From Pseudomonadota bacterium (GTDB lineage Bacteria > Myxococcota_A > UBA9160 > SZUA-336): a stretch of 64,000 nucleotides of DNA. A program made the position numbers and the translations under genes. The DNA lies in NCBI GenBank assembly GCA_021295775.1, contig JAGWBS010000040.1, forward strand, positions 906 through 64,905, read 5' to 3'. This document shows positions 1 through 64,000 of the stretch, one piece after another. Positions within the stretch are counted from its first letter, which is position 1. Each line of letters opens with the position of its first letter. The notes beneath the pieces were generated by a model. That model had not been told where the DNA came from. It made no database searches and worked only from the letters and a program-made list of their open reading frames with translations.

Positions 1-519
1 GCGGGCCAGATCCAGCTTCTCCACCACCTCCACCGAGCCGGTGACCGGCATCGCCAGGGGATGCTCTCCGTACAGCGCCTGATCGATCAGGTGGGAGACC
101 AGATCTTCGGGCGTGTCCTCGGCGCTGCGGATCTCGGAAAGGATCACCCCGCGCTCGCGCTCCACCTCCACGCCGATCCCCTCGGGCAGGCCCGCGGTGA
201 CGAGGTCGGCGAGCAGGTGCATGGCGCGGTCGAGGTTCTCGCTCAGGACCCGCGCGTGCAGGCAGGTGTGCTCCTTGGTGGTGTAGGCATTCGACCCGCC
301 GCCCAGCAGGTCGATCTCGCGATTGATCGCGTCCGCCGAGCGGGTGCTCGTGCCCTTGAACACCAGATGCTCGATGAAATGGGCGATGCCATTGGTCTCG
401 GGCGTCTCGTGTCGCGACCCGGTGGGGAAGTAGAGACCCAGCGAGGTCCCTTCGACCCCCGGCATCGCATCGGAGACCACGACCACGCCGAAATCGAGAT
501 CCGTGCGCCTCGCGGGCAA
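1..519 (-). CDS. M16 family zinc metallopeptidase (pitrilysin-like), N-terminal part; the 3' end runs off the window
   Basis: My own minus-strand translation from TTG at 519 (GGGAGG about 6 nt upstream) gives LPARRTDLDFGVVVVSDAMPGVEGTSLGLYFPTGSRHETPETNGIAHFIEHLVFKGT... It carries the inverted zincin motif HxxEH (HFIEH). The frame is open to position 1, so it is absent from the ORF track (no stop in the window). It is in the usual position downstream of pnp. Confidence 0.85.
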   Translation of the reverse strand, partial: MPARRTDLDFGVVVVSDAMPGVEGTSLGLYFPTGSRHETPETNGIAHFIEHLVFKGTSTRSADAINREIDLLGGGSNAYTTKEHTCLHARVLSENLDRAMHLLADLVTAGLPEGIGVEVERERGVILSEIRSAEDTPEDLVSHLIDQALYGEHPLAMPVTGSVEVVEKLDLAR

Positions 520-547
520 ATTCGCCTCCCCCGGGGTTTGCGGGCGG

Positions 548-2722
548 TCAGGCGCCTTCGGCGTGCTCGGCCAGCGCCGCGCGGCGCGACAGGCGGATCT
601 TTCCGCTCGGGTCGACTTCCAGGCATTTCACCAGCACTTCGTCGCCCTCGACCACGATCTCCTCGACCCGGCCCACGCGGCGGTCGGCCAGCTCGGAGAT
701 GTGCAGCAGCCCCTCGGTGCCGGGGAAGATCTCCACGAAGGCGCCGAACTCGGTCGTGCGCTTGACCTTCCCGACGTACAGCTTCTCGGGTTCGGCCTCC
801 TGCGTGATCTCCTCGACCATCGAGTGGGTCCGCTCCAGCGAGTCGAGCCCGGGCGCGAAGATCGTGCAGCGGCCCGAATCCTCGATGTCGATCTTGGCGC
901 CCGTGGCCTCCTGGATGCCTCGGATCACCTTGCCGCCGGGGCCGATCAGATCGCGGATGCGGTCCGGCTTGACCCAGACGACCAGCACGCGCGGCGCGCT
1001 CTCTCTCACTTCGGGGCGCGTGACGAAACCCGGAAGCTCCTGAGCGGAGTCGCGTTCCATGCAGTCCAGGATGTGCAGACGTCCCTCGCGGGCCTGCTCC
1101 AGCGCCGCCTCCATCACGCCCCAGTCCAGCCCTTCGACCTTGAGGTCCATCTGAATCGCGGTGATGCCCTCACGGCTGCCCGCCACCTTGAAGTCCATGT
1201 CCCCGAGGTGGTCCTCGTCGCCCAGAATGTCGGACAGCACCACGTCGCGCTCGCCGTCGGTCACCAGACCCATGGCGATGCCCGCCACCGGAGCCTTGAT
1301 CGGGATGCCCGCGTCCATCAGGGCCAGCGTGCCGCCGCAGACGGTCGCCATCGAAGACGATCCGTTGGACTCCAGGATTTCCGAGACCACGCGCACGGTG
1401 AACCCGGTTTCGTCCTCCTGGTCCGGCAGGACCGCGCGAAGCGCGCGCTCCGCCAGCGCCCCATGCCCCTTCTCGCGCCGGTTCGGGCCTCGCAGCGGCC
1501 GGACCTCGCCGACCGAGAAAGGCGGGAAGTTGTAGTGGAGATAGAAGTTCTCGTAGTAGGTGTCCTCGATCCCCTCGATCATCTTTTCGTCGCGCTTCCC
1601 GCCCAGGGTCACGCTGACGAAGGCCTGGGTCTCGCCGCGCGTGAACAGGGCGCAGCCGTGCAGGCGCTCGAGTTCGCCGACCCGGCACTCGATCGGTCGG
1701 ATGTCGGTCGGGGAGCGGCCGTCGATGCGCGTACGCGTGTCGAGGATCGCCCGCCGCATGACGCGCGAGCGGAGCTCGTGCAGACGATCCTTGATCTGGG
1801 CGCTGCGGGCGCGGGACTCGGACTGCGCCGCCTCGACCTGCGCGAGCGTTCCCAGTTCGCGCGGCTGGTTGCGGAACGCCTCCATCAGGCGCTCGTGCAC
1901 CTCGGCATCGACTTCGCCCAGGGCCTTGTAGCGCGCCTTCTTTTCCCGAATTTGGCAAGCCTCGGTCAGGCGCGCCTCGGCGGCCTCGTCGACGCTCCGA
2001 ACCAACTCTTCGTCGACGCTCGCAGGCGCGACCTGGCGCTTGGCCTTGCCGGCGCGAGCCACCAGATCGCTCTGGGCGTCGATCAGCCGCACGATCTGCT
2101 CGTGGCCAAAGCGCAGAGCCTCGACCACGTCGGCCTCCTGCGCCTCGCCCGCTCCGCCCTCGACCATCACCAGTGCGTCCCGGCTGCCCGCGACGATCAG
2201 CTGGATGTCCGCGTTGGCGGTTTCCTCGAGCGTCGGGTTGGCGATCAGCTTGCCCCCGCTGCGCACCACGCGCACCGCGGCGATCGGCCCCGGAAACGGG
2301 ACGTCGGACAAGCTGACGGCGGCCGACGCGCCCACGAACGCGAGCATGTCGCAGTCCCGGTCGGGATCGGCCGCGATCACCGTGGCGGTCACCTGCGTCT
2401 CGTCGCGATATCCCTCGGGGAAAAGCGGCCGCAGCGCCCGGTCGATGAAACGCGAGGTCAGAATGCCCTTGTCGGTGAGCTGGCCCTCGCGCTTGAAGAA
2501 CCCGCCGGGGATCTTACCGGCGGCGTAGATCTTTTCGACGTAGTCCACGGTCAGCGGGAAGAAATCGATCCCCGGCCGCGGACTCGCCGAGTTGACCGTC
2601 ACCAGGACGGCCGCCTGGCCGCAGGTCACCAACGCCGATCCGTTGGACTGTTTGGCCAAGTGGCCCGTTTCGATGCGGATGGCCTTGCCATCCACGCTGC
2701 ATTCAACCGTCTCCATGCCCAT
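548..2722 (-). CDS. pnp: Polyribonucleotide nucleotidyltransferase (PNPase)
   Basis: ORF 548..2839. The translation METVECSVDGKAIRIETGHLAKQSNGSALV... has two RNase PH-like halves plus KH/S1-like C-terminal sequence (YVGKVKRTTEFGAFVEIFPGTEGLLHISE). Start set at ATG 2722, with GAGGAG 5 nt upstream. A second ATG lies at 2716. Confidence 0.97.
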   Translation of the reverse strand: MGMETVECSVDGKAIRIETGHLAKQSNGSALVTCGQAAVLVTVNSASPRPGIDFFPLTVDYVEKIYAAGKIPGGFFKREGQLTDKGILTSRFIDRALRPLFPEGYRDETQVTATVIAADPDRDCDMLAFVGASAAVSLSDVPFPGPIAAVRVVRSGGKLIANPTLEETANADIQLIVAGSRDALVMVEGGAGEAQEADVVEALRFGHEQIVRLIDAQSDLVARAGKAKRQVAPASVDEELVRSVDEAAEARLTEACQIREKKARYKALGEVDAEVHERLMEAFRNQPRELGTLAQVEAAQSESRARSAQIKDRLHELRSRVMRRAILDTRTRIDGRSPTDIRPIECRVGELERLHGCALFTRGETQAFVSVTLGGKRDEKMIEGIEDTYYENFYLHYNFPPFSVGEVRPLRGPNRREKGHGALAERALRAVLPDQEDETGFTVRVVSEILESNGSSSMATVCGGTLALMDAGIPIKAPVAGIAMGLVTDGERDVVLSDILGDEDHLGDMDFKVAGSREGITAIQMDLKVEGLDWGVMEAALEQAREGRLHILDCMERDSAQELPGFVTRPEVRESAPRVLVVWVKPDRIRDLIGPGGKVIRGIQEATGAKIDIEDSGRCTIFAPGLDSLERTHSMVEEITQEAEPEKLYVGKVKRTTEFGAFVEIFPGTEGLLHISELADRRVGRVEEIVVEGDEVLVKCLEVDPSGKIRLSRRAALAEHAEGA

Positions 2723-2810
2723 CTGCTCTCCTCGTGCGGCGCGCCGCGCGCAGCCGCGGTGTCGGCTCCGGTTCGTCCGGAGCGTTGAGGGGCGGGTCGG
2801 TTGATGCGGA

Positions 2811-2846
2811 ATGAGCGATGCCCGCGCGGGCGCGCGCATCGCTCAT
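2811..2846 (-). promoter_or_regulatory. Long GC-rich hairpin in the pnp 5' leader, a candidate RNase III/autoregulation stem
   Basis: Perfect 11-bp arms ATGAGCGATGC (2811-2821) and GCATCGCTCAT (2836-2846). The 14-nt interior is itself partly self-complementary. It lies about 90 nt upstream of the pnp start. Confidence 0.5.
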
Positions 2847-2867
2847 CCCACACCGCTGCTCGTGCGC

Positions 2868-2897
2868 GAAAGATAAGACCGGACGTCCGTCCGGTCT
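2868..2897 (-). terminator. Intrinsic terminator/attenuator between rpsO and pnp
   Basis: 10-nt complementary arms AGACCGGACG (2876-2885) and CGTCCGGTCT (2888-2897). On the minus strand they are followed by TATCTTTC. The structure starts 14 nt after the rpsO stop. Confidence 0.55.
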
Positions 2898-2910
2898 CAC
2901 TTTCCTCTGA

Positions 2911-3177
2911 TCACCGACGCAGCCCCAGTCTTTCAATCAATGACCGATATCGTTGCGCGTCCTTGCGCTTGAGGTAGTCCAGCAGCGCCCGGCGCTGGCT
3001 GACCAAGAGCAGCAATCCCCTGCGGGAATGCCTGTCTTTCTTGTGGATCTTCAAGTGCTCGGTCAAGCCGGCGATGCGCTCCGAAAGCAGAGCGATCTGC
3101 ACGTCGCTGCTCCCCGTGTCGCTGGGGGAGCGCTGGTATTGCTGAACGATTTCTCGGGTACGTGCGGCTTCGAGCAA
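2911..3177 (-). CDS. rpsO: 30S ribosomal protein S15
   Basis: ORF 2911..3228 ends ...[69 protein letters not shown]. Start placed at TTG 3177, giving an 88-aa protein that matches canonical S15 length. GGAGG lies 10 nt upstream. The ORF-track start at 3228 is probably too long. Confidence 0.93.
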
Positions 3178-3281
3178 GAGAACCGGTCCTCCAAAGCGCC
3201 CCCCGTATAGCAGAGCCTCCCCGGGCACGCAACCAGAGTGCGCTGTAAATTACTGTTTCCGAAAGGAAATCTCCCGAACGG

Positions 3282-4163
3282 CTAGCGCGTGCCCTCAAGG
3301 AACACGCGCAGGGTCCGCAGCTCGGGCAGACCGCGCTGCGCCTCGACCAGGGCGACCAGCTTGCCTTCCCGCACCAACTGCACGACCCCCTCCGGCGGCG
3401 CTCCCCGCACCTCCTGCCGCCCGAGCTGGACCCCGTTTCCTACCCGCCGGCTGGTGCGCGCGTCGACCGGAAAGCTCGGCAGAGCTGTTCCGGCCGCCAT
3501 CGGGACAACGCGCTCGGACCCCAGATCGTCGATTCGGTCGAGGGGCACGGCCCCCTCGAGACCGAAGGGTCCGCTGCGCGTGCGGATGAGATCCCACAGC
3601 GTTCCGCCGGTACCCATTGCCTCGCCCAGATCGTGGGCGATCGAACGCAGGTAGGTGCCGGACGTGCAGTCGACCTCGATCTCGGCGTCCGGCGGCTCGT
3701 AGCGCATCAGTTCGATGCGGAAGATCGTGACCTCGCGCGGCTCGAGTTGCACGTCCTCGCCGCGGCGAGCCCGCCGATACGCCGCCTGCCCTCCGCGCTT
3801 GACGGCCGAGAACGGAGGCGGAACCTGCTCGATCCGGCCCTCGAAGCGGGACAGCGCTCGGCGCACCTGCGCCTCGTCGGGCCAGCCGCCCGAGTATTCG
3901 GCGACGCGCTCCCCTTCCCGGTCGTAGGTGGTGGTGCTCACGCCCAGCCGGAGCGTCCCGCGGTAGGCTTTTTCGCCATGCGTGAGCAGGCGCGAGAGCT
4001 TGGTCGCCTCGCCCAGCGCGATCGGCAGCACGCCCGTGGCCAGCGGGTCGAGCGTGCCCAGGTGACCGACGCGCCTCTGACCGGCCCACTGGCGCACGCG
4101 CTGGACCACGTCGTGCGAAGTCAGGCCCGGCGGCTTGTCGATGGTCAAGAAGCCGTCGATCAC
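3282..4163 (-). CDS. truB: tRNA pseudouridine(55) synthase TruB
   Basis: Translation VIDGFLTIDKPPGLTSHDVVQRVRQWAGQRRVGHLGTLDPLATGVLPIALGEATK... includes the catalytic GTLDP motif. The GTG start overlaps the rbfA TGA stop (GTGA). Confidence 0.95.
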   Translation of the reverse strand: MIDGFLTIDKPPGLTSHDVVQRVRQWAGQRRVGHLGTLDPLATGVLPIALGEATKLSRLLTHGEKAYRGTLRLGVSTTTYDREGERVAEYSGGWPDEAQVRRALSRFEGRIEQVPPPFSAVKRGGQAAYRRARRGEDVQLEPREVTIFRIELMRYEPPDAEIEVDCTSGTYLRSIAHDLGEAMGTGGTLWDLIRTRSGPFGLEGAVPLDRIDDLGSERVVPMAAGTALPSFPVDARTSRRVGNGVQLGRQEVRGAPPEGVVQLVREGKLVALVEAQRGLPELRTLRVFLEGTR

Positions 4164-4522
4164 GACTGGCCCTCCTCCGCCGGCCCCTCTCGCTCGGATT
4201 CGCTCGTGCCGGGTTCGGCCAGTAGCTGCTCGATCCTGCGAGCCTCGTCCATCGATCGGTCGCGCCGGAAGTCCAGCTCGGGCACGCGCCGCAAGCGCAA
4301 GCCCTCCGCCAGGCAGCTGCGTACGAACGGCCTGGCCCGGTCGATGGCCGCGGTCAGATCCTCGTCTCCCACGTAGAACACGCGCGCGTAGCTGAAATCG
4401 GCGGAGGGCCTCACCTCCGAGATGGCGAGTCCCCGCAGCCGCGGGTCGGCGACCCGCCGCGCGAAGATCTCCGCGAGCCGGGCCCGCAGTTCGTGGGACA
4501 GGCGTTGGCGAGAATGAGTCAC
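4160..4522 (-). CDS. rbfA: Ribosome-binding factor A
   Basis: 120-aa ORF ...RQRLSHELRARLAEIFARRVADPRLRGLAISEVRPSADFSYARVFY..., in the conserved position between infB/DUF503 and truB. Confidence 0.9.
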   Translation of the reverse strand: MTHSRQRLSHELRARLAEIFARRVADPRLRGLAISEVRPSADFSYARVFYVGDEDLTAAIDRARPFVRSCLAEGLRLRRVPELDFRRDRSMDEARRIEQLLAEPGTSESEREGPAEEGQS

Positions 4523-4535
4523 TTCGGGCGCTCCA

Positions 4536-4859
4536 TCAACCCTGTGCGTCCGGTTCGATTTCGGTCAACTCGTCGAGTTGGACCAAGGTGACGTCGTCCG
4601 CGACGACCTCGGCCAAGCCCAGGTCCTCGACGTAGCGAACCACTCGTTCCAGCGCTGTCCGCAGGTGACGCGGATCCCGTCCCAGCATCACGCAGCCGAT
4701 GCAGACCGAGTGGCGGTCGTCCGGATCGCCCAGTTCCGCCACCGAGGCGTTGAAGCGGTGGCGCAGGCGGTCCACCAGCGAACGCGCAACGCGCCTCCGC
4801 GCCTTGATGGAGTCGGCCTCGGGGACCGACAGCTCGATCAGCGCAGCCCCGATCCGAAT
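4536..4859 (-). CDS. DUF503 (YlxP-like) protein, probably initiated at ATT
   Basis: The ORF track begins at GTG 4775 (MDRLRHRFNASVAELG...). The same frame is open back to the infB stop and encodes IRIGAALIELSVPEADSIKARRRVARSLV, the conserved DUF503 N-terminus. There is no ATG/GTG/TTG in that stretch. GGGGAGG-CGGCC-ATT is at 4859. Confidence 0.7.
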   Translation of the reverse strand: MRIGAALIELSVPEADSIKARRRVARSLVDRLRHRFNASVAELGDPDDRHSVCIGCVMLGRDPRHLRTALERVVRYVEDLGLAEVVADDVTLVQLDELTEIEPDAQG

Positions 4860-4892
4860 GGCCGCCTCCCCGTGAGCGTCCCGCGAGGCCGC

Positions 4893-7520
4893 TCACAGCG
4901 TATCGGGCGTCTCCTCGACCTCGTAGCCCTCGATCCGGTCGCCCACCTTCACGTCGTTGTAGTTCTCGATGCCCATGCCGCACTCGAGCGGCGCCGACAC
5001 CTCGCGCGCATCGTCCTTGAAGCGGCGCAGCGATGCGAGCTGTCCGTCGTAAATTCTCACCCCGTCGCGGATCACGCGCACGCGGCTGTTGCGGCGAACC
5101 GTCCCCTCGGTCACCTCACAGCCCGCCACCGTGCCCACGCGCGGTACCACGAACAGCTCCTTGACATTGGCCGAGGCCAGCACCTTCTCCACCCGCCGGG
5201 CGGGGAGCAGGCCCTGCATCATGGCCTCGGCCTCCTGAAGCAGCTCGTAGACGATGTCGTAGCTGCGCAACGGCACTCCGTCGCGCTCGGCCGCCCGCCG
5301 GGCCGCGGGCTCCGGGACAACGTGGAACCCGAAGATCACCGCTTCGGACGCCTGGGCGAGCATCACGTCGCTCTCGTTGATGGACCCGACTCCCGAATGC
5401 AGCACGTTGAGCTTGACGCGCTCGGTGGAGAGTTTCTCGAGCGCCTCCGCGGTCGCCTCGACACTGCCGCGCACGTCCGCCTTGAGCACCACCCGAAGTT
5501 CCCATTTGTCCGCCTGTCCGAGGGCCGCGAAAAGATCTTCGGCGCTGATCTCCGACGCATCGGCGGGTTCGGTCACCGCTTGGCGCTTGCTCTCTTCGAC
5601 GCGGTGTTCCGCCACGCGCTTGGCTTCGCGCTCGTTCTTCATCGAAACCAGTTCGTGGCCGGCCTCCGGGACTCCGTTCAGTCCGATGAGCTGTACGGGC
5701 AACGAAGGGCCGGCCTGCTTGAGGTTCTGACCGCGGTCGTCGGTCAGGGAGCGCGCCCGGCCGTAAACGTTGCCCACGACAACGGCGTCGCCGCGCTTGA
5801 GCACCCCCTCCTGCACCAGAACCGTCGAAACCGGCCCGCGGCCCTTGTCGAGCGACGCCTCGACGACGACCGCGCGGGCTCGTCCCCTGGCCGGCGAGCG
5901 CAGCTCCAGGAGTTCGGCCTGAAGCCCGATCATCTCCAGCAGCTTGTCGAGATTCGTACCCTCGATGGCCGACACGTCGACGCAGATCGTCTCGCCGCCG
6001 AACTCCTCGGCGACCAGTTCGTGCTCCAGCAGGGCCTGCTTGACGCGCTGCGGGTCCGCGTCCGGGCGGTCGATCTTGTTGACCGCCACAATGATGGGCA
6101 CCTCGGCGGCCCGCGCGTGGTTGATGGCTTCGACGGTCTGCGGCATGACCCCGTCGTCCGCCGCCACGACCAGCACCACGATGTCGGTGACCTGGGCGCC
6201 GCGGGCGCGCATCTGGGTGAATGCGGCGTGGCCCGGCGTGTCGATGAAGGTGATCCGCTGGCCACCGGCCTCGACCTGGTAGGCGCCGATGTGCTGGGTG
6301 ATCCCTCCGGCCTCGCCGTCGACGACGCGCGTCTCGCGGATCGCGTCCAGCAGCGACGTCTTGCCGTGATCGACATGGCCCATCACGGTCACCACCGGCG
6401 GACGCGTATCGCCCTCGGCCGAGTCCGTCGGCCCGCGGGTGGCCTCGGCCACGGCGCGCTCGGTATCGGTCTCGACGCGGATCACTTCGAAGCCGTATTC
6501 GGACGCGATCAGGCTCGCGACCTCGGACTCGACCATGCCGCCGCGCTCAAGCTCGACTCCGAGATCCTGCGCCCGGCGCGTGAGTTCCCGGAGCTTGACG
6601 CCCAACTCCGCGGACAGGTCCGCGACCGGGATCGAAGCTCCCAGACGCACCAGCTTGCGGCGCTCGCCGACCATCGACGGGCGCCGACCCGAAGCGCCGC
6701 GGCGGCGCCTCGAATTCAGCCGCGACTGCTGTTCGACCAGCATGCGGCGCTTCTCGAGGTGCGCCTGGACGTTGCCGCGCATCATGCGCGCCATCGTCTC
6801 CTGCTCTTTGAGATTCTGGCCCTGTACGACCTGCTGGCGTCGGTGAAGCTTGCGGGCCGCGGGTCGCCGGTCCGGGGGCTGTCCAGCTCCGCCCCGGTCG
6901 GGCGCGGCAGCCGATCCCGCAGCCGGTTGCGAAGCCTCGGGCAGCGAGGGCAGCGTCTCGGAAGCTCCGGCAGCGGGAGCTGCGGGGGCGCGCTGTTCCG
7001 AATTCAGCAGCGGGTCGTCGACCACCTTGACGGGAGTGGTCATGCGCGGCGCCGCGGCCGAACTCGCCGAGGCCGCGAGCGGAGGCGCTTCGCCGGTCTC
7101 GGGCGGGGCCGGAGAGGGGACGGGCTCGGGCTCCTCGACCACGGGCTCCACCGGCGGCGGAGATTGAGGAGGCTCGGGCGCGATTTCGGGAGTCGACTCC
7201 AGCGGTACAGGAGCCTCGACCTGGAGCGGCGAGGGTTCGGCCTCTTCGAGCGGAGTCGGCGCCGGCGCGGCGGCCGGCCCGTCTTCGACCGCGCGCTTGC
7301 GGCGGCGTCGACGCACCACGGTCCCACCCACGCGCTTGTCCTCGGTGACCACGTCCGAGGCGCGGCCGAAGCGGCGGCGCAGATCGTCCGCCGTCTCCGA
7401 GTCGAGCCCGGACATGGGGCTGCGGATCTCGATTCCGATCTCTCCGGCCTTGGCGATCAACTCGTCGCGCTCTAATCCGAGCTCTTCGGCCAGCTTGTAT
7501 GCCCGGACTTTCACAGCCAT
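4893..7520 (-). CDS. infB: Translation initiation factor IF-2
   Basis: 875 aa. The N-terminus is [32 protein letters not shown], followed by a Pro/Ala-rich linker. The GTPase core reads [20 protein letters not shown]...DTPGHAAF...NKID. Confidence 0.97.
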
Positions 7521-7550
7521 CCTCAGATCCGTCCCCGGCAGCGCGGGAAG

Positions 7551-8858
7551 TTACTCCCCGCCCTCGCTGGAGGCAGCCTCGGCCTCGGCGGCCAGGCGAG
7601 CCTCTTCTGCCTCGCGCTCGGCTTTCTCGATCGCCAGCCTCCCGGCCCTCTCCCTCACCTCGGCGGCGCCCTCAGGAGAAACTCCGGGAATGGCGGTGAG
7701 CAGTTCGTCCTCCGCCTCGGCGAGCTCCTGCAGGCTGGCCACGCCGTGGTCGAGCAAGAGCCTGGCCTCGTACTCCCCGGCGCCTTCGACCGCCGACAGG
7801 GCCTCCTCGAGTTCCTCCTGGACCTCGCGCATGTAGCTTTCGCTCTTGATGTCGATCTTGTAGCGCGTGAGCTGGACCGCCAGCCGCACGTTCTGGCCCT
7901 TCTTGCCGATCGCGAGCGAGAGCTGGTCGTCGGGGACGATCACGTCCATCGAACGAGACTCGTCGTCGACCATCACCCGCACGACCTGGGCGGGCGCGAG
8001 CGCCGAGCACACGTAGCGCACGGAGTCCTCGGCGTAGGGAACGATGTCGATCTTCTCGCCGCGCAGTTCCTGAACCACCGCCTGGACCCGGCTGCCGCGC
8101 ATGCCGACGCAGGCTCCGACGGGGTCCACGTCGCTGTCGCGGGACACCACCGCGATCTTCGAGCGCGCACCCGGTTCGCGCGCCGCCGCCTCGATCCGCA
8201 CGATGCCCTCGTAGATCTCGGGCACCTCCTGCTCGAACAGTTTGGTCAGAAACTCGGTGCATGCGCGCGACAGAATGATCTGCGGGCCCTTCGACTCGCG
8301 CAGCACGTCGAGCACGTAGGCGCGGATCCGCTCGTTGATCCGGAACATCTCGCGCGGAACCTGCTCCTTGCGCGTGAGGATCGCCTCGGCGCGTCCCAGG
8401 TCGACGATCAGGCTTCCCTTCTCGACCCGGCGCACGATGCCGTGGACGATTTCGCCCTTCCGGTCGTGGTACTCGTCGTAGACCATCTGGCGCTCGGCGC
8501 CGCGGACTTCCTGGACGATGACCTGCTTGGCGGTCTGCGCCGCGATCCGACCGAACTCCTTGGTGTCGATCTTCATTCCGATCTGGTCGTCGGGCTCGCA
8601 CTCGGGGTCGTGCTCCAGAGCGTCCTCGAGCGAGATCTCGGTGTCGTCGGAGGGCTCGCCTTCGACCACCGTCTTGAACTCGAAGAGCTCCACCTCGCCC
8701 GACTCCATGTTGAACTTGGCCTCGATTTCGCGTTCCGCCCCCAGCTTGCGGCGGGCGGCCGAGACCATGGCCTTCTCGAGCGTATCGACGATGATCGCGC
8801 GGTCGATTCCCTTGTCTTTTCCGACTTGGTCGATGATGCGGCTCAGATCCAGGTCCAT
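7551..8858 (-). CDS. nusA: Transcription termination/antitermination factor NusA
   Basis: The real start is ATG 8858 ([38 protein letters not shown]...), with GGTGGAG 7 nt upstream. S1 and KH regions are recognisable. The ORF-track extension to 9230 is spurious and overlaps rimP. Confidence 0.95.
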
Positions 8859-8871
8859 GGCCCATCTCCAC

Positions 8872-9417
8872 CTATTTCGCGGCCACCGGGCGGTGCCGGG
8901 CGGCGGCCGCCGGTCGCTTGGCCCGCATGCGGGCGTCCGGGGGCGCCGCCGGGACCCGACCGACCGCGGAGGCTTTGGCGATACTCTCGAACGGGATCGC
9001 GAAGAGAGCGCGGTCGACGCGCACCCGGACCTCGCGTCCGTCGAAGGACTCGAGGGGGCCACGGAACCGCCGCCGGCCCTCCAGCGGCTCCCGCGTTTCG
9101 ATCGCCACGCGGCTGCCGACCGCGCGCTCGAAATCCTTTTTCCGCGCCAGGACGCGGTCCACCCCAGGAGAGGTGACCTCGAGCAGATAGGCGCCGGCGA
9201 TCGCGTCGCGGGCGTCGAGACCGTGGCCAATCTCGCGCGAAACCTCGGCGCACTGATCGAGGAGCACCCGGCCGTCGCCCGCGCGGGTGTCGATCACCAC
9301 GCGCACCCGCGCTCGACCACGGCCCGCCTGAATCCCCGCGTCGACGAGTTCAAGGCCGTGGTCCTCGACCACGGGTTCGACGATCGCCCGCAGGTTCTCC
9401 GGGATGTCTCGATACAT
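8872..9417 (-). CDS. rimP: Ribosome maturation factor RimP
   Basis: Start ATG 9417: [30 protein letters not shown]...[14 protein letters not shown]. It is the first gene of the rimP-nusA-infB block. Confidence 0.9.
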
Positions 9418-9453
9418 CGCCCGTTGTCTTCCTCCCCGACCGGGCGTCGGCAC

Positions 9454-9476
9454 AAAAAAAAGCGGACGCAACGCCC
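9454..9476 (-). terminator. Weak hairpin plus T8 run in the rimP leader, a possible attenuator
   Basis: The minus strand reads GGGCG-TTG-CGTCC-GC-TTTTTTTT. This is a 5-bp stem with one G-T pair followed by eight T. It ends 36 nt upstream of the rimP ATG. Confidence 0.35.
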
Positions 9477-9571
9477 ACTTCCCATCCGGCGCTCCGGGCC
9501 GTGCCGCGGATAAAACCCTACTCGGACACGGCCAGCAAAGCCTCGGAAACCGGCTCCGGCCAAGGCCGCAT

Positions 9572-9600
9572 CAGATATCAAAAAGCGCACCCCGAGGCAA
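9572..9600 (-). promoter_or_regulatory. Candidate sigma70-type promoter for rimP-nusA-infB
   Basis: The minus strand has TTGCCT (9600-9595), a 17-nt spacer, then TATCTG (9577-9572). This is a partial consensus match only. Confidence 0.3.
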
Positions 9601-9628
9601 CTCTAGGTGCTTGATTCCTGTGAGGAAA

Positions 9629-9647
9629 CGGGCCGGACCGGGGCCCG
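9629..9647 (-). terminator. GC hairpin immediately after the pyrD stop
   Basis: CGGGCC-N7-GGCCCG lies 4 nt after the TGA. On the minus strand it is followed by TTTCCTC, a weak U-tract. Confidence 0.3.
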
Positions 9648-9651
9648 GCGG

Positions 9652-10563
9652 TCAGACCCGCAGGGCTCCGATCAGCTCGCTCACGGCGGCGATCCCGTGG
9701 CGCCTGCAGTAGTCGGCGAGGCCGTCGCGGATTTCGACCGCCGCACTGGGATTGGCGTAGTTCGCCGTCCCGACCTGAATCGCCGTGGCGCCGCACAGCA
9801 GGAAAGCGACGGCGTCGGCGGCGCTGCGAATGCCGCCGATGCCGCAAATCGGCAGCGAAACGGCCTGGGCAGCCTGGTAAACCATGCGCAGCGCGATCGG
9901 CAGGATCGCGGGTCCCGACAGCCCGCCGAGCCCGTTGGCGAGCACGGGGCGGCGGGTCTCGGGGTCGACCATCAGCGCCTGGACGGCGTTGATCAGGCAG
10001 ATCCCGTCGGCGCCCTCGCCTTCGCAGACCCGGGCCATCTCCGCGATCGAGGTGACGTTGGGAGAGAGCTTGACCAGCAGGGGCAGCTCCGTCGCCGGCC
10101 GGCACGCTCGGATCAGCTCGGACAGCGACGCGGGATCCTGGCCGAACTCGATGCCGCCCGACTTGACGTGCGGACAACTCGCGTTGATCTCGATGCCCGC
10201 CAGACCGTCCGCCGCGTCCAGACGTTCGCAGACCCGGGCATACAGACCGGGCTCGGTTCCGAAACAGCTGGCGATCAGCGTGGCGTGGGGCGGCAGCGCG
10301 GGCAGCTTGTCGGCCAGGAACGCGTCCACGCCCACGTTCTCCAGGCTGATCGCGTTGAGCATTCCCGCGGGCGTCTCTGCGATCCGGGGGGGCGGATTGC
10401 CGGTGCGGGGCTCGAGCGTGAGCGACTTGGCCACCAGCCCGCCGAGTTGCTCGAGCTGAACGAAGGGCAGCATCTCGGTGCCGTAGCCCGCCGTACCGCT
10501 GGCCAGCAGCACCGGGTTCCGCAACGGGATCCCGGCCAGTTCCGTGCTCAAGTCGGGCGTCAC
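9652..10563 (-). CDS. pyrD: Dihydroorotate dehydrogenase, class 1B catalytic subunit
   Basis: Translation ...LAGIPLRNPVLLASGTAGYGTE...IEINASCPHVKSGG...GGLSGPAILPIALRMV... The GTG start at 10563 has GGGAGGA 6 nt upstream and overlaps the pyrK TGA (GTGA). Confidence 0.93.
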   Translation of the reverse strand: MTPDLSTELAGIPLRNPVLLASGTAGYGTEMLPFVQLEQLGGLVAKSLTLEPRTGNPPPRIAETPAGMLNAISLENVGVDAFLADKLPALPPHATLIASCFGTEPGLYARVCERLDAADGLAGIEINASCPHVKSGGIEFGQDPASLSELIRACRPATELPLLVKLSPNVTSIAEMARVCEGEGADGICLINAVQALMVDPETRRPVLANGLGGLSGPAILPIALRMVYQAAQAVSLPICGIGGIRSAADAVAFLLCGATAIQVGTANYANPSAAVEIRDGLADYCRRHGIAAVSELIGALRV

Positions 10564-11336
10564 GGAAGGTCCTCCCAGCACAACTCCCCGGCGTCGAGCA
10601 CGGGCCCCTGGGTGCACAGATAACGGAATCCGTCCCTTACCGGGACCACGCAGCCGAGGCAGATGCCGAAACCGCAGGCCATCGTGCTTTCCAGGGAGAC
10701 CGAGCAGGGCGCCCTCGCCTCCTCTGCCAGGGCGGCGACCGCCCGCAGCATGCCGTTCGGTCCGCAGGCGTAGACGCTCTCCCCGGGCCGAATCCCGAGT
10801 CCGTCGGTCACCCTTCCCTTCCGGCCCGCGCTGCCGTCCTCGGTCGACACGCTCAGCTCGCAGTCCAGAGCACGGAAATCCTCCAGCCCGAGGAGCTCGG
10901 CCTGCGTGGCGGCTCCGAGGGCGACGCGCAGCGGACCCGACGAGTCGCGCGCGAGCTCGTACAGCGAAGCGATTCCCGTCCCGCCGCCGACCAGCAGCGC
11001 GGCTCCCTCGGGAAGCCGGAAACCCCGCCCCAGAGGACCTACCACGGCGACCGCTTCTCCCGGCGCCAGCGACCCCATGATCCGGGTCCCCCGGCCGACG
11101 GGTCTGAAGCGGAACTCCAGCGCGTCGCCTTCGCGCCGGTAGACCGCCATCGGCCGGGGGAGCAGCGGGTCGACGCGCTCCAGCCCCGGGTCGAGCTGCA
11201 GCATCGCGAACTGCCCCGGCGCGTGCGCGGGAAACCCCGGCGCTTCGAGACGCAGCGCAAAGGGCCCGGAGTCCAGGACGCGGCCGACGACCCGACGTCG
11301 CTCCGCGTCGTGCCCGGGGCGGGTCTCAGGTCGCAT
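10560..11336 (-). CDS. pyrK: Dihydroorotate dehydrogenase electron-transfer subunit (PyrK)
   Basis: Start ATG 11336 (MRPETRPGH...). It has an FAD/NAD-binding ferredoxin-reductase fold and a C-terminal 2Fe-2S cysteine cluster, MACGFGICLGCV. It overlaps the upstream regulator gene by 11 nt. Confidence 0.88.
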   Translation of the reverse strand: MRPETRPGHDAERRRVVGRVLDSGPFALRLEAPGFPAHAPGQFAMLQLDPGLERVDPLLPRPMAVYRREGDALEFRFRPVGRGTRIMGSLAPGEAVAVVGPLGRGFRLPEGAALLVGGGTGIASLYELARDSSGPLRVALGAATQAELLGLEDFRALDCELSVSTEDGSAGRKGRVTDGLGIRPGESVYACGPNGMLRAVAALAEEARAPCSVSLESTMACGFGICLGCVVPVRDGFRYLCTQGPVLDAGELCWEDLP

Positions 11337-12699
11337 GGCGGTGTTTCTCGACGTCGATCCCCAGGCTGCGCAGCTTGCGCGAAAGGGTCTCCCGGGCCAG
11401 CCCAACGACCTGCGAGGTGCGCGAGATGTTCCAGCCGTTGTCGCGCAGCTTCTGAGTCAGGTACTCGCGCTCGAACAGCGCGCGCGCCTCGGCCAGGGTC
11501 TGTGCGCCCGCGCCCTGCGGCAGACTCACGCGCTCGGGCGAGGAAATCTGCGGCGGTAGACCGTCCACATCGATCTGGCTGCCGGGCGTCATCAGCACGA
11601 CCCGCTCGACGACGTTCTGCAGCTCGCGGACATTGCCCGGCCAGGGATAGTCCATCAGACGGGCGAGCGCCCGCGGGGTCAGACGGGGCGGGGTCTTCCC
11701 GGCCTCCGCGGCGAAACGCGCCAGAAAACGTTCGGCGAGCAGAGAGATGTCGCCGCGCCGCTCGCGCAGCGGGGGGACGTGGAAGGGAATCACGTTGAGG
11801 CGGTAGTAGAGGTCTTCGCGGAAGCGCCCCTCGGCCATCTCGGCCTCGAGGGCCTTGTTGGTGGCGGCAACGACGCGGACATCCACGTCGAGCGTCTCGG
11901 TGCCGCCCACGCGCTCGAAACGATGCTCCTGCAGGATCCGCAGGATCTTCGCCTGGGTCATCAGCGACATGTCGGCGATCTCGTCCAGGAACAGGGTGCC
12001 GCTGTCGGCGATCTCGAAGCGCCCCCGCTTTCTCTTGATGGCCCCGGTGAAGGCGCCCTTCTCGTGGCCGAACAATTCGCTCTCGATCAACTCCTCGGGG
12101 ATGGCGGCGCAGTTGACCGGAACGAACGGCCGGTCGCTGCGGTTGGATTGCAGGTGGAGCTGACAGGCGACGAGTTCCTTGCCCGTGCCGTTCTCGCCGG
12201 TGATCAGCACCCAGCCGTCGGTCGGCGCGGCGATGGAGATCTGCCGCTTCAGATCCCGCATCGACTCCGTTTCGCCACATATCTCCGTGTCGCCCATCAG
12301 CTGCTCGCGCAGCAGACGGTTCTCGCGCTCGAGGCGCGCGCTGTCCATGCTGCGCTGCAGGCACAGGATCAGGTTGTCGTAGGACAGGGGTTTCTCGAGA
12401 AAGTCGTAGGCGCCCAGCTTGGTGGCGCGAACCGCGGTGTCGATCGTGCCGTGGCCCGACATCATCACCACCGGCAGCGCGGGATGCCGACCGCGCAACT
12501 CCTCCAGCAACTCGAGTCCGTCCCGGCCCGGCATGGAAACGTCGAGCAGCACCACGTCGGGCGCGTCGGAATCGACCAGGCTCAGGGCGCGCGAAGCGTC
12601 CGCGGCCGTGACCGCCGTGTAGCCCTCGTCGGTCAGAATGCCGGAAACGCTGTGAAGGATGCCCTCTTCGTCGTCGACGATCAGAACGGTTCGCGACAC
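11326..12699 (-). CDS. Sigma54-dependent response regulator (NtrC/NtrX family bacterial enhancer-binding protein)
   Basis: GTG 12699: VSRTVLIVDDEEGILHSVSGIL... is the receiver domain. The AAA+ core reads VLITGENGTGKELVA...GAFTGA...ESELFGHEKGAFTG. The C-terminal HTH reads NISRTSQVVGLARETLSRKL. Confidence 0.93.
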   Translation of the reverse strand: MSRTVLIVDDEEGILHSVSGILTDEGYTAVTAADASRALSLVDSDAPDVVLLDVSMPGRDGLELLEELRGRHPALPVVMMSGHGTIDTAVRATKLGAYDFLEKPLSYDNLILCLQRSMDSARLERENRLLREQLMGDTEICGETESMRDLKRQISIAAPTDGWVLITGENGTGKELVACQLHLQSNRSDRPFVPVNCAAIPEELIESELFGHEKGAFTGAIKRKRGRFEIADSGTLFLDEIADMSLMTQAKILRILQEHRFERVGGTETLDVDVRVVAATNKALEAEMAEGRFREDLYYRLNVIPFHVPPLRERRGDISLLAERFLARFAAEAGKTPPRLTPRALARLMDYPWPGNVRELQNVVERVVLMTPGSQIDVDGLPPQISSPERVSLPQGAGAQTLAEARALFEREYLTQKLRDNGWNISRTSQVVGLARETLSRKLRSLGIDVEKHRHAT

Positions 12700-12701
12700 G
12701 C

Positions 12702-14924
12702 CTACGCCCTGACCGGCAGTTCCACGATGAAGCGGGTGCCGCGCGGCTGATTTCCCCGCACTCGAATCGTGCCCGAGTGATCCGAGACGATGCGGCTGAC
12801 GATCGCCAGGCCGAGGCCGGACCCTTCGCGCTTGGTCGAGTAGTAGGGCTCGAACAGGCGCATTCGTTCCGCGGGTTCCAGGCCGGTTCCGGTGTCCGCG
12901 ACCTCCAGCGCCACGGTTCCCAGTTCGCGGTCGAGGCTCGTCGCCACTCGCACCCGGCGCGGCCCGGCGCCGGCGTCGTCGATCGCCGCGGTCGCGTTGT
13001 CCAGCAGGTTCAGGATCACCCGCTTGATCTGTTCGCGGTCCAGGTCGAGCGTGGGCAGTTCCGGCGCCAGATCCGTCTGGAAGTCGATGCGGGTATGGCC
13101 GCGGTACAGCTCGATCACCTCGCCCACCAGGGCGTTGATGGCGGTCGGCGCGGGATCGGTCGCCGGCAGGCGCGCGAAGTTCGAGAACTCCGTCAGCATC
13201 TGCTTGAGCGATTCCACCTCGCGGGTGATCGCGGCGGTGGACTCCTCCAGCAGTTCGCACGATTCCGCGTCCTCCAGACGCCCCATCAGGCGCCGATTGA
13301 GGCGTTGGGCGGAGAGCTGGATCGGGGTCAGGGGATTCTTGATCTCGTGCGCGATGCGCCGCGCGACGTCCCGCCAGGCGGCGGTGCGCTGCGCGCGCAG
13401 GATCTGCGTGACGTCGTCGATCACCACCACGAATCCCCCCGCCTCGCCTTCCAGGCCGTGGATTCGGGTCGCCGTCCAGTTCAGGGTGCACAGCTCCTCG
13501 TTCAACACGATCTGGACCTGTTTGCGCAGCACCTGCCGGGGGCCGACGGCGAGCCGGCGCAGCAGCGATGCGAGGGTGCGCTGCGCCTCGCCTTCCAGGA
13601 GTTCGTCGATCTTGCGCCCATACCACTCCGCGCCCTGCACGCCCAGCAGGCGCAGCGCGGACGGATTGATGGTCCGCACGACCCAGTCGCCGTCGAGCGA
13701 GATCACGCCCGCCTCGACGTTGTGCACGATCGCCTCGAGCTGTCTGCGGCGGCGGTCGAGGGCATCGCGGCTGGCGCGCAGGTCGCCCGCCATGCGGTTG
13801 AACTCGGCCACCAGGGTTCCGATCTCGTCGTCTCCCACCTGCTCGACGTGCACGTCGAGATTGCCCGCCGCCACCTCCGTCGCGGCGCCGGCCAGGCGCT
13901 GGATCGGCTCGGTGATCTGCTTGGCGAGCCGAAACCCGATCCAGGTCGAGAACAGCAGACTCGCGAGGGCGAGGATCCCCAGATAGACCGGCGTGCTGCT
14001 CTCGAGCGCGCCCTCGCTGGGCTGCAGGCGCTGGTAGGCCGCCAGCCCCGCTTCGATCTCCGCGACGTGCTCCCCGATGCCCTGGGCGACGAAGCGGTTG
14101 ATCACGACCACCGCCGCGACCTCGTCCGAGCCCTCGCCGGCGTAGATCGGCACCAGCGCGCGCACCAGTTCGCCTCCCGCGGCACTGGCCACGTGCGTCT
14201 GCTCCACCCCGTCGAGCCCCTCCCGCACCAGGTCCGAGTTGGGCGACTCGAACGAGACCACGGCGCGCTCCGGGTCGGTCGCGCCGGCCAGAAGTTCGCC
14301 GCCGGCGTCGAACACTTCGACCAGCGCCAGGTCGTACTCGGCCTGCTTGAGGGCCACGTGCCGGTTCAGGTTCGGGCTCCCACCGGGATGCAGCAGGCCG
14401 CGCTCTCCGATCTGGGTGGCGATCCGCCGGCCGAACAACAGCGCGATGTCTTCCTGGTCCCGGTAATAGGACTGCGACAGGGCCACGGAGCGGCGCAGCC
14501 CCTCGGCCAACTCGAGTTCGAACCAGGCGTTGATGACCCGAACCAGCAGGTACCAGGACGACGCGAACAGCAGGATCGACGAGATCCCCGTGACCAGCAC
14601 GAACGACAGCACGAAGCGCGTGTTCAGCTTGGCCCCGAAAATCCCGCGGCGGCGTTCGATCACCAGCTTGACGACGTTGCGTCCCAGCAGGAACACCAGC
14701 AGCCCGATCAGGCTGACGGTCGCCGAGAGCATCGCCCAGAGCGCCGCGTCGCTGCGCAGGGGGCGCGCCACCAGCAGATCCGGCTGCAGCGCGACCAGCC
14801 CGGCGAGCAGGGTCGCGATGAAACCGGCGATCAGCCAGTCGCGCCGGCGCCGGCGGCGCTCGGCGGAGGAGAGCCTCGACGAGCTGCGCGCGAACTCGTC
14901 CGCAAGTGTCTTCGGCGTCGCCAA
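12702..14924 (-). CDS. NtrY-like sensor histidine kinase (TM-HAMP-PAS-HisKA-HATPase)
   Basis: 740-aa ORF. It has N-terminal TM helices and the H-box IAHEIKNPLTPIQLSAQRL. ATPase motifs include DNATAA...DTGTGL...GSGLGLAIV. The TTG start at 14924 is not supported by a clear SD. Confidence 0.9.
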   Translation of the reverse strand: MATPKTLADEFARSSSRLSSAERRRRRRDWLIAGFIATLLAGLVALQPDLLVARPLRSDAALWAMLSATVSLIGLLVFLLGRNVVKLVIERRRGIFGAKLNTRFVLSFVLVTGISSILLFASSWYLLVRVINAWFELELAEGLRRSVALSQSYYRDQEDIALLFGRRIATQIGERGLLHPGGSPNLNRHVALKQAEYDLALVEVFDAGGELLAGATDPERAVVSFESPNSDLVREGLDGVEQTHVASAAGGELVRALVPIYAGEGSDEVAAVVVINRFVAQGIGEHVAEIEAGLAAYQRLQPSEGALESSTPVYLGILALASLLFSTWIGFRLAKQITEPIQRLAGAATEVAAGNLDVHVEQVGDDEIGTLVAEFNRMAGDLRASRDALDRRRRQLEAIVHNVEAGVISLDGDWVVRTINPSALRLLGVQGAEWYGRKIDELLEGEAQRTLASLLRRLAVGPRQVLRKQVQIVLNEELCTLNWTATRIHGLEGEAGGFVVVIDDVTQILRAQRTAAWRDVARRIAHEIKNPLTPIQLSAQRLNRRLMGRLEDAESCELLEESTAAITREVESLKQMLTEFSNFARLPATDPAPTAINALVGEVIELYRGHTRIDFQTDLAPELPTLDLDREQIKRVILNLLDNATAAIDDAGAGPRRVRVATSLDRELGTVALEVADTGTGLEPAERMRLFEPYYSTKREGSGLGLAIVSRIVSDHSGTIRVRGNQPRGTRFIVELPVRA

Positions 14925-15113
14925 ATCGCCCGAGACGCTAGCCCAGGCCGACCGAGGCTTTCAATCGAAATCCGCGGCCCGCCGACGGCGGACGACCCGC
15001 TCTCGACCGCCTCCGCGCGGAGCGCGAAGCCGCACAGAAGCGTCAGCGGCAGCTTGGAGGACTGCCTGGATGCGAGCCTTGGAATCCCCCCGGGCGCCGC
15101 CGCCAGAAGGGCC

Positions 15114-16070
15114 CTAGGCGGTTCGCAGACCGCGCACCCTCACCGGGGCGACGTCGCCCGCCTGCCGCTCGCCGGGCGCATCGACCGTCCAGCAGCTGGG
15201 GTTCGCGCGGATCTCCGCGACCAGCGCCTGGTGCAGCGCGTGCCCCGCCCGCACCGCCTTGACGTGCCCCTGGATCGGCAGACCCAGCAGAGCCAGGTCG
15301 CCGATCAGGTCGAGCGCCTTGTGGCGCACGAACTCGTCGGGGAAGCGCAGCCCGTCCCGGTTCAGCACGCGCTCGTCGTCGAGCACTACGGCGTTCTGGA
15401 GCGACCCGCCGCGCGCCAGCCCGATGCTCTGCAGGCTCTGGACTTCGCGCAGGAAGCCGAAGGTGCGCGCCGGGGCGATCTGGCGCGCGAAGAAGCGCGG
15501 CGTGATCCTGCAGCCGACCAGCTCCTGCGAACCGATGGCCGCGTGCGGATAATCGATCGAGGTGGAGATCTTGAAGCCGCGCGAAGGCAGCACGCGCACC
15601 CAGCGATTCCCGTCGCGCACCTCAATGGGACGGTGGATCACCAGCCGGCGGCGCATGCGGCGCTGGGGCCGCAGTCCGGCCTGCTGGAGCAGATAGACGA
15701 AGGGGGCGGCGCTGCCGTCCATGATCGGAAGTTCGGGACCCGAGACCTCGACCGTGCAGTTGTCGACTCCCAGACCGCGCAGGGCGGCCAGCAGATGCTC
15801 GACCGTCGAAAGCCGCTCGCCCCGGTTTCCCAGCGAGGTGGCCAAGTTCGTGTCGACCACCCACTCGGCGCGGGCCGGAAAGCGGAGTCCGTTCAGGTCG
15901 CGGCGCACGAACAGGATCCCCGTCCCCGCGGCGGCTGGATTCAGGACCAGTTCGACGGGGCGACCGGTGTGCACGCCGATGCCCGTGCACTGCACGCGGC
16001 TGGACAGGGTGTGCTCCCCGCCCCTCAGCAAGTCACTGTTGTCGATCTGCCGCAAGTCAGCCCCTCTCAA
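15114..16070 (-). CDS. lpxC: UDP-3-O-acyl-N-acetylglucosamine deacetylase
   Basis: Translation ...RVQCTGIGVHTGRPVELVLNPA...STVEHLLAALRGLGVDNCTVEVSGPELPIMDGSAAPFV...HKALDLIGDLALLG... The start is ambiguous. TTG 16070 is preceded by GAAGG. TTG 16055 is preceded by GAGAGGGG-N5. Confidence 0.93.
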   Translation of the reverse strand: MRGADLRQIDNSDLLRGGEHTLSSRVQCTGIGVHTGRPVELVLNPAAAGTGILFVRRDLNGLRFPARAEWVVDTNLATSLGNRGERLSTVEHLLAALRGLGVDNCTVEVSGPELPIMDGSAAPFVYLLQQAGLRPQRRMRRRLVIHRPIEVRDGNRWVRVLPSRGFKISTSIDYPHAAIGSQELVGCRITPRFFARQIAPARTFGFLREVQSLQSIGLARGGSLQNAVVLDDERVLNRDGLRFPDEFVRHKALDLIGDLALLGLPIQGHVKAVRAGHALHQALVAEIRANPSCWTVDAPGERQAGDVAPVRVRGLRTA

Positions 16071-16110
16071 CGACCTTCAACCCGCACGGGCAGCAATCTC
16101 GTGGAGCTAT

Positions 16111-16126
16111 AGCAAAATCGGTGCCA
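16111..16126 (-). promoter_or_regulatory. Sigma54 (-24/-12) promoter upstream of lpxC
   Basis: The minus strand reads TGGCAC-CGATT-TTGCT. This is an exact match to TGGCAC-N5-TTGCW with correct GG/GC spacing. It lies 41 nt upstream of the first possible lpxC start, in an AT-rich spacer. Confidence 0.6.
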
Positions 16127-16139
16127 TTCTAAAGAACGG

Positions 16140-16160
16140 CTCGAGAACTCGTCTCTCGAG
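16140..16160. repeat. Inverted repeat A (CTCGAGA-N7-TCTCGAG)
   Basis: Perfect 7-bp arms, centred about 30 bp upstream of the sigma54 element. Confidence 0.8.
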
Positions 16161-16237
16161 GATCGAGAATGAGAAAGCTGAGCTATCAAGGGGACTTCTT
16201 CCTATAAGCGCGAGAGAAGTTCAAGTGCTCCTGGATC

Positions 16238-16260
16238 CTCCGAAACCGGCTCTTTCGGAG
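16238..16260. repeat. Inverted repeat B (CTCCGAAA-N7-TTTCGGAG)
   Basis: Perfect 8-bp arms with the same 7-nt spacer length as repeat A. It lies about 130 bp upstream of the sigma54 element. Confidence 0.8.
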
Positions 16261-16281
16261 TCGAAGTGACATTTTCGTTAC

Positions 16282-16303
16282 GGCGTGACGATCGCGTCAC
16301 GCC
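16282..16303. repeat. Inverted repeat C (GGCGTGACG-ATCG-CGTCACGCC), possibly the TauE-gene terminator hairpin
   Basis: Perfect 9-bp arms with a 4-nt loop, 58 nt downstream of the TauE-family stop. No U-tract follows on either strand. Confidence 0.8.
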
Positions 16304-16360
16304 TGCTCGGCCGGTTCGAGGCGAATGGCGGCCGCCCGCCGCGAGGCGCTACGGGCCTCA

Positions 16361-17100
16361 TCACAACACAAACAGCAGGCGCAGCGCCATCGCCAGTACG
16401 GCCAGGGCGACGACCGGCCGCAGAAATCTCTCTCCGCGCCGCGCTCCGAATCGGGAGGCGACGTACCCCCCGACCGCCGAGCCCGCCGCCAGCGCCAGAC
16501 CCGGAATCCACCAGACCTGACCCGACCCGGCGAAAACCGCCAGCGCCAGACTCTGCTGGACGGTATTGATCGCCACTTTGGCGGCGTTGGCCCGCACCAG
16601 GTCGAGTCCCGCGACCGCCACCAGCGCCATCAGCAGCGGAATCCCCAGACCGGCCTGGACCACCCCGCCGTAGAAACCCATGGCCGCGAAGCTGAGTTGA
16701 ACCGACGCGCCAGTCCGGGTGCGCCGTTCGAACTGGGCGGAGGGTCTCCACAGCAGCGGCAGAAACGCCAGCATCAGCAGGGCGAAACCGAACTGGAACC
16801 ACTCGTCGGGCACGCGCGTGGCCAGCGACGCGCCCAGCAGGGTGCCGGCCAAGGTCGCGGGAAGGAAGCGCAGCGCGACCGTCAGTTCGCGCACCCCCTC
16901 GCGGCCGAATCCCGCCACGGCGGCGGCGCTCTGGGCCGCCACTCCGATGCGGTTGGTCCCATTGGCGATCCCCGCGGGTACGCCCACGAAGATCAGCAGC
17001 GGAACCGTCAGGAACGACCCGCCGCCCGCCAGCGTGTTGAGGGCGCCGGCCAGCGCGCCTCCGACCAGCAGGGTCAGCCAGTGCTCCGGCGCGGTCAGGT

Positions 17101-17104
<4 letters not shown>
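16361..17104 (-). CDS. TauE/SafE family sulfite/anion exporter, probably initiated at CTG
   Basis: The ORF track starts at GTG 16987 ([15 protein letters not shown]...). The frame stays open upstream and encodes [39 protein letters not shown], the conserved first TM/Gly motif of the family. No canonical start lies in that stretch. GGGGAGG-CTTCT-CTG is at 17104 and overlaps the ruvB TGA (CTGA). Confidence 0.7.
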
Positions 17105-18121
<1,017 letters not shown>

Positions 18122-18138
<17 letters not shown>

Positions 18139-18712
18139 GCAGCGCCTCCCGGATCACCGCCTGGAGCCCGGGGTCGGCGGGTAGTTCTTCGAGCGCCGCC
18201 CGCACCGAGCGCTCGGCGTGGGCGGCGGGATAGCCCAGGTTCAAGAGCGCGGAGACCGTCGCGCGCTCCACACCGTCCTGTCCCGGTTCGGCCTCTTCGC
18301 CCGCCTCCAGTTCGGAGGCGCGGTCGCGCAGATCCACCAGGATCCGCTCGGCGGTCTTCTTGCCCACGCCGGGAACCGCGACCAGCGCGCGCAGGTCGCC
18401 CTGCCGGATCGCGCCCAGCAGGGGTTCGGCCGGCAGTCCCGACAGGATCGCCAGGGCCAGCCGCGGCCCCACTCCGCTGATGCCCAGGAGCAGCCGGAAA
18501 ACCGCACGATCGGCTTCTCGCAGGAAACCGTAGAGTTGCAGCGCCTCCTCGCGCACATGCGTGTGGATGCGCAGGCCGACCGTCTTGCCCTCTTCGGGAA
18601 GCTGCAGGAACGTCGACAGCGGAACCCGAACCTCGTAGCCCACCCCGCCGACATCGAGAACGACCTCTTCGGGGCGTTTTTCGGTCAACACTCCTTCGAG
18701 TCGGGCGATCAC
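18122..18712 (-). CDS. ruvA: Holliday junction DNA-binding protein RuvA
   Basis: GTG 18712: [35 protein letters not shown]...[17 protein letters not shown]...[16 protein letters not shown]. The start overlaps the ruvC TGA (GTGA). The ORF-track N-terminal extension is spurious. Confidence 0.93.
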
Positions 18713-19203
18713 GCGCTGGCTCCCGCGCGATCGGCGCTTGTCCGGCTCTGGGCGCCGTGGCAGATCGCCACGGCGAGAGCGTCGGCGGCGTCCGAGGCCG
18801 GCGGACGCTCGAGACCCAGCAGGCGCTGGACCATGGACTGCACCTGCTGCTTGCTGGCGCGGCCGTAGCTGGTCACCGCACCCTTGACGCTCGTCGGGGC
18901 GTACTCGGCCGTCGCCAGTCCCGCGCCTCCGCAGACCGCCAGCGCCACTCCGCGGGCCTGTCCGAGCTTCAGCGCCGCGCGCGGATTGCGCGCGCTGAAG
19001 ACGGCTTCGAGCGCGGCCTCGTCCGGGCGGTGCGTACGCACGACCTCGGCCAGCCGGCTGTGGATGGAAGCCAGCCGCAGGCCCACGTCCTCTCCCCGCG
19101 TACGGATCACTCCGCAGTCGACGTAGCGCAGGCGAGAGCCCGAGAACTCCACGATGCCGTAGCCCGTGGCGATCGAACCCGGATCGATGCCCAGAATCCG
19201 CAC
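18709..19203 (-). CDS. ruvC: Crossover junction endodeoxyribonuclease RuvC
   Basis: Translation VRILGIDPGSIATGYGIVEFSGSRLRYVDCGVIRT...ADALAVAICH, a typical RuvC. Confidence 0.94.
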   Translation of the reverse strand: MRILGIDPGSIATGYGIVEFSGSRLRYVDCGVIRTRGEDVGLRLASIHSRLAEVVRTHRPDEAALEAVFSARNPRAALKLGQARGVALAVCGGAGLATAEYAPTSVKGAVTSYGRASKQQVQSMVQRLLGLERPPASDAADALAVAICHGAQSRTSADRAGASA

Positions 19204-19271
19204 GGCCCCCCTCCGGCGATGCGGGCAGTGTAGTCGAAAAGCGTCGCGGAAGCACCGCGCCGGGTCCGCTC

Positions 19272-20021
19272 TCAGGAAGCCGCGGCGAGCAGCTCCTGGT
19301 CGGAAATATCGAAGTTGGCGTAGACCTGCTTGACGTCCTCGTGGTCGTCGATCGCTTCGAACAGCTTGACCATCGTCTGGGCGTCCCTGCCCGTCAGTGC
19401 GACGCTGCTCTGGGGGAGCATCTGGACCTCGGCCAGCGCGGCTGCGAACCCGCCCTGCTCCAGCCGTTGCTTGACGGATTCGAAAGCGTCCGGCCGAGTC
19501 AGGGCGCGGATGACCTCGCCCTCCTCCTCCACGTCGCTGGCGTCCGCGTCGATCGCCGCCTCCATCAGCCGTTCGGCGTCCACCCCATCGCGGTCGAACT
19601 CCAGAACGCCGGTCTGCTCGAACAGGTACGCGACGCAGCCGTTCGCCCCCAGGTTTCCGCCGTGCTTGCTGAACAGGTGTCGGATCTCTCCGACAGTGCG
19701 GTTGCGATTGTCGGTGAGGGTGTCGACGATCACCGCCACGCCGCCGGGCCCGTAGCCCTCGTAGCGGATCTCCTCGTACTGCTCTCCCCCCTCGGCCCCG
19801 CTGCCCTTGCGGATCGCCCGTTCGATGTTGTCCTTGGGCATGTTCAGCGAACGCGCCTTGTCCATGGCCAGCCGCAGGCGCGGGTTGCCCAGCGGATCGC
19901 TGCCTCCCTGCCGGGTGGCGACCGTAATCTCACGAATGAGCTGGGTGAACAGCTTGCCGCGCTTGGCGTCGGTCGCCGCCTTCTTGCGCTTGATCGTCGA
20001 CCACTTGGAATGACCAGACAT
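19272..20021 (-). CDS. YebC/PmpR family DNA-binding transcriptional regulator
   Basis: ATG 20021: [40 protein letters not shown]... This is the classic neighbour of ruvCAB. Confidence 0.94.
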
Positions 20022-20141
20022 GCGCGCTTTCCCCTCAGTCCTCCAAAGCCCGTTTCGGCGAACCCCCACAATAGCCGCTCCGGCGGGGTTCGGTCCCGGC
20101 GCTGACCGTTTCCAGCCACTCCGGCCGAGGCGGTGGGGGGT

Positions 20142-20170
20142 TTGACGGAGCGCGGGTGCCGTAGCAGAAT
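20142..20170 (+). promoter_or_regulatory. Candidate sigma70 promoter for the DUF35/thiolase operon
   Basis: TTGACG (20142-20147), a 17-nt spacer, then CAGAAT (20165-20170), about 110 nt upstream of the DUF35 start. Confidence 0.4.
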
Positions 20171-20279
20171 GCGCCCCGGCCGGGGAACCTGCCGTGAACT
20201 CGCTTCGCCGGCGCCCCGGCCGACGCAGGGCGGCGGGCCACACGACCCACTCGATCCGAACCACACAGGGGGTCCGAAA

Positions 20280-20717
20280 ATGTCCGACGACGCGGCGGCC
20301 GCCGGGCCGCTCCCCATCGTCCCTTACCTCAAGCTGCCGGAGGGTGGCGATCCCTACCTGGAGGGCCATCGCTGCGCCGCGTGTGGCGCTTACTTCCTCG
20401 GCCAACGCGACGTCTGCGGCGCCTGCGGCGCGCGCGGCCGGATGGAAGCGGTCGAACTGTCCCGAAACGGCGAACTGCACGCCTATTCGATCACGCACCG
20501 CTCGTTTCCAGGGATCGAGGTGCCCTTCGTGTCCGCGATCGTCGACCTCGACGGCGGCGGAACGATCAAGACCAATCTGATCGGCATCGACCCCGACCCG
20601 GAGAAGATCTCCATGGGCATGAAGGTCGAGGTCGTGTTCCAGATCGCTCCGCGGAAGGACCGCGAGGGCAACGAGTACATGACGTTCGCGGTCCAGCCCG
20701 CGAACCGAGGAGACTAG
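20280..20717 (+). CDS. Zn-ribbon/OB-fold protein (DUF35 family), partner of thiolase-like enzymes
   Basis: ATG 20280, with AGGGGG 7 nt upstream. Translation [53 protein letters not shown]... The four Cys form the zinc ribbon, followed by an OB-fold tail. Confidence 0.85.
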
Positions 20718-22342
20718 TCATGAGCGACGTCTACATCGGCGGGATCGACATGCTCGCCTTCGGCAAGTACCCGGAGCGCAGCGTCGAGAGCCTGGGCGGC
20801 GAGGCCGCTCTCGGGGCGCTCGACGACGCCGGTCTGTCGATCCGCGACGTGCAGGCCCTGTACGCCGGCTCGCTGATGCAGGCGTCGGCCAACCCGGGGC
20901 AGCGCATCCTGAAGGAGATCGGCCAGACCGGCATCCCGGTGGTCAATTGCGCCAATGCCTGCGCCACCGGCGCCACGGCGTTCCGCGAGGGCTGGACCGC
21001 CGTCAAGGCGGGGCTGTACGACGCGGTGCTGGCGGTCGGCGTGGAGAAGCTGGCCGGGGCCGGGATGCTCGGCGGCGGCGGCTCCAAGGGCATCTCCTCC
21101 GAAGGTCTGCTCGGTTCCGATTCGATGCCGTGCGTGTTCGCCGAAGCGGGAATGGAGCACGCCCGCCAATACGGCACCACCTTCGAACAGTTCGCGATGA
21201 TCTCGGTCAAGAACCACCACCATTCGACCATGAACCCCAAGGCGCGTTACCGCATGGAAACGCCGCTGGAAGAGGTCATGAACGCCGAGATGATCTCCTA
21301 TCCCAACACCAAGCTGATGTGCTCGGTCAACGTGGACGGCGCAGCGGCCGCGGTGATCCTGTCGGAGAAGAAGGTCAAGGAGCTGGGACTGTCGAGCCGG
21401 GCGGTCAAGGTCCGGGCCTCGGTCCTGATGACCGACCCGTACACGCCGCGCGATCAGGTGATGCCCGACGTCAACACCTGCACGCGCAACGCGGCCTCGG
21501 CGGCCTGGGAGATGGCGGGCGTGGGCCCGACGGATCTGGACCTGGTCGAACTCCACGACTGCTTCGCGACTGCCGAAGTCCTGCATTACGAGAACCTGGG
21601 CCTGTGCGCCGACGGCGACGCTCCCAAGCTGATCGACGACCGCGACACCTGGCTGGGCGGGCGCATCCCCGTCAACGTCTCGGGCGGCCTGCTTTCCAAG
21701 GGGCATCCGATCGGAGCGACCGGCATCGCCAACCTGTACGAGGTCTCCACGCACCTGCGCGGCGACGCCGGCGAACGGCAGGTCGAGGGAGCACGCCTCG
21801 GCCTGACGCACGTGATCGGCCTGGGCACCTGCTGCGGCATACACGTCCTGGAGGCCCCGAGCAGCTAGCGCCGCCAAGGCGAAGCCCGGAAAGCGGCCGT
21901 CGGGCCCCAGCCACCACCACGCCTGGGCCTCCCTGGCGAGTTGCGCGCAGCGCGGTCGCGATGGCAGTCGCGCCACGGGGGCGAACGCGCGCAGTCGTTC
22001 GTCGAGTTCCGGGTCCGGCCCGGCGCCGTGCACCACGGCTTCGAGCCGCTCGCCCAGGCGCAACGCCGCGTCCGGGGCAAGGCCCGAGACCAGCTCGGTG
22101 AGCACGCTGGCCGCGGCGACCGCGATGCTGCAGCCCTGGGCCCGCGCGCTGCTGGCGTCGATGCGGCCCGCCCGCAGGTTCACCTCGACGCTCACCTCGT
22201 CGCCGCAGACCGGGTTGAGCGCACGGCCCGTCCCGTCGGGCTCGGCTAGGGGCGCGCGGTTCCGGGGGGAGCGGTAATGCTCCAGCACCACGTCCCGGTA
22301 CAGCGCCGCCAGCGGATCGGTCTCGGGGCCGGACTCTGACAT
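20714..22342 (-). CDS. SufU/IscU-like Fe-S cluster scaffold ORF lacking a normal stop. Only about the first 150 codons (about 21890-22342) look genuine.
   Basis: ATG 22342, with GGGAG 6 nt upstream. Translation [32 protein letters not shown]...[15 protein letters not shown]...[16 protein letters not shown]...[12 protein letters not shown]. The frame then continues without a stop for about 390 codons, antisense to the thiolase gene. That sequence is R/H/G/V-rich junk. Confidence 0.55.
20720..21868 (+). CDS. Thiolase-like protein (SCP-x type acetyl-CoA acetyltransferase family)
   Basis: ATG 20720, with GAGGAG upstream. Translation [21 protein letters not shown]...[15 protein letters not shown]...[23 protein letters not shown]... 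Confidence 0.92.
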   Translation: MSDVYIGGIDMLAFGKYPERSVESLGGEAALGALDDAGLSIRDVQALYAGSLMQASANPGQRILKEIGQTGIPVVNCANACATGATAFREGWTAVKAGLYDAVLAVGVEKLAGAGMLGGGGSKGISSEGLLGSDSMPCVFAEAGMEHARQYGTTFEQFAMISVKNHHHSTMNPKARYRMETPLEEVMNAEMISYPNTKLMCSVNVDGAAAAVILSEKKVKELGLSSRAVKVRASVLMTDPYTPRDQVMPDVNTCTRNAASAAWEMAGVGPTDLDLVELHDCFATAEVLHYENLGLCADGDAPKLIDDRDTWLGGRIPVNVSGGLLSKGHPIGATGIANLYEVSTHLRGDAGERQVEGARLGLTHVIGLGTCCGIHVLEAPSS

Positions 22343-22403
22343 TTTCTGCTCCCGCTCCACGGGTCCGGTCGCCGGACCGAGGCGACCCCTCCCGCCGCCA
22401 AGA

Positions 22404-22433
22404 TTGACACTTCGACGGAGCCGTTCCTACCAT
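22404..22433 (+). promoter_or_regulatory. Candidate sigma70 promoter for the cytochrome fusion gene
   Basis: Perfect -35 TTGACA (22404-22409), an 18-nt spacer, then TACCAT (22428-22433). This would leave only a short leader before ATG 22451. Confidence 0.35.
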
Positions 22434-22450
22434 CGCGAGCACGAGGCGCC

Positions 22451-24367
22451 ATGCGATCCAGGTCTGGGGGGGAAAAGCGGATTCGCGGGCGGCGAGTGGC
22501 CCTGTGGGCGCTGGCCATGGCCGCGGGGCTCTCGGCGGGCCTGGGCGCGCTCCGCGCCGACGAGTCGCACGAGCGCCGCGGTCCGCTGCTGCCGCGCTTC
22601 GCGGCGCCGCTGCTGGGAGGCGGCACCGGGGGCAGCGACCAGCTCATCGGTCGCCGGGCGCTGGTCTGGGTGTTCTCTCCCGCGGACCCCGACGGAGAGC
22701 GCGTCGCCGCCATCGTCCGCAGACTGGCCCCCGACGCGCGTGCGGCGAACATCGCGCTTCTGGGAGTCGCGGTCGGCGTCGACTCGACCCAGGCCCAGCG
22801 GGCCGTCGAAGAACGCGGCATCGACTTCCCCGTCGTCCTCGATACGCGGGGAACGGTCGCGGGCAAGCTGCGGGCGCCCCCGCGCCGCTCCAGCCTCTAC
22901 AGCATCGACGCCCAGGGCTTCGTCCTGGGCGGGTTCCGCGGACTGCAGGTCGATCGTCCGGAGTACGACGAGGCTTACGAAGCCGAGGTGCGTCGTCTGC
23001 TGCACCTGACCCGGCACGGTGCGGCGCTGCGTCCGGAACTCGGGCTGCGGCCGGCCGCGCCCGAGTTCCGAGTCCGCGGCCTGGACGGCGGGTTGCTGGA
23101 GAGTTGCGACCTGGAGGGGAAAGTCGGGGTGCTGATGTTCTTCAGCCCGACCTGCCCCCACTGTCACGAGGCCCTGCAGTTCTTCGAGGCGCTGCTCGGG
23201 GAATTGGACACGGACGAACTGGTCTTCGCGCCCGTCAGCGTCAGCGACCGGATCTATGTGATCGAGCAGATGGTCAACGACCTGCGGCTGGAGGTTCCGC
23301 TGTACACCGATCCAGGCGGAAACGCGGCCCGCGACTTCACCCACAGGTTCTCGGTGCCCGACACGATCGTCATCGACCGGGACGGGCGGGTGCTCGCACG
23401 GCACCAGGGCGTCAACCCCCGCATCAAGGCCCTGCTGAGCGTGCAGATTCGCGCGGCGCTGGGCGTGGAGAACCCGATCCGTCTCAGCCGCCGGGGATAC
23501 AGCGGCCAGGAGTTCTGCCAGGCGTGCCACCCCGGCCAGCACTCCTCCTGGGAGCTGACGCGCCACGCTTTCGCCTTCGAGACGCTGGTCGAGCACAACG
23601 TGGACCGCGACCCGGAGTGCCTTCCGTGCCACACCGTGGGCTGGGAGCAGCCGGGCGGCTACAGCCTCGAGAACCAGAGCGAGCACCTGCGGGGCGTCCA
23701 GTGCGAAACCTGCCACGGGCGCGGCGGTCCGCACCAGTCTCCCGACTTCCTGGCCGAAACGGACCTGGAGTCGGTCTGTCTGACCTGCCACACGCCAGAG
23801 CATTCGCTGCGCTTCGTGTTCGCCGAGCGGCTGCCCCTGGTCTCGCATGCGGCCAATTCACGCTTCGCCGAGCTCTCCCTCGAAGAGCGCATCGAGCTGA
23901 TCGAGCGCCGCGACAAGCGCCAGCGCAAGCTGTTCGAAACCGCCGACTACGTGGGTTCCGACGCCTGCGCTTCCTGCCATCCCGCCGAGCACCAGCGCTG
24001 GGGAGCGTCCGCGCACGCGGGCGCGTTCGAAACCCTGGCCCGGCAGGACGCTCAGGGCGATCCGGACTGCCAGGAGTGCCACACCACCGGTTTCGGCCAA
24101 CCGACCGGTTGGCAGCCAGGCGCCTCCGGGCTGCAGGCGGTCGGCTGCGAAAGCTGCCACGGCCCCGGAGCGACCCACGTGGCCGAGGAGGGCCGGCGTC
24201 CGGGCAGCATTCTGCGCCTGACCGAGAAGTGCGACAGTTGCGTCATCCTGCAGATCTGCGGTTCCTGCCACGACGACGCGAACGACCCCGGCTTCGAATT
24301 CGAGCTCGACGCCAAGCTCGACCTGATCCGGCACGGCTTCCGCGACCGCGAGGCCCCCGCGCCATGA
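22451..24367 (+). CDS. Secreted fusion protein: two thioredoxin-fold (TlpA/redoxin-like) domains plus an octahaem c-type cytochrome domain
   Basis: 638 aa with the signal-like N-terminus RRVALWALAMAAGLSAGLGA. The first redoxin-like domain has no CxxC (VWVFSPADPDG). The second has FFSPTCPHCHEAL (CPHC at 23153-23164). The C-terminal third has eight CxxCH motifs: CQACH, CLPCH, CETCH, CLTCH, CASCH, CQECH, CESCH, CGSCH. Confidence 0.85.
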   Translation: MRSRSGGEKRIRGRRVALWALAMAAGLSAGLGALRADESHERRGPLLPRFAAPLLGGGTGGSDQLIGRRALVWVFSPADPDGERVAAIVRRLAPDARAANIALLGVAVGVDSTQAQRAVEERGIDFPVVLDTRGTVAGKLRAPPRRSSLYSIDAQGFVLGGFRGLQVDRPEYDEAYEAEVRRLLHLTRHGAALRPELGLRPAAPEFRVRGLDGGLLESCDLEGKVGVLMFFSPTCPHCHEALQFFEALLGELDTDELVFAPVSVSDRIYVIEQMVNDLRLEVPLYTDPGGNAARDFTHRFSVPDTIVIDRDGRVLARHQGVNPRIKALLSVQIRAALGVENPIRLSRRGYSGQEFCQACHPGQHSSWELTRHAFAFETLVEHNVDRDPECLPCHTVGWEQPGGYSLENQSEHLRGVQCETCHGRGGPHQSPDFLAETDLESVCLTCHTPEHSLRFVFAERLPLVSHAANSRFAELSLEERIELIERRDKRQRKLFETADYVGSDACASCHPAEHQRWGASAHAGAFETLARQDAQGDPDCQECHTTGFGQPTGWQPGASGLQAVGCESCHGPGATHVAEEGRRPGSILRLTEKCDSCVILQICGSCHDDANDPGFEFELDAKLDLIRHGFRDREAPAP

Positions 24368-25176
24368 GCGGGGCCGGCGAGAAGTCTCGAATTCTGGCGC
24401 TGCTTCGACAGGAACTTCTGGACCTGCGGCAGGAAGGGCTCGACTACCTCGGCCCCCGGCCGCTCCGCCCGCCCCGCGAACAGGCCCAGCCCGAACGCCG
24501 CGCCACGGGTGGGAAGCCGGCTTCGGCCGTTCGCGCGGCGGGTTCCGGGGGCTGGCGTCCGCGCGTCCCCCCGCTGGAGATGCCCCCGCTCGAAGGCGAT
24601 GCGCAGGTGAAAGGCCAGCGGCTGGAGGAGATTCGGCACGACCTTGGGGACTGCAGGCGCTGCGAGCTGTGCGAGCGGCGCCAGACGATCGTCTTCGGCG
24701 AGGGCAATCCCGACGCGCCGGTGGTTTTCGTCGGCGAAGGCCCCGGAGCCGACGAAGACCGTTCCGGGCGCCCGTTCGTGGGTCGCGCCGGCGAACTCTT
24801 GTCCAAGATGATCGCCTCGGTCGGCTGGCGTCGCGAAGACGTCTACATCTGCAACATCGTCAAGTGTCGCCCGCCCGGAAACCGCGATCCGAAGCTCGAA
24901 GAAGTTGCCATGTGCCAGCCGTTCCTGGAGCGCCAGATCGAGGCGATCGCGCCGCTGGCGATCGTGGCCCTGGGCAAGCCGGCCATCTCCACGCTCATGG
25001 GCCGGCCGATTCCGATCACCAAGCTGCGCGGGCAGTGGCAGGAATGGCGGGGTTATCCCGTGATGCCCACCTTCCACCCCGCTTACCTTCTGCGCAACTA
25101 CACCCGCGAGGCCCGGCAGGCCGTCTGGGACGATCTGAAGGCCGCGCGCGCCCGGGTCGAAGAAGCCGGGCGTTGA
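24364..25176 (+). CDS. Uracil-DNA glycosylase, family 4
   Basis: ATG 24364 overlaps the cytochrome TGA (ATGA). Translation ...DCRRCELCERRQTIVFGEGNPDAPVVFVGEGPGADEDRSGRPFVGRAG...ICNIVKCRPPGNR...TFHPAYLLR. Confidence 0.9.
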   Translation: MSGAGEKSRILALLRQELLDLRQEGLDYLGPRPLRPPREQAQPERRATGGKPASAVRAAGSGGWRPRVPPLEMPPLEGDAQVKGQRLEEIRHDLGDCRRCELCERRQTIVFGEGNPDAPVVFVGEGPGADEDRSGRPFVGRAGELLSKMIASVGWRREDVYICNIVKCRPPGNRDPKLEEVAMCQPFLERQIEAIAPLAIVALGKPAISTLMGRPIPITKLRGQWQEWRGYPVMPTFHPAYLLRNYTREARQAVWDDLKAARARVEEAGR

Positions 25177-25233
25177 GATGCCCGCGTTGCCCGGAGTCCG
25201 TCTCAGACGCCGGTTCGGAGCCCGCCCACCGGA

Positions 25234-26049
25234 GTGCGGGGTTTGAGCGCGGCGCCGGCGCTGTGCGGAATCGTCCTGCATCCGGCGGGCCACACCCTGT
25301 CGCCCGTGCTGCACCGCGCGGCGTACGCAGAACTGGGACTGGACGCCCATTACCACGCCTTCGACGTTCCGCTGGCCAAGGCCGCGGACGCCGTGCGGGG
25401 CATGCGCGCGCTGGGTCTGCGGCAGCTCTCGGTCTCGCTTCCGCTCAAGCAGGCGATGCTCGAGTTGGCCGACGAAATCTCAGAAGCCGCCCGGCGCATC
25501 GGCGCCGCGAATACGCTCACGCTCGCGGACGGGCGCATCCGCGCGGACAACACGGACTGGCTGGGGGTGGTCAGGACGCTGGAACCGCGGGGCGCCTGGA
25601 CCGGACGCCGGGCGCTGGTGCTGGGCGCCGGCGGCGCAGCGCGCGCCGTGGTGCACGCGCTGCGGGAGCTGGGCATGCGCGTGTCCGTCCACAACCGTAC
25701 GCAGGAGCGCGCCGAGCGCCTGGCTCGGGAACTCGGCGCCGAAATGGCGCGTGACGGGGACGACTGCGATCTGCTCGTCAACGCCACTCCCGTGGGCATG
25801 CACCCCCGCCCCGAGGACTCGCCCTGGCCGGCCGAGCGGCTCGATCCCGCGGCGATGGTCTTCGACACCGTCTATCGGCCCCTGCACACCCGCCTGCTGC
25901 GCGAGGCCGGCGAGCGCGGCTGTGCCGTCCAGGACGGACTCGAGATGCTGGTTCACCAGGCCGTGGAACAGGTCGAGCTGTGGAGCGGCCTGCGGCCGAG
26001 TGCGGCGGTCCTGCGCCGGGCGGCCCTGGCCGTGCTCGAGCGGGATTGA
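25234..26049 (+). CDS. aroE: Shikimate dehydrogenase
   Basis: Translation ...LCGIVLHPAGHTLSPVLHRAAYAELGLDAHYHAFDV...LSVSLPLKQ...AANTL...NTDWLG...LGAGGAARAV... The start could be GTG 25234 or TTG 25243. Confidence 0.9.
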   Translation: MRGLSAAPALCGIVLHPAGHTLSPVLHRAAYAELGLDAHYHAFDVPLAKAADAVRGMRALGLRQLSVSLPLKQAMLELADEISEAARRIGAANTLTLADGRIRADNTDWLGVVRTLEPRGAWTGRRALVLGAGGAARAVVHALRELGMRVSVHNRTQERAERLARELGAEMARDGDDCDLLVNATPVGMHPRPEDSPWPAERLDPAAMVFDTVYRPLHTRLLREAGERGCAVQDGLEMLVHQAVEQVELWSGLRPSAAVLRRAALAVLERD

Positions 26050-26116
26050 GAGCGGCTTCGCTGGAGATTCCGGGCGCGCCCGGAGCACGCTCCGGGTGAT
26101 TTCCGCAGAGCGCAGC

Positions 26117-26144
26117 TTGTACAATAGGCAAGCGACGTTAATTC
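26117..26144 (+). promoter_or_regulatory. Candidate sigma70-like promoter in the AT-rich spacer
   Basis: TTGTAC (26117-26122), a 16-nt spacer, then TAATTC (26139-26144). This is the only AT-rich patch between aroE and the hypothetical gene. Confidence 0.3.
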
Positions 26145-26188
26145 TCGCCCCTCCCGAACTCCCCCACGTCCCACCTACCGAGCTCCCC

Positions 26189-26653
26189 ATGAACGACCCA
26201 ACCCCCGCAGGTCCGTCCCTTAACTTGCGCCTATCGCTCCACGAATCCCTCGTCGTCCACGACAAAGACCTCCGACTGGGAGGCCGGACTCTGGCCTACG
26301 GTTCGGATCCCGACGCCTCCGCCCGCCTCGGCCCCGGAGTGGCGGTCCTGGAAGGCGGCCCCCTGGCCGCGACCGGCTCGCAACGCGGAGGTCCCCTCCG
26401 CCTGCCGGCCGGGACCGTGCTGGAACTGCGCGGCCTGCCCGGCCCGCTCGCCCGCCGGGTCTACCGCGAGAATCTCGTCAACCCAAAGTGGACCGTCGAG
26501 ATCATCGGCTCCGACGCCGACCAGCGCGCCGGCCTGTTGGCCGAGAAGAAGTGGCTCGAAGAGCGCCTAGCCGGGGTCGAGGCCGAGATCAAGGCCATGT
26601 CATCCAGGCGCCTGCGCCGCTGGCCAGTGGCGCAGAGAACGCTCGCCGGCTAG
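26189..26653 (+). CDS. Hypothetical protein (154 aa) with a C-terminal coiled-coil-like segment
   Basis: ATG 26189: MNDPTPAGPSLNLRLSLHESLVVHDKDLRLGG...KWTVEIIGSDADQRAGLLAEKKWLEERLAGVEAEIKAM... The composition is protein-like and I recognise no family. There is no SD, and the leader is C-rich. Confidence 0.55.
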   Translation: MNDPTPAGPSLNLRLSLHESLVVHDKDLRLGGRTLAYGSDPDASARLGPGVAVLEGGPLAATGSQRGGPLRLPAGTVLELRGLPGPLARRVYRENLVNPKWTVEIIGSDADQRAGLLAEKKWLEERLAGVEAEIKAMSSRRLRRWPVAQRTLAG

Positions 26654-26710
26654 CCCGCCAGCGGAGTTCCGCGCCCGGCCCGCCGCCGTCCGCGCGGCGC
26701 CGGGCAGGCT

Positions 26711-27649
26711 CTAGAGGCGGTACTTGAAGCTCAGCGAGATCCCCCAGAATCTCAGCTCTTCCGCCTCGATGTCGTAGAGAATCGGCAGGTTCGCTCCCGT
26801 TTCCGCCGTCGGGCCTACCGTGGACGCGTGGCCTCTCAACGGCTTCCACGCATGGCCACCGTCCTCGAAGTCGTCCAGGGCGTCTCCGTAGCGCAGCTTC
26901 AGACCGACCGAGAAACGCTCGCTCCAAGCGTAGTCCAGGCCCGCGATCCACTGGTAGCCGGACAAGCTGTCGGACAGGCTCTCGTCGCCCGCGGAGAGCA
27001 GGCCGGCCGCGTTGGAATTGCGCCCCAGCTCCCGCAGTCTGAGCTTGTCGTCAGTCCTGAGCGAACGGGCCGAGTAGTCCATTCGCACTTTCATCCATCC
27101 CAGCCCGAATCCCAGATATGGGGTCAGCCGGGAGGATTCCCGGCCAGCGAAGTCGTAGTAGAGGTTCGCGAAAAGATGGTCGGCGCGGAAGTCGTCGATC
27201 TCCTCGCTGCGCTCGACGAACTCCTGCTGCTTCGCGTCGCCGGGAACCACGAGGGAGCGCTTCTCGCCGCCGTGACCGCGGTGAAAGTACTCGGCTTCGA
27301 GCCGGAAACTCCCCAGGTCGTAGCCGAGATGAACCCCGGCCAGAAAGCCCGAGTCCAACTCGAAGTGGTTCGGACTGGCCGGCAGGGCCCGGGGCGAGCA
27401 GTCTTCCAGCGGCAGCGGAACCACGGTGCCGTCTTCGAGCGTGTCCCTGTCCAGCCACCGGTCGCAGTTGGTCGTGATGCCGTTGTTGGTGCGGGTGGAC
27501 TCGAGATCGCGGGGTGCGGCGACTCCCAGATCCGCTCCGAAGTAGAAGCCCCGGCCATCCTCCGTCCCGGCAGCGGCCAAGTCCGCCGCGCCCAGCAGGA
27601 TGAGCGCCATCCCCAGCGCCGAGGCCCGATTCCACGCCGCTCGCCCCAT
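26711..27649 (-). CDS. Outer-membrane beta-barrel protein (OmpA-like/OMP_b-brl type)
   Basis: ATG 27649, with AGGAGG 7 nt upstream. The signal peptide is MGRAAWNRASALGMALILLGAADLAAAG. The body has alternating aromatic/hydrophobic beta-strand patterns (YFGADLGVA, LGYDLGSFRLEAEYF, ANLYYDF, WGISLSFKYRL). Confidence 0.75.
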   Translation of the reverse strand: MGRAAWNRASALGMALILLGAADLAAAGTEDGRGFYFGADLGVAAPRDLESTRTNNGITTNCDRWLDRDTLEDGTVVPLPLEDCSPRALPASPNHFELDSGFLAGVHLGYDLGSFRLEAEYFHRGHGGEKRSLVVPGDAKQQEFVERSEEIDDFRADHLFANLYYDFAGRESSRLTPYLGFGLGWMKVRMDYSARSLRTDDKLRLRELGRNSNAAGLLSAGDESLSDSLSGYQWIAGLDYAWSERFSVGLKLRYGDALDDFEDGGHAWKPLRGHASTVGPTAETGANLPILYDIEAEELRFWGISLSFKYRL

Positions 27650-27833
27650 CGTCGACCCTCCTGAACCCGATCGCTGGATCAGGCCCATTGGAACACCTCG
27701 GCCCCGCTCCCACCACAGCGAAGGGCCGGCGGCGAGGGCCTGCCGGCGCAGCGGACCCTTGACAAGAGAGCGATACGCAGGAACATCCGCCGAACGCCAC
27801 CCCTGCCCGCCGGAGGCTCTCCCCATGTCCAGT

Positions 27834-28577
27834 ATTCCGACTTCCCCCGTCCGACTCCTGCTCGCGCTCGCGATCCTCGCGACCGCCCCGGCCTGCCAGC
27901 CGGGCGCAGACGCCGCCGAGGCGGACGAACTCCGCCAGGAGATGAAGGCCCTGCGCGGGGAGATCGAGCAACTCAACGAGAACTTCCGGCGCGCTTTCGG
28001 CACGCGGCCGGCGGCCGAGGCGGCGGAGCCGCCGCGCGAGGACTTCGACCGCGTCTACTCCATCGATCTGGCGGGATCGCCCGTCCTGGGCGACCCCGAC
28101 GCGCCCGTGGCGATCGTGGAGTATTCCGACTTCCAGTGCCCCTACTGTGCGCGCCTGCAGCCACTGCTCGAAGAAGTCCTCCAGAAATACCCACGGCAGG
28201 TCAAGCTGGTCTTCAAGCACTTCCCGCTCAGCTTCCACCGAAATGCGCGCCCCGCCGCGCAGGCGTCGCTCGCGGCCGGCGAGCAGGGAAAGTTCTGGGA
28301 ACTGCACGATCTGCTTTTCGAAAACCAGAAGGCTCTGGACCCGCCCCAGATCGAGCGCTACGCCGAGCAGGTCGGCCTGGACATCGAGCGTTTCAGGCGC
28401 GATCTGGCCGACAACCGGGCGGCCTACGACGAGCGCATCGAAGCCGACCTGGCGCAGGGCCAGGGCGTGGACGTGCGCGGTACCCCGACGGTTTACATCG
28501 CGGGCCGCAAGCTGCGCGACCGATCGGTCGCCGGCATGAGCGCGCTGGTCGAGAGGGCGTTGAGCGAGAGCGGCTGA
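27834..28577 (+). CDS. DsbA-family thiol:disulfide oxidoreductase, probable lipoprotein
   Basis: ATG 27834: MSSIPTSPVRLLLALAILATAPAC has a lipobox-like Cys. A coiled-coil linker follows, then VAIVEYSDFQCPYCARL (CPYC) and ...GTPTVYIAGR. Confidence 0.88.
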   Translation: MPTSPVRLLLALAILATAPACQPGADAAEADELRQEMKALRGEIEQLNENFRRAFGTRPAAEAAEPPREDFDRVYSIDLAGSPVLGDPDAPVAIVEYSDFQCPYCARLQPLLEEVLQKYPRQVKLVFKHFPLSFHRNARPAAQASLAAGEQGKFWELHDLLFENQKALDPPQIERYAEQVGLDIERFRRDLADNRAAYDERIEADLAQGQGVDVRGTPTVYIAGRKLRDRSVAGMSALVERALSESG

Positions 28578-29273
28578 TCAGCCGGCGCGGACGCGCTGCA
28601 GGTAGGCGCGGATGCGCCGGGCGTTGGCGCCCAGATCGCCTCCCCCGATCCGCGAACGCGAGCGTACGTCGACGCGCGCACCCCCCGGCGCCGGCGTGAT
28701 CCGAATCACCACGTCGTCGACGAAACGGAAGATGCGGGTAGTCGCGATGGCGGAGATCCGTCCTTGCGCCGCATCGTGCCCCCGCAGCTCCCAGCCCGGC
28801 ATGCCGCGGGCGGCCGTCAGGGCGCGTTCGAAGGCCGCAGCGGGCGAGACCTCCAACCCCAGCGGGTGCAGATCCGGGTAGGCTTCGCTCTGAACCGCGG
28901 CAAAGAACTCCAGGCGAGCGGCGTCTTCCGGGCCGACCGTCTCCGCCTCGAGCGCCGGCCGTTCGGCCAGATCGGTGGAGATGTCGTTGATCGTCGGGTA
29001 GCCGGTCGACCCCAGATAGACCAGCACGGAGCCAGCGACCGCCATCGGCAGCAGCGAGGCGCGCAGCGCCGACGCCCGCCAGGGCCGCCCCGTGGCGGTG
29101 GCGTAGGCCGCCATTCCGGGCAGCGCCAGCGCGCAGACGAACGCGACCAGGATGCCGAAGCCGAACAGAATGAAGCCGGTATCGGGCCTCAGCCAGCCGA
29201 GAAAGGCGCCCAGGGGCCCGACCGCCAGGGGCACGGCCAGAACGATGCCGGGTGCGAACCAGTAGGGATTCAT
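28578..29273 (-). CDS. DUF1499 domain membrane protein
   Basis: 231 aa with N-terminal TM helices. The C-terminal part reads FRFVDDVVIRITP...VDVRSRSRIGGGDLGANARRIRAYL, as in DUF1499. Confidence 0.8.
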   Translation of the reverse strand: MNPYWFAPGIVLAVPLAVGPLGAFLGWLRPDTGFILFGFGILVAFVCALALPGMAAYATATGRPWRASALRASLLPMAVAGSVLVYLGSTGYPTINDISTDLAERPALEAETVGPEDAARLEFFAAVQSEAYPDLHPLGLEVSPAAAFERALTAARGMPGWELRGHDAAQGRISAIATTRIFRFVDDVVIRITPAPGGARVDVRSRSRIGGGDLGANARRIRAYLQRVRAG

Positions 29274-29429
29274 CTCGGAGCGACTCCGGGTTCGGGATTG
29301 GGATACGACGCCGCTTCAAGGATACGGGCCGGCCGGCCGCAGGCGCGACTCCAACCCCCGGAGAGGGCGGGTGGGTGGCCGCGCCCGACAAACCTCGCCG
29401 GTCCGGTCCCGTTCGGCGCGACGGTTGCC

Positions 29430-29435
29430 TATAAT
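29430..29435 (+). promoter_or_regulatory. Consensus -10 box (TATAAT) upstream of infA
   Basis: A perfect TATAAT lies 32 nt upstream of the infA ATG in an otherwise GC-rich spacer. I found no convincing -35. Confidence 0.45.
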
Positions 29436-29467
29436 GCGCCACCCTGCCCCTGCCCGAAGGAGTGTGA

Positions 29468-29734
29468 ATGGCCAAGAGCGACCTCGTTAACGTCAGCGGT
29501 CGAGTGGAGAAGATCCTGGGAGGAGGCCGTTATCTGGTCTCGCTCGACAACGACCACAAGATCACTGCCCAGCTTTCGGGGCGCATGCGGCGCTTCCACA
29601 TCCGGGTGATCACCGGCGACCGCGTTCAGTGCGGGGTTTCGCCCTACGATCCCACGCACGGCTTCATTACCTACCGCGAACCTCCGGGCGGCCGCAGGCC
29701 GAACGAGGGCGAAGGCTCGAGCCCGGCGTCATGA
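29468..29734 (+). CDS. infA: Translation initiation factor IF-1 with a 17-aa C-terminal tail
   Basis: GAAGGAG-N5-ATG. Translation MAKSDLVNVSGRVEKILGGGRYLVSLDNDHKITAQLSGRMRRFHIRVITGDRVQCGVSPYDPTHGFITYRE, followed by [17 protein letters not shown]. Confidence 0.93.
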   Translation: MAKSDLVNVSGRVEKILGGGRYLVSLDNDHKITAQLSGRMRRFHIRVITGDRVQCGVSPYDPTHGFITYREPPGGRRPNEGEGSSPAS

Positions 29735-30249
29735 GCGCCCCTCCGGTCCTGCTACTGGCCGGCAGTCCGAGCGACCTCGACCGGGTCCTCGACTGTCAGG
29801 AGACCCTCGAAAGCCTCGGGATCCAGAGCCGCATCCGCGTGCTCTCCGCCCACCGCACGCCCGACCAGACCGCCGACTGCGTGCGCTCGGCCGAGTCGGA
29901 GGGCTTCCGGGTGCTGGTCGCGTTCGCCGGCCTGTCCGCCCACCTCGCGGGCGTCAGCGCCGCCCACACGCTCCTGCCCGTGATCGCCGTCCCCTGCGCG
30001 GTCGGCCCCCTGAACGGGGTCGACGCGGCGCTGGCTTCGCTGCAGATGCCGCCGGGAACGCCGGTGGCCGCCGTCGCCCTGGACAGCGGGACCAACGGCG
30101 CGCTGCTCGCGGCGCGCATCCTGGCTCTCGGCGATCCGGAACTGCGCCAGCGCCTGGCCGACCGCGTCGAGCGCGACCGCGCGCGCTACGAGCCCGAGCG
30201 AATCGAGGCCGAAATCGAAAAGCGCCGCCAGGCGCGGAACGGCGGCTGA
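29731..30249 (+). CDS. purE: 5-(carboxyamino)imidazole ribonucleotide mutase (PurE)
   Basis: ATG 29731 overlaps the infA TGA (ATGA). Translation ...[14 protein letters not shown]...[12 protein letters not shown]...[25 protein letters not shown]...[12 protein letters not shown]... Confidence 0.88.
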
Positions 30250-30253
30250 GCGC

Positions 30254-31489
30254 TCAGACCCGTTCGAGCCCGAGCAGGTCGTCGAACGGCTGGCGGCGGC
30301 GGATCAGGCGCGGCCGTCCCTGTTCGACAAGCACTTCGGGGGCCAGCGGGCGCGTGTTGTAGTTGCTGGCCATGGCCGCTCCGTAGGCGCCCGCGTCGTG
30401 CAGCACGACCAGGTCGCCCACGCGCATTTCGGGCAGATCCCTCGGCACCACCAGCCCACCCTCTTCCTGGGTGAACACGTCGCCCGATTCGCAAAGCGGC
30501 CCTCCCACGACGCACGGCTCGGGGAGTCCCGGCGCGGGAGCGCCGTCGCGCAGCACGGAAATGGCGTGGTAACTGCCGTACATCGCCGGCCGCACCAGAT
30601 TGTCGAAGCCGGCGTCGAGCAGCGCGAAGCGGGTCGGGCCGACGCGCTTGGCCGCCCGCACTTCGCCGACCAGGACTCCGGCTTCGCCCACCAGGTAACG
30701 GCCGGGCTCGATTTCGAGCGAGACCGGGTGGCCGACGATTTCGGCCACCTCGCGCCGGGCCGCGTCCCAGAGTTCGTGCAGGGCGGCGGTGTCGAAAGGC
30801 GGATCTTCCTCGCGGTACGGGATCGGTAGCCCGCCGCCTCCCGAGACGGCGCGAACGTCCACGCCCAGCGACCGGACCTGGGAGACCATCGCGTCGCAGA
30901 CGTGGCGCAGATGCTCGAAGTCGGAGCCCGAGCCGATGTGCATGTGCAAACCGACCAGGTCGAAGCGGTGCTTTTCGATCAGGTTGAGCGCCTCGTCCAG
31001 GTACTCGTGCCAGATGCCGTGCTTGCTCCACTCGCCGCCGGTGTTGGTCTTGCGGCTGTGCCCGTGACCGAAGCCCGGATTGACCCGCAGCCAGACCCGG
31101 TGGCCGGGACTGCGGCGGCCGAGTTGGGCGAGCATGTCCGCCGATCCCGCGTTGACCGGAATCCCGTTCTCCACGACCCGAACCAGGGTCGCCTCGTCGC
31201 ACACATCAGCGGTGAACACCACGCCGGCGGGCTCCCCGCGGCCGTCGTAGCCGGCCAGCAGCGCGCGTTCGATCTCGCCCAGCGAGACCGCGTCGACCTG
31301 CGCCCCGGCCTCGCGCAGCAGGCGCAGAATGTGAATATTGGAGCACGCCTTCTGCGCGAAGCGCACTACGTCGAAGCGCTCCAGCGACGCGAGCTGACGC
31401 GCGATCCGGTCGCCGTCGTAGACGTAGAGCGGCGTTCCGTACTCGCGCGCCAGACGCTCGATCAGAGGGGCGTCCAGGGGCTCGCGCAT
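30254..31489 (-). CDS. lysA: Diaminopimelate decarboxylase
   Basis: ATG 31489: [29 protein letters not shown]...[15 protein letters not shown]...GLHMHIGSG...[11 protein letters not shown]...[10 protein letters not shown]... Confidence 0.93.
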
Positions 31490-31524
31490 GCGCGGGACCC
31501 TAGCACACCGACCCGACGGCGCCG

Positions 31525-31989
31525 CTACATCTGCTCGGCCAGATAGGCCGCCTCGCCGATCTTCTCGACGATGCCGAGCTGCGCCTCGAGCCAGTCGACC
31601 GACGACTCCTCGCTCTCCAGCATCTCTTCGAGCAGGTGCCGGGTGCCGTTGTCGCCGTTCTCGTGCGAAAGCCGGATGGCTTCGTTGAGCCGCTTGGTGG
31701 CTTCCAACTCCATTTCCAGGTCCAGGCGGTGCTGCTCGATGGGGTCCTCGCCCACGCACACCGGATTCATGCGCTGCATGTTGGGAACCCCACCGAGAAA
31801 CAGGATGCGTTCGATCAGGTGGTCCGCGTCGCGCATTTCCTCCAACGACTCCTCGCGCTTCTTGCCCGCCAGCTTGGAGTAGCCCCAGTTCTCGCACATC
31901 TTGTAGTGCACGTAGTATTGGTTGATCGCGGCCAGCTCCGCGCTGAGAATGGCATTGAGCGCTTCGACGACTTCCTGATGGCCCCGCAT
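31525..31989 (-). CDS. bfr: Bacterioferritin
   Basis: 154 aa: MRGHQEVVEALNAILSAELAAINQYYVHYKMCENWGYSKLAGKKREESLEEMRDADHLIERILFLGG... Confidence 0.95.
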   Translation of the reverse strand: MRGHQEVVEALNAILSAELAAINQYYVHYKMCENWGYSKLAGKKREESLEEMRDADHLIERILFLGGVPNMQRMNPVCVGEDPIEQHRLDLEMELEATKRLNEAIRLSHENGDNGTRHLLEEMLESEESSVDWLEAQLGIVEKIGEAAYLAEQM

Positions 31990-32026
31990 CTTCAGTTTCC
32001 CTTCCGTTGGGATTCGAACTCACGCC

Positions 32027-32055
32027 AAAATAGCGTCCCGGGACCGCGAATTCAA
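32027..32055 (-). promoter_or_regulatory. Candidate sigma70 promoter for bfr
   Basis: The minus strand has TTGAAT (32055-32050), a 17-nt spacer, then TATTTT (32032-32027). An AT-rich block lies immediately upstream (32056-32110). Confidence 0.35.
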
Positions 32056-32130
32056 TCTAAGTTATTGATTTAATTGGGGAAATGAGATAGACACTGATTC
32101 TCACTCTCAACTCTGGGAGCTCCTAGGGCC

Positions 32131-32688
32131 GTGCACCGCGAACCCCTTCTGAAGCTTCTGGAAAGCTTCCTGTGCGTGCGGCCGTCCGACCGCGAGCGGG
32201 TGGAACGGGTGCGCCGCTTCGTGCTGGACCAACCCGACTGCTTCGAGCGCGGCTGCGTTCCCGGACACATCACCGCCTCGGCCTGGATCGTTTCCCCGGA
32301 CCGCGAGCGCTTCCTGCTGACGCGCCACCGCAAACTCGGACGCTGGCTGCAGCTCGGCGGCCACGCGGACGGCGACCCCGACCCGCTGCGCGTCGCCCTG
32401 CGCGAGGCGCGCGAGGAGTCGGGCATGCGGGAGTTCGAAGCCGTGCCCCCGGAGGGACCCGGACTGCCCCTCGACGTCGACGTGCACCCGATCCCGGCGC
32501 ACGGCTCGGAGCCGGCCCACCTGCACTACGACCTGCGCTTTCTGCTGGTCGCGGGCCCCGGACAGTCGCTGGTGTGCTCGGCGGAGTCCGACGAACTGCG
32601 CTGGTTCCCCCGCGCCCGGGCGTCCGAGGTCCTGGAAGAGGCGAGCCTGCGGCGGCTGGCTGAGCGCGCCGGAACGCTCTCGGAGTAG
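32131..32688 (+). CDS. NUDIX hydrolase
   Basis: 185 aa with the Nudix box GGHADGDPDPLRVALREAREESGM. The GTG start lacks a well-placed SD. Confidence 0.85.
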   Translation: MHREPLLKLLESFLCVRPSDRERVERVRRFVLDQPDCFERGCVPGHITASAWIVSPDRERFLLTRHRKLGRWLQLGGHADGDPDPLRVALREAREESGMREFEAVPPEGPGLPLDVDVHPIPAHGSEPAHLHYDLRFLLVAGPGQSLVCSAESDELRWFPRARASEVLEEASLRRLAERAGTLSE

Positions 32689-32690
32689 TC

Positions 32691-33080
32691 GTGGACCCGC
32701 CTCCTCTGACCGACAAGGACGATTTCAAGCGTGCCGTCCGGCGCTACGTGGAGTCCACCGACTGGGTGACTTTCGCGGACCTGCACAAGCGCTTCGCCCG
32801 CGACTCGCGGGAGGAGACCCAGATCGAGTTGCCCGGCAGGCGCGTGGTCTGGAGCGGGCTTCCGCGCGCCATGATCGACGCCGTCCTGGAACTGCTGGAC
32901 GAGGGGTTGCTGGCGGCCGTACCGGGGCACAAGTCGGCCTACGTCAAGGACGGACGAGTCCTCAAGCTGCCGGTCGAGCGCACGGTGCCGCCCGAAGGGC
33001 ACGAGGAGCCGCACTGGTATCCCGTGCTGCTGCGGCCGATCGAGGCCGTCCGGCGCGAGCGGGCCGACGCCGGCGACTGA
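32691..33080 (+). CDS. Hypothetical protein (129 aa)
   Basis: GTG 32691 lies 2 nt after the NUDIX stop, with GGAG 6 nt upstream. Translation VDPPPLTDKDDFKRAVRRYVESTDWVTFADLHKRF... I recognise no family. Confidence 0.55.
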   Translation: MDPPPLTDKDDFKRAVRRYVESTDWVTFADLHKRFARDSREETQIELPGRRVVWSGLPRAMIDAVLELLDEGLLAAVPGHKSAYVKDGRVLKLPVERTVPPEGHEEPHWYPVLLRPIEAVRRERADAGD

Positions 33081-33154
33081 GCCCGCGCGGCGGAGCGAGC
33101 CCTCGAGCCACCCGGAGTCGACGCTCCGCGTTCCGCAGGCGCTAGACTGGCGGC

Positions 33155-33919
33155 GTGCCGCAGGCCGACGTCGAACGAGTCCGGGACTGGATCGATGCGT
33201 CCGAGCGCATCGCCGTGCTGACGGGAGCGGGCATCTCCACCGATTCGGGAATCCCCGACTTCCGCGGCCCGAAGGGACTGTGGACCCGCAACCCCGAGGC
33301 CGAGAAGCTGGCGACGATTCAGGTCTACATGGCGGACCCGGAAGTCCGCCGGCGCTCCTGGCGCGGCCGCATCGACGGCGAGTTCGACTGGGACGTGGAA
33401 CCCAACGGCGGCCACTACGCACTGGCCGAGCTGGAAACGCGCGGCAAGCTGCTGTGCCTGATCACGCAGAACGTCGACGGGCTGCACCAGAAGGCCGGCG
33501 TCCCGGCCGAACGCATGGTGGAAATCCACGGCACGCTGCAGGAGTACATGTGCATGTCGTGCCCCGAACGCGGGCCGATCGACGGGGTGCTCCAGAGAGT
33601 GCGCGAGGGCGAGGAAGACCCGCCGTGCCGGCACTGCGGCGGGATCCTGAAGACCGCGGCCGTCTCGTTCGGCCAGAGCCTCTTTCCCGGCGATCTGGAG
33701 CGCTCGGAGTGGGCCGCCCGGGAGTGCGACCTGATGTTGGCGATCGGCTCCACGCTGGCGGTCTACCCGGCCGCGGGCGTCGTTCCGCTGGCCAAGCAGT
33801 GCGGCGCCCGGGTGGTGATCGTCAACGGCGACCCCACCGAGATGGACGCACTGGCAGACGCCGTCCTGCGAGGACGCATCGGCGAACTCCTGCCCCGGAT
33901 CGTCCGGCCCGCCGCCTGA
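33155..33919 (+). CDS. NAD-dependent protein deacylase (Sir2 family)
   Basis: Translation ...IAVLTGAGISTDSGIPDFRGPKGLW...LITQNVDGLHQKAG...EIHGT...CMSCPE...CRHCGGILK... Confidence 0.92.
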   Translation: MPQADVERVRDWIDASERIAVLTGAGISTDSGIPDFRGPKGLWTRNPEAEKLATIQVYMADPEVRRRSWRGRIDGEFDWDVEPNGGHYALAELETRGKLLCLITQNVDGLHQKAGVPAERMVEIHGTLQEYMCMSCPERGPIDGVLQRVREGEEDPPCRHCGGILKTAAVSFGQSLFPGDLERSEWAARECDLMLAIGSTLAVYPAAGVVPLAKQCGARVVIVNGDPTEMDALADAVLRGRIGELLPRIVRPAA

Positions 33920-34084
33920 ACTCCTTTCCGGGATCCCGCGGCCGCGTTTCCGGGGACGCCTCTGCCGAGACAGATCCGAATCTCGGCCGCGGGGGCAACC
34001 GGACCCTCAGCGGACTCGCGGCGCGCGGACAGCCTCCGGGGGCTGTGCGATGATGCGCGCGGCTTCCCCGGCGGGAGGAACCGC

Positions 34085-34888
34085 TTGACCAGCGTCCGCA
34101 GCGAAGAGCTCGAACCCGGAATCGCGCATCTGGTGATGGACCGCCCGCAGGCCCGCAACGCCCTGTCCTTCCAGCTCGTCGACGACCTCAGGCGGGCCTT
34201 CGCGGAACTCGCCCGGGATCGGGACTGCCGGGTGGTCATCCTGAGCGGCGCCGGTCGGGGCTTCTGCGCCGGGGCGGACCTGAAGAGCGACGAGCCGCCC
34301 CCGGACGCGCGCGACCGCAGCCGGGTCGGCCTGGTCTACCGCGCCCAGGAACACCTGGCCGAGCTGATGCTGGCGATCCGCGAGCTGCCCAAGCCCGTGA
34401 TCGCCGCGGTTCACGGCGCGGCCGTCGGCGGCGGCCTGGCTCTGACGCTGGTCAGCGACCTGCGGATCGCCGACGAGACGGCCTTCTTCGGCTCGGTGTT
34501 CATCCGCGTCGGGCTGTCGTCCTGCGACGTGGGTACCAGCTACCTGCTGCCGCGCATCGTGGGCGCGGGGCGCGCGGCCGAGCTGATGCTCACGGGCCGG
34601 CACTTCGACGCGCGCGAAGCCGAGCGCATCGGACTGGTGCAGGAGGTCGTTCCCGAGGGGGAGCTGATCGAGTCGGCGCTCGAGACGGCCCGCCTGATCC
34701 GGGCCAACAGCGAGTACGGCGTGTGGATGACCAAGCAGGGCCTGTGGGCCAACCTGGACGCCCCCAGCCTGCGCCACGCCATGGAGCTGGAAAACCGCAC
34801 TCAGGTTCTGGGCACCTTCACCGACAACATGACCGAAGCGGCCCGAGCGTTCCGGGAGGGACGCGCCCCCAAGTGGAATCGCCTCTGA
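34085..34888 (+). CDS. Enoyl-CoA hydratase/isomerase family protein
   Basis: TTG 34085, with GGGAGGA 5 nt upstream. Translation ...IAHLVMDRPQARNALS...VVILSGAGRGFCAGADLK...AAVHGAAVGGGLAL... Confidence 0.9.
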   Translation: MTSVRSEELEPGIAHLVMDRPQARNALSFQLVDDLRRAFAELARDRDCRVVILSGAGRGFCAGADLKSDEPPPDARDRSRVGLVYRAQEHLAELMLAIRELPKPVIAAVHGAAVGGGLALTLVSDLRIADETAFFGSVFIRVGLSSCDVGTSYLLPRIVGAGRAAELMLTGRHFDAREAERIGLVQEVVPEGELIESALETARLIRANSEYGVWMTKQGLWANLDAPSLRHAMELENRTQVLGTFTDNMTEAARAFREGRAPKWNRL

Positions 34889-34906
34889 GGGCTCTCCGGG
34901 AACCCG

Positions 34907-35617
34907 ATGCGCAATCCGATCGACTCGACGCTGCGCCGCAGGATCTATCTCCTGCGGCACGCGGAAGCCGCCTACCGCTCAGCGGACGGCCAGGCCACGT
35001 CGAATCCACGCCAGGTTCCCCTGACCGACCGCGGCCGGGACGAGGCCGAGCTGACGCGCGGCTGGCTCGAGGCGGTCGATTTCGACTTCGCTCTCTGCTC
35101 CGGTCTGCCCCGGACGCTCGAGACCGCCCGGATCGTGCTCGCGGGCCGCGAGCTGGAACTGGGCGTCGATTCGGACCTGGAGGAGATTCACCCGGGCGGA
35201 GGCTGGGACGTCGACCTGGACGCCATCGCCTACGCCTTCCGGGACGCCGCCGAGCCCGGCGCGCGCTTCATGGGCGGCGAAGTCCTGGGCGAATTCGCGC
35301 GGCGCGTGAGCGCGGCGGTCGAGCGCGCCCTGCTCGGGGACTGGACGACGGCGCTCTTCGTCTGCCACGGGGTCACCAACCGAGCGGTCCTGGCCTGGTG
35401 TCTGCAGACCGACCTGCGCCTGTTCCAGCACATCGAGCAGGACTCTTGCTGCCTGAACGTGATCGACGTCGACGTCGACCCGGAAGACGGCCGGATCGCG
35501 CGCCGCCTGCTGCGCTGCCTGAACCTGAGCTGCCACGACCCCGTCAAGCGCGGGAGCCGGCTGACGACCATGGAGCAGACCGCGATGACCTTCCGCGAGA
35601 TCCGCTCGCGCGAATGA
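34907..35617 (+). CDS. Histidine phosphatase family protein (phosphoglycerate mutase-like)
   Basis: Translation RRIYLLRHAEAAY...PLTDRGRDEA...LFVCHGVTNRAVL... shows the RHG/H motif pattern. Confidence 0.82.
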   Translation: MRNPIDSTLRRRIYLLRHAEAAYRSADGQATSNPRQVPLTDRGRDEAELTRGWLEAVDFDFALCSGLPRTLETARIVLAGRELELGVDSDLEEIHPGGGWDVDLDAIAYAFRDAAEPGARFMGGEVLGEFARRVSAAVERALLGDWTTALFVCHGVTNRAVLAWCLQTDLRLFQHIEQDSCCLNVIDVDVDPEDGRIARRLLRCLNLSCHDPVKRGSRLTTMEQTAMTFREIRSRE

Positions 35618-35633
35618 ACCGGCTCGCCGGCGG

Positions 35634-36512
35634 TCACCCCAGGCCCAGCCGGCGGCGCGTCGCCCCCGGTCCCGCCGGTTCGCGGCCGTGGGCGCGGGCC
35701 CGCTCGACCACCTGACGCACCAGCTCCGCGTTGGAGGGCATGCCCAGTTCGGGATAGGGGTAGTCGCCCAGCCCGAGCGCGAAATGCCCGCCGCTTTCCA
35801 GCACTCGGTCGGCCAGGTCCAGCAGGTTCCCGCCCACGCACAGCACCGCCCACTCCAGATCGAGACCCGGCGGCAGGAAGTCGAGCAGGGCCTCGAGCCC
35901 GCGGGGCGTGGGCGGGTGCCCGTCCAGGATGCCGCCCGCGGTGAGCGTGAGTTCGACGTAGAGCGGTTCGCGCAGCACGCCCGCTTCGAGCAGGGGCTCG
36001 ATCAGGCGCAGCGAACCCACGTTCCAGACCACCGGTACGGGGTGAGCTCCCGCCTTCCGCACGCCCTCCGAGAGCGCCCGCAGGGTCCGGACGGGGTTCG
36101 CGTAGATCCGGTCGTCGGAGACGAAACGCCTCTCGCGCGCGTCGTACACGGTCAGGTTGGTCGTGACCAGGTCGAGGGGGGCCAGGTCCGCGCGCGTTTC
36201 GGGGTCGCGCCCCATCGCGGCCACGTGCGCCAGGCGCACCTCGACGTCGGTCGCCACGCCCGCGCCCAGCGTGGGTAGGAGCACCAAGTCGGTCGCGCCG
36301 CGCAGGGCGCGGGCGATCTCGCAGTACAGCCCGGGGTCGGTCGAAGCGGCGCCGCTGGCCGGGTCGCGGGCGTGAAAGTGCGCGATGCCCGCGCCCTCGT
36401 CCCGGCAGGCGGCCGCGGCCGCGGCGATCTCGTCCGGTCCGAACGGCACGTGCGGATTGCGGTCGCGGGATGCGTACTCGTTCAGCCTCACATCGATGAT
36501 GACTTCGTCCAT
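35634..36512 (-). CDS. 3-keto-5-aminohexanoate cleavage enzyme family (BKACE/DUF849)
   Basis: Start at ATG 36512 (MDEVIIDVRLNEYASRDRNPHVPFGPDEIAAAAAACRDEGAGIAHFHARD...). The ORF-track start at 36563 would overlap the divergent gene. Confidence 0.82.
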   Translation of the reverse strand: MDEVIIDVRLNEYASRDRNPHVPFGPDEIAAAAAACRDEGAGIAHFHARDPASGAASTDPGLYCEIARALRGATDLVLLPTLGAGVATDVEVRLAHVAAMGRDPETRADLAPLDLVTTNLTVYDARERRFVSDDRIYANPVRTLRALSEGVRKAGAHPVPVVWNVGSLRLIEPLLEAGVLREPLYVELTLTAGGILDGHPPTPRGLEALLDFLPPGLDLEWAVLCVGGNLLDLADRVLESGGHFALGLGDYPYPELGMPSNAELVRQVVERARAHGREPAGPGATRRRLGLG

Positions 36513-36541
36513 CGGCGGTAGGATACCAACGGGAGGAACGC

Positions 36542-37009
36542 ATGAGCGCAGACATCGACCCACGCACCCGGCTCGAGCTTCAAGACCTGGCGACGCAGTA
36601 CGGCCGCGGCGTGGACCACCGCGACTTCGAGCTGCTGGATTCGATCTTCACCCGGGACGCGCGGCTGGCGATGGTCTCGCGCGAGGCCGGCGCCGAGCCC
36701 AGCATGGACGTGAGGGGACGCGAGAACGTCGTCAACGCCATGCGCGGCATCCGCCGCTACCCGGTCACGACCCACTTCGTCGGCCGCCAGCACGTGGAGG
36801 TCGAAGGAGAGCGTGCCTCGGGCGAGACCTACTGCATCGCCTACCACCTGCACGACGTGGACGGACGGACCTTCAACTACGTCATGTCGATCCGCTACCA
36901 GGACCGCTACGCGGTCGAGGACGGCCGCTGGAAGTTCAGCGAGCGCGTGCTGGTGGTCGACTGGACGGACGACCAGCCGCTGAACCCGGTCGCGGATCCG
37001 CCTCAGTAG
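36542..37009 (+). CDS. SnoaL-like/NTF2-fold protein
   Basis: GGAGGA-N4-ATG. Translation ...LELQDLATQYGRGVDHRDFELLDSIFTRDARL...YQDRYAVEDGRWKFSERVL... Confidence 0.8.
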   Translation: MSADIDPRTRLELQDLATQYGRGVDHRDFELLDSIFTRDARLAMVSREAGAEPSMDVRGRENVVNAMRGIRRYPVTTHFVGRQHVEVEGERASGETYCIAYHLHDVDGRTFNYVMSIRYQDRYAVEDGRWKFSERVLVVDWTDDQPLNPVADPPQ

Positions 37010-37947
37010 CGCTGCTTCAGGTCCACCTGGCCCGTGAGCGGATCGTCGCGCTCCCAGCGGCCCAGGTTGTCTACGAAGGTGTCGAAAAGCCTGTCCAGCG
37101 CGCCGGGCGCGATCCAGGAGCAGTGCGGGCTTAGGCGCACGCGCGGATGGCGGTACAGCCAGTGGTCCTCCGGCAGCGGCTCGGGCTCGCACACGTCCAG
37201 CGAGGCCCGCGCGATGCGGCCGTCGTCGAGCGCCTCGCGCAGGGCGTCCTGGTCGATCAGGGACCCGCGCGCGATGTTGATCAGGTGCACACCCGGCTTG
37301 ACTTGCCCCAGCGCCTCGGCGTCGATCAGGTGCCGCGTCCGGGGGGTCGCGGCCGCGGCGATCACCAGGTGGTCCGACCGCGCCAGGAGCTCGGCCAGGG
37401 AAGCGACGATCTCGACCCCATCGACCGGGCTGGGCTGGGAGGTGCGGCGCAGCGCCAGTACGCGCATCCCGAAGGGCAGCGCCCGCTCGGCGATCGCCAC
37501 GCCGATGCCGCCGATCCCGACCAGCCCCAGGGTCTGACCGTACACTCCGCCCAGTTCGCCGGCGTTCCAACGCTCGGGCGGGCGGTCGATCCAGGTATCG
37601 GGCAGGGCCTTCTCGAGCGCCAGGATCACCGCCAGAACCCATTCCGAGATCGGGATCGCGCTGGCGCCGCGCGCGCAGGTCAGCACTCGGTCTCCCACCT
37701 GGTCCATGGGAAAGCGGTCCACGCCCGTGCCGACCGTGTGGATCCAGCGCACGCCAGCCGCCCGCACCAGCTCGCCCAGGTTCGGGCTGCCCCAGGCCGC
37801 TGTGAGCAGGATCTCTCCGCTCACCCCCTTCGGCGCCGGCCCCTCCTGAGGCACCTCGACCCACTCCACGTCAGGTCGGGCCTCGCTCACGCGGGCCAGC
37901 ACGGCGGGGGGAACGTGGGTCAGAACGCGCAGCGGCAAAGTCGGCAT
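37003..37947 (-). CDS. D-isomer-specific 2-hydroxyacid dehydrogenase (NAD-binding)
   Basis: ATG 37947, with GGGAGG 4 nt upstream. Translation ...TLGLVGIGGIGVAIAERALPFGMRVLA...LINIARGSLIDQDAL...ASLDVCEPEPLP... Its 3' end overlaps the SnoaL gene by 7 nt (convergent). Confidence 0.9.
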   Translation of the reverse strand: MPTLPLRVLTHVPPAVLARVSEARPDVEWVEVPQEGPAPKGVSGEILLTAAWGSPNLGELVRAAGVRWIHTVGTGVDRFPMDQVGDRVLTCARGASAIPISEWVLAVILALEKALPDTWIDRPPERWNAGELGGVYGQTLGLVGIGGIGVAIAERALPFGMRVLALRRTSQPSPVDGVEIVASLAELLARSDHLVIAAAATPRTRHLIDAEALGQVKPGVHLINIARGSLIDQDALREALDDGRIARASLDVCEPEPLPEDHWLYRHPRVRLSPHCSWIAPGALDRLFDTFVDNLGRWERDDPLTGQVDLKQRY

Positions 37948-38018
37948 GAGCCCTCCCGGAAGCCGGGCCATCATAACGCGGCTTGAACGCCGGGCCGGGC
38001 TTGGCCCATGCTCGCTGG

Positions 38019-39509
38019 ATGCCTCTGCTGATCGGCGAGATCTTCCGCCGCAACGCCCGGGTCGTCCCCGACTCGCCCGCCGCGGTGATGGGCGAGGTCG
38101 AACTCTCGCACGCGCGGCTGAACGCGCGGGGCAACGCCACCGCGCGCGTGCTGCGCGAGGGTGGCGTGCGGCACGGCGACCGGGTGGTGACCTGGGCAGA
38201 CACCAGCCTGGACATGCTGCCTCTCTACGTCGGTCTGGCCAAGCTGGGGGCGGTCTTCGCCCCGCTCAATGCGCGGCTGGGGGTGGGCGAGGCCGCCGAG
38301 GTCGCGGCGGTGGCGCGTCCCCGACTGCTGGTCGCGGACGCCGAGCGCGCCCCGGAGCTGGACGAGCTGGCCCGCCGCGCCGAGGTGCCGCAGGTCGCCA
38401 GGCTCGGAGGGGAGGGGCCGGGAGACGACCTGGTCGCGGCCGCGGCCGCCGCTCCGGACGGGGAGATCGATGAGCCCGGGCTGCGCGAGACCGACACGCA
38501 CGTCCTGTTCTTCACCAGCGGCAGCACCGGGCGTTCCAAGGGCGTGATCCTGTCGCACCGGGCCAACTACCTGCGCACCTACCAGGGCGTGTTCCGGGAC
38601 GAGCCCGAGCGCTCGATCTGCATGTTCCCGTTGTTTCACATGGCCGCCTTCACGCTGGCGACCAGCGCCTGGCAGACCCGCGGGGAAATCTGCTTCGTGC
38701 AGCCCCCCACGGCCGACGCCCTGCTCGCGGCCGTCGAGCGGCGGCGCGCCAACCGCCTCTACTGCCTGCCGGCGGTGTGGGGCCGCATCCTGGAAGCCGA
38801 TCCCGAGCGCTACGACGTCTCCAGCCTGCGCCAGGTGGACACCGGCACCTCCGCCACGCCCATCGAACTGCTGCGCGCGCTCAAGCGGCGCTTTCCCGGC
38901 ACGGCCACGCGGGTGCACTACGGCTCGACCGAGTGCGGTTCGGGCGCCAGCCTCGCGGACGCCGACGTGCTGCGCAAGCCGGGCAGCGTCGGCCTGCCGC
39001 CGCCCGGCGTCGAGCTGCGGCTCGACGAGAAGGGCGAGATCTGCGTGCGCAGCGACGTCCTGATGGACGGCTACTTCGACAACCCCGAGGCCACGGCGGA
39101 GGCGCTGCAGGACGGCTGGTACCGGACGGGCGACATCGGTTCGCTCGACGACGAAGGCTATCTCTCGATCGTCGGAAGGGTACGCGACATCATCCGCACG
39201 GGAGGCGAGAGCGTCGCGCCGACCGAGGTCGAGCAGGCCCTGGCCGACCACCCCGGAATCCGCGAGCTGGCGGTGGTGGGCATCCCCGACCCGGCCTGGG
39301 GCGAGGTGGTGTGCGCGGTCGTGGTCCCGAACGAGGGCGCCGAAATCGACCTGGAGGGACTGCAGGCGCATTGCGCCTCCCGGCTCGCGCGTTTCAAGCA
39401 GCCGCGACGCCTGGAGCTGATCGACGCCCTGCCCCGCACCGCCGCCACCCGACAGATCCAGCGCACGCTGCTGGTCGAGCGGATCGCTTCGCAGCCCCCG
39501 GGAGCCTGA
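38019..39509 (+). CDS. AMP-dependent synthetase/ligase (acyl-CoA synthetase family)
   Basis: ATG 38019: MPLLIGEIFRRNARVVPDSPA...LFFTSGSTGRSKGVILSH...YGSTECG...WYRTGDIG...GRVRDIIRTGGESVAP... An alternative TTG start is at 37983. Confidence 0.92.
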   Translation: MPLLIGEIFRRNARVVPDSPAAVMGEVELSHARLNARGNATARVLREGGVRHGDRVVTWADTSLDMLPLYVGLAKLGAVFAPLNARLGVGEAAEVAAVARPRLLVADAERAPELDELARRAEVPQVARLGGEGPGDDLVAAAAAAPDGEIDEPGLRETDTHVLFFTSGSTGRSKGVILSHRANYLRTYQGVFRDEPERSICMFPLFHMAAFTLATSAWQTRGEICFVQPPTADALLAAVERRRANRLYCLPAVWGRILEADPERYDVSSLRQVDTGTSATPIELLRALKRRFPGTATRVHYGSTECGSGASLADADVLRKPGSVGLPPPGVELRLDEKGEICVRSDVLMDGYFDNPEATAEALQDGWYRTGDIGSLDDEGYLSIVGRVRDIIRTGGESVAPTEVEQALADHPGIRELAVVGIPDPAWGEVVCAVVVPNEGAEIDLEGLQAHCASRLARFKQPRRLELIDALPRTAATRQIQRTLLVERIASQPPGA

Positions 39510-39593
39510 GGACGGGCCCGAGCCGCGTGAGGATTCGGGCCATGCCGGCGAAGTCCGCCCCAAGCCCTCCCGGCCTGCGCTAGAGTCGCCCCG

Positions 39594-40178
39594 ATGGAGC
39601 GCGAGATCATGCTGACCGGCATCGGCGGGCAGGGCGTCCAGCTCGCGGCGCAGGTTCTCGCGCGCGCCGCCGTGCGCGAGGATCGTCACGCGATCTACCT
39701 GGGCACCTACGGCGGCACCATGCGCGGCGGGAACACCGACTCCACGCTGGTGGTCGGCGACGCCCCGATCTCCGCTCCCCCGATCGTCTCGCGCACCTGG
39801 GCGGCGCTGGCGATGCACCACCAGTTCTGGGAACCCGTGCGGGACAAGCTGCGGCCGGGCGGCGTGGCGATGGTCAACTCTCCGGCGTTCGAGGGCGAAC
39901 TCGACCGCGAACGGCACCGGGTCTTCGAAGTGCCGGCGACGCCGATCGCGGCCGGGCTCGGCGGGGCGATGGCATCGTCGCTGGTCCTGGCCGGAGCGTT
40001 CGCCGCGACCACGGGACTGGTCGAGCTGCCGTCGCTGATCGAGGCCATGCGCGAGTCCCTGCCGCCCTACCGCCGGCAGCACCTGGAACTCAACCAGGCG
40101 GCGCTGGCAGCCGGTTTCGAAGCCGGCTCCCCCGGCGCGGCACCGGCCTGGCCGAAAAATGGCGGAGCGCCGGCGTGA
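39594..40178 (+). CDS. 2-oxoacid:ferredoxin oxidoreductase, gamma subunit
   Basis: Translation MEREIMLTGIGGQGVQLAAQVLARAAVREDRH... Confidence 0.88.
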   Translation: MEREIMLTGIGGQGVQLAAQVLARAAVREDRHAIYLGTYGGTMRGGNTDSTLVVGDAPISAPPIVSRTWAALAMHHQFWEPVRDKLRPGGVAMVNSPAFEGELDRERHRVFEVPATPIAAGLGGAMASSLVLAGAFAATTGLVELPSLIEAMRESLPPYRRQHLELNQAALAAGFEAGSPGAAPAWPKNGGAPA

Positions 40179-40423
40179 GAGCGATCGAAAGCCGCGGCAC
40201 CGTCACGATCGCGAAGCAACTCTGCAAGGGCTGCGAACTGTGCATCCCCGCCTGCCCGCCCCGGGTGCTGGAGATGTCGGAGGCCCACAACGAGCAGGGC
40301 TTCCCCTACCCCGAGCTGCGGCCAGGCTGCACCGGCTGCGGCGCCTGCCTGCTGGTCTGCCCGGACTTCTGCTTCGAGGTCTTCCTGTACCGGGAGCCGG
40401 TCGCTCACGAGGTCGCGCCGTGA
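40175..40423 (+). CDS. 2-oxoacid:ferredoxin oxidoreductase, delta subunit (2x[4Fe-4S] ferredoxin)
   Basis: The GTG start overlaps the gamma-subunit TGA (GTGA). The two Cys clusters are CKGCELCIPACP and CTGCGACLLVCP. Confidence 0.88.
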   Translation: MRAIESRGTVTIAKQLCKGCELCIPACPPRVLEMSEAHNEQGFPYPELRPGCTGCGACLLVCPDFCFEVFLYREPVAHEVAP

Positions 40424-41502
40424 GCCGCGAACTGATCGAGGGCTCCGCCGCCATCGCGGAAGCCGCCATCGCCGCGGGCTGCCGCTTTTTCGCCGGCTAC
40501 CCGATGACGCCCTTCACCGAGGTGCTGGAGCACTTCGCCAGGCGTCTGCCCGAGGTCGGCGGCGTCTGCATCAACGCGGAGAGCGAGCTGGAGGCGGTCG
40601 GGATGGCCTGGGGGGCCGTCTCCACCGGCGCGCGGGCGGCGACCGGTTCGACCGGCCAGGGCCTGTCGCTGATGCAGGAGTCGTTCTCGGAGATCACGCG
40701 CGCGGAGCTGCCGCTGGTGATCGTCAACATGGCGCGCGGCCAGGGCGACTACTACCAGTCGACGCGCGGCGGCGGGCACGGCGACTACCGTCACATCGTG
40801 CTGGCGCCGATCGACATCCACGAGGCGGTCGAGCTGACCCAGCTTGCGTTCCACCTCGCCGACGCCTGGCGCAACCCTGTGCTGATCTACGGCGACTATC
40901 TGCTGGCGCACACTTACGAGGCCGTCGACATCCGCGCGCTCGACTTCGGCGAGCTGCCGGCCAAGGACTGGGCCGTCGACGGCTCTTTGGGCGGAACCGG
41001 ACACTCCCGCAGCGTCAATCCGCTGGGGTTCCGCAAGGGCGAGACGGGCGTCGACCCGGACTCGATGTGGAAGCGGCTGCAGGCCAAGCACGACGCGATC
41101 GAACGCGAAGAGGCGCGCTGCGAGACGGAGTTCGTCGACGACGCCGAGACGGTCGTCGTGGCCTTCGGCTCGCTGGCCAAGTTCGCCCGCTACGCCGTCC
41201 GCGAGCTGCGCGGCGAGGGAGTGCGCGTGGGCTACGTGCGGCCCATCACGCTCTGGCCGTTCCCCTCGCAAGCCCTGGCGAGCGCCTGCGACGGAGCCGC
41301 CAACGTCGCCGTGCTGGAGCAGAACGCCGGCCAGATGATCGACGACGTGCGGCTGGCATTGCTGGGCCGCGCGCCGGTCGTCGCGATCGGGGAGATCTCG
41401 ACCGATCCGGCCGGATTCGGCGTCGGCCCCCTGCTCGACCCCGAGCGGGTGCGCGGGCGCATCGAAGCGGTGCTGGAAGCGCCGCCAGGAGGACCCCGGT
41501 GA
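40420..41502 (+). CDS. 2-oxoacid:ferredoxin oxidoreductase, alpha subunit
   Basis: GTG 40420 overlaps the delta-subunit TGA. Translation VSRELIEGSAAIAEAAIAAGCRFFAGYPMTPFTEVLEH... Confidence 0.9.
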   Translation: MSRELIEGSAAIAEAAIAAGCRFFAGYPMTPFTEVLEHFARRLPEVGGVCINAESELEAVGMAWGAVSTGARAATGSTGQGLSLMQESFSEITRAELPLVIVNMARGQGDYYQSTRGGGHGDYRHIVLAPIDIHEAVELTQLAFHLADAWRNPVLIYGDYLLAHTYEAVDIRALDFGELPAKDWAVDGSLGGTGHSRSVNPLGFRKGETGVDPDSMWKRLQAKHDAIEREEARCETEFVDDAETVVVAFGSLAKFARYAVRELRGEGVRVGYVRPITLWPFPSQALASACDGAANVAVLEQNAGQMIDDVRLALLGRAPVVAIGEISTDPAGFGVGPLLDPERVRGRIEAVLEAPPGGPR

Positions 41503-42347
41503 GCCGACTCCCGGTTCTGGACACCGACCGCCCGCCGCAGGCCTCGGCGGTCAAGATCGCGCGCGACAAGCCGGATCTGCTGCTGACCGAGCGCCACGAT
41601 CTCTGCCCGGGCTGCGGCGAGCCCCTGGCCATGCGCGTGCTGCTCGAGGCGATCGAAGAGCTGGACGCGAGCCGAATGGCGATCGGCGTGGTCGGCATCG
41701 GCTGCTACACCGCCTTCAGTCCGACCATGGACGTGGACAGCATCCAGGCGCTGCACGGTCGAGCGCCCTCGGTGGCGACCGGCGCCAAGCGCATGCGGCC
41801 GGAGTCGCTGGTGTTCACGCTCCAGGGCGATGGGGACATGGTCAACGAGGGCCTGCAGGAGGTCATCCACACCGCCGCGCGGGGCGAGTCCGTGACCTGC
41901 GTGCTGCTCAACAACGGCGTGTTCGGCGAGACCGGCGGCCACATGACCGCGACCACGGTGCTCGGGCAGCGCACCAAGAACTCGCTCGACGGCCGCGACG
42001 CCGCCTACCACGGCCACCCGATCCTGATCGGCGACCTGCTCGCCCAGCTCGGCGGAACCGCCTACGCGGCGCGCGGCGCGGTGGACGACGCCGCCGGCGT
42101 CGCGCGCGCCAAGCGCATGCTGCGGCGCGCCTTCCAGACCCAGCTCCGAGGCGAGGGCTTCTCCTTCGTCGAGATCCTGACCATGTGTCCCACCGGCTGG
42201 TTCATCCCCACGCCCGACGGCCCCGGCTACCTCGACGAGGTGATGGGCACGGTGCACGTGACCGGAGAGCTCAAGGCCGGCGGCAAGCTGACGACCACGG
42301 CCGAACTGATCGCGCGCCGCGGGGGCCGCGAAGCGCCGACCGCGTAG
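41499..42347 (+). CDS. 2-oxoacid:ferredoxin oxidoreductase, beta subunit (TPP-binding)
   Basis: GTG 41499 overlaps the alpha-subunit TGA. Translation ...HDLCPGCGEPLAMRVLLEAI...TLQGDGDMVNEGLQEVIHTAARGESVTCVLLNNGVFGETGGH... Confidence 0.9.
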   Translation: MSRLPVLDTDRPPQASAVKIARDKPDLLLTERHDLCPGCGEPLAMRVLLEAIEELDASRMAIGVVGIGCYTAFSPTMDVDSIQALHGRAPSVATGAKRMRPESLVFTLQGDGDMVNEGLQEVIHTAARGESVTCVLLNNGVFGETGGHMTATTVLGQRTKNSLDGRDAAYHGHPILIGDLLAQLGGTAYAARGAVDDAAGVARAKRMLRRAFQTQLRGEGFSFVEILTMCPTGWFIPTPDGPGYLDEVMGTVHVTGELKAGGKLTTTAELIARRGGREAPTA

Positions 42348-42355
42348 AGCCCGCC

Positions 42356-43135
42356 TCAGGCGGGACGGCGCCCCCAGGCGGACATCGCCACGGGGGACAG
42401 GATCGCGAAGTCCGGCGAGCGGGCCTGGGCCAGCGCGCGGTAGATCAGGTCGGCGGGGATCTCGCCCCGTTCGACGCTCGCCTCCCGCGAGCGCGCCAGG
42501 GCGGCCACGTACCACTCGGCGCTCCGCTGACCGCCGTGCATGGTCCAGACCCGGCCCTGGGCGCCGCACTCGGTCAGCCCCCCGCCCCGCACCCCCCCCC
42601 GCAGCCCGCGCCCGCTGCGATCGCGGGCCGAGTCGGAGCTGAGCATCACCAGCGAGCGGAACGGCTCCGGGATCTCCTGCTCCAGAAACTGGGTCCAGTC
42701 GCCGTCCTCGACGACCACCCAGCCTCCGGGCCTGGCGGCCGCGACCAGCTTGTCCAGGACCTGCTCGCGCTGGTGGAGGTGCTGGAGCAGCGCTCGCGCG
42801 TGCACCAGGTCGAACTCCGCGTCGCCCAGCTCGGCCACGGTCACGTCGAGCTGCCGGACTTCGGCGTTCGGGCCGACCTCGACGTGGAAGCGCGTGTCGA
42901 CGTCGACGGCCAGAACCGATCCCCGCTCTCCCACTCGCTCCGAAAGCCAGCGGGTGACCGTCCCGGAGCCGGCCCCGGCCTCCAGGCAGCGCCAACCCTC
43001 CGACACGCCGGTCCGTTCGAGGACCTCGAAAGTGATCGGATCCCGCTGGTAGGTCAGGTGGTCCAGGCGCGCGCCCTCCTGGGCGACCTGGTCGGGGTCC
43101 TTCGAGATCCGATAGGAGATGCGCTCAGCCGGCAT
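42356..43135 (-). CDS. Class I SAM-dependent methyltransferase
   Basis: ATG 43135, with GGGAG-N5 upstream. Translation ...WRCLEAGAGSGTVTRWLSERVG...VLAVDVD...FDLVHARALLQHL... It contains a G9 run and multiple G-tracts (42578-42613). Confidence 0.85.
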   Translation of the reverse strand: MPAERISYRISKDPDQVAQEGARLDHLTYQRDPITFEVLERTGVSEGWRCLEAGAGSGTVTRWLSERVGERGSVLAVDVDTRFHVEVGPNAEVRQLDVTVAELGDAEFDLVHARALLQHLHQREQVLDKLVAAARPGGWVVVEDGDWTQFLEQEIPEPFRSLVMLSSDSARDRSGRGLRGGVRGGGLTECGAQGRVWTMHGGQRSAEWYVAALARSREASVERGEIPADLIYRALAQARSPDFAILSPVAMSAWGRRPA

Positions 43136-43234
43136 CGGTTCTCCCTCGCCTCCGCGCCTGCCCCCACAGCACGCCGCTCCAGACGGCGCAGGGAAGCAAC
43201 CCGCCGGCCGTGCGGGAGAAAATCCCCGGACGGC

Positions 43235-43690
43235 TCACTCGAACAGGTAGCGCGTCACGCTCTCGACCACGCATGCCGGCTTCTCGCTGCCCTCCACCTC
43301 CACGCTGATGCGCACCACGACCTGGACGCCGCCCGGTACGTCCTGCGCCTCCGCGACCTCGGCGCCGCAGCGCACCCGCGAACCGACCGGCACGGGGGCG
43401 GGGAAACGCACTTTGTTGGCCCCGTAGTTGATGCCCATCTGGGCGCCCGGAACCGTGATCAGCCCGGGCAGGAACATATTGGTCAGAGACAAGGTGAGGT
43501 AGCCGTGGGCGATCGTGCTGCCGAAGGGACCCGCCGCGGCGCGCTCGGCGTCGATGTGGATCCACTGGTGGTCCCCGGTCGCCTCGGCGAAGAGATCGAT
43601 GCGCGCCTGGTCGATCTCCAGCCATTCGCCGTACCCCAGGTGCTGGCCGACCGCGGCCTTGAGCTCGTCTGCGCTGTGGAACTCCGCCAT
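43235..43690 (-). CDS. MaoC-like (R)-specific enoyl-CoA hydratase/dehydratase
   Basis: ATG 43690: MAEFHSADELKAAVGQHLGYGEWLEIDQARIDLFAEATGDHQWIHIDAERAAAGPFGSTIAHGYLTLSL... The rest of ORF 43235..45445 is spurious. Confidence 0.9.
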   Translation of the reverse strand: MAEFHSADELKAAVGQHLGYGEWLEIDQARIDLFAEATGDHQWIHIDAERAAAGPFGSTIAHGYLTLSLTNMFLPGLITVPGAQMGINYGANKVRFPAPVPVGSRVRCGAEVAEAQDVPGGVQVVVRISVEVEGSEKPACVVESVTRYLFE

Positions 43691-43783
43691 GTTCTCCCTC
43701 GCCGTCTCGCGCGGTTCTCGACCGCGCCGACGGAGCGCCATTATCGCCGCGCGACCCCGGCGCTGGCCAGCGCGCCCGCTGCT

Positions 43784-44992
43784 ATGCTCCGGCACATGGG
43801 CTCCGCTCCCCGAGCGCTCGAGGGCGTGCGCGTTCTGGACCTCGGCACGCTGTACGCGGGACCCGCGCTGGCGGCGATGCTCGGCGATCTGGGCGCGGAC
43901 GTGATCAAGGTCGAGCCGCCGGGGGGAGATTCCCTGCGCCAGCTCGGGCAAAAGGTCGGGGGCCAGTCCCTGGTCTGGGCCATGACCGGGCGCAACAAGC
44001 GCGCCGTCACGCTGGACCTGGGGCAGGAACGCGGACAGGAGATCCTGCGGTCCCTGCTCGTGCGCAGCGACGTGGTGGTGGAGAACTTCCCGCTGCCGGC
44101 CCAGCGGCGCCTGCACTGCACCTACGAGGAGCTGCGCGCCGTCAATCCGCGGCTGATCGTGGTGAGCGTGAGCTGCTACGGACGTAGCGGCCCGTACAGC
44201 GAAAGGGTCGGCAACGGGACACTGGCGGAGGCCTTCGCCGGGCTCACGCACATGACGGGCGAAGCGGACGGGCCGCCGCTGCTGACCTCGCTGCCGATCG
44301 GCGACGTGCTGGCGTCGGTCCAGGGGGTGATCGGCGCGCTGGCCGCCTGCTATCACCGCGACGCCGGCGGCGGCGGCGGGCAGCACGTCGACGTGAGCAT
44401 GTACGAGCCCGTGCTTCAGTTTCTGACCAACCCCATCCTGCGCTACGGCCACAGCGGCGTGAGCGAGAGCCGCGCCGGCAGCCGCATTCCCGGTTCGGCG
44501 CCCCGCAATACCTACCGCACCCGCGACGGCCGCTGGGTCGTCATCTCCGCCGTCACCGACCGCATGGTCGCGCGTCTCCTGCAGGCGATGGGCCGGGACA
44601 GCCCGGCCAACCGGGAGCGCTTCGGGCGCCAGCCGGATCGTGTCCGGAACGAACTGGAAATGGACGCGGAAGTCGCCGACTGGGTGGCGCAGACCGATGG
44701 CGACGCGGTGGTGGAGACGCTGGCCGCCGCGGCCATCCCGGTCTCGGCCGTGAACGACGCGGCGGCGATCTTCGCCGATCCGCACATCGCCGCGCGCGGG
44801 AATCTGCTGGAAGTGACCGACCCCCGGGCCGGTCCCCTGCGCGTCCCCGCGCCCACGCCGCGCCTCAGCGAAACACCGGCGCGGATCCGCTGGACGGGTC
44901 CCGAAGTGGGCCAGCACAACCGCGAGGTCTACGCCGAACTCGGCCTGGACGACTCGGAACTGGAGGCGCTGCGGGAAGCCGGCGTGGTCTGA
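43784..44992 (+). CDS. CaiB/BaiF family (class III) CoA-transferase
   Basis: Translation ...LEGVRVLDLGTLYAGPALAAMLGDLGADVIKVEPPGGDSLR...VVENFP... The start is ATG 43784 or ATG 43796. The long upstream part of ORF 42185..44992 is spurious. Confidence 0.9.
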   Translation: MLRHMGSAPRALEGVRVLDLGTLYAGPALAAMLGDLGADVIKVEPPGGDSLRQLGQKVGGQSLVWAMTGRNKRAVTLDLGQERGQEILRSLLVRSDVVVENFPLPAQRRLHCTYEELRAVNPRLIVVSVSCYGRSGPYSERVGNGTLAEAFAGLTHMTGEADGPPLLTSLPIGDVLASVQGVIGALAACYHRDAGGGGGQHVDVSMYEPVLQFLTNPILRYGHSGVSESRAGSRIPGSAPRNTYRTRDGRWVVISAVTDRMVARLLQAMGRDSPANRERFGRQPDRVRNELEMDAEVADWVAQTDGDAVVETLAAAAIPVSAVNDAAAIFADPHIAARGNLLEVTDPRAGPLRVPAPTPRLSETPARIRWTGPEVGQHNREVYAELGLDDSELEALREAGVV

Positions 44993-45035
44993 GCCGGCGC
45001 TATACTCGCGGGGCGAATCCTTCCCGGAGGTCCGA

Positions 45036-45575
45036 GTGCAGCGCGTAACGATCCTGGATCCCACCGCCCCGCCCCCCGAGACCTCGGCCGATCCCGGCCC
45101 GCCCGCCGGCTCCCTTTCCGGCCGCCGAGTCGGGATCCGTTTCGACCAGACCTGGCGCTCTTTCATCACGGCCACGCGCGACTGGGCCCCGCGTCTCGAA
45201 GCGGCCGGCGCGCAGGTGCGCTGGTGGGACGCCGGCAGCCGCGTCGGCGAAGACGGCGAGCGCACTCGCCGCGAGCTGACCGAGTTCGTGCGGGAGGTCG
45301 ACGTCGCCATCGTCGGCCTGGGCAATTGAGGCTCCTGTACCGCCTGGACCGTCCACGACAGCGTGGCGGCGGTCGAGGCGGGCAAGGCGGCGGTCGCCGT
45401 CGTAACCCGGGAGTTCGAGGCACTGGCCCACAGCATGGCCGCCAACGCCGGCCGGCCCGGACTGCGCGTGCACGTGCTGCCCTACCCGCTCGAGTCGCTC
45501 GCCCCCGAGCGGGTCGCCGAGATCGCCGCCGAGCACTACCCCAAGCTGATGGGCACGCTGGGAGCGCAGGCGTGA
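45036..45575 (+). CDS. Probable selenoprotein (UGSC-motif family). The in-frame TGA at 45327-45329 is read as selenocysteine.
   Basis: GGAGG-N5-GTG at 45036. ORFs 45036..45329 and 45363..45575 are in the same frame and are separated by one TGA. Read-through gives ...VDVAIVGLGN-U-GSCTAWTVHDSVAAVEAGKAAVAVVTREFEAL..., where U-G-S-C is a UxxC redox motif. No start codon or SD lies between the TGA and 45363. A hairpin follows downstream. Confidence 0.65.
45347..45374 (+). promoter_or_regulatory. Candidate bacterial SECIS hairpin
   Basis: GACCG-T-CCACG-ACAG-CGTGG-CGG-CGGTC forms two 5-bp stems with an internal bulge and a 4-nt apical loop. The base of the stem lies 17 nt after the TGA. Confidence 0.4.
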
Positions 45576-45582
45576 GTCGGGC

Positions 45583-46653
45583 ATGACGATCGACCGCGAC
45601 TGCGGGCCCGAGGGCTGCGAGATCGACTGGCTGGCCAGTCCCAAAGTCGAAGTCGATCCCGACGCCGCCGAATTCACGCGCTTCGCCACCGACTCCGGCT
45701 GGGGCGACGGTCTGCCGCTCGTCCCGCCCACCGAGGAGCGAGTGCGCGGGCACGTGGCGGCCTCGGGCCGCTACCCCGACGAGTGCCTGGCCGACCTGCC
45801 GCCGCGCGGCGGGCGCTGCACGGTGGAGAAGGTCGCGATCAACGCCGTGATGGCGGGCACGCCACCGGAGTCGATGCCGCTGCTGTGCGCGGCGCTGGCG
45901 GCCATGGCGGAGCCGGACTTCAATCTCTTCGCCCTGAACACGACCACCTGCTGCGTGGTTCCCGGCGTTTTCGTCAACGGGCCGTCACGCGACGCTCTCG
46001 GCATTCCCTACGGCCCCGGCTGCTTTGGCGGGCAGGCCGGACCCGCCCCGGCCATCGGCCGCGCGATCCGGCTGGTGATGCGCAACGTGGGCGGGCAGGT
46101 GACGGGCCGGACGTCCAAGAGCGTGTTCGGCCAGCCGGCGCGCGTGACCGGCGTGGTGGTCGCCGAGTGGGAAGAGCGCTCGCCCTGGGCCCCGCTGGCA
46201 GAGCGCCGCGGCGTGAGCGGCGACGCGCTCACCGTCAAGGACGTCACCGGCACGATCGACGTGGCCGACGTGCTGGCGACCAACGGCGTCGATCTGCTGG
46301 AGATCGTGGGCAAGTCGCTGGCCTTCCCGGGCACCAACGCCTTCATCGCGCCGGTGGCGGACTCGGAAATCATGCTCGCGATCGCCCCTCCCTGGGCGGA
46401 CCTGATCGCGGCCTCCTATCCCACGCTCGAAGACGTCCAGCAGGCGCTCCACGAGGGGGCGAAGCTGCCGCTCTCCTGGTGGCCCGAGCCTCACCGCGAG
46501 CAGCTTCGGGAGCGCGTCGACTCCGACGGCTTCGTGCACCTGGTGGAAGGGCCGGAACGCATTCTGGTGATCTGCTGCGGCGGCCTGGGCAACCTGCACG
46601 CGCTGGCGCTGCACAGCTTTGGACCCACGCGCGCCGTCACTGTGCCGTTCTGA
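45583..46653 (+). CDS. Conserved-looking hypothetical protein (356 aa)
   Basis: ATG 45583 lies 7 nt after the UGSC-type gene. Translation MTIDRDCGPEGCEIDW...GWGDGLPLVPPTEERV...VEKVAINAVMAGT...LNTTTCCVVPGVFVNGP... The composition is protein-like and I recognise no family. Confidence 0.65.
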   Translation: MTIDRDCGPEGCEIDWLASPKVEVDPDAAEFTRFATDSGWGDGLPLVPPTEERVRGHVAASGRYPDECLADLPPRGGRCTVEKVAINAVMAGTPPESMPLLCAALAAMAEPDFNLFALNTTTCCVVPGVFVNGPSRDALGIPYGPGCFGGQAGPAPAIGRAIRLVMRNVGGQVTGRTSKSVFGQPARVTGVVVAEWEERSPWAPLAERRGVSGDALTVKDVTGTIDVADVLATNGVDLLEIVGKSLAFPGTNAFIAPVADSEIMLAIAPPWADLIAASYPTLEDVQQALHEGAKLPLSWWPEPHREQLRERVDSDGFVHLVEGPERILVICCGGLGNLHALALHSFGPTRAVTVPF

Positions 46654-46687
46654 CGCGCCGGCGAGCGGTCGCCTAAGATCCCGCGAC

Positions 46688-48784
46688 GTGGCGCAGAAAC
46701 GCAGCGATCTCGACCAGCTCTTCCACCCCCGAGGCGTGGCGATCATCGGACAGATCAACCGCGGGCTGTCCGAGGAGCGGACGCGGGCGCTGCACGATCC
46801 GCGCTACGGACCCGGCGGCTGGTCGCTGGTCAACCCCAAGGGCGGCGCGGTCGGTTCCCTGCCGATCTACACCTCGGTGGCCGAGGTCCCCGGGCCGCTG
46901 AGCCTGGCCGTGATCAGCGCCCCGCCGCGACTCTGCGCGGGGGTGATCGAAGAGTGCGGCCTGCGCGGCATCCGGCACGCCATCGTGTTCAGCTCGGGCT
47001 TCTCCGAGACCGGTGCCGAGGGCGCCGCCCACGAGCGCGCGCTGGCCGCGGCCGGCCGCCGCGCCGGGGTGCGCATCCTGGGACCGAACACCAACACCAA
47101 CCTGCTCGAGAGCCTGCCGGAGATCCCCGGGCTGCGCGGCGGCAAGATCGGCGTCGTCACTCAGTCGGGGCACAACGGCCGCCCGATCGTGCAGGGCGCG
47201 CACTTCAACGTCGGCTTCACGCGCCAGATCCCCTGCGGCAACGAGTGCGACCTGGACGTGTGCGACTTCATCGAGTACTTCGCGTACGACGACGAGACGG
47301 CCGTGATCGCCGGCTACATCGAGGGCTTCCGCAACCCCGACCGGCTGCGGCACGCGCTGGCCGCCACGGGCTCGCAGGGCAAGCCGGTGGTGCTGCTGAA
47401 AATGGGCAGCACCGCCGCCGGCTCGCGCATGGCCCGCTCCCACACCGGTCATCTGACCGGCGCCGACGCGGTCGTCGACGGCCTGTTCCGGCAGTACGGA
47501 GTGGTGCGGGTGCGCGACCTCGACGAGCTGCTGGAGACCGCCGCGCTCTTCGCGCGCCTGCCCGCCGGCACCGGTCCGCGCACCGCTCTTTACAGCATCT
47601 CGGGCGGATCGGGCACGCTGATGGCGGAGATGGCCGAGCGCTGCGGCGTGCCGCTGCCCCGTCTGAGCGACGCGACCCAGGAGGCGCTGTACGCCCACCT
47701 GCCCCGCTTCCTGAGCGTCGCCAACCCCGTCGACAACGGCGGTCAGTTCGTCACCGGCGCCCCGCCCGAGGTTCGGCGCGAGCTGATCGACCGGATCGCA
47801 GACGATCCGGGCGTGGACCTGGTGGTGGTGGGCGTGACGGGAGCGGTCCCGCCGATGAGCGACCTGCTTGGCGAGGACCTGGAGTTCCTGGTCGAGCGCG
47901 GGCTGCGCAAGCCCGTCGTCGTCACCTGGAATTCGCCCAAGGTCGACGAGCCCGGCTTCGACGCCATCGTGCGCTCGCAGCTTCCGCTGTTCAGAAGCTT
48001 CCGCGGCTGCTTCGAAGCGCTGCGGAACTACGCGGAGTACCAGCGGAGCCGCGAACGCTTCCGAACCCGCTCCGGGCGTGCGGCGCGTCTGCCGCGGGCC
48101 GCAGGCGATCTGCTGCAGGACGCCTCGGGGTCTCTGGACGACGCCTCCTCCCGGGCCCTGCTGGAAGCCTTCGGCCTGACGCTGGCCGAAGAACGGACGG
48201 TCGCTTCGGCCGCGGCCTCGGCGCGCGCGGCGCGCGAGCTCGGCCCGCCGGTCGCCCTCAAGATCGCCTCCCCCGACTTCCCGCACAAATCGGACGCGGG
48301 CCTCGTCCGGCTCGGGATCGGCAGCCCGAGCGAAGCCCGGCGCGTCTACCCGCAGCTCCTCGCCGCCGCCCGGCGGGCCGACCGGCGCGCCCGGATCCAA
48401 GGGGTCACGGTGCAGGAGATGGTCTCCGGGGGCGTCGAGACGATCGTCGGCGTGACGCGCGACCCGGTCCTCGGCCCCGCCGTGATGGTCGGGCTCGGCG
48501 GCGTCTTCGCCGAGATCCTGGCGGACGTGGCGGTCCGCCCCGTCCCGCTCGATGCGCGCGACGCCCGCGAGATGATCGAGTCCCTGCGCGGCTACCCGCT
48601 GCTGACCGGCGCGCGCGGCCGGCCCCGGGCCGACGTCGCGGCGCTGGCGCGCACCGTCGTGCGCGTGGCCCGGCTGGCGAGCGCTCTCGGCGACCGCCTG
48701 CTGGAACTCGACCTGAACCCGGTGCTGGTGCGGCCCGAGGGCGCGGTCGTGGTCGACCGCCTGGTCGTGCTCAGTAGCCGCTGA
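46688..48784 (+). CDS. ADP-forming acyl-CoA synthetase (acetate--CoA ligase family; CoA-binding + succinyl-CoA-synthetase-like + ATP-grasp)
   Basis: Translation ...LFHPRGVAIIGQINRG...ISAPPRLCAGVIEECGLRGIRHAIVFSSGFSETG...RILGPNTN... The C-terminal ATP-grasp part reads VALKIASPDFPHKSDAGLVRLG. The start is GTG 46688, or possibly TTG 46619. Confidence 0.88.
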   Translation: MAQKRSDLDQLFHPRGVAIIGQINRGLSEERTRALHDPRYGPGGWSLVNPKGGAVGSLPIYTSVAEVPGPLSLAVISAPPRLCAGVIEECGLRGIRHAIVFSSGFSETGAEGAAHERALAAAGRRAGVRILGPNTNTNLLESLPEIPGLRGGKIGVVTQSGHNGRPIVQGAHFNVGFTRQIPCGNECDLDVCDFIEYFAYDDETAVIAGYIEGFRNPDRLRHALAATGSQGKPVVLLKMGSTAAGSRMARSHTGHLTGADAVVDGLFRQYGVVRVRDLDELLETAALFARLPAGTGPRTALYSISGGSGTLMAEMAERCGVPLPRLSDATQEALYAHLPRFLSVANPVDNGGQFVTGAPPEVRRELIDRIADDPGVDLVVVGVTGAVPPMSDLLGEDLEFLVERGLRKPVVVTWNSPKVDEPGFDAIVRSQLPLFRSFRGCFEALRNYAEYQRSRERFRTRSGRAARLPRAAGDLLQDASGSLDDASSRALLEAFGLTLAEERTVASAAASARAARELGPPVALKIASPDFPHKSDAGLVRLGIGSPSEARRVYPQLLAAARRADRRARIQGVTVQEMVSGGVETIVGVTRDPVLGPAVMVGLGGVFAEILADVAVRPVPLDARDAREMIESLRGYPLLTGARGRPRADVAALARTVVRVARLASALGDRLLELDLNPVLVRPEGAVVVDRLVVLSSR

Positions 48785-49565
48785 ACTTCGGCTTGCGCTT
48801 TTCGAAGAAGGCGGCGACGGATTCGAGCTGGTCCGGGGTGCCCGACGAGAGCAGTTCCGCGCCCAGGCTGAAGTCCATCACCATGTTGAGCTGGTTCTGG
48901 AGCATCTTGTTGACCGCCAGCTTGGTCCAGCGCACGGCCGGCTGGGGGCGCTGGTTGAGGAGTTGCGCGTACTCTCGCGCCCGGTCCATCAGCTCGGCGT
49001 CGGGGACGCAGTGGTTGACCAGACCGGCCTCGGCCGCACGCGGCCCGTCCATCAACTGGCCGGACATCAGGTATTCCTTGGCGATGTGCGGCCCGACCAG
49101 CAGCGGCCAGATCACGCAGCCGCCGTCGCCCGCGACCAGGCCCATGTTGACGTGCGTGTCGCCGATGCGCGCGGACTCCGCCATGAAGATCACGTCGCAC
49201 ATCAGCGCCAGCGTGGCGCCCAGGCCGGTCGCCGGGCCGTTCACGGCCGAGATCAGCGGCGCCTCGCAGGCGGCCATGTCCCAGGTGAGATCGCGGTTTC
49301 CCCGGAACATGTCGATCGGACGTTCGTCGGGGTTGTTGAAGCCCTGCATGTCCCCGCCCGCGCAGAAGGCCGGCGGGGCGCCGGTCAGGATGATCGCGCC
49401 GACGTCGGGGTCGCGCCCGAGCTCGCGGAAGATCTGCTCCAGGCCGCGGTGCATCGGCCAGTTGACGGCGTTGCGCTTCTCGGGCCGGTTCATCCGCAGC
49501 GTGGCGATGCGGTCTTCGATCTCGACGACCAGGTGGTGATCGTCGGCGTAGCGCGAGTAGTCCAA
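48771..49565 (-). CDS. Enoyl-CoA hydratase/isomerase family protein
   Basis: TTG 49565, with GGGGAG 6 nt upstream. Translation ...IATLRMNRPEKRNAVN...ILTGAPPAFCAGGDM...AVNGPATGLGATLAL... Its 3' end overlaps the acyl-CoA synthetase gene by 14 nt. Confidence 0.9.
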   Translation of the reverse strand: MDYSRYADDHHLVVEIEDRIATLRMNRPEKRNAVNWPMHRGLEQIFRELGRDPDVGAIILTGAPPAFCAGGDMQGFNNPDERPIDMFRGNRDLTWDMAACEAPLISAVNGPATGLGATLALMCDVIFMAESARIGDTHVNMGLVAGDGGCVIWPLLVGPHIAKEYLMSGQLMDGPRAAEAGLVNHCVPDAELMDRAREYAQLLNQRPQPAVRWTKLAVNKMLQNQLNMVMDFSLGAELLSSGTPDQLESVAAFFEKRKPKFSGY

Positions 49566-49677
49566 GGCAAGCTCCCCGTTCGGCCGCAGCGCGCGATGCT
49601 ATCACGCGCCGGGCGTGCAACCCGGCGGGAAACGGGTCCGGGCCCGGGGCCGCGGGCCCGCGTCCGGGCGACGAAAT

Positions 49678-50547
49678 TCAAGCGCCCAGGAACTCCCGCA
49701 TCTCGGCGGCGACCTCGTCCGGGGCCTCCTCCGGCAGGAAGTGCCCGCAGGCGATGGCCCGGCCCCGAACGTCGTCGGCCCAGCGCTTCCAGGTGTCGAG
49801 CAGGGACGGCCGGGTGCCGCTGTGGTCGCCCCAGAGCGCCAGCACGGGGCAGTCGATTCGGCGCCCCGCCTCGCGGTCGCGCGCGTCGAGTTCGCGGTCG
49901 ACGGTCGCCCCGGCACGGTAGTCGTCGCAACTCGCGCGGATCGTCTCGCCCGCGAAGCACTCCAGATAGTCCCGCAGCGCAGCTTCGCCGAAGCAGTCCG
50001 GGTCTCCGGCCCAGCTCCGCAGGGTGTGCAGCAGGAAGTACTCGGCGTTGGCCGCGATCAGCGACTCCGGAAACGGCGGGGGCTGGGCCAGGAAGTACCA
50101 GTGATACGCGAACAGACCGCCCGCAAACCCCATCTGCTCCCAGGTGTCGAGGGTGGGGACGATGTCGAGCGCCACCAGCCGGGTCACGCGCTCGGGATGG
50201 TCCAGAGCCATGCGGTACGCGACCCGTCCGCCGCGGTCGTGGCCGGCCACCGCGAAGCTCTCGTGGCCCAGCTCGGCCATGACCCCGACCAGCTCCCGCG
50301 CTACCTCGCGCTTGGCGTAGGCCGCGCCGTTCTCTCCCCCCGGAGGCTTGGCGCTGCGGCCGTAGCCGAGCGAGTCCGGCACCACGACGCGGTGACGCTG
50401 CGCCAGGGCGGGAGCGACCCTGTGCCAGATCGCGTGAGTCTGCGGATAGCCGTGAATCAGCAGCAGCGGCGGTCCGCTGCCCCCGCTTCGCAGGTAGATC
50501 TCTCCCGCGGGCGTCGGGACGCGGCGCTCGTCGAAGCCTTCGAACAC
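49678..50547 (-). CDS. Alpha/beta hydrolase, haloacetate dehalogenase/epoxide hydrolase-like
   Basis: Translation VFEGFDERRVPTPAGEIYLRSGGSGPPLLLIHGYPQTHAIWHRVAP...AGHDRGGRVAYRMALDHPERV... Confidence 0.88.
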   Translation of the reverse strand: MFEGFDERRVPTPAGEIYLRSGGSGPPLLLIHGYPQTHAIWHRVAPALAQRHRVVVPDSLGYGRSAKPPGGENGAAYAKREVARELVGVMAELGHESFAVAGHDRGGRVAYRMALDHPERVTRLVALDIVPTLDTWEQMGFAGGLFAYHWYFLAQPPPFPESLIAANAEYFLLHTLRSWAGDPDCFGEAALRDYLECFAGETIRASCDDYRAGATVDRELDARDREAGRRIDCPVLALWGDHSGTRPSLLDTWKRWADDVRGRAIACGHFLPEEAPDEVAAEMREFLGA

Positions 50548-50638
50548 GCGCCGAGCTTGTGCGTGACGCGGTTCGCGGTCAAGCGGCTTGAACGCTTCCC
50601 GGTCGGGGCCGAATGGACAACCTATTGAAAGGTCACAT

Positions 50639-51817
50639 CTAGGTCGTGTACTCGGAGTTCAGCCGGACGTACTCACTGCTGAGGTCGGTCGTGAGCACGC
50701 GCGCCGAACCGGGGCCACGGCCGACGCGCACCTCGATCGACACTCGCTTGCGGCGCATGGCGCGTTCGGCGCGGCGCAGCGCGCCGGGATCGTCCACCGG
50801 CTCGCCGCCGCGCAGCATCTCGACGCCGCCGAAGGTGACCCCGACCTGGTCCCGGCGGAACGGCACTCCCGCCGTTCCGAGGGCCTGGATCACCCGGCCC
50901 CAATTCGGATCGGCTCCCGTCAGGGCCGTCTTGACCAGGACCGAGGTGGCGATCCTGCGGGCGATGCGCCCAGCCTGGGCGGCCCCGCGCGCCCCGCTCA
51001 CGCGAATCTCGGCCAGCTTGGTCACGCCCTCGCCGTCCAGCGCCAGCATATCGGCCAGCTCGGCGCAGAGTTCCTGCAGCCCGCGGCGGAACTCCCCGGC
51101 GCGGCGTGAGCGGGCGCCGATCGGCCGGTTGCCGGCCGCCCCGTTGGCGAAGAGGACCACGCTGTCGCTGGTGCTGGTCTCTCCGTCGATCGTCAGCGCG
51201 TTGAACGTCGGCCCCACCGCTTCGCGCAGGCTTGCGCGCAGGAAGGCCGGCTCGACCGCCAGATCGGTGACGAGAAACGCCAGCATGGTCGCCATGTCGG
51301 GCATGCACATCGCCGCCCCCTTGGCGATGCCGAGCAGCCGTCCGCCGCTCAGCTCTCGGCCCGCCAGCTTGGACACGGTGTCGGTCGTCATGATGGCGCG
51401 GGCTGCGCGGCGCCAGCCGGCCGGGGAGAGCTGGGCCACCGCGCGCGGGATCCCGCGGCGCAGCTTGTCCATCGGCAGCGGCCAGCCGATCACCCCGGTC
51501 GACGCGACCTGGATCTCGCGCGGGCGCGCCCCGATCTCGCGCGCGGTCAAGAGCGCCATTTCGCGCGCGTCGGCCAGCCCCTGGGCGCCCATCGCCACAT
51601 TCGAGATGCGGCTGTTGACGACCGCGCCGCGCGCCACCCCGCCCCGCAGATGACTCCGGGACACGATCACGGGCGCGCCGGGAAAGCGATTGCGGGTGAA
51701 CACGCCTGCGGCGGCGGCCGGCCGGTCGGAGACGATCACCGCCAGATCGAGCGCGCCGTCCTGCTTGAGGCCGCAGTGCACGCCCGCGGCGGCGAAGCCC
51801 TCCACCCGCCACTTCAC
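50639..51817 (-). CDS. argJ: Bifunctional glutamate N-acetyltransferase/amino-acid acetyltransferase
   Basis: Translation [31 protein letters not shown]...MTTDT...[23 protein letters not shown]...[14 protein letters not shown]. Confidence 0.94.
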
Positions 51818-51836
51818 GGCAGAACGGCCTCGCGTT

Positions 51837-54575
<2,739 letters not shown>

Positions 54576-54636
54576 AGGGGGGCAGGCGCACGAGTATAAG
54601 AGAGCGGTCCGGCGGCAACCACAGGACCGGCGGGGA

Positions 54637-55665
54637 TCAGTCCAGGATGTAGCCCCGGGGGTCGACCGGCCTGCGCTCGACCTCGACCTGATAATGCAGG
54701 TGCGGTCCCGAGCTGCGGCCGGTGTTTCCCATCGAGCCGATCCGCTGGCCGCGCCTCACGCGCTGGCCGCGCTCGACCGAAAACGCGTCGAGGTGTCCGT
54801 ACTTGGTCACGACTCCGTAGCCGTGGCGCAGATGCACCGTCTTGCCCAGCGCTCCGTCGACTCCCTTGAAGCCGACGACACCGTCGGCTGAGGCGAGCAC
54901 GGGCGTGCCTTTTCGGCCCGCGATGTCGATGCCGCGGTGGAACTCCCGCCGCCCGCTGAACGGCGAGAGCCGCCGACCGAACGCCGAGGAGACCCAGCCC
55001 TCGGGCGGGGTGATCGCCGGGGTGGCGCGCAGCCTGGAGGAGATCTCCTCCAGGCGCGCCAGAAGCCGCCGCAGCGACTCGGCGCGTGTCTCGACGGCCT
55101 CGGGTAGGCCGGCGAAAGCTTCACCGGCGAGACCGTGGACCCGGAGGGGGACGCGCTCAGGGAGAGCGGCCCCGAAGCCGCCGACGCCGGCCCCGCCGAC
55201 GCCGGGCCGGGCACCAGAATCGGAGCTGCCCGACTTTCCGGTGGACGGCTCGCTGGTGCCTCCGACCCCGGAAGCCGCGGGCGAATCGGACGGATCCACG
55301 ATGTCCGCCAGCGTGCGCAATTTGCGCTCGAGCAGGTCGAGTTCCGTCAGCTTGCCGGAGATCGCCTCCATCTGCTGGAGATAGCTTTCGATCTGGCGGC
55401 GCTGGTCGCCGTGCTCGGCGCGGAGCCGGCTGAGGTCCGCGATCTGGATGCGCGCCCGAACGTAGTCGACGGACAACGCCAGCAGGGCCACCGCCCCCAG
55501 GCCGAGCGCGACCGCCGCGCTCCGGATCCAGCGGCGGCGCAGATCGATGCGCAGGCTGCGCCCGGCCGGGGCTGCGAACACCATCAGCGTGAGCGTGTCC
55601 TGGGTCGCCTTGGGCTTGGGCAACGCTCCGTCTCCTCCGCCGCGCGAAATCGCGGGACCGGTCAT
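54637..55665 (-). CDS. M23 family metallopeptidase (murein DD-endopeptidase/EnvC-like, with a coiled-coil N-terminal half)
   Basis: ATG 55665: ...[19 protein letters not shown]... is the TM segment. A coiled-coil region follows. The C-terminal part reads [23 protein letters not shown]...GHLD...[17 protein letters not shown]. Confidence 0.88.
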
Positions 55666-55685
55666 TCCGCGGAAGCTTACACTCC

Positions 55686-55707
55686 GGCGGCCCGGATCCG
55701 GGCCGCC
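55686..55707. repeat. 22-bp perfect palindrome GGCGGCCCGGATCCGGGCCGCC
   Basis: The sequence equals its own reverse complement. It lies in the 139-nt spacer between recN and the M23 peptidase gene. No U-tract follows on either strand. Confidence 0.85.
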
Positions 55708-55804
55708 CGGAACGGGATCGGGCGAGCATACTACCGCAGCCGGCCTGTTCGGGCTCGATCTCCGCCGGCTCCGCCAACCGGGCGGCGGGACGGACGACCG
55801 GGCT

Positions 55805-57484
55805 TCAGCCCCCGGCCAGGAGTTCCCGGGCGTGCGCCATGGCGGTCTCGCTGGCGCGTCCGCCGCTCGCCATGCGGGCAATCTCCTCGACCCGCGAGTC
55901 GCCCTCGAGGCATTCGGCGCGGGTCCGGGCACGGCCCTGCCGCAGGTGCTTGACGACCCGGTAATGAGTCTCGCCCAGGGCGGCGATGGAGGGCAGGTGA
56001 GTGATGCACAGCACCTGATGGTATTCGGCGAGTTGCCGCAGGCGTTGACCCACGCGCCTCGCGGCCCTGCCGCTGATGCCCGCGTCCACCTCGTCGAAGA
56101 GCAGGACCCGGTGGCGGTCCGCGCCGCGGAGAACGTTTCTGAGAGCGAGCATCAGGCGCGCGAGCTCTCCGCCCGAAGCGGCGTCGCGCAGGCGGTGGGG
56201 CTCTTCGCCGGGGTTGGCGATCAGGGAGAACTGAGGACTCTCCACTCCGCGCGGCCCCGCGGGAGCCGTTCGGCCGCCCGCGCAGGACTCGGCCCCCGGT
56301 TCCCAGAGCACCCGGAAGGCCGCCCGTTTGAGATCGAGAGCGGTCAGTTCGCCCGTCACCTGACTCTCCAGCGCCGCGGCCACCTCGCGCCGGGTCTCGG
56401 AGAGCTGCCGGGCCGCTGCGGAGAGCTTCTCCGACCGCTCCTCGAGTTCCGCTTCGAGTTCGGCCGAACGCCGCTCCCCGCCTCCGATGCGCTCGCACTC
56501 TGCGCGCGCCCGCTCGAGGTAGTCGGAGATCTCCCGCTCGCTGCCGCCGTAGCGCGCCTGCAGGCGCCGGATCTCCTCCAAACGCTGCTCGACGTGCTCG
56601 AAGCGCCCCGGGTCGGCTTCCAGGCTCGCGCGGTAGCCCTCGATCTGCATGGCCAGTTCGGACACTTCCAGCGAAGTCCGCTCGGCCGCCGCCACGGACT
56701 GCTCCAGCGCGGAGTCCAACGCTCCCAGCCGGCGCAGCTCGGACTGGACCTCGGCCACGCGCTCGCGGACTCCGTCGCCGCCCTCGAGCCGCTCCAGCGC
56801 CCGGGCGCTGCCGCGGTCCAGTTCCTCCAGGTTCGCCAGCCTCGCGTGCTCCGCCTCGATGCTTTCGATCTCTCCCTCGCCCAGGGCCGCGGACTCGATC
56901 TGCTCGATCTCGTAGAGCAGCTGGTCCTCGCGGCGCGCCAGTTCTTCCGCCTGCGAACGCCGCTCGCCCAACTCCAGGGCGCAGCGGTTCCAGTCGGCGT
57001 GGAGCCGAGCCACCTCCGCCGCCTGCGGTTCCAGGCCTCCGAACCGATCCAGCAGCGCGAGCTGCGAATCCGGTGTCAGGAGCGTGTGGTGCTCCCCCTG
57101 GCTGCACACCTCCAGCGCGTCTCCGAGCAACTCTCCCAGCACGCCCACGGTCGCGAGACGGCCGTTCACGAATACCTTGCCCCGCCCCTCGCGAGACACG
57201 CTGCGAGACGCCAGCAGCTCCTCGTCGTCCCCCCGGGCCAGACCCATCTCCCGGGCGCGCTCGACCAGGCAAGGATCCTCGAAAACGGCCTCCACGCTGG
57301 CCTCGGCCGCGCCGCCCCGCACCACGTCCCGTCCGACGCGGCGACCCGCGAGCAGGGCGGCGGCGGACAGCAGCACGGACTTGCCCGCGCCGGTCTCGCC
57401 GGTCAGCACGTTCAGCCCCCGGTCCGGCTCCAGCTCAAGCGCTTCGATGGTGGCTAGATCGCGGATCCGCAACAGCCGGATCAA
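55805..57484 (-). CDS. recN: DNA repair protein RecN
   Basis: TTG 57484 overlaps the nadK TGA (TTGA). Translation LIRLLRIRDLATIEALELEPDRGLNVLTGETGAGKSVLL... A long coiled coil follows, then ...SGGELARLMLAL...LLFDEVDAGISG... Confidence 0.93.
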   Translation of the reverse strand: MIRLLRIRDLATIEALELEPDRGLNVLTGETGAGKSVLLSAAALLAGRRVGRDVVRGGAAEASVEAVFEDPCLVERAREMGLARGDDEELLASRSVSREGRGKVFVNGRLATVGVLGELLGDALEVCSQGEHHTLLTPDSQLALLDRFGGLEPQAAEVARLHADWNRCALELGERRSQAEELARREDQLLYEIEQIESAALGEGEIESIEAEHARLANLEELDRGSARALERLEGGDGVRERVAEVQSELRRLGALDSALEQSVAAAERTSLEVSELAMQIEGYRASLEADPGRFEHVEQRLEEIRRLQARYGGSEREISDYLERARAECERIGGGERRSAELEAELEERSEKLSAAARQLSETRREVAAALESQVTGELTALDLKRAAFRVLWEPGAESCAGGRTAPAGPRGVESPQFSLIANPGEEPHRLRDAASGGELARLMLALRNVLRGADRHRVLLFDEVDAGISGRAARRVGQRLRQLAEYHQVLCITHLPSIAALGETHYRVVKHLRQGRARTRAECLEGDSRVEEIARMASGGRASETAMAHARELLAGG

Positions 57485-58353
57485 CGCGACCCCCAGCCCA
57501 GCTTGGTCCGCAGCGTCTCGAAGGGATCGGGCTCCGCCACCGCGACGAAGCGCGCCGGGTGCGCCGCCCGCTCGAGGGTCACCCGGTCCCCGGGAAGCAG
57601 TGACGTGGCGACCTGTCCGTCGCGCGTCAGCGTCGCCTCTTCCGGAGACCGCAGCTCGACCTCCACGCGCCGCTCGTCCGGCAGCACCAGCGGACGCAGC
57701 GAGAGGGTGTGCGGGCAGATCGGGTTGACGATCACGGCCGACACCTCCGGCTCGATCACCGGCCCTCCCGCGGACAGGTTGTAGGCGGTCGACCCGGTCG
57801 GGGTGGAGACGATCAGGCCGTCCGAGCGGAAAGTCGCCACCCGGTGCCTGTCCACCCGCATCTCGAGTTCGATCATGCGCGCCAGCGCCGAGCCCTTGGT
57901 GATCACCGCGTCGTTCAGGACCACGCCGCGCTCGATCTCGGCGGCGTCGCGCCACACGCCGACCGCCAGCCGGCTGCGCTCCACGATCCGCACCCGGCCG
58001 AGCGCCACCCGCTCCAGCGCCGACTCGATTTCCTCGGGGTGGATCTGGGTCAGGAAACCGAGCTGTCCGAGATTGATCCCCAGGATCGGCACGTCGCGGT
58101 CGCCGATCGCGCGAACCGCGGCCAGCACCGAGCCGTCTCCGCCCAGCACCACCACCAGATCCGCGAAGTCGATCACTTCCTGCTGCGGGTGGCCGGATTC
58201 GCCCAGCGCGGGCGTCTGCGCGGCGGCGTTCCGGTCCACGGCGACCTCGAGGCGGTGGCGGCGGGCGACCGCGGCGACGTACTCCACGAGCTGGCCGTGC
58301 CCGACCTCTCCGTCCTTGAGGACGATGCCCAGGCGTTTCCATGGAGGAGCCAT
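57481..58353 (-). CDS. nadK: NAD(+) kinase
   Basis: ATG 58353: MAPPWKRLGIVLK...LVVVLGGDGSVLAA...GINLGQLGFLT...DGLIVSTPTGSTAYNLSAGGP... Confidence 0.92.
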   Translation of the reverse strand: MAPPWKRLGIVLKDGEVGHGQLVEYVAAVARRHRLEVAVDRNAAAQTPALGESGHPQQEVIDFADLVVVLGGDGSVLAAVRAIGDRDVPILGINLGQLGFLTQIHPEEIESALERVALGRVRIVERSRLAVGVWRDAAEIERGVVLNDAVITKGSALARMIELEMRVDRHRVATFRSDGLIVSTPTGSTAYNLSAGGPVIEPEVSAVIVNPICPHTLSLRPLVLPDERRVEVELRSPEEATLTRDGQVATSLLPGDRVTLERAAHPARFVAVAEPDPFETLRTKLGWGSR

Positions 58354-58410
58354 CGCGGCTCGAACCTTAAGGCCGCCCCTGCCCTTCGGCAACCGCTAAG
58401 ATCCCGAAGT

Positions 58411-59763
58411 ATGGAGCTGTTCCCCCAGCGGGCCTACCAGACCAGGGGCGCCGCGGCGCAGCGCTCCGGCGACGCGCCCCTGGCCGAACGCATGCGCCCC
58501 CTGAGCCTGGAGGAATTCGAAGGCCAGGATCACCTGCTCGCTCCGGACAAGCCGCTGGGCCGCCTGCGCACGGGAGAGGGACGGCTTTCATCGATGATTC
58601 TGTGGGGCCCTCCGGGGTCGGGCAAGACCACCCTGGCCCGCCTGCTGGCGGAACGGGCGGAGCACCGGCTGCACGCTCTGTCGGCCGTGATGTCCGGGGT
58701 CCGGGACCTGCGCGCGGCCATCGACGCGGCCCAGCGAAGCAGCGACGAAGGCCTGCGGACGGCGCTCTTCATCGACGAGATCCACCGCTTCAACAAGGCG
58801 CAGCAGGACGCGCTGCTGCCCTTCGTGGAGAGCGGCGCGGTGACGCTGATCGGCGCAACCACCGAGAACCCCTCGTTCGAGGTCATCTCGGCGCTGCGCT
58901 CGCGCTGCCGCGTGTTCACGCTGCGCCCTCTCGACCCCGAAGCTTTGGGCCGGATCGCGCGGCGCGCCCTCTCCGAGGCGCATGGACTGGGGGCACGCGG
59001 ACTGGGGATCGACGACGCGGCGCTCGAGACTCTGGCCCGCCTGGCGCAGGGCGACGCGCGGCGCGCGCTCGGACTGCTGGAGAGCGCGGCGGAGCGCGTC
59101 GAGGAACGCATCGACCTGGCCGCGCTCGAGGCGGCCCTGGAAGCCGGCCTGCCCGACTATCAGAAGGCGGGCGAGGCGCACTACGACGTCATCTCGGCGT
59201 TCATCAAGAGCCTGCGCGGCAGCGATCCCGACGCGGCCGTCTACTGGCTGGCGCGAATGCTGGAGGCGGGAGAGGACCCGCGCTTCCTCACCCGGCGGAT
59301 GCTGATCTTCGCCTCCGAGGACGTGGGCAACGCCGACCCGCGGGCGCTGGGCGTGGCCGCGGCCGCGGCGGACGCGTTCGACCGCGTGGGGCTGCCCGAG
59401 GGGCGCATCATCCTGTCCCAGGCGGTCAGCTATCTGGCCTGCGCGCCCAAGAGCAACGCGGCCGTGGTCGCGATCTCCGAGGCCCGTTCGGAAGTGCTCT
59501 CCTCGGGCGCCCTGCCCGTCCCGCTGCACCTGCGCAACGCTCCCACCGAGCTGATGCGGCGCGAAGGCTACGCGCGAGGCTACCAGTACCCGCACGACCA
59601 CCCCGGCCACTTCGTGCGCGAGCGCTACCTGCCCGACTCCCTGGCCGGCCGGCGCTACTACCGCCCCAGCGATCAGGGGGAGGAGCGGGCGATCGGCGCG
59701 CGCCAGCGGCAGCGCTGGCGGGGCGAATCCGAGCCCGGCGCCGCGGAGGACGCGGACGACTGA
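58411..59763 (+). CDS. rarA: Replication-associated recombination protein A (RarA/MgsA AAA+ ATPase)
   Basis: ATG 58411: ...LAERMRPLSLEEFEGQDHLL...MILWGPPGSGKTTLARLLA...[22 protein letters not shown]...YDVISAFIKSLRGSDPDAAVYWLARML... Confidence 0.94.
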   Translation: MELFPQRAYQTRGAAAQRSGDAPLAERMRPLSLEEFEGQDHLLAPDKPLGRLRTGEGRLSSMILWGPPGSGKTTLARLLAERAEHRLHALSAVMSGVRDLRAAIDAAQRSSDEGLRTALFIDEIHRFNKAQQDALLPFVESGAVTLIGATTENPSFEVISALRSRCRVFTLRPLDPEALGRIARRALSEAHGLGARGLGIDDAALETLARLAQGDARRALGLLESAAERVEERIDLAALEAALEAGLPDYQKAGEAHYDVISAFIKSLRGSDPDAAVYWLARMLEAGEDPRFLTRRMLIFASEDVGNADPRALGVAAAAADAFDRVGLPEGRIILSQAVSYLACAPKSNAAVVAISEARSEVLSSGALPVPLHLRNAPTELMRREGYARGYQYPHDHPGHFVRERYLPDSLAGRRYYRPSDQGEERAIGARQRQRWRGESEPGAAEDADD

Positions 59764-59834
59764 CTCCGCCGCGCCCCGCGGTCCTGAAACCGGCGCGCCC
59801 AGGACCGATAATGGGCCGACGGAAGGGGGCCGAC

Positions 59835-60620
59835 ATGGGCAGACTCGAGGGCAAGGCAGCGCTGGTCACCGGCGGCAGCGGCGGGATCGGAAGCGCGACG
59901 CTGCGGCGCTTCGCGCGGGAGGGCGCCGCGCTGGTGTGCGCGGACCTGCAGCAGGAGAGCGGCGAGAAGCTGGTGGCCGAGCTGAACGCGGGCGGCGCGC
60001 GCGCCGTCTTCCGGCGCTGCGACGTGGGCGACTTCGACCAGGTGCAGGCCGCCGTCGAGACGACGGTGAGCGAGTTCGGCCGCATCGACATTCTGTTCAA
60101 CAACGCCGCGAGCTCGAGCGGGGGCTACACCGCCGACCTCGACCTCGAGGAATGGGACCGGAGCCTGCGCGTGATGCTCAGCGCGGCGCTGTACGGGATG
60201 AAGGCCGCCATCCCCCACATGGAGCGCCAGGGCGGCGGATCGATCGTCAGCACCTCGTCCATCTACGGGCTGGTCGCCAATCCCGGCATCGCGCCGTACT
60301 GCACGGCCAAGGCCGGCCTGATCAACCTGACCCGCACCGCGGCGGTCGAGTACGGGCGCAAGAACATCCGCGTCAACGCGATCTGTCCGGGCGTGGTGGA
60401 GACCCCGATGTTCGATGCCGTGCTGTCCATGGGACTCAAGTCCCGCGAGCAGGTCGCGGACATGCACGCGCTCGGCCGCACGATCCAACCCGAGGAGATC
60501 GCCGACCTGGTGCTCTTCCTGGCCAGCGACGAGTCCTCCGCGATCACCGGACAGGCGATCGTGATCGACGGCGGCCTGCTGTCGAGCTGCGATCTGACCG
60601 GCACTCCACCCGCCGCCTGA
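59835..60620 (+). CDS. SDR family oxidoreductase
   Basis: ATG 59835, with GGAAGGGGG 5 nt upstream. Translation MGRLEGKAALVTGGSGGIGSA...NNAA...STSSIYG...YCTAKAG... An alternative ATG is at 59811. Confidence 0.9.
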   Translation: MGRLEGKAALVTGGSGGIGSATLRRFAREGAALVCADLQQESGEKLVAELNAGGARAVFRRCDVGDFDQVQAAVETTVSEFGRIDILFNNAASSSGGYTADLDLEEWDRSLRVMLSAALYGMKAAIPHMERQGGGSIVSTSSIYGLVANPGIAPYCTAKAGLINLTRTAAVEYGRKNIRVNAICPGVVETPMFDAVLSMGLKSREQVADMHALGRTIQPEEIADLVLFLASDESSAITGQAIVIDGGLLSSCDLTGTPPAA

Positions 60621-60642
60621 GCCGGGCATCGGACGCAAGGGG

Positions 60643-62136
60643 ATGAGCCAGACCGAGGGGGGCGCGGCGTTCGAACCCCGGCGCGCCTCGGACGTGAAAG
60701 CCTGGGACCACGAGGCCGACGTGGTGGTGATGGGCCTGGGCTGCGCGGGAGCCTGCGCCGCGATCGGCGCGGCGGAGTCCGGCGCGGACGTGCTGGCGGT
60801 GGAGCGGGCCAGCGGGGGCGGCGGCACCTCGGCGAATTCCGGCGGCCAGATCTACATCGGCGGCGGGACGCGGATTCAGCGGGCCTGCGGCTTCGAGGAC
60901 TCTCCCGAGGAGATGTTCAAGTACCTGATGGCGTCCTGCGGGCCGAGTCCGGACCCGGCGCTGGTGAGCGTCTTCAGCGAGCGGAGCGTCGAGCACTTCG
61001 AGTGGCTGGCCGGGCAAGGGGTTCCGTTCAAAGAGTCATATTTTCCAGGAGGTTACGAGCCACCTCTCGATGACTGCCTGACCTTCTCGGGCAGCGAGGA
61101 CGTGTATCCCTACGCCGAAATCGCCCGGCCCGCGCCGCGGGGCCACTCCCCCCGGGCGATCGGCTCGAAAGGCCCGATCCTGATGCGGATGCTGCTGGCC
61201 GCGGTCGAGCGCGCGCGGGTACGGACGCTTTTCGACGCGCGCGGACAGCGCCTGATCGCCGAATCCGATGGGCGGATCCGCGGGGTCGTGGTAAGGGCCG
61301 GCGGCAGCGAGCGCTGCGTCCGGGCGCGCCGCGGGGTCGTACTGACGGCGGGCGGCTTCTCCTACAACGACGAGATGCTCGAGCGCTACGCGCCCCGGCT
61401 GCTGAAATGCAGCTTCCGGCTCGGGACCGAGGCCGACGACGGCAGCGGCATCCTGATGGGAGCGGCCGGCGGCGGGGCCCTGCTGCGGATGGAGGCCGGC
61501 GACATCAGCCTGCCCCTCTATCCGCCGCTCGAACTGCGGCGGGGCGTGCTCGTCAACCAGTATGGCCAGCGCTTCATCAACGAGGACGCCTACATGGGCG
61601 TGCTCGGCGAGCACAGCATCCTGCACCAGGAAGGCCGCGTCTTCATGCTCCTGGACGAGCGGAACTTCCGGCGCCCGGAGGTCTTCGAGTGCGAAGTCGC
61701 GGCGGTCGGGGAATCCGTCGCCGAGATCGAGGCCGAACTCGGCATCCCCTCGCCCGGGCTGCAGAACACGCTCTCGCTCTACAACACCTACGCCGAGCGC
61801 GGCGAGGATCCGCTCTTCCACAAACGAGCCGACTACCTGACCCCGCTGACCCGGCCGCCCTATGGCGCGCTCGATCTGCGCGCCGAGAGCGTCGGCTACG
61901 CCCTGGTCACCCTCGGCGGCCTGCACATCGACCCCGACGGGGCCGTGCTGGGCGCCTCCGGCGAGCGCGTCGCGGGACTCTTCGCGGCGGGCCGGACCAC
62001 ATCGGGAATCAGCAAACAGGGCTACAGCAGCGGGATCTCGCTGGGCGACGCCAGCTTCTTCGGCCGGCGCGCGGGCCGCGCGGCGGCCGCTGGTCCGGAC
62101 CGGGCGGGTGGAGTTGATCGCCCCAAGGCCGGGTGA
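60643..62136 (+). CDS. FAD-dependent oxidoreductase (KstD/fumarate-reductase flavoprotein-like)
   Basis: Translation ...HEADVVVMGLGCAGACAAIGAAESGADVLAVERASGGGGTSANSGG...VLTAGGFSYN...AGLFAAGRTTSG... Confidence 0.88.
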   Translation: MSQTEGGAAFEPRRASDVKAWDHEADVVVMGLGCAGACAAIGAAESGADVLAVERASGGGGTSANSGGQIYIGGGTRIQRACGFEDSPEEMFKYLMASCGPSPDPALVSVFSERSVEHFEWLAGQGVPFKESYFPGGYEPPLDDCLTFSGSEDVYPYAEIARPAPRGHSPRAIGSKGPILMRMLLAAVERARVRTLFDARGQRLIAESDGRIRGVVVRAGGSERCVRARRGVVLTAGGFSYNDEMLERYAPRLLKCSFRLGTEADDGSGILMGAAGGGALLRMEAGDISLPLYPPLELRRGVLVNQYGQRFINEDAYMGVLGEHSILHQEGRVFMLLDERNFRRPEVFECEVAAVGESVAEIEAELGIPSPGLQNTLSLYNTYAERGEDPLFHKRADYLTPLTRPPYGALDLRAESVGYALVTLGGLHIDPDGAVLGASGERVAGLFAAGRTTSGISKQGYSSGISLGDASFFGRRAGRAAAAGPDRAGGVDRPKAG

Positions 62137-62165
62137 GAGGCTTGGCGCCTGCCACTGGAGGCCGA

Positions 62166-62912
62166 ATGTTCGATCTGAGCGGAAAAGTCGCGCTGGTCAC
62201 CGGCGCGGGCCAGGGCGTCGGCGCGGGAATCGCGCGGGCCCTGAGCGAGTGCGGGGCAGCGGTCGGGATCAACGACCTGCACCCCGAGCGCGCCGAACGG
62301 TTCGCCTCCGGGATCGAAGCCGCGGGCGGCCGCGCCCTGGACGCCGCCTTCGACGTGTCGGACTACGCGTCCGTCGAAGCGGGCATCGCGAAGCTGCAGG
62401 ACCGGCTCGGGCCGCTCGACGTGCTGGTCAACAACGCCGGCATCCCGGAGGGGATGGGGGTCGAGCCGTTTCACGAATCCTCCCCGGAGAACTGGCGGCC
62501 CTACGTCGACGTCAACCTGTACGGGGTGATGAACTGCTGCCGCGCCGCGATCGGCGGAATGCGCGAGCGCGGCTGGGGGCGCGTGGTCACGATCTCCTCG
62601 GGCGCCGGCACCATCGGCCTGAACCTGGGCGTCTCGCCGTACGCGGCCGGCAAGAGCGGCGGAATCGGCTTCATGCGCCACCTGGCGGTCGAAAACGCGC
62701 GCCTGGGCGTCACCGCCAACACCGTCGCCCTGGGACTGATCAACAATCAGGGCGACCCGGACACCACCGCGCACATCGCGCGCTCCGTGCCCGTGGGCCG
62801 GCTGGGCGAGCCCGAGGACGTCGCCGCGCTCTGCGTCTATCTGGCGTCCGACGAATCCGCCTGGATGACCGGGCAGACCCTGCAGCTCAACGGCGGATAC
62901 CCGACCACCTGA
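62166..62912 (+). CDS. SDR family oxidoreductase (3-oxoacyl-ACP reductase-like)
   Basis: ATG 62166, with GGAGG 4 nt upstream. Translation MFDLSGKVALVTGAGQGVGAGIA...NNAG...ISSGAG...YAAGKSG... Confidence 0.9.
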   Translation: MFDLSGKVALVTGAGQGVGAGIARALSECGAAVGINDLHPERAERFASGIEAAGGRALDAAFDVSDYASVEAGIAKLQDRLGPLDVLVNNAGIPEGMGVEPFHESSPENWRPYVDVNLYGVMNCCRAAIGGMRERGWGRVVTISSGAGTIGLNLGVSPYAAGKSGGIGFMRHLAVENARLGVTANTVALGLINNQGDPDTTAHIARSVPVGRLGEPEDVAALCVYLASDESAWMTGQTLQLNGGYPTT

Positions 62913-63001
62913 GGCGGGCCGAAAGGATCCCGGCTCGATCTCCTCCCGAAATTCACCCGCACACCTCGCGAATCCGACGAGGTCCGGCTAGGTTGCGCCA
63001 T

Positions 63002-64000
63002 ATGCACACGCCCCAACCCGAGACGATCTCGGAAGTGATCGCGGTTCTGCCCGACGACGTGTACGAAAATCCCACCTCCCGCGGTCTGCGCTGGGTGGTC
63101 CGCGACCTGCTGGTGTACGCGGGGCTGCTGGCGGCCCTGGCGCTGGCGGACCGCTGGTGGCTGCTGCTGCCGCTGTGGCTCTTGGCCGGACTGGCGATCA
63201 GCGGGCTTTTCATCCTGGGGCACGACGCCGCGCACGGCGCGCTGTTCCGGAGCAAGCGGCTCTGCTACGCGCTGGGGCAGCTCTGCATGCTGCCGTCGCT
63301 GCACGTCTACGAGGCCTGGTGCCTGGGACACAACCGCATCCATCACGCTCACACCGTACGCGAGACGATGGACTACGTCTGGCACCCCGTGACCGCCGAT
63401 GAGTTCCGCGGCATGAAGCGGCGCCAGCGGCTCGCGCACCGCATCAAGTGGTCCTGGCTCGGAGCCGGTCTGTACTACGGCTGGGACATCTGGTGGAAGA
63501 GCATGCTGCGCTTCGAGCCGCCGCGGAAGATCGCGGCCGATGTACGGCGCGACCGCCGCTGCGTCGGGGCCTACGCGGCGCTGGTGTCGCTGGCGTGTCT
63601 CGGCCTCGGCGCCTGGACCTACGGCAGCGCCGCAGGCGCCGCGTGGATGTGGTTCAAGCTGCTCGGGGCGCCCTTCCTGGTCTGGAACTACGTGATCGGA
63701 TGGGCCGTCTACGTGCACCACATCGCGCCCGACATCGCCTGGCGGACCCGGCGGGAGTGGGACCGCGTCGCCGGCCAGTTCGAGGGCACGACGGTTCTGT
63801 ACATGCCGCGCTGGCTCAACTTCTTCATGCACAACATCTTCCTGCACCTGCCCCACCACGTGGACATGCGGATCCCGTTCTATCAGCTCCCGCGGGCCAC
63901 GCAGGCCATCACCGAGGCGTTCCGCGGGGCGATCCGCGAGCGTCGCTACCGCTGGCTGGACTACATCCGCACCACGCGGCGCTGCAAGCTCTTCGACTTC
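63002..64000 (+). CDS. Membrane fatty-acid desaturase family protein; the 3' end runs off the window
   Basis: My own translation from ATG 63002 gives MHTPQPETISEVIAVLPDDVYENP... It has TM segments and three histidine boxes: HDAAH, HNRIHH and HLPHH. The frame is open to position 64000, so it is not in the ORF track. The antisense ORF 62837..63859 is spurious. Confidence 0.85.
   Translation, partial: MHTPQPETISEVIAVLPDDVYENPTSRGLRWVVRDLLVYAGLLAALALADRWWLLLPLWLLAGLAISGLFILGHDAAHGALFRSKRLCYALGQLCMLPSLHVYEAWCLGHNRIHHAHTVRETMDYVWHPVTADEFRGMKRRQRLAHRIKWSWLGAGLYYGWDIWWKSMLRFEPPRKIAADVRRDRRCVGAYAALVSLACLGLGAWTYGSAAGAAWMWFKLLGAPFLVWNYVIGWAVYVHHIAPDIAWRTRREWDRVAGQFEGTTVLYMPRWLNFFMHNIFLHLPHHVDMRIPFYQLPRATQAITEAFRGAIRERRYRWLDYIRTTRRCKLFDF

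Follow-up and report, generated by a model that had tools for sequence, protein, structure and literature searches.

On the minus strand of the 64 kb stretch of DNA analysed here (the window), lpxC is followed by the genes for a sensor kinase and a sigma-54 activator. The lpxC gene, encoding UDP-3-O-acyl-GlcNAc deacetylase, lies at 15114..16070 (-) and was assigned by its Pfam LpxC domain (E 3e-106) and by the NCBIfam model TIGR00325, which it matched with 340 bits against a cut-off of 187; one copy was found in this genome. The first possible start codon is the TTG at 16070, and the TTG at 16055, with GAGAGGGG just before it, is the likely start of the gene. Upstream lies the gene for a TauE-like membrane protein (16361-16987, Pfam TauE), separated from lpxC by a spacer of 290 nt with a GC content of 0.58, versus an average of 0.70. 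LpxC performs the committed, usually essential step of lipid A synthesis, and the textbook form of its control is proteolysis.

A preliminary description of this DNA had named the next genes on the same strand as an NtrY-like kinase and an NtrX/NtrC-type activator, and this is borne out by their Pfam domains and by a GAFTGA motif. Specifically, the gene at 12702..14924 (-) encodes an NtrY-like sensor histidine kinase with Pfam HAMP, PAS, HisKA and HATPase domains, in which the HAMP-PAS-HisKA-HATPase part is preceded by four transmembrane segments read from the sequence, the last of them set off from the first three by an outside loop of about 180 aa; the protein reaches no NCBIfam equivalog. 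The gene at 11326..12699 (-) encodes an NtrX-like sigma-54 activator with REC, AAA+ and HTH_8 domains, carrying the phospho-acceptor D53, the Walker A motif GENGTGKE, GAFTGA at 215-220 and the Walker B motif DEI, and its best model in NCBIfam was NtrX, at 497 bits against a required 600. The stop codon of the kinase gene is 2 nt from the start of the activator gene, and no other gene comes between them.

In the spacer ahead of lpxC, the minus strand at 16111..16126 reads TGGCAC-CGATT-TTGCT (TGGCACCGATTTTGCT, from 16126 to 16111), which is, as originally described, an exact match to the sigma-54 promoter consensus TGGCAC-N5-TTGCW. The -24 GG falls at 16125/16124 and the -12 GC at 16113/16112, giving the spacing GG-N10-GC, and the element is intergenic and in the orientation of lpxC. 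From the usual spacing of 12 nt, the transcription start is predicted to lie near 16100. The promoter ends 41 nt before the first possible lpxC start (TTG 16070), the distance first given, and 56 nt before the likelier start (TTG 16055). What did not hold was the statement that this spacer has the lowest GC content in the window, since its value of 0.58 compares with about 0.53 near 31.8 kb, where the lowest-GC stretch of the window extends over about 31800-32170.

Matches of this quality are rare. The 64 kb window has no match to TGGCAC-N5-TTGCW other than the one at lpxC, shuffling having given an expectation of 0.03, and the whole 3.38 Mb assembly (70% GC) holds five exact matches, the lpxC site included, which mostly precede classic sigma-54 targets. 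A sigma-54 weight matrix based on the published consensus ranked the lpxC site third genome-wide, and sites of at least 13 bits at -350..+60 were present at 15 of 2779 crudely called genes (0.5%). The background frequency, which the preliminary description had singled out as a point to check, is thus very low. The same description had noticed other TGGCAC strings inside the cytochrome gene, without a TTGC partner; by way of a small correction, the window contains eight such strings, and the four at 23.5-24.9 kb have no TTGC partner. An apparent depletion of TGGCAC in the window (8 versus 29 expected from dinucleotide shuffles) disappeared under a 4th-order Markov expectation (ratio 1.07), which indicates that the scarcity reflects composition, not avoidance.

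As for sigma-54 itself, whose absence had been named as a reason to drop the initial proposal, rpoN is intact in this genome and encodes a protein of 481 aa with region I and the RpoN box ARRTVTKYR, and there are about five sigma-54 activators, that is, about four besides the NtrX-like one. The other top intergenic sigma-54 sites precede a P-II gene, glnB-glnA, an activator gene and lptC-lptA-lptB-rpoN. Since nitrogen genes are classic sigma-54 targets, these sites serve as an internal positive control.

For comparison we collected the lpxC loci of 40 relatives at the level of genus, family and class. In all of the first 30 loci, our own included, a sigma-54 promoter (13-20 bits) was the top-scoring forward-strand match within 450 nt upstream of lpxC, and it persisted as LpxC identity dropped from 79% to 50%. 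Two further families have the site too, which brings the total to 32/32 of the genomes, again with our own, that keep an ortholog of the activator; the conservation of the motif upstream of lpxC, on which the initial proposal had been made to depend, therefore extends to every one of them. Within the site GG, GC, an A in position 5 and the T that precedes GC in position 13 never change, and the spacer and flanks vary freely. Since the unchanging columns were chosen by the matrix, the background rate of 0.5% is the non-circular statistic.

These data bear on the simplest objection, namely that TGGCAC-N5-TTGCT is a chance match without function in an AT-richer spacer. Short motifs do arise randomly, and 3 of 100 shuffles of the window contained a match, but the scarcity of exact matches in the 3.38 Mb and their position mostly before classic sigma-54 targets, the retention of the site in every activator-keeping relative while its flanks diverge, and the conserved enhancer that accompanies it (see below) make such an origin extremely improbable.

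To judge from its nearest named records, the genome analysed here is a metagenome-assembled one of Myxococcota. The named records with the site include Myxococcus xanthus, Corallococcus, Pyxidicoccus (where it is weaker), Archangium and other Myxococcota, and it also stands before lpxC in several Desulfobacterota, two Nitrospirota and one Acidobacteriota genome. It was absent from the Burkholderiales/Casimicrobiaceae, Acidobacteriaceae, and alpha- and gammaproteobacterial records that were checked.

When the 40 relatives were searched for the activator, one ortholog per genome was found at E <= 1e-135 in 32 genomes, our own included, and these are exactly the 32 with a sigma-54 site at lpxC. 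The six genomes of one family (f5, L127-L132) have no activator ortholog at this threshold, though rpoN is present, and their lpxC genes have neither a sigma-54 site nor the enhancer, the best scores being 1.4-9.8. In five of these six, the DNA as read places lpxC directly after an apparent Ser/Thr protein kinase gene; the sixth has another upstream gene. The co-occurrence of activator and promoter is consistent with co-inheritance of the two but amounts to roughly one evolutionary event.

A further sigma-54-type site, TGGAACGGGTTTTGCT, lies outside the window (contig C79:29841-29856 (+)), 82 nt before lptC-lptA-lptB-rpoN. A related pattern, NGGTAYR-N4-TTGCW, is conserved before lptC/lptA in 13 of the 16 relatives checked from the families that have the lpxC promoter (L135-L152), at about 70-640 nt before lptC or, where lptC went unmatched, about 1.0-1.2 kb before lptA, and is missing in three of four f5 genomes. 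The lpxC regulon may include LPS transport and sigma-54 itself.

The gene order around lpxC varies. Most relatives have the activator ortholog 10-11 kb farther downstream than lpxC, on the same strand, and the gap between lpxC and the regulators holds a convergent gene for a TPR-repeat protein of 2576 aa (in relative G002, locus L124, 4695-12425 (+)). No homolog of this gene was found in our genome by tblastn (E <= 1e-5), and its absence explains why lpxC, kinase and activator are adjacent here. Minus-strand ORFs between lpxC and ntrY in the relatives were considered as genes and discarded, as they have no Pfam hits and the real gene is the TPR protein on the opposite strand. Judging from this arrangement, lpxC is monocistronic in the relatives with the intervening TPR gene. 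The same tight order lpxC-kinase-activator was also seen in Desulfarculus and a second deltaproteobacterial genome, in the promoter-bearing Acidobacteriota genome and in one genus of the family. In four Desulfobacterales-type loci (L061, L068, L069 and L074) a kinase and activator lie near lpxC and the sigma-54 site before lpxC is absent; there lpxC is followed by an extra gene and then by ntrY-ntrX-like genes. A weak conserved GGGRACARGTTTTGCT is found about 100 nt after lpxC in L061, L068 and L069, with none in L074. The wiring of this clade looks different.

The regulators most likely have a weak promoter of their own. The 189 nt gap after lpxC contains a candidate sigma-70-type promoter, TTGAAA-N18-TAGCGT, at 14935..14964 (-), and in relative G002, where lpxC is 8 kb away, a two-sequence comparison revealed a similar TTGGAA-N18-TAGCGT before ntrY. 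A formal scan of the lpxC-ntrY gap called no sigma-70-type promoter and no terminator, and the proposal that TTGAAA-N18-TAGCGT might be the promoter in question is made with low confidence. With the large intervening gene of the relatives absent from this genome, the kinase and activator genes may here also be reached by read-through from lpxC.

Sigma-54 promoters work with activators bound upstream, and a candidate enhancer was found by anchoring the upstream regions of the relatives on the -24 element. The alignment contained a second conserved island of the form GTGAY-N6-RTCAC, 3-4 nt, GTRAY-N6-GTCAC. Of 30 relatives, 28 have this tandem layout, two dyads of 16 nt with a gap of 3-4 nt, and the remaining two have a loose form of it; the distance from its start to the -24 element is 142-174 nt, or 97 nt in two genomes of one genus. 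In the window the candidate enhancer reads GTGACGCGATCGTCAC-GCC-GTAACGAAAATGTCAC (16300-16266), that is, GTGAC-N6-GTCAC-N3-GTAAC-N6-GTCAC. Dyad 1, GTGACGCGATCGTCAC, is a perfect GTGAC-N6-GTCAC palindrome at 16285..16300 (-), and dyad 2, GTAACGAAAATGTCAC (GTAAY-N6-GTCAC), follows after 3 nt at 16266..16281 (-). The centre of dyad 1 is about 192 nt upstream of the predicted transcription start, with the whole enhancer about 170-190 nt upstream.

In the 3.38 Mb assembly, which is 89% complete, GTGAC-N6-GTCAC occurs once, before lpxC, where about three copies would be expected from base composition. A single copy suggests a regulator with one target, and lpxC is probably the one target in this genome of the enhancer and hence of the activator. 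At the same place Myxococcaceae have a dyad of the form GACAYC-N2-TGTCRCGGTG, and Desulfovibrio and Syntrophales have dyads made of GTGG/GTGT, a T-rich stretch and CCAC/ACAC. About a dozen relatives (L009-L031) have an extra GTG-N8-CAC dyad about 70-90 nt before -24, which is absent from the window. Between enhancer and promoter no IHF-like core WATCAANNNNTTR was found with up to one mismatch. The same interval contains a perfect inverted repeat, CTCCGAAA-N7-TTTCGGAG, at 16238-16260 (-), which has no T-run and no obvious conservation among relatives. A comparison of the entire window with Rfam matched no RNA family.

A precedent for this arrangement comes from Desulfovibrio. DAP-chip and gel shift identified lpxC as the one target of the D. 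vulgaris sigma-54 activator DVU2934 (Rajeev et al. 2011, PMC3333781), whose operon also encodes an HD-GYP response regulator and the kinase, DVU2931 (PMC3333781; Kazakov et al. 2015, PMC4641369). In D. alaskensis G20 (Dde_3000/Dde_3003) a sigma-54 site, CGGCACGATTATTGCT, lies just before the mapped lpxC start, the activator site GTGTAAAAAACACACA is centred at -101, and a kinase mutant has raised lpxC mRNA, lpxC being the only over-expressed gene (Kuehl et al. 2014, PMC4045070). Rajeev et al. also noted that lpxC lies directly upstream of the orthologous regulator operon in Syntrophobacter fumaroxidans, and they detected their motif in close relatives of Desulfovibrio only (PMC3333781).

Our activator is the reciprocal best hit of an activator in a Desulfovibrio sp. 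(E 1e-132 to 1e-138, next paralog 1e-118; 50-57% identity), which comes after a REC-PAS-HD-GYP gene just as DVU2934 comes after DVU2933. The only full-length match of our kinase in that Desulfovibrio genome (E 3e-101) is on the same strand, 2.8 kb upstream of the activator. Since this gene order reproduces the DVU2931-2934 layout, the two systems appear to be orthologous, and from the gene context around the reciprocal best hit we infer that our activator is orthologous to DVU2934 itself.

Whether the promoter answers to this activator or to another of the genome has nevertheless to be weighed. About four further activator genes are available, the enhancer motif is unlike the one bound by the Desulfovibrio ortholog, so that its assignment to the adjacent activator is based on adjacency, co-occurrence and orthology only, and the M. 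xanthus ortholog is less distinct from its paralogs (E 1e-120 versus 1e-115) and has no NtrY-like kinase beside it. Control by a different activator is nonetheless improbable, given the perfect co-occurrence of the ortholog with promoter and enhancer across 38 genomes of the class, the linkage of the activator gene to lpxC on the same strand in most genomes, and the orthology to a regulator shown to bind lpxC only.

A more serious question is whether the sigma-54 promoter, though real, is auxiliary and provides a conditional boost, with the bulk of lpxC transcription coming from an unrecognised sigma-70-type promoter or from read-through. As regards read-through, the terminator scan reported a hairpin, CTCGAGAGACGAGTTCTCGAG, at 16140..16160 (-), followed by a T-rich tail to about 16130; it sits 13 nt upstream of the -24 element, is terminator-like, and has a counterpart in M. 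xanthus, where a similar hairpin and T-run occupy the same place before lpxC. The probable role of this hairpin, placed after the upstream TauE-like gene and ahead of the promoter, is to keep transcripts of that gene from running on into lpxC. As regards a second promoter, a scan with the E. coli consensus found no sigma-70-like site in the 290 nt spacer or in the spacer of M. xanthus; such a scan is crude, and its evidence weak, in a genome of 70% GC, which leaves room for a second lpxC promoter. The mapped lpxC start in D. alaskensis is the one behind the sigma-54 site (PMC4045070), which again argues against an auxiliary role. In its favour, lpxC is normally essential, and to make it dependent on an activator that requires a signal looks risky; moreover the D. 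alaskensis kinase reduces the output of the activator in standard medium and the cells still grow (PMC4045070). On balance an auxiliary role is possible, with the odds against it.

Taken together these results favour, with a probability of roughly 85%, the reading that lpxC is preceded by a functional, enhancer-dependent sigma-54 promoter. The preliminary description had gone further and thought a self-contained sigma-54 circuit on lpxC conceivable, a proposal that gains support from the genome-unique enhancer, the co-occurrence and the orthology to DVU2931/DVU2934. In such a circuit sigma-54 RNA polymerase would wait as a closed complex on TGGCAC-N5-TTGCT, and the membrane-bound NtrY-like kinase would phosphorylate the NtrX-like activator on D53. 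The activator would then bind the tandem dyads about 170-190 nt upstream, oligomerise, loop to the promoter and spend ATP to open it. The rate of lipid A synthesis would in this way be set through lpxC transcription, in answer to a signal that is probably related to the envelope.

The same elements can be traced to a well-studied organism. In M. xanthus TGGCATGCTGCTTGCT is found about 100 nt before the lpxC ATG, with a conserved dyad upstream, and the activator has an ortholog of 498 aa by reciprocal best hit (WP_171443295; L116, G043:C317), for which a cluster look-up returned only generic names. The gene of this ortholog adjoins a pesticin/lysozyme-like gene, and no NtrY-like kinase is next to it. 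The rpoN gene of M. xanthus could not be deleted, for a reason described as not elucidated (Leang et al. 2009). It is conceivable, though doubtful, that Myxococcota transcribe lpxC, which is essential and single-copy, from the sigma-54 promoter only, in which case sigma-54 and the activator would be indispensable for the outer membrane; if true, this would explain in a simple way why M. xanthus cannot do without rpoN. Within the literature searched we found no paper linking lpxC and sigma-54 in Myxococcus and none tying the essentiality of rpoN in M. xanthus to lpxC; lpxC is not mentioned by Francke et al. 2011 or Leang et al. 2009, and a 2026 transposon preprint has nothing on rpoN or lpxC.

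If the comparison of sequences is a guide, lpxC seems to be transcribed throughout a whole bacterial class from a sigma-54 promoter that answers to a dedicated membrane sensor system, with the same wiring apparent in the named Myxococcus, Corallococcus and Archangium genomes checked and in some genomes of neighbouring phyla. A mechanism proven in Desulfovibrio would thereby extend to a much wider group. The GTGAC-N6-GTCAC tandem, as a defined candidate enhancer, provides an experimental handle, and the long-standing essentiality of sigma-54 in M. xanthus acquires a testable hypothesis.

How does this system compare with those already known? Sigma-54 control of lpxC has been published for Desulfovibrio, and the system described here shares that type of circuit. 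Both have a -24/-12 sigma-54 promoter directly before lpxC and a palindromic enhancer upstream, a REC-AAA+-HTH activator with GAFTGA, an NtrY-like kinase ortholog in the same operon, and apparently a single target, which is deduced here from the enhancer count alone and there from binding experiments. They differ in the enhancer, which is a tandem of GTGAC-N6-GTCAC (GTG-N10-CAC type) at about -170 to -190 here and of the GTGT-N5-ACAC type at -101 there, and in the HD-GYP response regulator, whose gene is lacking here between those of kinase and activator. In our genome lpxC, kinase and activator adjoin one another, whereas the D. vulgaris locus tags of lpxC (DVU2917) and the activator (DVU2934) differ by 17, and the phylum here is Myxococcota.

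With the alphaproteobacterial NtrY/NtrX systems our pair shares the kinase architecture and the NtrX model as the best NCBIfam match of the activator, whose score stays under the equivalog cut-off. In R. sphaeroides NtrYX controls cell-envelope genes and its loss raises lpxC mRNA 8.8-fold, an effect judged indirect since no NtrX binding site was found at lpxC (Lemmer et al. 2020, PMC7240162). Here, in contrast, the sigma-54 promoter and the candidate enhancer are directly at lpxC.

In its layout the locus also resembles that of a nitrogen gene. The enterobacterial sigma-54 promoter glnAp2 is likewise enhancer-dependent, its tandem activator dyads lying over 100 nt upstream, and the genes of that locus are in the order glnA-ntrB-ntrC. 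In both cases the kinase and activator genes come after the target gene, an order that permits positive feedback through read-through; the process here is lipid A synthesis and not nitrogen assimilation, however, the dyad sequence differs, and co-transcription is putative here, most relatives having the convergent 2576 aa gene between lpxC and the regulators. In E. coli LpxC is controlled through proteolysis by FtsH/LapB (cited in PMC3333781), which is post-translational, whereas the control proposed here would be transcriptional and exerted through a dedicated signalling system. Compared with the published Desulfovibrio circuit, what is new is the enhancer motif, which is unlike that of Desulfovibrio, the gene order, and the apparent conservation of the system across Myxococcota, M. 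xanthus included.

Follow-up and report, generated by a model that had tools for sequence, protein, structure and literature searches.

To our knowledge, all known bacterial routes that set the redox state of envelope cysteines use either a membrane quinone enzyme (DsbB or VKOR) or electrons from cytoplasmic thioredoxin (DsbD or CcdA). In the DsbA-DsbB system and in the mitochondrial Mia40-Erv1-cytochrome c system, the electrons of disulfide formation go to the respiratory chain, Erv1 handing them to cytochrome c. The CPHC site is the DsbA-type, high-potential dipeptide, the site of ResA is CEPC and that of CcmG is CPTC or CPSC. Thioredoxins of the TlpA/ResA/CcmG type are recycled by CcdA or DsbD and work in trans, with apocytochromes, Sco or CoxB as their targets. 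Banci and co-workers reportedly described a Sco-cytochrome c fusion of Pseudomonas putida, with a proposed electron exchange between its haem and the Cys/metal site. We know of no direct precedent in which one-electron carriers are coupled to a protein disulfide by haems alone and the partner has a thioredoxin fold, and no paper describing a fusion of a redoxin with a multihaem cytochrome came up in our full-text literature search. His/Cys-ligated haems are able to catalyse S-S bond chemistry, as in MccSep, TsdA and SoxAX (PMC13510729).

We compared with these systems a gene of a 64-kb window, by which we mean the whole stretch of DNA that was analysed. The gene is a complete ORF of 638 aa at 22451..24367 on the forward strand, as the original prediction had it and as the ORF list confirmed. 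According to profiles, homologues and a structure model, it encodes from the N- to the C-terminus a signal peptide, a degenerate redoxin, an active redoxin and two tetrahaem c554-like modules. A sigma-70-like promoter match (TTGACA-18 nt-TACCAT, 22404..22433, +) ends 18 nt 5' of the start codon; it agrees at 10 of 12 positions, with 0.0 such matches expected from 50 shuffles, and is a consensus match only. A Shine-Dalgarno-like GAGG could be read from the sequence at 22443..22446 (+), 4 nt 5' of the ATG at 22451. The NCBI record, MCE2391814.1, is 623 aa long and starts 15 codons downstream of this ATG, so that the n-region of the signal peptide would be lost. Nothing of relevance came up when the window was scanned for Rfam families and tRNAs. 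The predicted signal peptide (residues 1 to ~36, 22451..22558, +) has an n-region with seven K/R, a hydrophobic h-region at residues 20-34 and an AxA-like site, where cleavage would fall between LRA and DE. The homologues all have signal-like N-termini, either of the SPase I type or, in many of them, with a lipobox (L-x-A-C). The signal-like N-terminus that had been noticed earlier is thus borne out by its positive n-region, its hydrophobic core, its AxA-like site and the N-termini of its relatives, and the protein is, as far as its sequence tells, exported, as a periplasmic soluble or as a membrane-tethered protein.

We found 184-190 collinear homologues of ~630 aa in independent NCBI, JGI, ENA and Logan assemblies, on sources among which are a closed MAG chromosome of 5.8 Mb and contigs 0.2-1.3 Mb long. 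The family is widespread: at 90% identity it falls into ~190 clusters, with sources in soil, sediment and the water of oxygen-minimum zones. Its members all come from uncultured bacteria, mostly Myxococcota MAGs, and bear generic names; JGI labels many of them 'peroxiredoxin', which is misleading. Conservation was counted over 99 homologues, down to ~25% identity. Between the redoxin and cytochrome halves, the linker is conserved at L337, G338, N341, P342, L345, Y350, S351 and G352. With a 99-sequence MSA, AlphaFold2 (AF2) modelled the protein as one compact body (pLDDT 92.4, pTM 0.87), with a pLDDT of 94-97 at the redoxin-cytochrome junction; with 23 sequences, the cytochrome half had a pLDDT below 50 and was resolved only by the 99-sequence alignment. 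Domain searches, a survey of architectures and the fold model all agree on the redoxin/octahaem c554-type fusion that had been predicted. An assembly chimera, kept as a caveat in that prediction, or an annotation artefact would have put the genes of a redoxin and of a cytochrome together by error. Against this stand more than 180 collinear homologues, including those on the long contigs and the closed chromosome, a GC content that is even along the whole gene, the conserved linker and the confidently modelled junction, and we give this explanation practically no chance. These results indicate that the fusion is a real and conserved, uncharacterised protein of uncultured Myxococcota-like bacteria.

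Redoxin domain 2 (residues ~197-340, 23039..23470, +) was assigned by Pfam, PDB profiles and Foldseek as a TlpA/ResA/DsbE-like thiol:disulfide oxidoreductase domain. The top redoxin match of the protein was Pfam AhpC-TSA PF00578 (75.9 bits vs a cut-off of 26, E 3.5e-21, in two stretches), and Redoxin PF08534 was also above its cut-off (53.9 vs 26.6 bits, E 2.3e-14). PDB profiles of 3kcm and 3c71 matched the domain with E ~1e-19, and Foldseek superposed it on 3gl3 and 1su9 with a TM(target) of 0.89-0.90 and an rmsd of 1.7 A. The active site C235-P-H-C238-H239 (23153..23167, +) is at the N-terminus of helix 236-252, and its CPHC, which was said to be retained at 23153-23164, corresponds to C235-C238. 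Both cysteines are invariant (99/99), as is P303 of the cis-Pro loop (VPDT, 23357..23359, +), while P236 is found in 89/99 and H237 in 92/99 homologues. Since a His follows, CPHCH is formally a ninth CxxCH. A ninth haem site is unlikely there, as H239 varies beyond the close clade (70/99 homologues, and 11/39 among diverse members), and in E. coli DsbC (1eej) the similar CGYCH is a haem-free dithiol active site. The domain shares with the TlpA/ResA/CcmG(DsbE) thioredoxins (B. subtilis ResA, 1su9/1st9; C. tepidum 3gl3; G. metallireducens 3kcm) the fold (TM ~0.9), a CxxC at the N-terminus of alpha1, the cis-Pro loop and the extracytoplasmic site. Contrary to these single-domain proteins, it is preceded by a dead copy, is joined to eight haems and has a CPHC site, which differs from the ResA (CEPC) and CcmG (CPTC/CPSC) types. 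The NCBIfam ResA model NF002854 scored 45.7 bits, below its cut-off of 170, and no NCBIfam CcmG/DsbE model matched at E<=1. Neither Pfam DSBA nor Thioredoxin_4 matched at E<=1, so that with DsbA the domain has CPHC alone in common.

Redoxin domain 1 (residues ~45-185, 22583..23005, +) was recognised by the second AhpC-TSA stretch, PDB profiles and the model as a thioredoxin fold having neither CxxC nor cis-Pro. Residues 41-169 matched PDB profiles of Prx/Bcp (E 5.6e-5), and the domain is 22% identical to domain 2 (E 8e-5), with a like order of secondary structures and a pLDDT above 90 in both. Together with the Pfam scores above cut-off and the Foldseek result for domain 2, this supports the two thioredoxin-fold domains proposed at the outset. 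The loss of CxxC in the first was also correctly noticed: VWVFSPADPDG (residues 72-82) has no Cys, and in 76/82 homologues the whole domain has none. Domain 1 would probably serve as a scaffold or substrate-binding domain, comparable to the b domains of PDI.

The C-terminal half contains eight CxxCH motifs (C356, C390, C418, C443, C506, C540, C566 and C603; nt 23516-24271), the number that had been counted before. Haem occupancy of the eight is predicted from these motifs, of which seven are invariant (99/99) and the eighth is present in at least 90% of the 99 homologues. Pfam Cytochrome_C554 PF13435 matched in two stretches with 94.3 bits (cut-off 20.8, E 9e-27), and the cytochrome c554 equivalog NF043010 scored 81.8 bits, below its cut-off of 400. 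Module 1 (23483..23935, +; Pfam and alignments) has its CxxCH at 23516-23530, 23618-23632, 23702-23716 and 23777-23791. Module 2 (23936..24364, +; alignments) is a duplicate of it, with CxxCH at 23966-23980, 24068-24082, 24146-24160 and 24257-24271; the two are 33% identical (E 6e-23). Module 2 also matched the c554 structure 1bvb (E 5e-11), in an alignment that takes in haem motifs 1-3. Four conserved distal-His candidates were found in module 1 (H372, H428, H451 and H466) and just three in module 2 (H522, H576 and H628) for its four haems, the column equivalent to H451 being N in 78, W in 12 and H in 1 of the homologues. The modules share with those of Nitrosomonas cytochrome c554 (1bvb/1ft5) and of the OcwA-type nonahaem 6i5b the order and spacing of the tetrahaem motifs, the 'GCESCHGPG' core and PF13435. 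Compared with cytochrome c554, the module is tandem-duplicated, redoxins are attached to it, and a CxxC is inserted before the last haem of module 2. This extra C594-D-S-C597 (24230..24241, +) is a module-2-specific insertion at the start of helix 595-603, 5 residues before the haem-8 motif at C603; C597 is present in 99/99 and C594 in 92/99 homologues. It was ruled out as a degenerate fourth haem motif, because in the alignment of the modules it is an insertion and CGSCH pairs with CLTCH. The resulting C-x2-C-x5-CxxCH signature is not strictly tied to a redoxin either: it was found in stand-alone octahaems without redoxin (P0205, P0194 and P0181) and is missing from one redoxin-tetrahaem fusion (P0226). 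This suggests that C597 may belong to the cytochrome and not be a relay to the redoxin.

Redoxins and c554-like modules were found fused in several architectures: a degenerate redoxin followed by a redoxin and eight haems, a redoxin with eight haems (~470 aa), and a tandem redoxin with four haems. The c554-like module is also joined to other catalytic domains, for example in UshA-like PCGC/PCGU thiol/selenol proteins. The model of the latter, NF041198, is the best NCBIfam match of the fusion, with 201.7 bits, below its cut-off of 275, over model positions 402-518 of 519. These (seleno)proteins, such as that of Myxococcus sp. CA023 (L050 5017-6579), have in common with the fusion a c554-like tetrahaem module attached to a Cys/Sec (PCGC/PCGU) domain, but they have a UshA-like N-terminal domain and four haems, and the fusion has no PCGU/PCGC motif. 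Sco-cytochrome c likewise has a thioredoxin-fold domain with redox Cys and a c-type cytochrome in one polypeptide; it differs in that its copper site is made of CxxxC and a His and that it has one haem domain, of class I, in place of a TlpA-like CxxC and eight c554-type haems. With MccSep, TsdA and SoxAX, the fusion shares haem-only cofactors, which in the fusion too would serve a two-electron sulfur chemistry, one haem without conserved distal His and, close to a haem motif, an invariant Cys that is no part of it, Cys ligation being hypothetical here. Those enzymes have no thioredoxin-fold domain and no significant homology to the fusion at the catalytic site.

The CxxC, the cis-Pro and seven CxxCH are all invariant in the 99 homologues, which suggests that selection maintains the dithiol of the active site and the chain of haems together. 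We hold the chances to be about even that the fusion is a haem-wired thiol:disulfide oxidoreductase with a built-in redox partner. In such an enzyme, the TlpA-like domain would swap a disulfide with its substrate through C235/C238, the substrate being probably cysteine pairs of envelope proteins. We infer that two electrons would move between the CxxC and the eight c-type haems, which would link to the respiratory electron-transfer chain. The fusion would replace the DsbD/CcdA route if it is reductive and the DsbB/quinone route if it is oxidative. C597, usually paired with C594 at the helix N-terminus by haem 8, would be the best candidate for the conversion between one- and two-electron steps, either as part of a relay dithiol or as the Cys ligand of the module-2 haem that has no conserved distal His. 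Concerning the direction, we lean slightly towards an oxidative flow, from thiols to CPHC, to the haems and to an acceptor, because the site has the high-potential dipeptide of DsbA (CPHC) and the path would be downhill. In natural proteins, CPHC-type sites have rather oxidising potentials, from -32 to -124 mV, and CPHC put into a low-potential Trx gave +66 mV (PMC4395160). As functional analogues, DsbA-DsbB and Mia40-Erv1 can be compared with the fusion, which has the CPHC dipeptide in common with DsbA but neither the DsbA helical insertion nor a quinone-binding membrane partner nor a flavin, its electron partner being fused. A more specific proposal, of which we are rather doubtful, is a disulfide relay free of flavin, quinone and Fe-S: a PDI-like envelope oxidoreductase, made of the dead and the CPHC redoxin, whose disulfide would be recycled by the respiratory chain through the eight c-haems, with C597 (and C594) beside or ligating haem 8. 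If true, the thiol-disulfide balance of the envelope would be directly coupled to respiration through a redoxin permanently wired to a chain of haems. This would provide, in these uncultured bacteria, a third route beside DsbB/VKOR and DsbD/CcdA for extracytoplasmic thiol-disulfide chemistry, and the few haem-only enzymes that act on S-S bonds (TsdA, SoxAX and MccSep) would be joined by one with a thioredoxin-fold partner.

The original prediction had left two functions side by side, a built-in maturation or repair module and an electron wire between the haems and a thiol/disulfide or peroxide substrate. The electron wire fits better, given the invariant CxxC and cis-Pro, the conserved linker, the pTM of 0.87 and the recurring fusions; maturation was weakened and the peroxide part found no support. 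For maturation, a ResA/CcmG-like redoxin would keep in cis the sixteen CxxCH cysteines of its own protein reduced for the haem lyase after Sec export, with no later role. Redoxin 2 has indeed its best sequence and fold matches among ResA, DsbE-like and TlpA-like proteins, and being N-terminal it would emerge and fold ahead of the haem motifs. However, the ResA cut-off was not reached, the CcmG/DsbE models gave no match, and the site is the DsbA-like, oxidising CPHC and not CEPC or CPTC. Moreover, eight disulfides exceed one CxxC without an external reductant, so that no autonomy would come from the fusion, and octahaems of this type that stand alone manage to mature with no redoxin attached. 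Neither ccm, resBC nor ccdA is nearby, with no ccm/res/ccdA linkage among the neighbours at four syntenic and five distant loci, and the fusion is the sole CxxCH-rich ORF in the 64-kb window. Nor would one expect a domain that is used only once to have kept its linker conserved and to be modelled confidently in a fixed position. We consider this function unlikely and, if true instead, of modest interest.

It is likewise improbable that the protein is a haem-driven reductase for a small S/Se compound (polysulfide, an organic disulfide, tetrathionate or selenite), with the haem by C594/C597 as its centre and the redoxin as a substrate carrier or sulfur-transfer domain. The invariant C597 beside haem 8, the module 2 short of one distal His and the occurrence of C-x2-C-x5-CxxCH in stand-alone octahaems would all suit such an enzyme, and MccSep does reduce polysulfide at a His/Cys haem, the chemistry of TsdA and SoxAX being related. 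Yet the match to MccSep is marginal and local (E 0.0037, residues 489-531 only), that to MccA likewise, and the loci examined contain no respiratory operon (no quinol dehydrogenase, no sulfur-transfer genes); the gene is single-copy, in a syntenic housekeeping region, and appears to be co-transcribed with a UDG gene. In a thiol peroxidase (peroxiredoxin), a Cys would reduce peroxide and the haems would recycle it. AhpC-TSA as the top Pfam redoxin match and the JGI name of many homologues point that way, but PF00578 takes in TlpA-like redoxins too, and both structure and profile comparisons rank ResA, DsbE and TlpA above Prx. Around C235, the sequence F-F-S-P-T-C-P-H-C, in which Pro occupies position -2 and Thr position -1, lacks the peroxidatic PxxxT/SxxC motif; 'SPTCPHC' is a CxxC of the thioredoxin type at the N-terminal end of a helix. 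The name 'peroxiredoxin' was rejected by this motif test, and we regard a peroxidase as very unlikely. The haem-wired thiol:disulfide oxidoreductase is the reading we prefer.

Finally, we looked at the genes around the fusion. Upstream and divergent is the SufU/NifU_N-like gene (21900..22342, -) that had been pointed out, recognised here by Pfam NifU_N (E 2.5e-18) and 59% identical to its syntenic orthologue. This neighbour belongs to a lineage-wide housekeeping synteny and is of no functional weight; at close-clade and distant loci alike, no partner gene was found from which a function could be read. Downstream, the start of a uracil-DNA glycosylase-superfamily (UDG) gene (24364..25176, +) overlaps the stop of the fusion (ATGA, 24364-24367), an overlap also present in L003 and L005. 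Judged from this arrangement, the UDG gene is a co-transcribed neighbour outside the redoxin-haem system. Distant members of the family adjoin unrelated genes, for example serS, flhB or rsgA. In the close clade, the order is ruvCAB, yebC, dnaKJ, thiolase, NifU_N, (XdhC), fusion, UDG, ceramidase, aroE and DsbA, and a genuine DsbA-like gene is located at 27816-28577.

The fusion protein is encoded by an ORF of 638 codons on the + strand of the window (22451-24367), for which Pfam returned hits above its curated thresholds to Cytochrome_C554 (E 9e-27) and AhpC-TSA (E 3.5e-21), each in two stretches, and to Redoxin (E 2.3e-14), confirming the pairing of redoxin domains with a C-terminal c-type haem region. 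The GC content of the gene was even along its length (0.68-0.75). ATG 22451 as the start codon is supported by a TTGACA-18-TACCAT match at 22404-22433 (0 expected from shuffles) and by a GAGG 4 nt upstream of this ATG. The ENA call gives 638 aa, and the NCBI record of the identical protein (MCE2391814.1) gives 623 aa with a start 15 codons further on. The N-terminus is signal-like, as originally predicted, with seven K/R followed by a hydrophobic core (residues 20-34) and then LRA and DE, between which we infer signal cleavage. Comparable N-termini were found in all homologues, many of which have a lipobox.

A word-indexed search with the fusion protein returned 184 proteins, at least 120 of them full length (about 630 aa), 47-62% identical and with the same Pfam set. 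They came from NCBI, JGI, ENA and Logan assemblies, mostly from Myxococcota MAGs, and were named only "redoxin domain-containing protein", "multiheme c-type cytochrome" or "peroxiredoxin". The original prediction had cautioned that redoxin and cytochrome genes might have been joined by an assembly chimera; this is excluded, since the same architecture recurs as a family of full-length homologues from several assembly sources. When 50%-identity representatives were scanned exhaustively with HMMER, 109 clusters scored E<1e-30, some being full-length relatives with identity down to about 30% and others shorter proteins (about 470 aa) with one redoxin and the octahaem part. In GTDB, the full-length fusion was found in about 20 species representatives, all MAGs (Myxococcota or "Deltaproteobacteria", Binatia, UBA10199 and some labelled Spirochaetaceae), one of which is a closed 5.8-Mb chromosome.

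Both redoxin domains have the same order of secondary structures and were modelled by AlphaFold2 with pLDDT >90, in agreement with the two thioredoxin folds proposed. Redoxin 2 (residues ~197-340) matched ResA, TlpA and DsbE-like structures both in the profile search (E about 1e-19) and in the fold comparison (TM 0.89-0.90). Its CPHC (23153-23164, +; C235-C238) was present as predicted, C235, C238 and the cis-Pro P303 being found in 99/99 aligned sequences and H237 in 92/99. With its trailing His, CPHCH (23153-23167) is formally a ninth CxxCH. However, this reading is disfavoured, and we read the motif as a probable dithiol/disulfide site rather than a haem site, because the His is kept in the close clade only and the active site of E. 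coli DsbC, which is haem-free, reads CGYCH. In the close clade, the redoxin active site of an exported protein has the form of a CxxCH haem-attachment motif, and DsbC illustrates that such sites can stay haem-free. Redoxin 1 (residues ~45-185) shares 22% identity with redoxin 2 (E 8e-5) and bears a weak likeness to Prx/Bcp. As predicted, it has no Cys where redoxin 2 has its CxxC (VWVFSPADPDG, residues 72-82); it has neither CxxC nor cis-Pro, and 76/82 homologues have no Cys at all in this domain. Redoxin 1 is an anciently dead yet retained domain.

The eight predicted CxxCH motifs were found within the C-terminal 294 residues (nt 23516-24271, +), at C356, C390, C418, C443, C506, C540, C566 and C603. 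The two tetrahaem modules are 33% identical (E 6e-23), indicating a tandem duplication of a c554-like unit (c554 1bvb, E 5e-11; OcwA-type 6i5b, E 2.5e-14). Module 1 has four conserved non-motif His (H372, H428, H451 and H466) and module 2 three (H522, H576 and H628), the module 2 column aligned with H451 being N in 78, W in 12 and H in 1. Module 2 has instead an insertion, KCDSCVILQI, that lies at the N-terminal end of helix 595-603, with the haem-8 C603 following five residues later; in this insertion, C597 is found in 99/99 and C594 in 92/99 sequences. Three octa-/decahaem proteins of the HMMER scan lacking a redoxin (P0205, P0194 and P0181) have C-x2-C-x5-CxxCH before their last haem motif. 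Since the extra cysteines are present in such stand-alone cytochromes, they appear to be part of the cytochrome module as such.

From 23 sequences, AlphaFold2 gave a good model of the redoxins alone; when 99 diverse sequences were used, the entire protein, conserved linker included, reached pLDDT 92.4 and pTM 0.87, which speaks for one fixed unit of several domains and against loosely strung domains. A PDB fold search gave no entry spanning more than one domain (query-normalised TM at most 0.21).

In the aligned sequences, the catalytic dithiol and the chain of haems are jointly under selection. Redoxins are paired with cytochromes in at least three architectures (dead redoxin, redoxin and 8 haems; redoxin and 8 haems; tandem redoxin and 4 haems), and the c554-like module is also joined to other catalytic domains, including the Cys/Sec-motif family NF041198. 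The most economical reading is a haem-wired thiol:disulfide oxidoreductase, in which the haems would be the electron source or sink for the CxxC. Joint conservation and recurring pairing thus favour the electron wire between haems and thiol/disulfide that was first proposed, but not the peroxide substrate proposed with it, since the peroxidatic PxxxT/SxxC motif is absent; a peroxiredoxin was rejected on the same motif test. The other original option, that the fused redoxin serves maturation of its own haem motifs, is weakened: redoxin 2 did not pass the ResA and CcmG thresholds, its dipeptide is that of CPHC, one dithiol would face eight motifs, no ccm/res linkage was found in the window or at the related loci inspected, related octahaems exist without a redoxin, and the architecture is conserved and rigid. 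A reductase of small S/Se molecules with the C597 haem at its centre is a possible alternative, although no respiratory partners are encoded near the fusion gene.

For a haem-wired oxidoreductase, C597/C594 would be the best candidate for a one-electron/two-electron adaptor, either as a relay dithiol at the helix N-terminus or as a Cys ligand to a haem without distal His. A precedent is the haem-only S-S chemistry at the His/Cys haems of MccSep, TsdA and SoxAX (PMC13510729). The adaptor role is weakened by the presence of the signature in stand-alone octahaems and its absence from one redoxin-tetrahaem fusion. CPHC carries the DsbA dipeptide. In natural proteins CPHC lies at -32 to -124 mV, and when put into a low-potential Trx it raised the potential by 66 mV (PMC4395160). 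Thiol oxidation with electrons passing into the haems is the thermodynamically easier direction; the opposite one, in which low-potential bis-His haems would supply electrons for reduction, is just as conceivable, and we lean slightly towards an oxidative flow.

The c554-like modules and TlpA-like redoxins are known parts, and thioredoxin-fold-cytochrome c fusions are known as such (Sco-cytochrome c). A full-text literature search gave nothing on a redoxin-multihaem fusion. What is uncharacterised is their combination here, in which a TlpA-like CPHC redoxin and its dead twin are joined to an octahaem chain that has an extra invariant Cys. How much the finding is worth depends on experiments, which can readily be defined. 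In cultured Myxococcus, the only relative is an UshA-like NF041198-type PCGC protein (Myxococcus sp. CA023, locus L050, 5017-6579; locus L079, 5101-6639) that has the c554-like tetrahaem module in single copy. It gives a second instance in which a Cys/Sec redox motif is fused to this module, here in a genetically tractable host. The Myxococcus protein is a lipoprotein, PCGC being the Cys version of the NCBIfam UshA-like PCGU selenoprotein family.

As predicted, a SufU/NifU_N-like gene is divergent from the fusion gene. Relatives share over more than 20 kb the order ruvCAB, yebC, (dnaKJ), OB-fold, thiolase, NifU_N, (XdhC), fusion, UDG, ceramidase, aroE, DsbA-like, which is lineage housekeeping synteny and not operon logic; the neighbours of distant members are unrelated (serS, flhB, rsgA, murein endopeptidase, helicase). 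The gene context therefore speaks neither for nor against any function. No other CxxCH-rich ORF was found in the 64-kb window. The stop codon of the fusion gene shares ATGA (24364-24367) with the start codon of a UDG-superfamily (uracil-DNA glycosylase) gene, so that one transcript apparently carries an exported cytochrome and a cytoplasmic DNA-repair enzyme, whose translation may also be coupled; relatives L003 and L005 have the same 4-bp overlap.

The SufU/NifU_N-like ORF (20714-22360, -) shares 59% identity with its syntenic orthologues as far as residue ~141, has no stop where these end (142-151 aa) and continues for ~400 codons antisense across the entire thiolase gene. Another frame has a stop ~20 codons beyond the orthologue end (region 21880-21930), suggesting a frameshift, an assembly indel or a real stop loss. 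An XdhC/CoxI-family gene lies between NifU_N and fusion in relatives L001 (9028-9885) and L005 (9031-9903), and is absent from the window and L003. About 3.5 kb downstream of the fusion gene, a DsbA-like gene (27816-28577, +; Pfam Thioredoxin_4/DSBA, CPYC) has the same position in L001 and L003, probably by mere synteny; it shows that the host also has a conventional disulfide oxidase. Directly upstream of the short-form fusion (single redoxin and octahaem) in loci L026 (3518-5893) and L025 (3389-5764) is a 791-aa ORF with no Pfam match, whose product is a possible partner protein; in L026 its end (5893) overlaps the fusion-gene start (5890). An Rfam scan of the whole 64 kb gave no family at gathering score, and one tRNA-Ser(GGA) was located at 41442-41536 (+).

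Follow-up and report, generated by a model that had tools for sequence, protein, structure and literature searches.

Selenocysteine (Sec) enzymes such as GrdB and PrdB cleave C-alpha-X bonds, and class III CoA-transferases serve 2-hydroxyacid routes, FldA being an example. The UGSC family of selenoproteins consists mostly of Sec-containing forms with few Cys forms; a thioredoxin-like fold was proposed for it in 2008, and its fusion to an unknown domain, designated 'Unknown_1', has been in print since the same year (PMC2398784). A 2026 review (PMC13188914) still listed no known function for the family. Here, we describe a UGSC gene and its neighbors in a 64,000-nucleotide stretch of bacterial DNA (the window).

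Since the window has a G+C content of 72%, genuine reading frames were chosen via third-position GC. Frames, Pfam and NCBIfam located all genes listed in the original prediction for positions 43235-50547. Four genes form a unit on the plus strand: a class III (CaiB/BaiF) CoA-transferase of 401 aa that opens the unit (43787..44992; PF02515, 391 bits), a UGSC-family selenoprotein of 179 aa (45036..45575), a 356-aa protein with an N-terminal CGPEGC arm (45583..46653; hereafter the partner), and an ADP-forming (NDP-forming) acyl-CoA synthetase with fused alpha and beta parts (~46688..48784). The start of the synthetase is ambiguous (TTG at 46619 or GTG at 46688); it has CoA_binding (PF13380/PF02629), Succ_CoA_lig (PF13607) and ATP-grasp_5 (PF13549) domains, reaches no NCBIfam equivalog cut-off, and has no second copy elsewhere in the genome. 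The gaps within the unit are 43, 7 and ~34 nt, the partner starting 7 nt past the UGSC stop codon. A terminator scan found no terminator-like site in these three gaps, its sole match lying inside the CoA-transferase gene (1 observed versus 1.9 expected from shuffled sequences).

The remaining three genes are on the minus strand. A MaoC-type (R)-hydratase/dehydratase, a single-hotdog protein of 151 aa (43235..43690; PF01575, 90.7 bits), is divergent from the CoA-transferase, and a crotonase-family enoyl-CoA hydratase/isomerase (48771..49565; PF00378, 178 bits) is convergent with the synthetase, overlapping it by 14 nt. The last gene (49678..50547) encodes a fluoroacetate-dehalogenase-like alpha/beta hydrolase whose best solved relative is 3r3u (298 bits, E 7e-88), with residues 1-287 aligned to residues 9-300 of that protein; it carries GHDRGGR and HW motifs, which would correspond to the Asp/Arg of catalysis and the His-Trp that binds halide in fluoroacetate dehalogenase. 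The cluster had been described as having no obvious dehydrogenase or reductase. No dehydrogenase is indeed present within 43235-50547, but the flanks carry a 2-oxoacid:ferredoxin oxidoreductase (40159-42347) and, outside that range on the minus strand, a D-2-hydroxyacid dehydrogenase (37003..37974).

The proposal that UGSC and the 356-aa protein belong together was borne out by comparison of loci. In ~79 of 80 close loci, the partner directly follows UGSC, and in ~74 of 83 distant loci (31-59% identity) the two are neighbors in one order or the other. The genome itself carries five pairs, each of its five partner genes adjoining one of its five UGSC genes. The two proteins also occur as natural fusions, both in Cys form (P0170, P0148 and P0253) and in Sec form (at least 10, read from DNA), and the structure of a natural UGSC-partner fusion was modeled with high scores (pLDDT 93.6, pTM 0.92). 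The pair is the sole widely conserved core of the cluster, and we predict it to be a widespread two-subunit selenoenzyme whose subunits are sometimes fused.

The partner encoded in the window belongs to a clade of 91 rows (support 98), here called subfamily W, whose largest clade is that of Acidimicrobiia. Each of the 84 covered W rows has C7 and C12 of the CGPxGC arm, as does none of 61 rows outside W, and we infer that subfamily W is marked by this flexible N-terminal arm together with Cys147. An ortholog of the window CoA-transferase (39-61% identity) lies within 2.5 kb of the pair in 22 of 91 W loci (21 besides the window's own), whereas in other subfamilies a CoA-transferase is near in 3 of 61 loci, all of them paralogs at 31-33%; these counts overstate independence, because kin loci share synteny. 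MaoC-type genes recur as well, with 33 within 4 kb of W pairs versus 1 at 6-10 kb. The window MaoC, which is the genome's only copy of this type, is syntenic in two other loci (L013 and L172; 69% identity) and is not orthologous to the MaoC of Acidimicrobiia. In the W clade of Acidimicrobiia, no CoA-transferase adjoins the pair; the best candidates there (40-49% identity) are far from it, ~190 kb in the one readable case (L016).

The other CoA genes fared differently, and the idea that the whole cluster constitutes one CoA-ester pathway held in part: the pair is conserved and the CoA-transferase and MaoC recur in subfamily W, but the remaining genes do not. An ADP-forming synthetase was found near W pairs in 0 of 91 loci besides the window's own, a crotonase ortholog (60% identity) in a single locus (L011), and an ortholog-level match to the dehalogenase in none of the 80 close loci; in the distant loci, there were just two dehalogenase matches, of 28% identity and ~5.6 kb off. 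These three genes are not kept even at 75-80% partner identity. Close relatives of the window pair include one next to a MaoC, a CoA-transferase and a double acyl-CoA dehydrogenase (L172), one next to an AMP-ligase, two acyl-CoA dehydrogenases and a CoA-transferase (L173), and the closest, at 80% identity, with no CoA gene nearby (L174). Pairs of other subfamilies adjoin aminotransferases, Rieske oxygenases, short-chain dehydrogenases and transporters.

Such a patchy neighborhood could arise if UGSC and its partner were self-contained, e.g., a general thiol/selenol redox or detoxification enzyme unrelated to CoA esters, and were placed next to CoA genes by crowding. We regard this as a real possibility, although not a probable one. 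Chance adjacency is not rare, because 64 class III CoA-transferase and 42 crotonase paralogs are present in the 3.38-Mb genome; a gene pair picked at random is expected to have a CoA-transferase within 2.5 kb in roughly 1 of 7-10 cases, and the overall density of CoA-transferases near W pairs is 1.5 times that at 6-10 kb. The lack of the synthetase, the crotonase (L011 excepted) and the dehalogenase at other loci, the lack of CoA genes near the pair of the closest relative, and the unrelated neighbors of the other subfamilies also fit crowding. Against it, the adjacent CoA-transferases are orthologs rather than random paralogs (27-33%), their adjacency persists through three gene arrangements and includes basal W branches, and the MaoC is single-copy in the genome and yet adjacent, with MaoC-type genes strongly concentrated near the pair.

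The adjacency of the CoA-transferase is a first hint, drawn from gene order, that the pair may act on CoA-activated acids. The window CoA-transferase matches PF02515 over its full length (profile positions 1-366 of 366) and reaches no NCBIfam equivalog cut-off (224 bits versus 700 for mesaconate and 222.6 versus 750 for glutarate). Among solved structures, 4ed9, BbsF, Frc and SUGCT are closest to it, and its best-scoring families are all dicarboxylate users (mesaconate, glutarate, benzylsuccinate and oxalate). Because W pairs are found repeatedly beside one orthologous CoA-transferase lineage and MaoC-type hydratases, the most likely substrate is a carboxylic acid in the form of a CoA thioester, and this acid may be a dicarboxylate. 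Our preferred explanation, whose chances we consider to be about even, is that the W pair is a selenoenzyme handling such an acid, with the synthetase, crotonase and dehalogenase being local additions. The large partner would be the substrate-binding or catalytic subunit, and UGSC a flavodoxin-like subunit in which the selenolate of U98, together with Cys101, would carry out two-electron chemistry, ending as a selenosulfide that needs re-reduction. That the pair may supply the redox step, for which the original prediction saw room, is plausible from the U-x-x-C motif.

A more specific version of this preferred explanation, in which subfamily W is a selenium-dependent reductase of CoA-activated acids, is speculative and, taken as a whole, improbable. 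The adjoining class III CoA-transferase would deliver a 2-substituted or 2-enoyl acyl-CoA, which may be a C4/C5 dicarboxyl-CoA or a 2-hydroxyacyl-CoA that stems from the D-2-hydroxyacid dehydrogenase; C-alpha or C-beta of this acyl-CoA would be the site of attack for the selenolate; Cys101 would resolve the Se-C adduct to give a saturated acyl-CoA and a selenosulfide; and recycling of the latter would fall to the partner, through its N-terminal CGPxGC arm.

A further alternative is that the W enzyme works like glycine or proline reductase and takes the C-alpha substituent off a 2-substituted acyl-CoA by reduction; an example of such a substrate would be a 2-hydroxyacyl-CoA formed by the joint action of the class III CoA-transferase and the D-2-hydroxyacid dehydrogenase. 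The window dehydrogenase, 7 kb from the pair, is 49% identical over its full length to a dehydrogenase cluster (cluster 12) that accompanies the pair in 43 of 75 W loci of non-myxobacterial origin, and it is the best of five genome paralogs in this comparison (256 versus 151 bits); in Acidimicrobiia, its ortholog comes after the pair. The 2-oxoacid:ferredoxin oxidoreductase, which is syntenic in L172, lies between it and the pair, and FldA and the Sec enzymes GrdB and PrdB offer precedents for the two kinds of chemistry. Nevertheless, this dehydrogenase is not adjacent to the pair in Myxococcota-like loci, the reading is purely inferential, and no GRDB-family gene was matched in the genome, a search that proves little since control genomes were equally without a match. 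We consider this alternative unlikely.

The partner was originally described as a conserved protein of unknown function, and comparisons of sequence, profile and structure agree in that no characterized family fits it. It has at least 3085 homologs (3974 clusters at 50% identity) and no match in Pfam, NCBIfam or PDB sequences. Its family is recognized by a ~350-aa domain, beside or fused with UGSC, with the motifs WxDGLPxxPPT, VNGP, IGRA and GExEExSPW, and its family-wide invariant residues are D42, T121, T122, R160, E195, W202 and H339. No cysteine is conserved across the whole family, and hence there is no family-wide Cys triad or set of Fe-S ligands; no pyruvoyl-forming site was identified either. 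The partner is probably the 'Unknown_1' of Zhang and Gladyshev (2008). On one contig, it is fused in frame to an AMP-forming acetyl-CoA-synthetase-like enzyme, a second case of an acid-activating enzyme after the partner. Its structure model is of high confidence (pLDDT 92, pTM 0.91), and no solved fold matched it in Foldseek searches with a TM-score above 0.29. The best matches were to cyclic amide hydrolases and to class I fumarate hydratases, the latter with E 1.5e-4 and a probability of 0.93. Together with the resemblance of the adjoining CoA-transferase to dicarboxylate-specific enzymes, they would agree with a very distant kinship between the partner and class I fumarate hydratase or Toblerone-fold hydrolases. 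The partner would then be a hydro-lyase or hydrolase of dicarboxylates, and UGSC would act only as its redox partner, in protection or regulation. We find this very unlikely: TM-scores of these matches are 0.17-0.29 with rmsd above 12 A, hhalign gives the partner profile a probability of 0.2% against class I fumarate hydratases, the cysteine triad is missing from the family, and the genome carries its own class I fumarate hydratase. An assignment of the partner to class I fumarate hydratase was rejected on the first three of these grounds.

The UGSC protein contains Sec98 and Cys101 in the sequence GLGN-U-GSC-TAW, where the sole in-frame TGA of the gene (45327..45329) is translated as Sec; the five UGSC genes of the genome have exactly one TGA each. 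The reading of this TGA as an ordinary stop between two unrelated small ORFs (45036-45329 and 45363-45575) or within a pseudogene is refuted for practical purposes: it is in line with the split of the gene by gene callers in every public record and with the lack of covariation support beyond shuffled controls for the hairpin after the UGA, but a single Pfam UGSC match (PF24696, 112.5 bits against a cut-off of 25) covers both sides of the TGA, running from residue 5 to 176 on profile positions 1-171 of 172, TGA is retained in 78 of 78 orthologous loci and replaced by Cys codons in other lineages, and the genome has the full Sec machinery (selA, selB, selD and tRNA-Sec). On this genomic evidence, we conclude that Sec in UGSC is real. 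A stem-loop right after the UGA (45336..45384) is a candidate SECIS element by predicted fold (-45.9 kcal/mol over the 83 nt folded, 45318-45400; z = -3.16 versus shuffles), and this site has no Rfam match. The UGSC domain of the fusion model resembles alpha/beta domains of the flavodoxin-like, SIS and receiver types (TM to target 0.42-0.53). Thioredoxins are absent from the matches listed, and the model does not bear out the thioredoxin fold proposed in 2008. GRDB (PF07355) was not detected in UGSC, which matches PF24696 only in Pfam.

No described pathway fits this combination of genes, in agreement with the original prediction, which recognized none in it. Itaconate/mesaconate-type CoA routes share with it the divergent MaoC and the class III CoA-transferase with top scores to dicarboxylate enzymes, and the FldA/FldH 2-hydroxyacid route shares a nearby D-2-hydroxyacid dehydrogenase; unlike in these routes, no equivalog cut-off is reached, no lyase or radical dehydratase is present, and the transferase and synthetase genes have a selenoprotein pair between them. 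The partner shows weak local resemblance to class I fumarate hydratase and to cyclic amide hydrolases of the Toblerone fold over ~340 columns (Foldseek E ~1e-4), but differs from them in overall fold, profile and Fe-S ligands.

The UGSC protein differs from the equivalog of its published family (PF24696/NF041046) in that it falls below the NCBIfam cut-off (74.3 bits versus 125), residues 79-175, the C-terminal half, alone being aligned, and in its modeled flavodoxin-like rather than thioredoxin-like fold. It agrees with this family in the full-length domain, the U-G-S-C motif and the predominance of Sec forms, and the published 'Unknown_1' fusion fits the fusions found here. Glycine/sarcosine/betaine and D-proline reductases differ from the pair more widely: the genome has no GRDB match (nor do the controls), the partner lacks detectable similarity to known families, and carriers of the pair are not Stickland fermenters. 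As a functional analogy only, however, GrdA, GrdB/GrdE and PrdB/PrdA resemble the pair in joining a Sec/Cys selenoprotein (UxxC in PrdB) to a larger substrate-binding subunit, and the expected end state in both would be a selenosulfide requiring an external reductant. If the pair did act as a reductase of CoA-activated acids, it would represent a Stickland-type selenium mechanism transplanted to the acyl-CoA metabolism of non-fermenting bacteria.

At the locus studied here, a small selenocysteine (Sec)-containing subunit, encoded by a UGSC gene, and a large unnamed subunit of 356 aa, which we call the partner, are co-inherited and in some organisms fused. Both genes lie in a cluster at positions 43235-50547. 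Because the window has a G+C content of 72%, open frames are plentiful; genes were therefore picked by third-position GC and then confirmed with Pfam and NCBIfam family searches, and every gene named in the original prediction was found in this way. The cluster opens with a MaoC gene on the minus strand (43235-43690), followed on the plus strand by a class III CoA-transferase (43787-44992), the UGSC gene (45036-45575), the partner (45583-46653), which starts 7 nt past the UGSC stop, and an ADP-forming acyl-CoA synthetase (about 46688-48784). Two minus-strand genes close it: a crotonase (48771-49565), which converges on the synthetase with a 14-nt overlap, and an alpha/beta hydrolase (49678-50547), for which fluoroacetate dehalogenase is the nearest relative of solved structure (E 7e-88). 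Gaps of 43, 7 and about 34 nt lie between the four plus-strand genes, and a terminator scan found no terminator-like sites in them; its sole match falls within the CoA-transferase gene, and one match is fewer than expected from shuffles.

The window's UGSC gene is a selenoprotein gene. Its one in-frame TGA (45327-45329) is read as GLGN-U-GSC, with Sec at position 98 and a cysteine at position 101, and a single match to the Pfam UGSC family (PF24696) covers both flanks of the TGA. The protein belongs to the Pfam family; against the NCBIfam equivalog model it scores 74 bits, below the cut-off of 125. The genome assembly (3.38 Mb, 99 contigs, 89% complete) has selA, selB and selD genes that exceed curated cut-offs, one tRNA-Sec, and five UGSC genes with exactly one TGA apiece. 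Genome assemblies supplied 80 related loci; all 78 in which the motif region is present retain the TGA, and their motif is invariably GLGNUGSCT[SA]W. A stable hairpin is predicted 3' of the UGA (z = -3.16 against shuffles) and is a candidate SECIS; Rfam SECIS models gave no match at this site, RNAalifold found no consensus structure, and covariation in the window's hairpin was not above shuffled controls. UGSC proteins are among the most abundant selenoproteins of aquatic and soil metagenomes. They ranked fifth among selenoprotein families in the GOS ocean survey (PMC2398784) and are still without a known function about twenty years after their discovery (PMC13188914).

With the partner as bait, we determined how often UGSC accompanies it in related loci, all of them metagenomic contigs or parts of metagenome-assembled genomes. 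UGSC lies directly upstream of the partner in essentially every close locus with enough room. Among 83 distant loci (31-59% identity; metagenome contigs and three Pfam-annotated contigs), 62 have UGSC adjoining the partner on its upstream side and about 12 have it directly downstream, mostly in the Sec form, with the Cys form in nine. True in-frame UGSC-partner fusions occur at a minimum of 10 loci, where the Sec codon is the sole TGA, and Cys-form fusions of 530-560 aa are found among representative clusters. The pair itself is not new, since a UGSC/Unknown_1 fusion has been in print since 2008 (Zhang and Gladyshev, PMC2398784), and the partner is a candidate for the Unknown_1 domain. The genome has five partner paralogs, each adjoining one of the five UGSC genes. 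The other four pairs (contig C58, 19811-20946; C14, 17670-19237; C38, 376-1835; C12, 2647-4142) have UGSC upstream in one case and downstream in three, each with one TGA. In all, the partner family comprises 3974 clusters at 50% identity, every member being annotated as hypothetical.

Several arrangements of the partner were observed in addition. In two Acidimicrobiia assemblies, the locus of the pair (L046 and L076) also contains a distant paralog of the partner (36-37% identity), some 3-4 kb upstream of the pair itself. One 695-aa homolog (P0256) joins a partner domain to a C-terminal pyridine-nucleotide-disulfide oxidoreductase. Three proteins of about 710-740 aa (P0169, P0205 and P0229) align to the partner over two or three discrete segments each, and possibly comprise two partner domains.

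The 356-aa protein had been proposed to stand outside characterised families, and this proved correct: neither Pfam nor NCBIfam gave a match, and sequence and profile searches of PDB with the partner and with UGSC gave no meaningful match. The partner was modeled from a 70-sequence alignment (pLDDT 92, pTM 0.91), and in PDB Foldseek matched it to nothing but class I fumarate hydratases and Toblerone-fold cyclic amide hydrolases, with TM-scores of 0.17-0.29. A remote relationship to class I fumarate hydratase was rejected, the hhalign probability being 0.2% against a 13-sequence profile from this genome and its relatives' genomes. Given these weak TM values and the hhalign result, we treat the partner fold as one without a known relative; judged from the model, it appears to have no structural relative among solved proteins. 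Residues D42, P45, N87, T121, T122, R160, E195 and W202 are invariant across the family and H339 is nearly so; the alignment contains no cysteine conserved across the whole family. A model of a natural Sec fusion (L138; pLDDT 93.6, pTM 0.92) suggests a defined docking of the UGSC and partner domains. Its Foldseek matches are generic alpha/beta proteins aligned to the UGSC part, which is predicted to be a flavodoxin-like alpha/beta domain rather than a thioredoxin, with Sec between a beta-strand and the next helix.

FastTree was the only method used for the tree, which covers 152 partner sequences and places the window's partner in a well-supported clade of 91 rows, here called subfamily W. This clade is marked by an N-terminal CGPxGC arm that all 84 covered W rows have and all 61 other rows lack; the arm has low model confidence and is probably flexible. 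Cys147 is found in 89 of the 91 W rows, and Cys93, typical outside W, is replaced by Ala. When fusions were aligned, MAFFT laid the partner's W-specific DCGPEGC arm (residues 1-12, window positions 45583-45620, pLDDT 49-71) over the D-U/C-G-SC motif of UGSC, a resemblance that may be coincidental.

The cluster had initially been viewed as one unit. Neighborhood analysis upheld the recurrent UGSC-partner pairing but not the inclusion of the synthetase, crotonase and dehalogenase: the pair is conserved, and little else. An ADP-forming synthetase was found beside no other pair in the 91 W loci, the crotonase has one ortholog-level neighbor (in L011) and the dehalogenase has none, and these three genes appear to be local additions in this genome. 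No third conserved partner emerged: in L172, L173 and L174, loci of the closest relatives, the unknown genes that flank the pair are mutually unrelated. On one 2-kb metagenome contig (L187, 322-2076), a linker of about 40 aa joins the partner in frame to a canonical AMP-forming acetyl-CoA-synthetase N-terminus. The contig end looks chimeric, and the join may reflect either a genuine fusion or loss of a stop codon; here, as in the window, an acid-activating enzyme follows the partner, although the enzymes differ.

Subfamily W keeps other company. Of the 91 W loci, 22 have a class III CoA-transferase with 39-61% identity to the window's less than 2.5 kb from the pair. Such locus counts are not independent, because kin share synteny. 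The transferase occupies three placements: on the strand of the pair it lies either upstream or downstream, and in the third it is upstream and divergent; the loci include basal branches, e.g., L094, L097 and L088. Outside W, only 3 of 61 rows have a nearby CoA-transferase, all of them 31-33% paralogs. MaoC-type genes around W pairs number 33 within 4 kb versus one at 6-10 kb. Among the closest relatives, the neighbors are MaoC, a CoA-transferase and a double acyl-CoA dehydrogenase in L172 and a CoA-transferase, an AMP-ligase and two acyl-CoA dehydrogenases in L173; L174 (80% identity) has none of these acyl-CoA genes nearby. In L174, a BREX-type defence cluster (11853-19098; BrxE, BrxB, BrxC/PglY and a methyltransferase) lies about 1.8 kb downstream of the pair, past a PAS-domain gene and a small uncharacterized one. 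Pairs of other subfamilies have quite different neighbors. Downstream of one of them (L089) come a hotdog protein and three CoA-transferases, and the C12 pair of this genome is directly followed by two class III CoA-transferase paralogs.

The main rival explanation, which we regard as less likely than not, is that the CoA genes beside the pair are a chance neighborhood. The genome's acyl-CoA toolkit is unusually large, with 64 class III CoA-transferase and 42 crotonase paralogs in 3.38 Mb, so that such genes often adjoin others by chance; a random gene pair would have a CoA-transferase within 2.5 kb roughly once per seven to ten trials, and near W pairs CoA-transferases are on the whole only 1.5 times as dense as at 6-10 kb. 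Set against this are the single transferase lineage and the MaoC genes that recur beside W pairs.

In the large Acidimicrobiia clade of W, no CoA-transferase adjoins the pair; the best candidates there (40-49% identity) are elsewhere in the genome, in L016 about 190 kb away. Gene order in this clade is fixed: TetR, MaoC, short-chain dehydrogenase, xylose-isomerase-like TIM barrel, UGSC, partner, D-2-hydroxyacid dehydrogenase, GFO/IDH/MocA oxidoreductase, nitroreductase and an unknown gene. Orthology of the window's MaoC to the Acidimicrobiia MaoC was rejected (36% identity over 36 residues only). The original prediction saw no obvious dehydrogenase or reductase; this is true within 43235-50547, where no dehydrogenase was found, but the flank just upstream carries a D-2-hydroxyacid dehydrogenase (37003-37974) and a four-subunit 2-oxoacid:ferredoxin oxidoreductase (40159-42347). 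The former is the ortholog of the Acidimicrobiia gene (49% identity, the best of five genome paralogs) and the latter is syntenic in L172, which together point to a 2-hydroxy/2-oxo acid theme. The dehydrogenase gene overlaps an AMP-forming ligase gene by 4 nt. The oxidoreductase also lies less than 9 kb from the genome's only ADP-forming acyl-CoA synthetase (46688-48784), and these two enzymes are a textbook combination for gaining ATP from 2-oxoacids.

We consider it very probable that the pair acts as an enzyme. The large partner subunit would bind the substrate, and Sec98 and Cys101 would carry out two-electron chemistry ending in a selenosulfide; the CGPxGC arm of W partners may pass on reducing equivalents. 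A link of the W pair to CoA esters is a tentative proposal, with a chance of being right that we put at even or slightly less. The substrate would then be a carboxylic acid delivered as its CoA thioester by the adjacent transferase; the window's CoA-transferase has its top scores against dicarboxylate-specific enzymes. As W keeps company with this CoA-transferase lineage and MaoC, there is a concrete substrate class to test.

What is new here is a subfamily delimited by its own cysteine signature, its recurrent company of one CoA-transferase lineage, MaoC hydratases and D-2-hydroxyacid dehydrogenase, a flavodoxin-like model proposed for UGSC, and the negative result on the synthetase, crotonase and dehalogenase, which are unsuited for inferring the function of the pair. 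The boldest reading, which we think improbable, is that the pair would cleave a 2-substituted acyl-CoA reductively at C-alpha in the manner of glycine reductase. UGSC does not match the model of the glycine/proline reductase selenoprotein B family (GRDB, PF07355), and a genome-wide GRDB search gave no match in this genome, but none in the control genomes either, and so carries little weight. Any likeness of the pair to glycine and proline reductases would be functional only.

Follow-up and report, generated by a model that had tools for sequence, protein, structure and literature searches.

A single gene at positions 45036 to 45575 (+ strand) of the 64,000-nucleotide stretch analyzed here (the window) very probably encodes a 179-residue selenoprotein of the UGSC family, in which an in-frame TGA is read as selenocysteine (Sec). 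Translation would begin at the GTG at 45036, which lies 5 nt downstream of a Shine-Dalgarno (SD) sequence, GGAGG, at 45026 to 45030. The frame runs through the TGA at codon 98 (45327 to 45329) and ends after 179 codons at the true stop, TGA at 45573 to 45575. An earlier reading, made from the letters alone, had described two ORFs (45036 to 45329 and 45363 to 45575) in one frame with a single TGA between them, a GGAGG-N5-GTG start for the upstream ORF, and 11 open codons from the TGA to the GTG at 45363; each of these features is borne out by the sequence. As that sequence-only reading also claimed, read-through yields a protein containing ...EVDVAIVGLGN-U-GSCTAWTVHDSVAAVEAGK..., in which the TGA opens a putative U-G-S-C redox motif (TGA GGC TCC TGT, 45327 to 45338). 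Both ends of the frame have counterparts in homologues, whose N termini start at the equivalent M-x-R-[IV]-x-I-L-D-P-T-A and whose C termini end at the same ...LG-x-x-x. Moreover, GC3 in the gene's frame is 0.90 in the part that precedes the TGA and 0.93 in the part that follows, in DNA of about 72% GC, so that both halves look coding.

Homology to a single-polypeptide family, which the earlier reading had named as a check, extends across the junction. With the TGA set to Cys, residues 5 to 176 match positions 1 to 171 of the 172-position Pfam profile PF24696 ("UGSC family") at 112.5 bits, against a cutoff of 25. Because this match is nearly full length, homology crosses the TGA. The family named for a U/C-G-S-C motif, to which the earlier reading had pointed, does exist, both as PF24696 and as NCBIfam NF041046. 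Nor do homologues end at the position of the TGA, an outcome that would have told against a selenoprotein; full-length relatives carry an invariant Cys at that column. Among 5.8 billion proteins, 109 relatives of the read-through protein were found. The full-length ones are about 185 aa long and 44 to 56% identical to the query, 97 to 99% of which is aligned, and in 75 Cys-type sequences the TGA column is Cys without exception (GLGN-C-GSC-T). Within the motif, family alignments show positions C98, G99 and C101 to be invariant and S100 nearly so.

Eight of the closest relatives are database "proteins" of about 99 aa that end exactly at GLGN and are 55 to 67% identical over the N-terminal half. 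The DNA was checked for two of them (P0103 and P0102), and in both a TGA is followed in frame by GSCTSWTVHDAV...VLPYPL..., the gene caller having divided the gene into a 99-aa ORF and an ORF of about 70 aa. The entries of about 99 aa that end in GLGN are thus gene-caller truncations, as the DNA behind P0103 and P0102 shows. The expectation that standard gene callers would split or truncate such genes holds as well: the gene is split in every gene call examined, namely, those of the window and of two further loci, L001 and L002.

The TGA is conserved well beyond these sequences. In a scan of 185,579 species, each represented by one genome, 81 species genomes had the codon pattern G-L-G-N-TGA-G-S-C-T-x-W-T, where an information-content estimate gives about 0.01 match expected by chance. 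Most of the 81 genomes are labeled Acidimicrobiia (including Candidatus Poriferisocius); the others are labeled Myxococcota, "Deltaproteobacteria" or Spirochaetales, with one Dormiibacterota. Among the carriers of the Sec form are complete chromosomes of Acidimicrobiales, such as OZ242339.1 and NZ_OZ241836.1. Together with L001 and L002, they make up the 83 Sec loci outside the window; a further locus, L003, is the window's own contig and was left out. In all complete loci of the 83, the frame after the TGA is open for 79 to 101 codons (two loci are cut by contig ends), and the Sec loci end in a homologous ...VLPYPL...LG C terminus, which the scan pattern did not require. Residues just past the scanned motif are likewise kept, with synonymous codon variation: V in 66 of 68, H in 64 of 68 and D in 68 of 68. 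Around the locus in the window, TGA ends 9 of 10 called genes on the plus strand, the only strand counted; since TGA is an ordinary stop in these genes, the genetic code is not reassigned. No further gene with an in-frame TGA was found in the window, where three other candidates proved to be ordinary stops followed by a same-frame neighbor.

A SECIS-like hairpin of 20 bp lies 3' of the TGA, at 45336 to 45384 (+ strand), beginning 6 nt after the UGA. Its stems pair 45336 to 45338 with 45382 to 45384, 45340 to 45345 with 45376 to 45381, 45347 to 45352 with 45369 to 45374, and 45353 to 45357 with 45362 to 45366. RNA folding places the apical loop, ACAG, at 45358 to 45361, starting 28 nt after the UGA, and a CG bulge at 45367 to 45368 on the 3' side. 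The hairpin that the earlier reading had drawn at 45347 to 45374 is real and turns out to be the inner part of this longer structure. In the bSECISearch model the apical loop is located 16 to 37 nt from the UGA, a range into which the 28 nt seen here would fall. The 74 nt from the TGA fold with a ΔG of -42.4 kcal/mol and a z score of -2.5 against dinucleotide shuffles, a value that is modest when taken alone because the GC content is high (73% over the first 62 nt). Rfam searches of the whole window (gathering thresholds) and of 45200 to 45500 (permissive E-values) returned neither a SECIS nor a tRNA-Sec, but only chance, miRNA-like matches. According to a preprint, Rfam's coverage of bacterial SECIS elements is poor (10.64898/2026.04.03.716425). 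Because Rfam gave no match, the hairpin was tested comparatively.

The control set for this comparison consisted of 75 metagenome loci of Cys-type members, whose codon pattern is the same except that TGY replaces TGA. From nt +9 to nt +60, the ΔG is -26.0 ± 3.4 kcal/mol in the Sec forms (n = 68 distinct) versus -15.6 ± 3.2 kcal/mol in the Cys forms (n = 60). The difference has a Mann-Whitney p of 9e-22 and amounts to about -10 kcal/mol after GC adjustment, for sequences that are related and not phylogenetically independent. Stable structure downstream of the codon is therefore specific to the Sec forms.

Closer inspection of the outer stem revealed how pairing is maintained within a coding sequence. 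The 5' arm is made of the T-S-W codons ACC UCC UGG, and the 3' arm is a purine-rich segment that is the most variable in the protein. The 3' arm encodes VAAQGK, ALEEGK, VASRGK, AVEAGK and other variants, and its pairing registers sum to 68 to 72. In the window and in locus L059, T-A-W (GCC) pairs with E-A-G (GCG), and in others UCC pairs with GGA or UCG with CGA; the window's own double change from U-A to G-C preserves pairing in the stem. The amino acids of the 3' arm thus change along with the T-S/A-W codons with which they pair, and the locus shows a SECIS, as predicted here, constraining the protein that contains it. Apical loops differ by sub-clade, with ACAG or ACGC in some and GCR in others. 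The ACAG of the window has G at its fourth position, unlike the GCR loop of many relatives, and this counts against the SECIS reading.

In the 17 sequences that share the window's register, 86.5% of the cells are paired, versus 40 to 56% with slid partners; in the outer helix of the same sequences the figure is 95%, with two positions changed on both sides. A covariance model (R1) built on these 17 sequences recovered every one of the 83 Sec loci searched, each positioned exactly at its TGA, with scores of 31 to 91 bits. It scored the window at 67.4 bits (45327 to 45388) and Cys-type loci at 32 bits at most. When 69 distinct sequences were aligned by the model, 79.9% of the cells were paired, versus 40 to 66% for slid partners, in an alignment that is fitted to the model structure and holds sequences related to one another. 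The same alignment has 48 double-sided cells, a value that none of 500 shuffles (23.8 ± 3.1) reached, and its covariation score is 0.151, versus 0.04 to 0.06 when slid. RNAalifold found no consensus hairpin in an ungapped stack of the 69 sequences, since pairing of the 3' arm is spread over five main registers, a difficulty resolved by register grouping and covariance realignment. The hairpin at 45336 to 45384, being Sec-specific and compensated, behaves as expected of a bacterial SECIS and is predicted to be one.

The machinery for Sec insertion was sought over the 64-kb window, which is part of a 215-kb metagenome contig (ENA ERZ24894576), and all fetched loci. tblastn with E. coli SelA, SelB and SelD found no selA, selB or selD there, nor did ARAGORN detect a tRNA-Sec in either the window or those fetched loci that were searched. 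The only SelB-like tblastn match, at 5766 to 6395 (- strand), is IF-2, lying in a nusA-infB-truB cluster. As neither the sel genes nor tRNA-Sec is in the window or the fetched loci, the Sec capacity of the source organism is one that we infer. As context, Deltaproteobacteria and Actinobacteria are reported to be rich in selenoproteins (PMC1794560), and a bioRxiv preprint reports complete Sec machinery in one order of Acidimicrobiia (10.64898/2026.04.03.716425). By its SecA, the source organism falls among uncultured Myxococcota and "Deltaproteobacteria" MAGs, at 64 to 70% identity.

One base change, from TGY to TGA, would suffice to give a Cys-type gene this appearance, the sequence comes from a metagenome assembly, and sequencing errors are not excludable for single reads (PMC1976440, PMC2398784). 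The locus might then be a pseudogene or an assembly error, with a Cys codon (TGC or TGT) turned or misread into TGA and only a 97-aa N-terminal fragment made. We give this a negligible chance. The identical TGA stands in 83 other loci, from 81 or more species, with the downstream frames intact; the hairpin accompanies the TGA and is without counterpart in Cys forms; the contig was found in two samples; and GC3 remains at 0.93 past the TGA. Indeed, because the TGA is conserved across loci, an error or pseudogene is effectively refuted. A conserved TGA could also be a genuine stop, followed by a restart at the GTG at 45363 or nearby, so that polypeptides of 97 and 70 aa assemble noncovalently. 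Gene callers make exactly that split in the window and in relatives, and the 70-aa piece alone still matches both PF24696 and NF041046. However, the 11 codons that would be skipped hold the motif that is best conserved in the family (G-S-C-T-x-W-T-V-H-D), varying synonymously, and the codon aligned with the GTG at 45363 is a non-start (GTC, GTT, GCN or CTG) in 59 of the 68 distinct Sec forms. Only 1 of the 68 offers, in the 30 codons that follow the TGA, any in-frame start preceded by an SD-like motif, the GTG at 45363 is itself within the hairpin stem, and the Cys-type homologues are all single chains. Production of two polypeptides is thus very improbable.

Read-through need not involve selenium, either. 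A suppressor or near-cognate tRNA for Cys, Trp or Gly could read the UGA, as could Cys-tRNA(Sec) when selenium runs short, placing C, W or G at position 98. Such decoding would accord with the finding of no Sec machinery in the window or the fetched loci, and Cys insertion at Sec codons is reported from some systems under selenium limitation. A conserved, Sec-specific, co-varying hairpin, however, is a requirement of SelB-dependent decoding and not of simple leaky read-through, and a general suppressor would be costly in a genome whose main stop is TGA. Moreover, the lineages with Sec forms belong to groups reported to be rich in selenoproteins (PMC1794560) or to have the full machinery (bioRxiv 10.64898/2026.04.03.716425). 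We consider selenium-free read-through to have a slim chance. Under the preferred reading, that of one gene with Sec at codon 98, translation would begin at the GTG at 45036, and at the UGA at 45327 the ribosome would be reprogrammed by the hairpin at 45336 to 45384, acting as a bacterial SECIS. The hairpin would recruit SelB·GTP·Sec-tRNA(Sec), selenocysteine would be inserted, and translation would then run on to the real stop at 45573.

For a view of the fold, we used an AF2 model of P0001, which is not the window protein itself but its closest full-length Cys homologue (55 to 56% identical). The model has a pLDDT of 93.6 and consists of five β-α units, with C/U-G-S-C located where strand β3 ends and helix α3 begins. 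In a Foldseek search of the PDB, the best matches of the model are flavodoxin-like domains, including the flavodiiron flavodoxin domain, MdaB and WrbA, with TM scores of 0.4 to 0.5, an E-value of about 3e-4 and an rmsd of 5 to 6 Å. A profile-versus-PDB search gave no better than E = 0.34, for the rubredoxin:oxygen oxidoreductase flavodoxin domain. A thioredoxin fold has been suggested for UGSC (PMC2398784); none of the best 50 Foldseek PDB matches of the P0001 model is described as a thioredoxin-family protein. Judging from this model, UGSC would most likely be a flavodoxin-like α/β domain, and a thioredoxin-like fold is not supported. The predicted position of Sec98 and Cys101 would suit a redox-active selenenylsulfide or selenol-thiol couple.

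The UGSC gene is one member of a conserved gene pair. A gene for a 356-aa protein of an unannotated family (45583 to 46653, + strand) starts 7 nt after the UGSC stop. Of the fetched loci that contain UGSC, 78 of 83 Sec-type and 66 of 75 Cys-type (metagenome) ones also contain a homologue of this partner, and the partner is directly adjacent wherever gene calls were read. The partner family comprises more than 3,000 database clusters, all "hypothetical," and the protein has no Pfam match even at E = 10, no NCBIfam match and no PDB match by sequence or profile. It has broadly conserved cysteines at C7, C12, C79 and C147. A model of the partner (pLDDT 80) gave weak Foldseek matches to Fe-S class I fumarate hydratases, with an E-value of about 2e-3 and a TM score of about 0.27, which we treat as a lead only.

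Further neighbors are suggestive of a metabolic context. A family III CoA-transferase gene (PF02515, by gene call and Pfam) is at 43784 to 44992 (+ strand), 43 nt upstream of the UGSC gene. Its homologue occurs in 21 of the 83 Sec loci and 29 of the 75 Cys loci and adjoins UGSC in the window, L001 and L002. In the window only, the apparent operon ends with a gene (46688 to 48784, + strand) for an acyl-CoA synthetase whose domains are of the NDP-forming type (CoA_binding_2, Succ_CoA_lig and ATP-grasp_5); such a gene is beside UGSC in 2 of the 83 Sec loci and is not conserved. Some Cys forms have an N-terminal NifU-like domain, at 25 bits against a threshold of 27, and fusions of this kind would fit an Fe-S-linked or thiol-linked role. 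From these associations we infer that UGSC is most likely a selenol/thiol redox subunit serving the 356-aa partner enzyme in acyl-CoA or organic-acid metabolism. A more specific proposal, possible but doubtful, is that the two proteins form a two-component (seleno)enzyme, in which a flavodoxin-like U/CxxC subunit would work with a Cys-rich catalytic subunit, faintly resembling Fe-S hydro-lyases in structure, on a CoA-activated organic acid. Such a substrate is proposed because family III CoA-transferase and enoyl-CoA hydratase neighbors recur.

The kind of gene described here is already known. UGSC-containing protein is accepted as a predicted family of selenoproteins (PMC2398784, PMC1976440, PMC13188914) and has appeared in selenoproteome surveys since 2007-2008 (PMC1976440, PMC2398784). 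It was reported from Hyphomonas neptunium, with ABI76733.1 as the review example, and is abundant in GOS ocean metagenomes; a "UGSC/Unknown_1 fusion" is depicted in Figure S1A of PMC2398784. Reviews of 2022 and 2026 still list the family as uncharacterized (PMC9312934, PMC13188914), and the surveyed UGSC literature reports no experiment on selenium in, or the activity of, a UGSC protein. Neither the pairing with the 356-aa protein nor the flavodoxin-like fold is described in the surveyed literature that mentions UGSC. What is new is the partner pairing, the fold model and a long-form clade below the equivalog cutoff.

That clade is defined by its relation to NF041046, the NCBIfam equivalog. 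The window protein scores 74.3 bits against a cutoff of 125 and aligns with profile positions 50 to 146 of 147 only, so it is not a member; the similarity (E = 1e-20) covers the C-terminal two-thirds of the profile. Nine other members of the clade of about 180 aa, in both Sec and Cys forms, score 62 to 80 bits against the same cutoff. Most of those tested align only at about positions 42 to 146 of 147, and P0089, which aligns at 4 to 146, still scores 71 bits. The clade has an N-terminal region of its own, I-L-D-P-T-A...W-R-S, and is therefore a distinct long-form subfamily. The window protein belongs to this long-form (about 180 aa) subfamily, which is inside PF24696 and outside NF041046. Presumably because the clade falls below the NF041046 cutoff, the long-form genes stay split in annotations.

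The annotation gap has practical consequences. Gene callers are apt to split or truncate this gene and its relatives, which occur in at least 81 species genomes, and several of the resulting products of about 99 aa have entries in the protein database. Since the clade of about 180 aa does not reach the NF041046 cutoff, a model for the subfamily would help. In aquatic metagenomes, UGSC ranks with the most abundant families of predicted selenoproteins. For experimental work, the near-obligate 356-aa partner, the flavodoxin-like model, the recurrent CoA-transferase neighbors and the NifU-like fusions provide starting points. What remains of interest at the locus is the annotation gap itself, together with the revised fold prediction and a partner family that is still unannotated.

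Several known systems can be set beside this locus. The prototype of bacterial SECIS elements is that of E. coli fdhF, to which the window hairpin has no sequence similarity; the latter has no Rfam match and, unlike the prototype, carries a CG bulge on the 3' side. PrdB and GrdB (PF07355), of the D-proline and glycine reductases, also combine a UxxC motif in a small or medium-sized protein with a partner subunit (PMC2398784, Table 2); our searches detected no sequence or fold relationship between them and the window protein, and the likeness is one of analogy only. The UGSC-containing proteins of NF041046 ("UGSC family (seleno)protein") share with the window protein the U-G-S-C motif, the alternation of Sec and Cys, and a SECIS directly downstream. 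The Cys-type members of PF24696, such as P0036 from Sphingobium chlorophenolicum, P0055 from Rhizorhabdus wittichii and P0078 from Sphingomonas zeicaulis, carry Cys (TGY) at the position of the window's TGA and are without the stable downstream hairpin. They align with the window protein over the full length, at 44 to 56% identity, and P9, R35, D37, W40, R41, W50, D89, G94, L95, C98 (the Sec position), G99, C101, T102, P149, P151 and L152 are invariant in all.

The most variable segment of the UGSC protein lies beneath the 3' arm of the SECIS-like hairpin (window 45369-45384, with the aligned positions in the Sec-type loci L001-L084, of which L003 is the window's own contig). Here the protein reads variously AVEAGK, ALEEGK, VAAQGK or VASRGK. 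These residues co-vary with the T-S/A-W codons that form their pairing partners, so the protein sequence at the 3' arm appears to be dictated by RNA structure.

The gene for a 356-aa protein (45583-46653, plus strand) shares the locus with the UGSC gene in about 90% of Sec-type loci and in the same proportion of Cys-type loci. The partner belongs to a large family of more than 3,000 clusters, none of them annotated, and it has no relative in Pfam, NCBIfam or PDB. Cysteines C7 and C12 (in a CGPxGC motif), C79 and C147 are broadly conserved. The sole matches to its predicted structure, all of them weak, are class I Fe-S fumarate hydratases.

Sec-type, long-form UGSC genes with a similar SECIS were found in metagenome-assembled genomes (MAGs) labelled Acidimicrobiia, Myxococcota, "Deltaproteobacteria," Spirochaetales and Dormiibacterota (L004-L084, from the species-genome scan); SecA of the window itself is Myxococcota-like. 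This spread suggests either that the gene pair has been transferred laterally or that the MAG taxonomy labels are unreliable.

Upstream of the UGSC operon, on the plus strand, is a four-subunit 2-oxoacid:ferredoxin oxidoreductase cluster (39591-42329; POR gamma, ferredoxin-like delta, alpha and TPP-binding beta, in that order), preceded by a gene for an AMP-binding acyl-CoA ligase (38001-39491, plus strand). This neighbourhood is not conserved at other UGSC loci. A 95-nt tRNA-Ser(GGA) called by ARAGORN on the plus strand (41442-41536) spans the junction of the oxidoreductase alpha and beta genes, was not detected by Rfam at the gathering threshold and is probably a false positive. High GC content has produced an artefactual 935-aa ORF at 42185-44992 (plus strand) in the mechanical listing; the genuine gene there encodes a 402-aa family III CoA-transferase (43784-44992, plus strand). 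Several long antisense ORFs across the UGSC locus, such as 43235-45445 on the minus strand, are artefacts too. Elsewhere in the window, a conserved nusA-infB-truB cluster occupies the minus strand (3282-9230), with room for rbfA between infB and truB. A SelB probe matches infB (IF-2; 4893-7520, minus strand), so a cursory search might misidentify this gene as selB.

The database relatives P0073-P0081 (about 270-275 aa, labelled Acidimicrobiia wherever named) are UGSC proteins of the Cys type that have a NifU-like domain fused at the N-terminus. This domain carries a CxxC motif of its own and scores 24.8-25.3 bits, below the Pfam threshold of 27. These fusions hint at an Fe-S cluster or thiol redox link for UGSC, and may correspond to the "UGSC/Unknown_1 fusion" named in a selenoproteome survey (PMC2398784).
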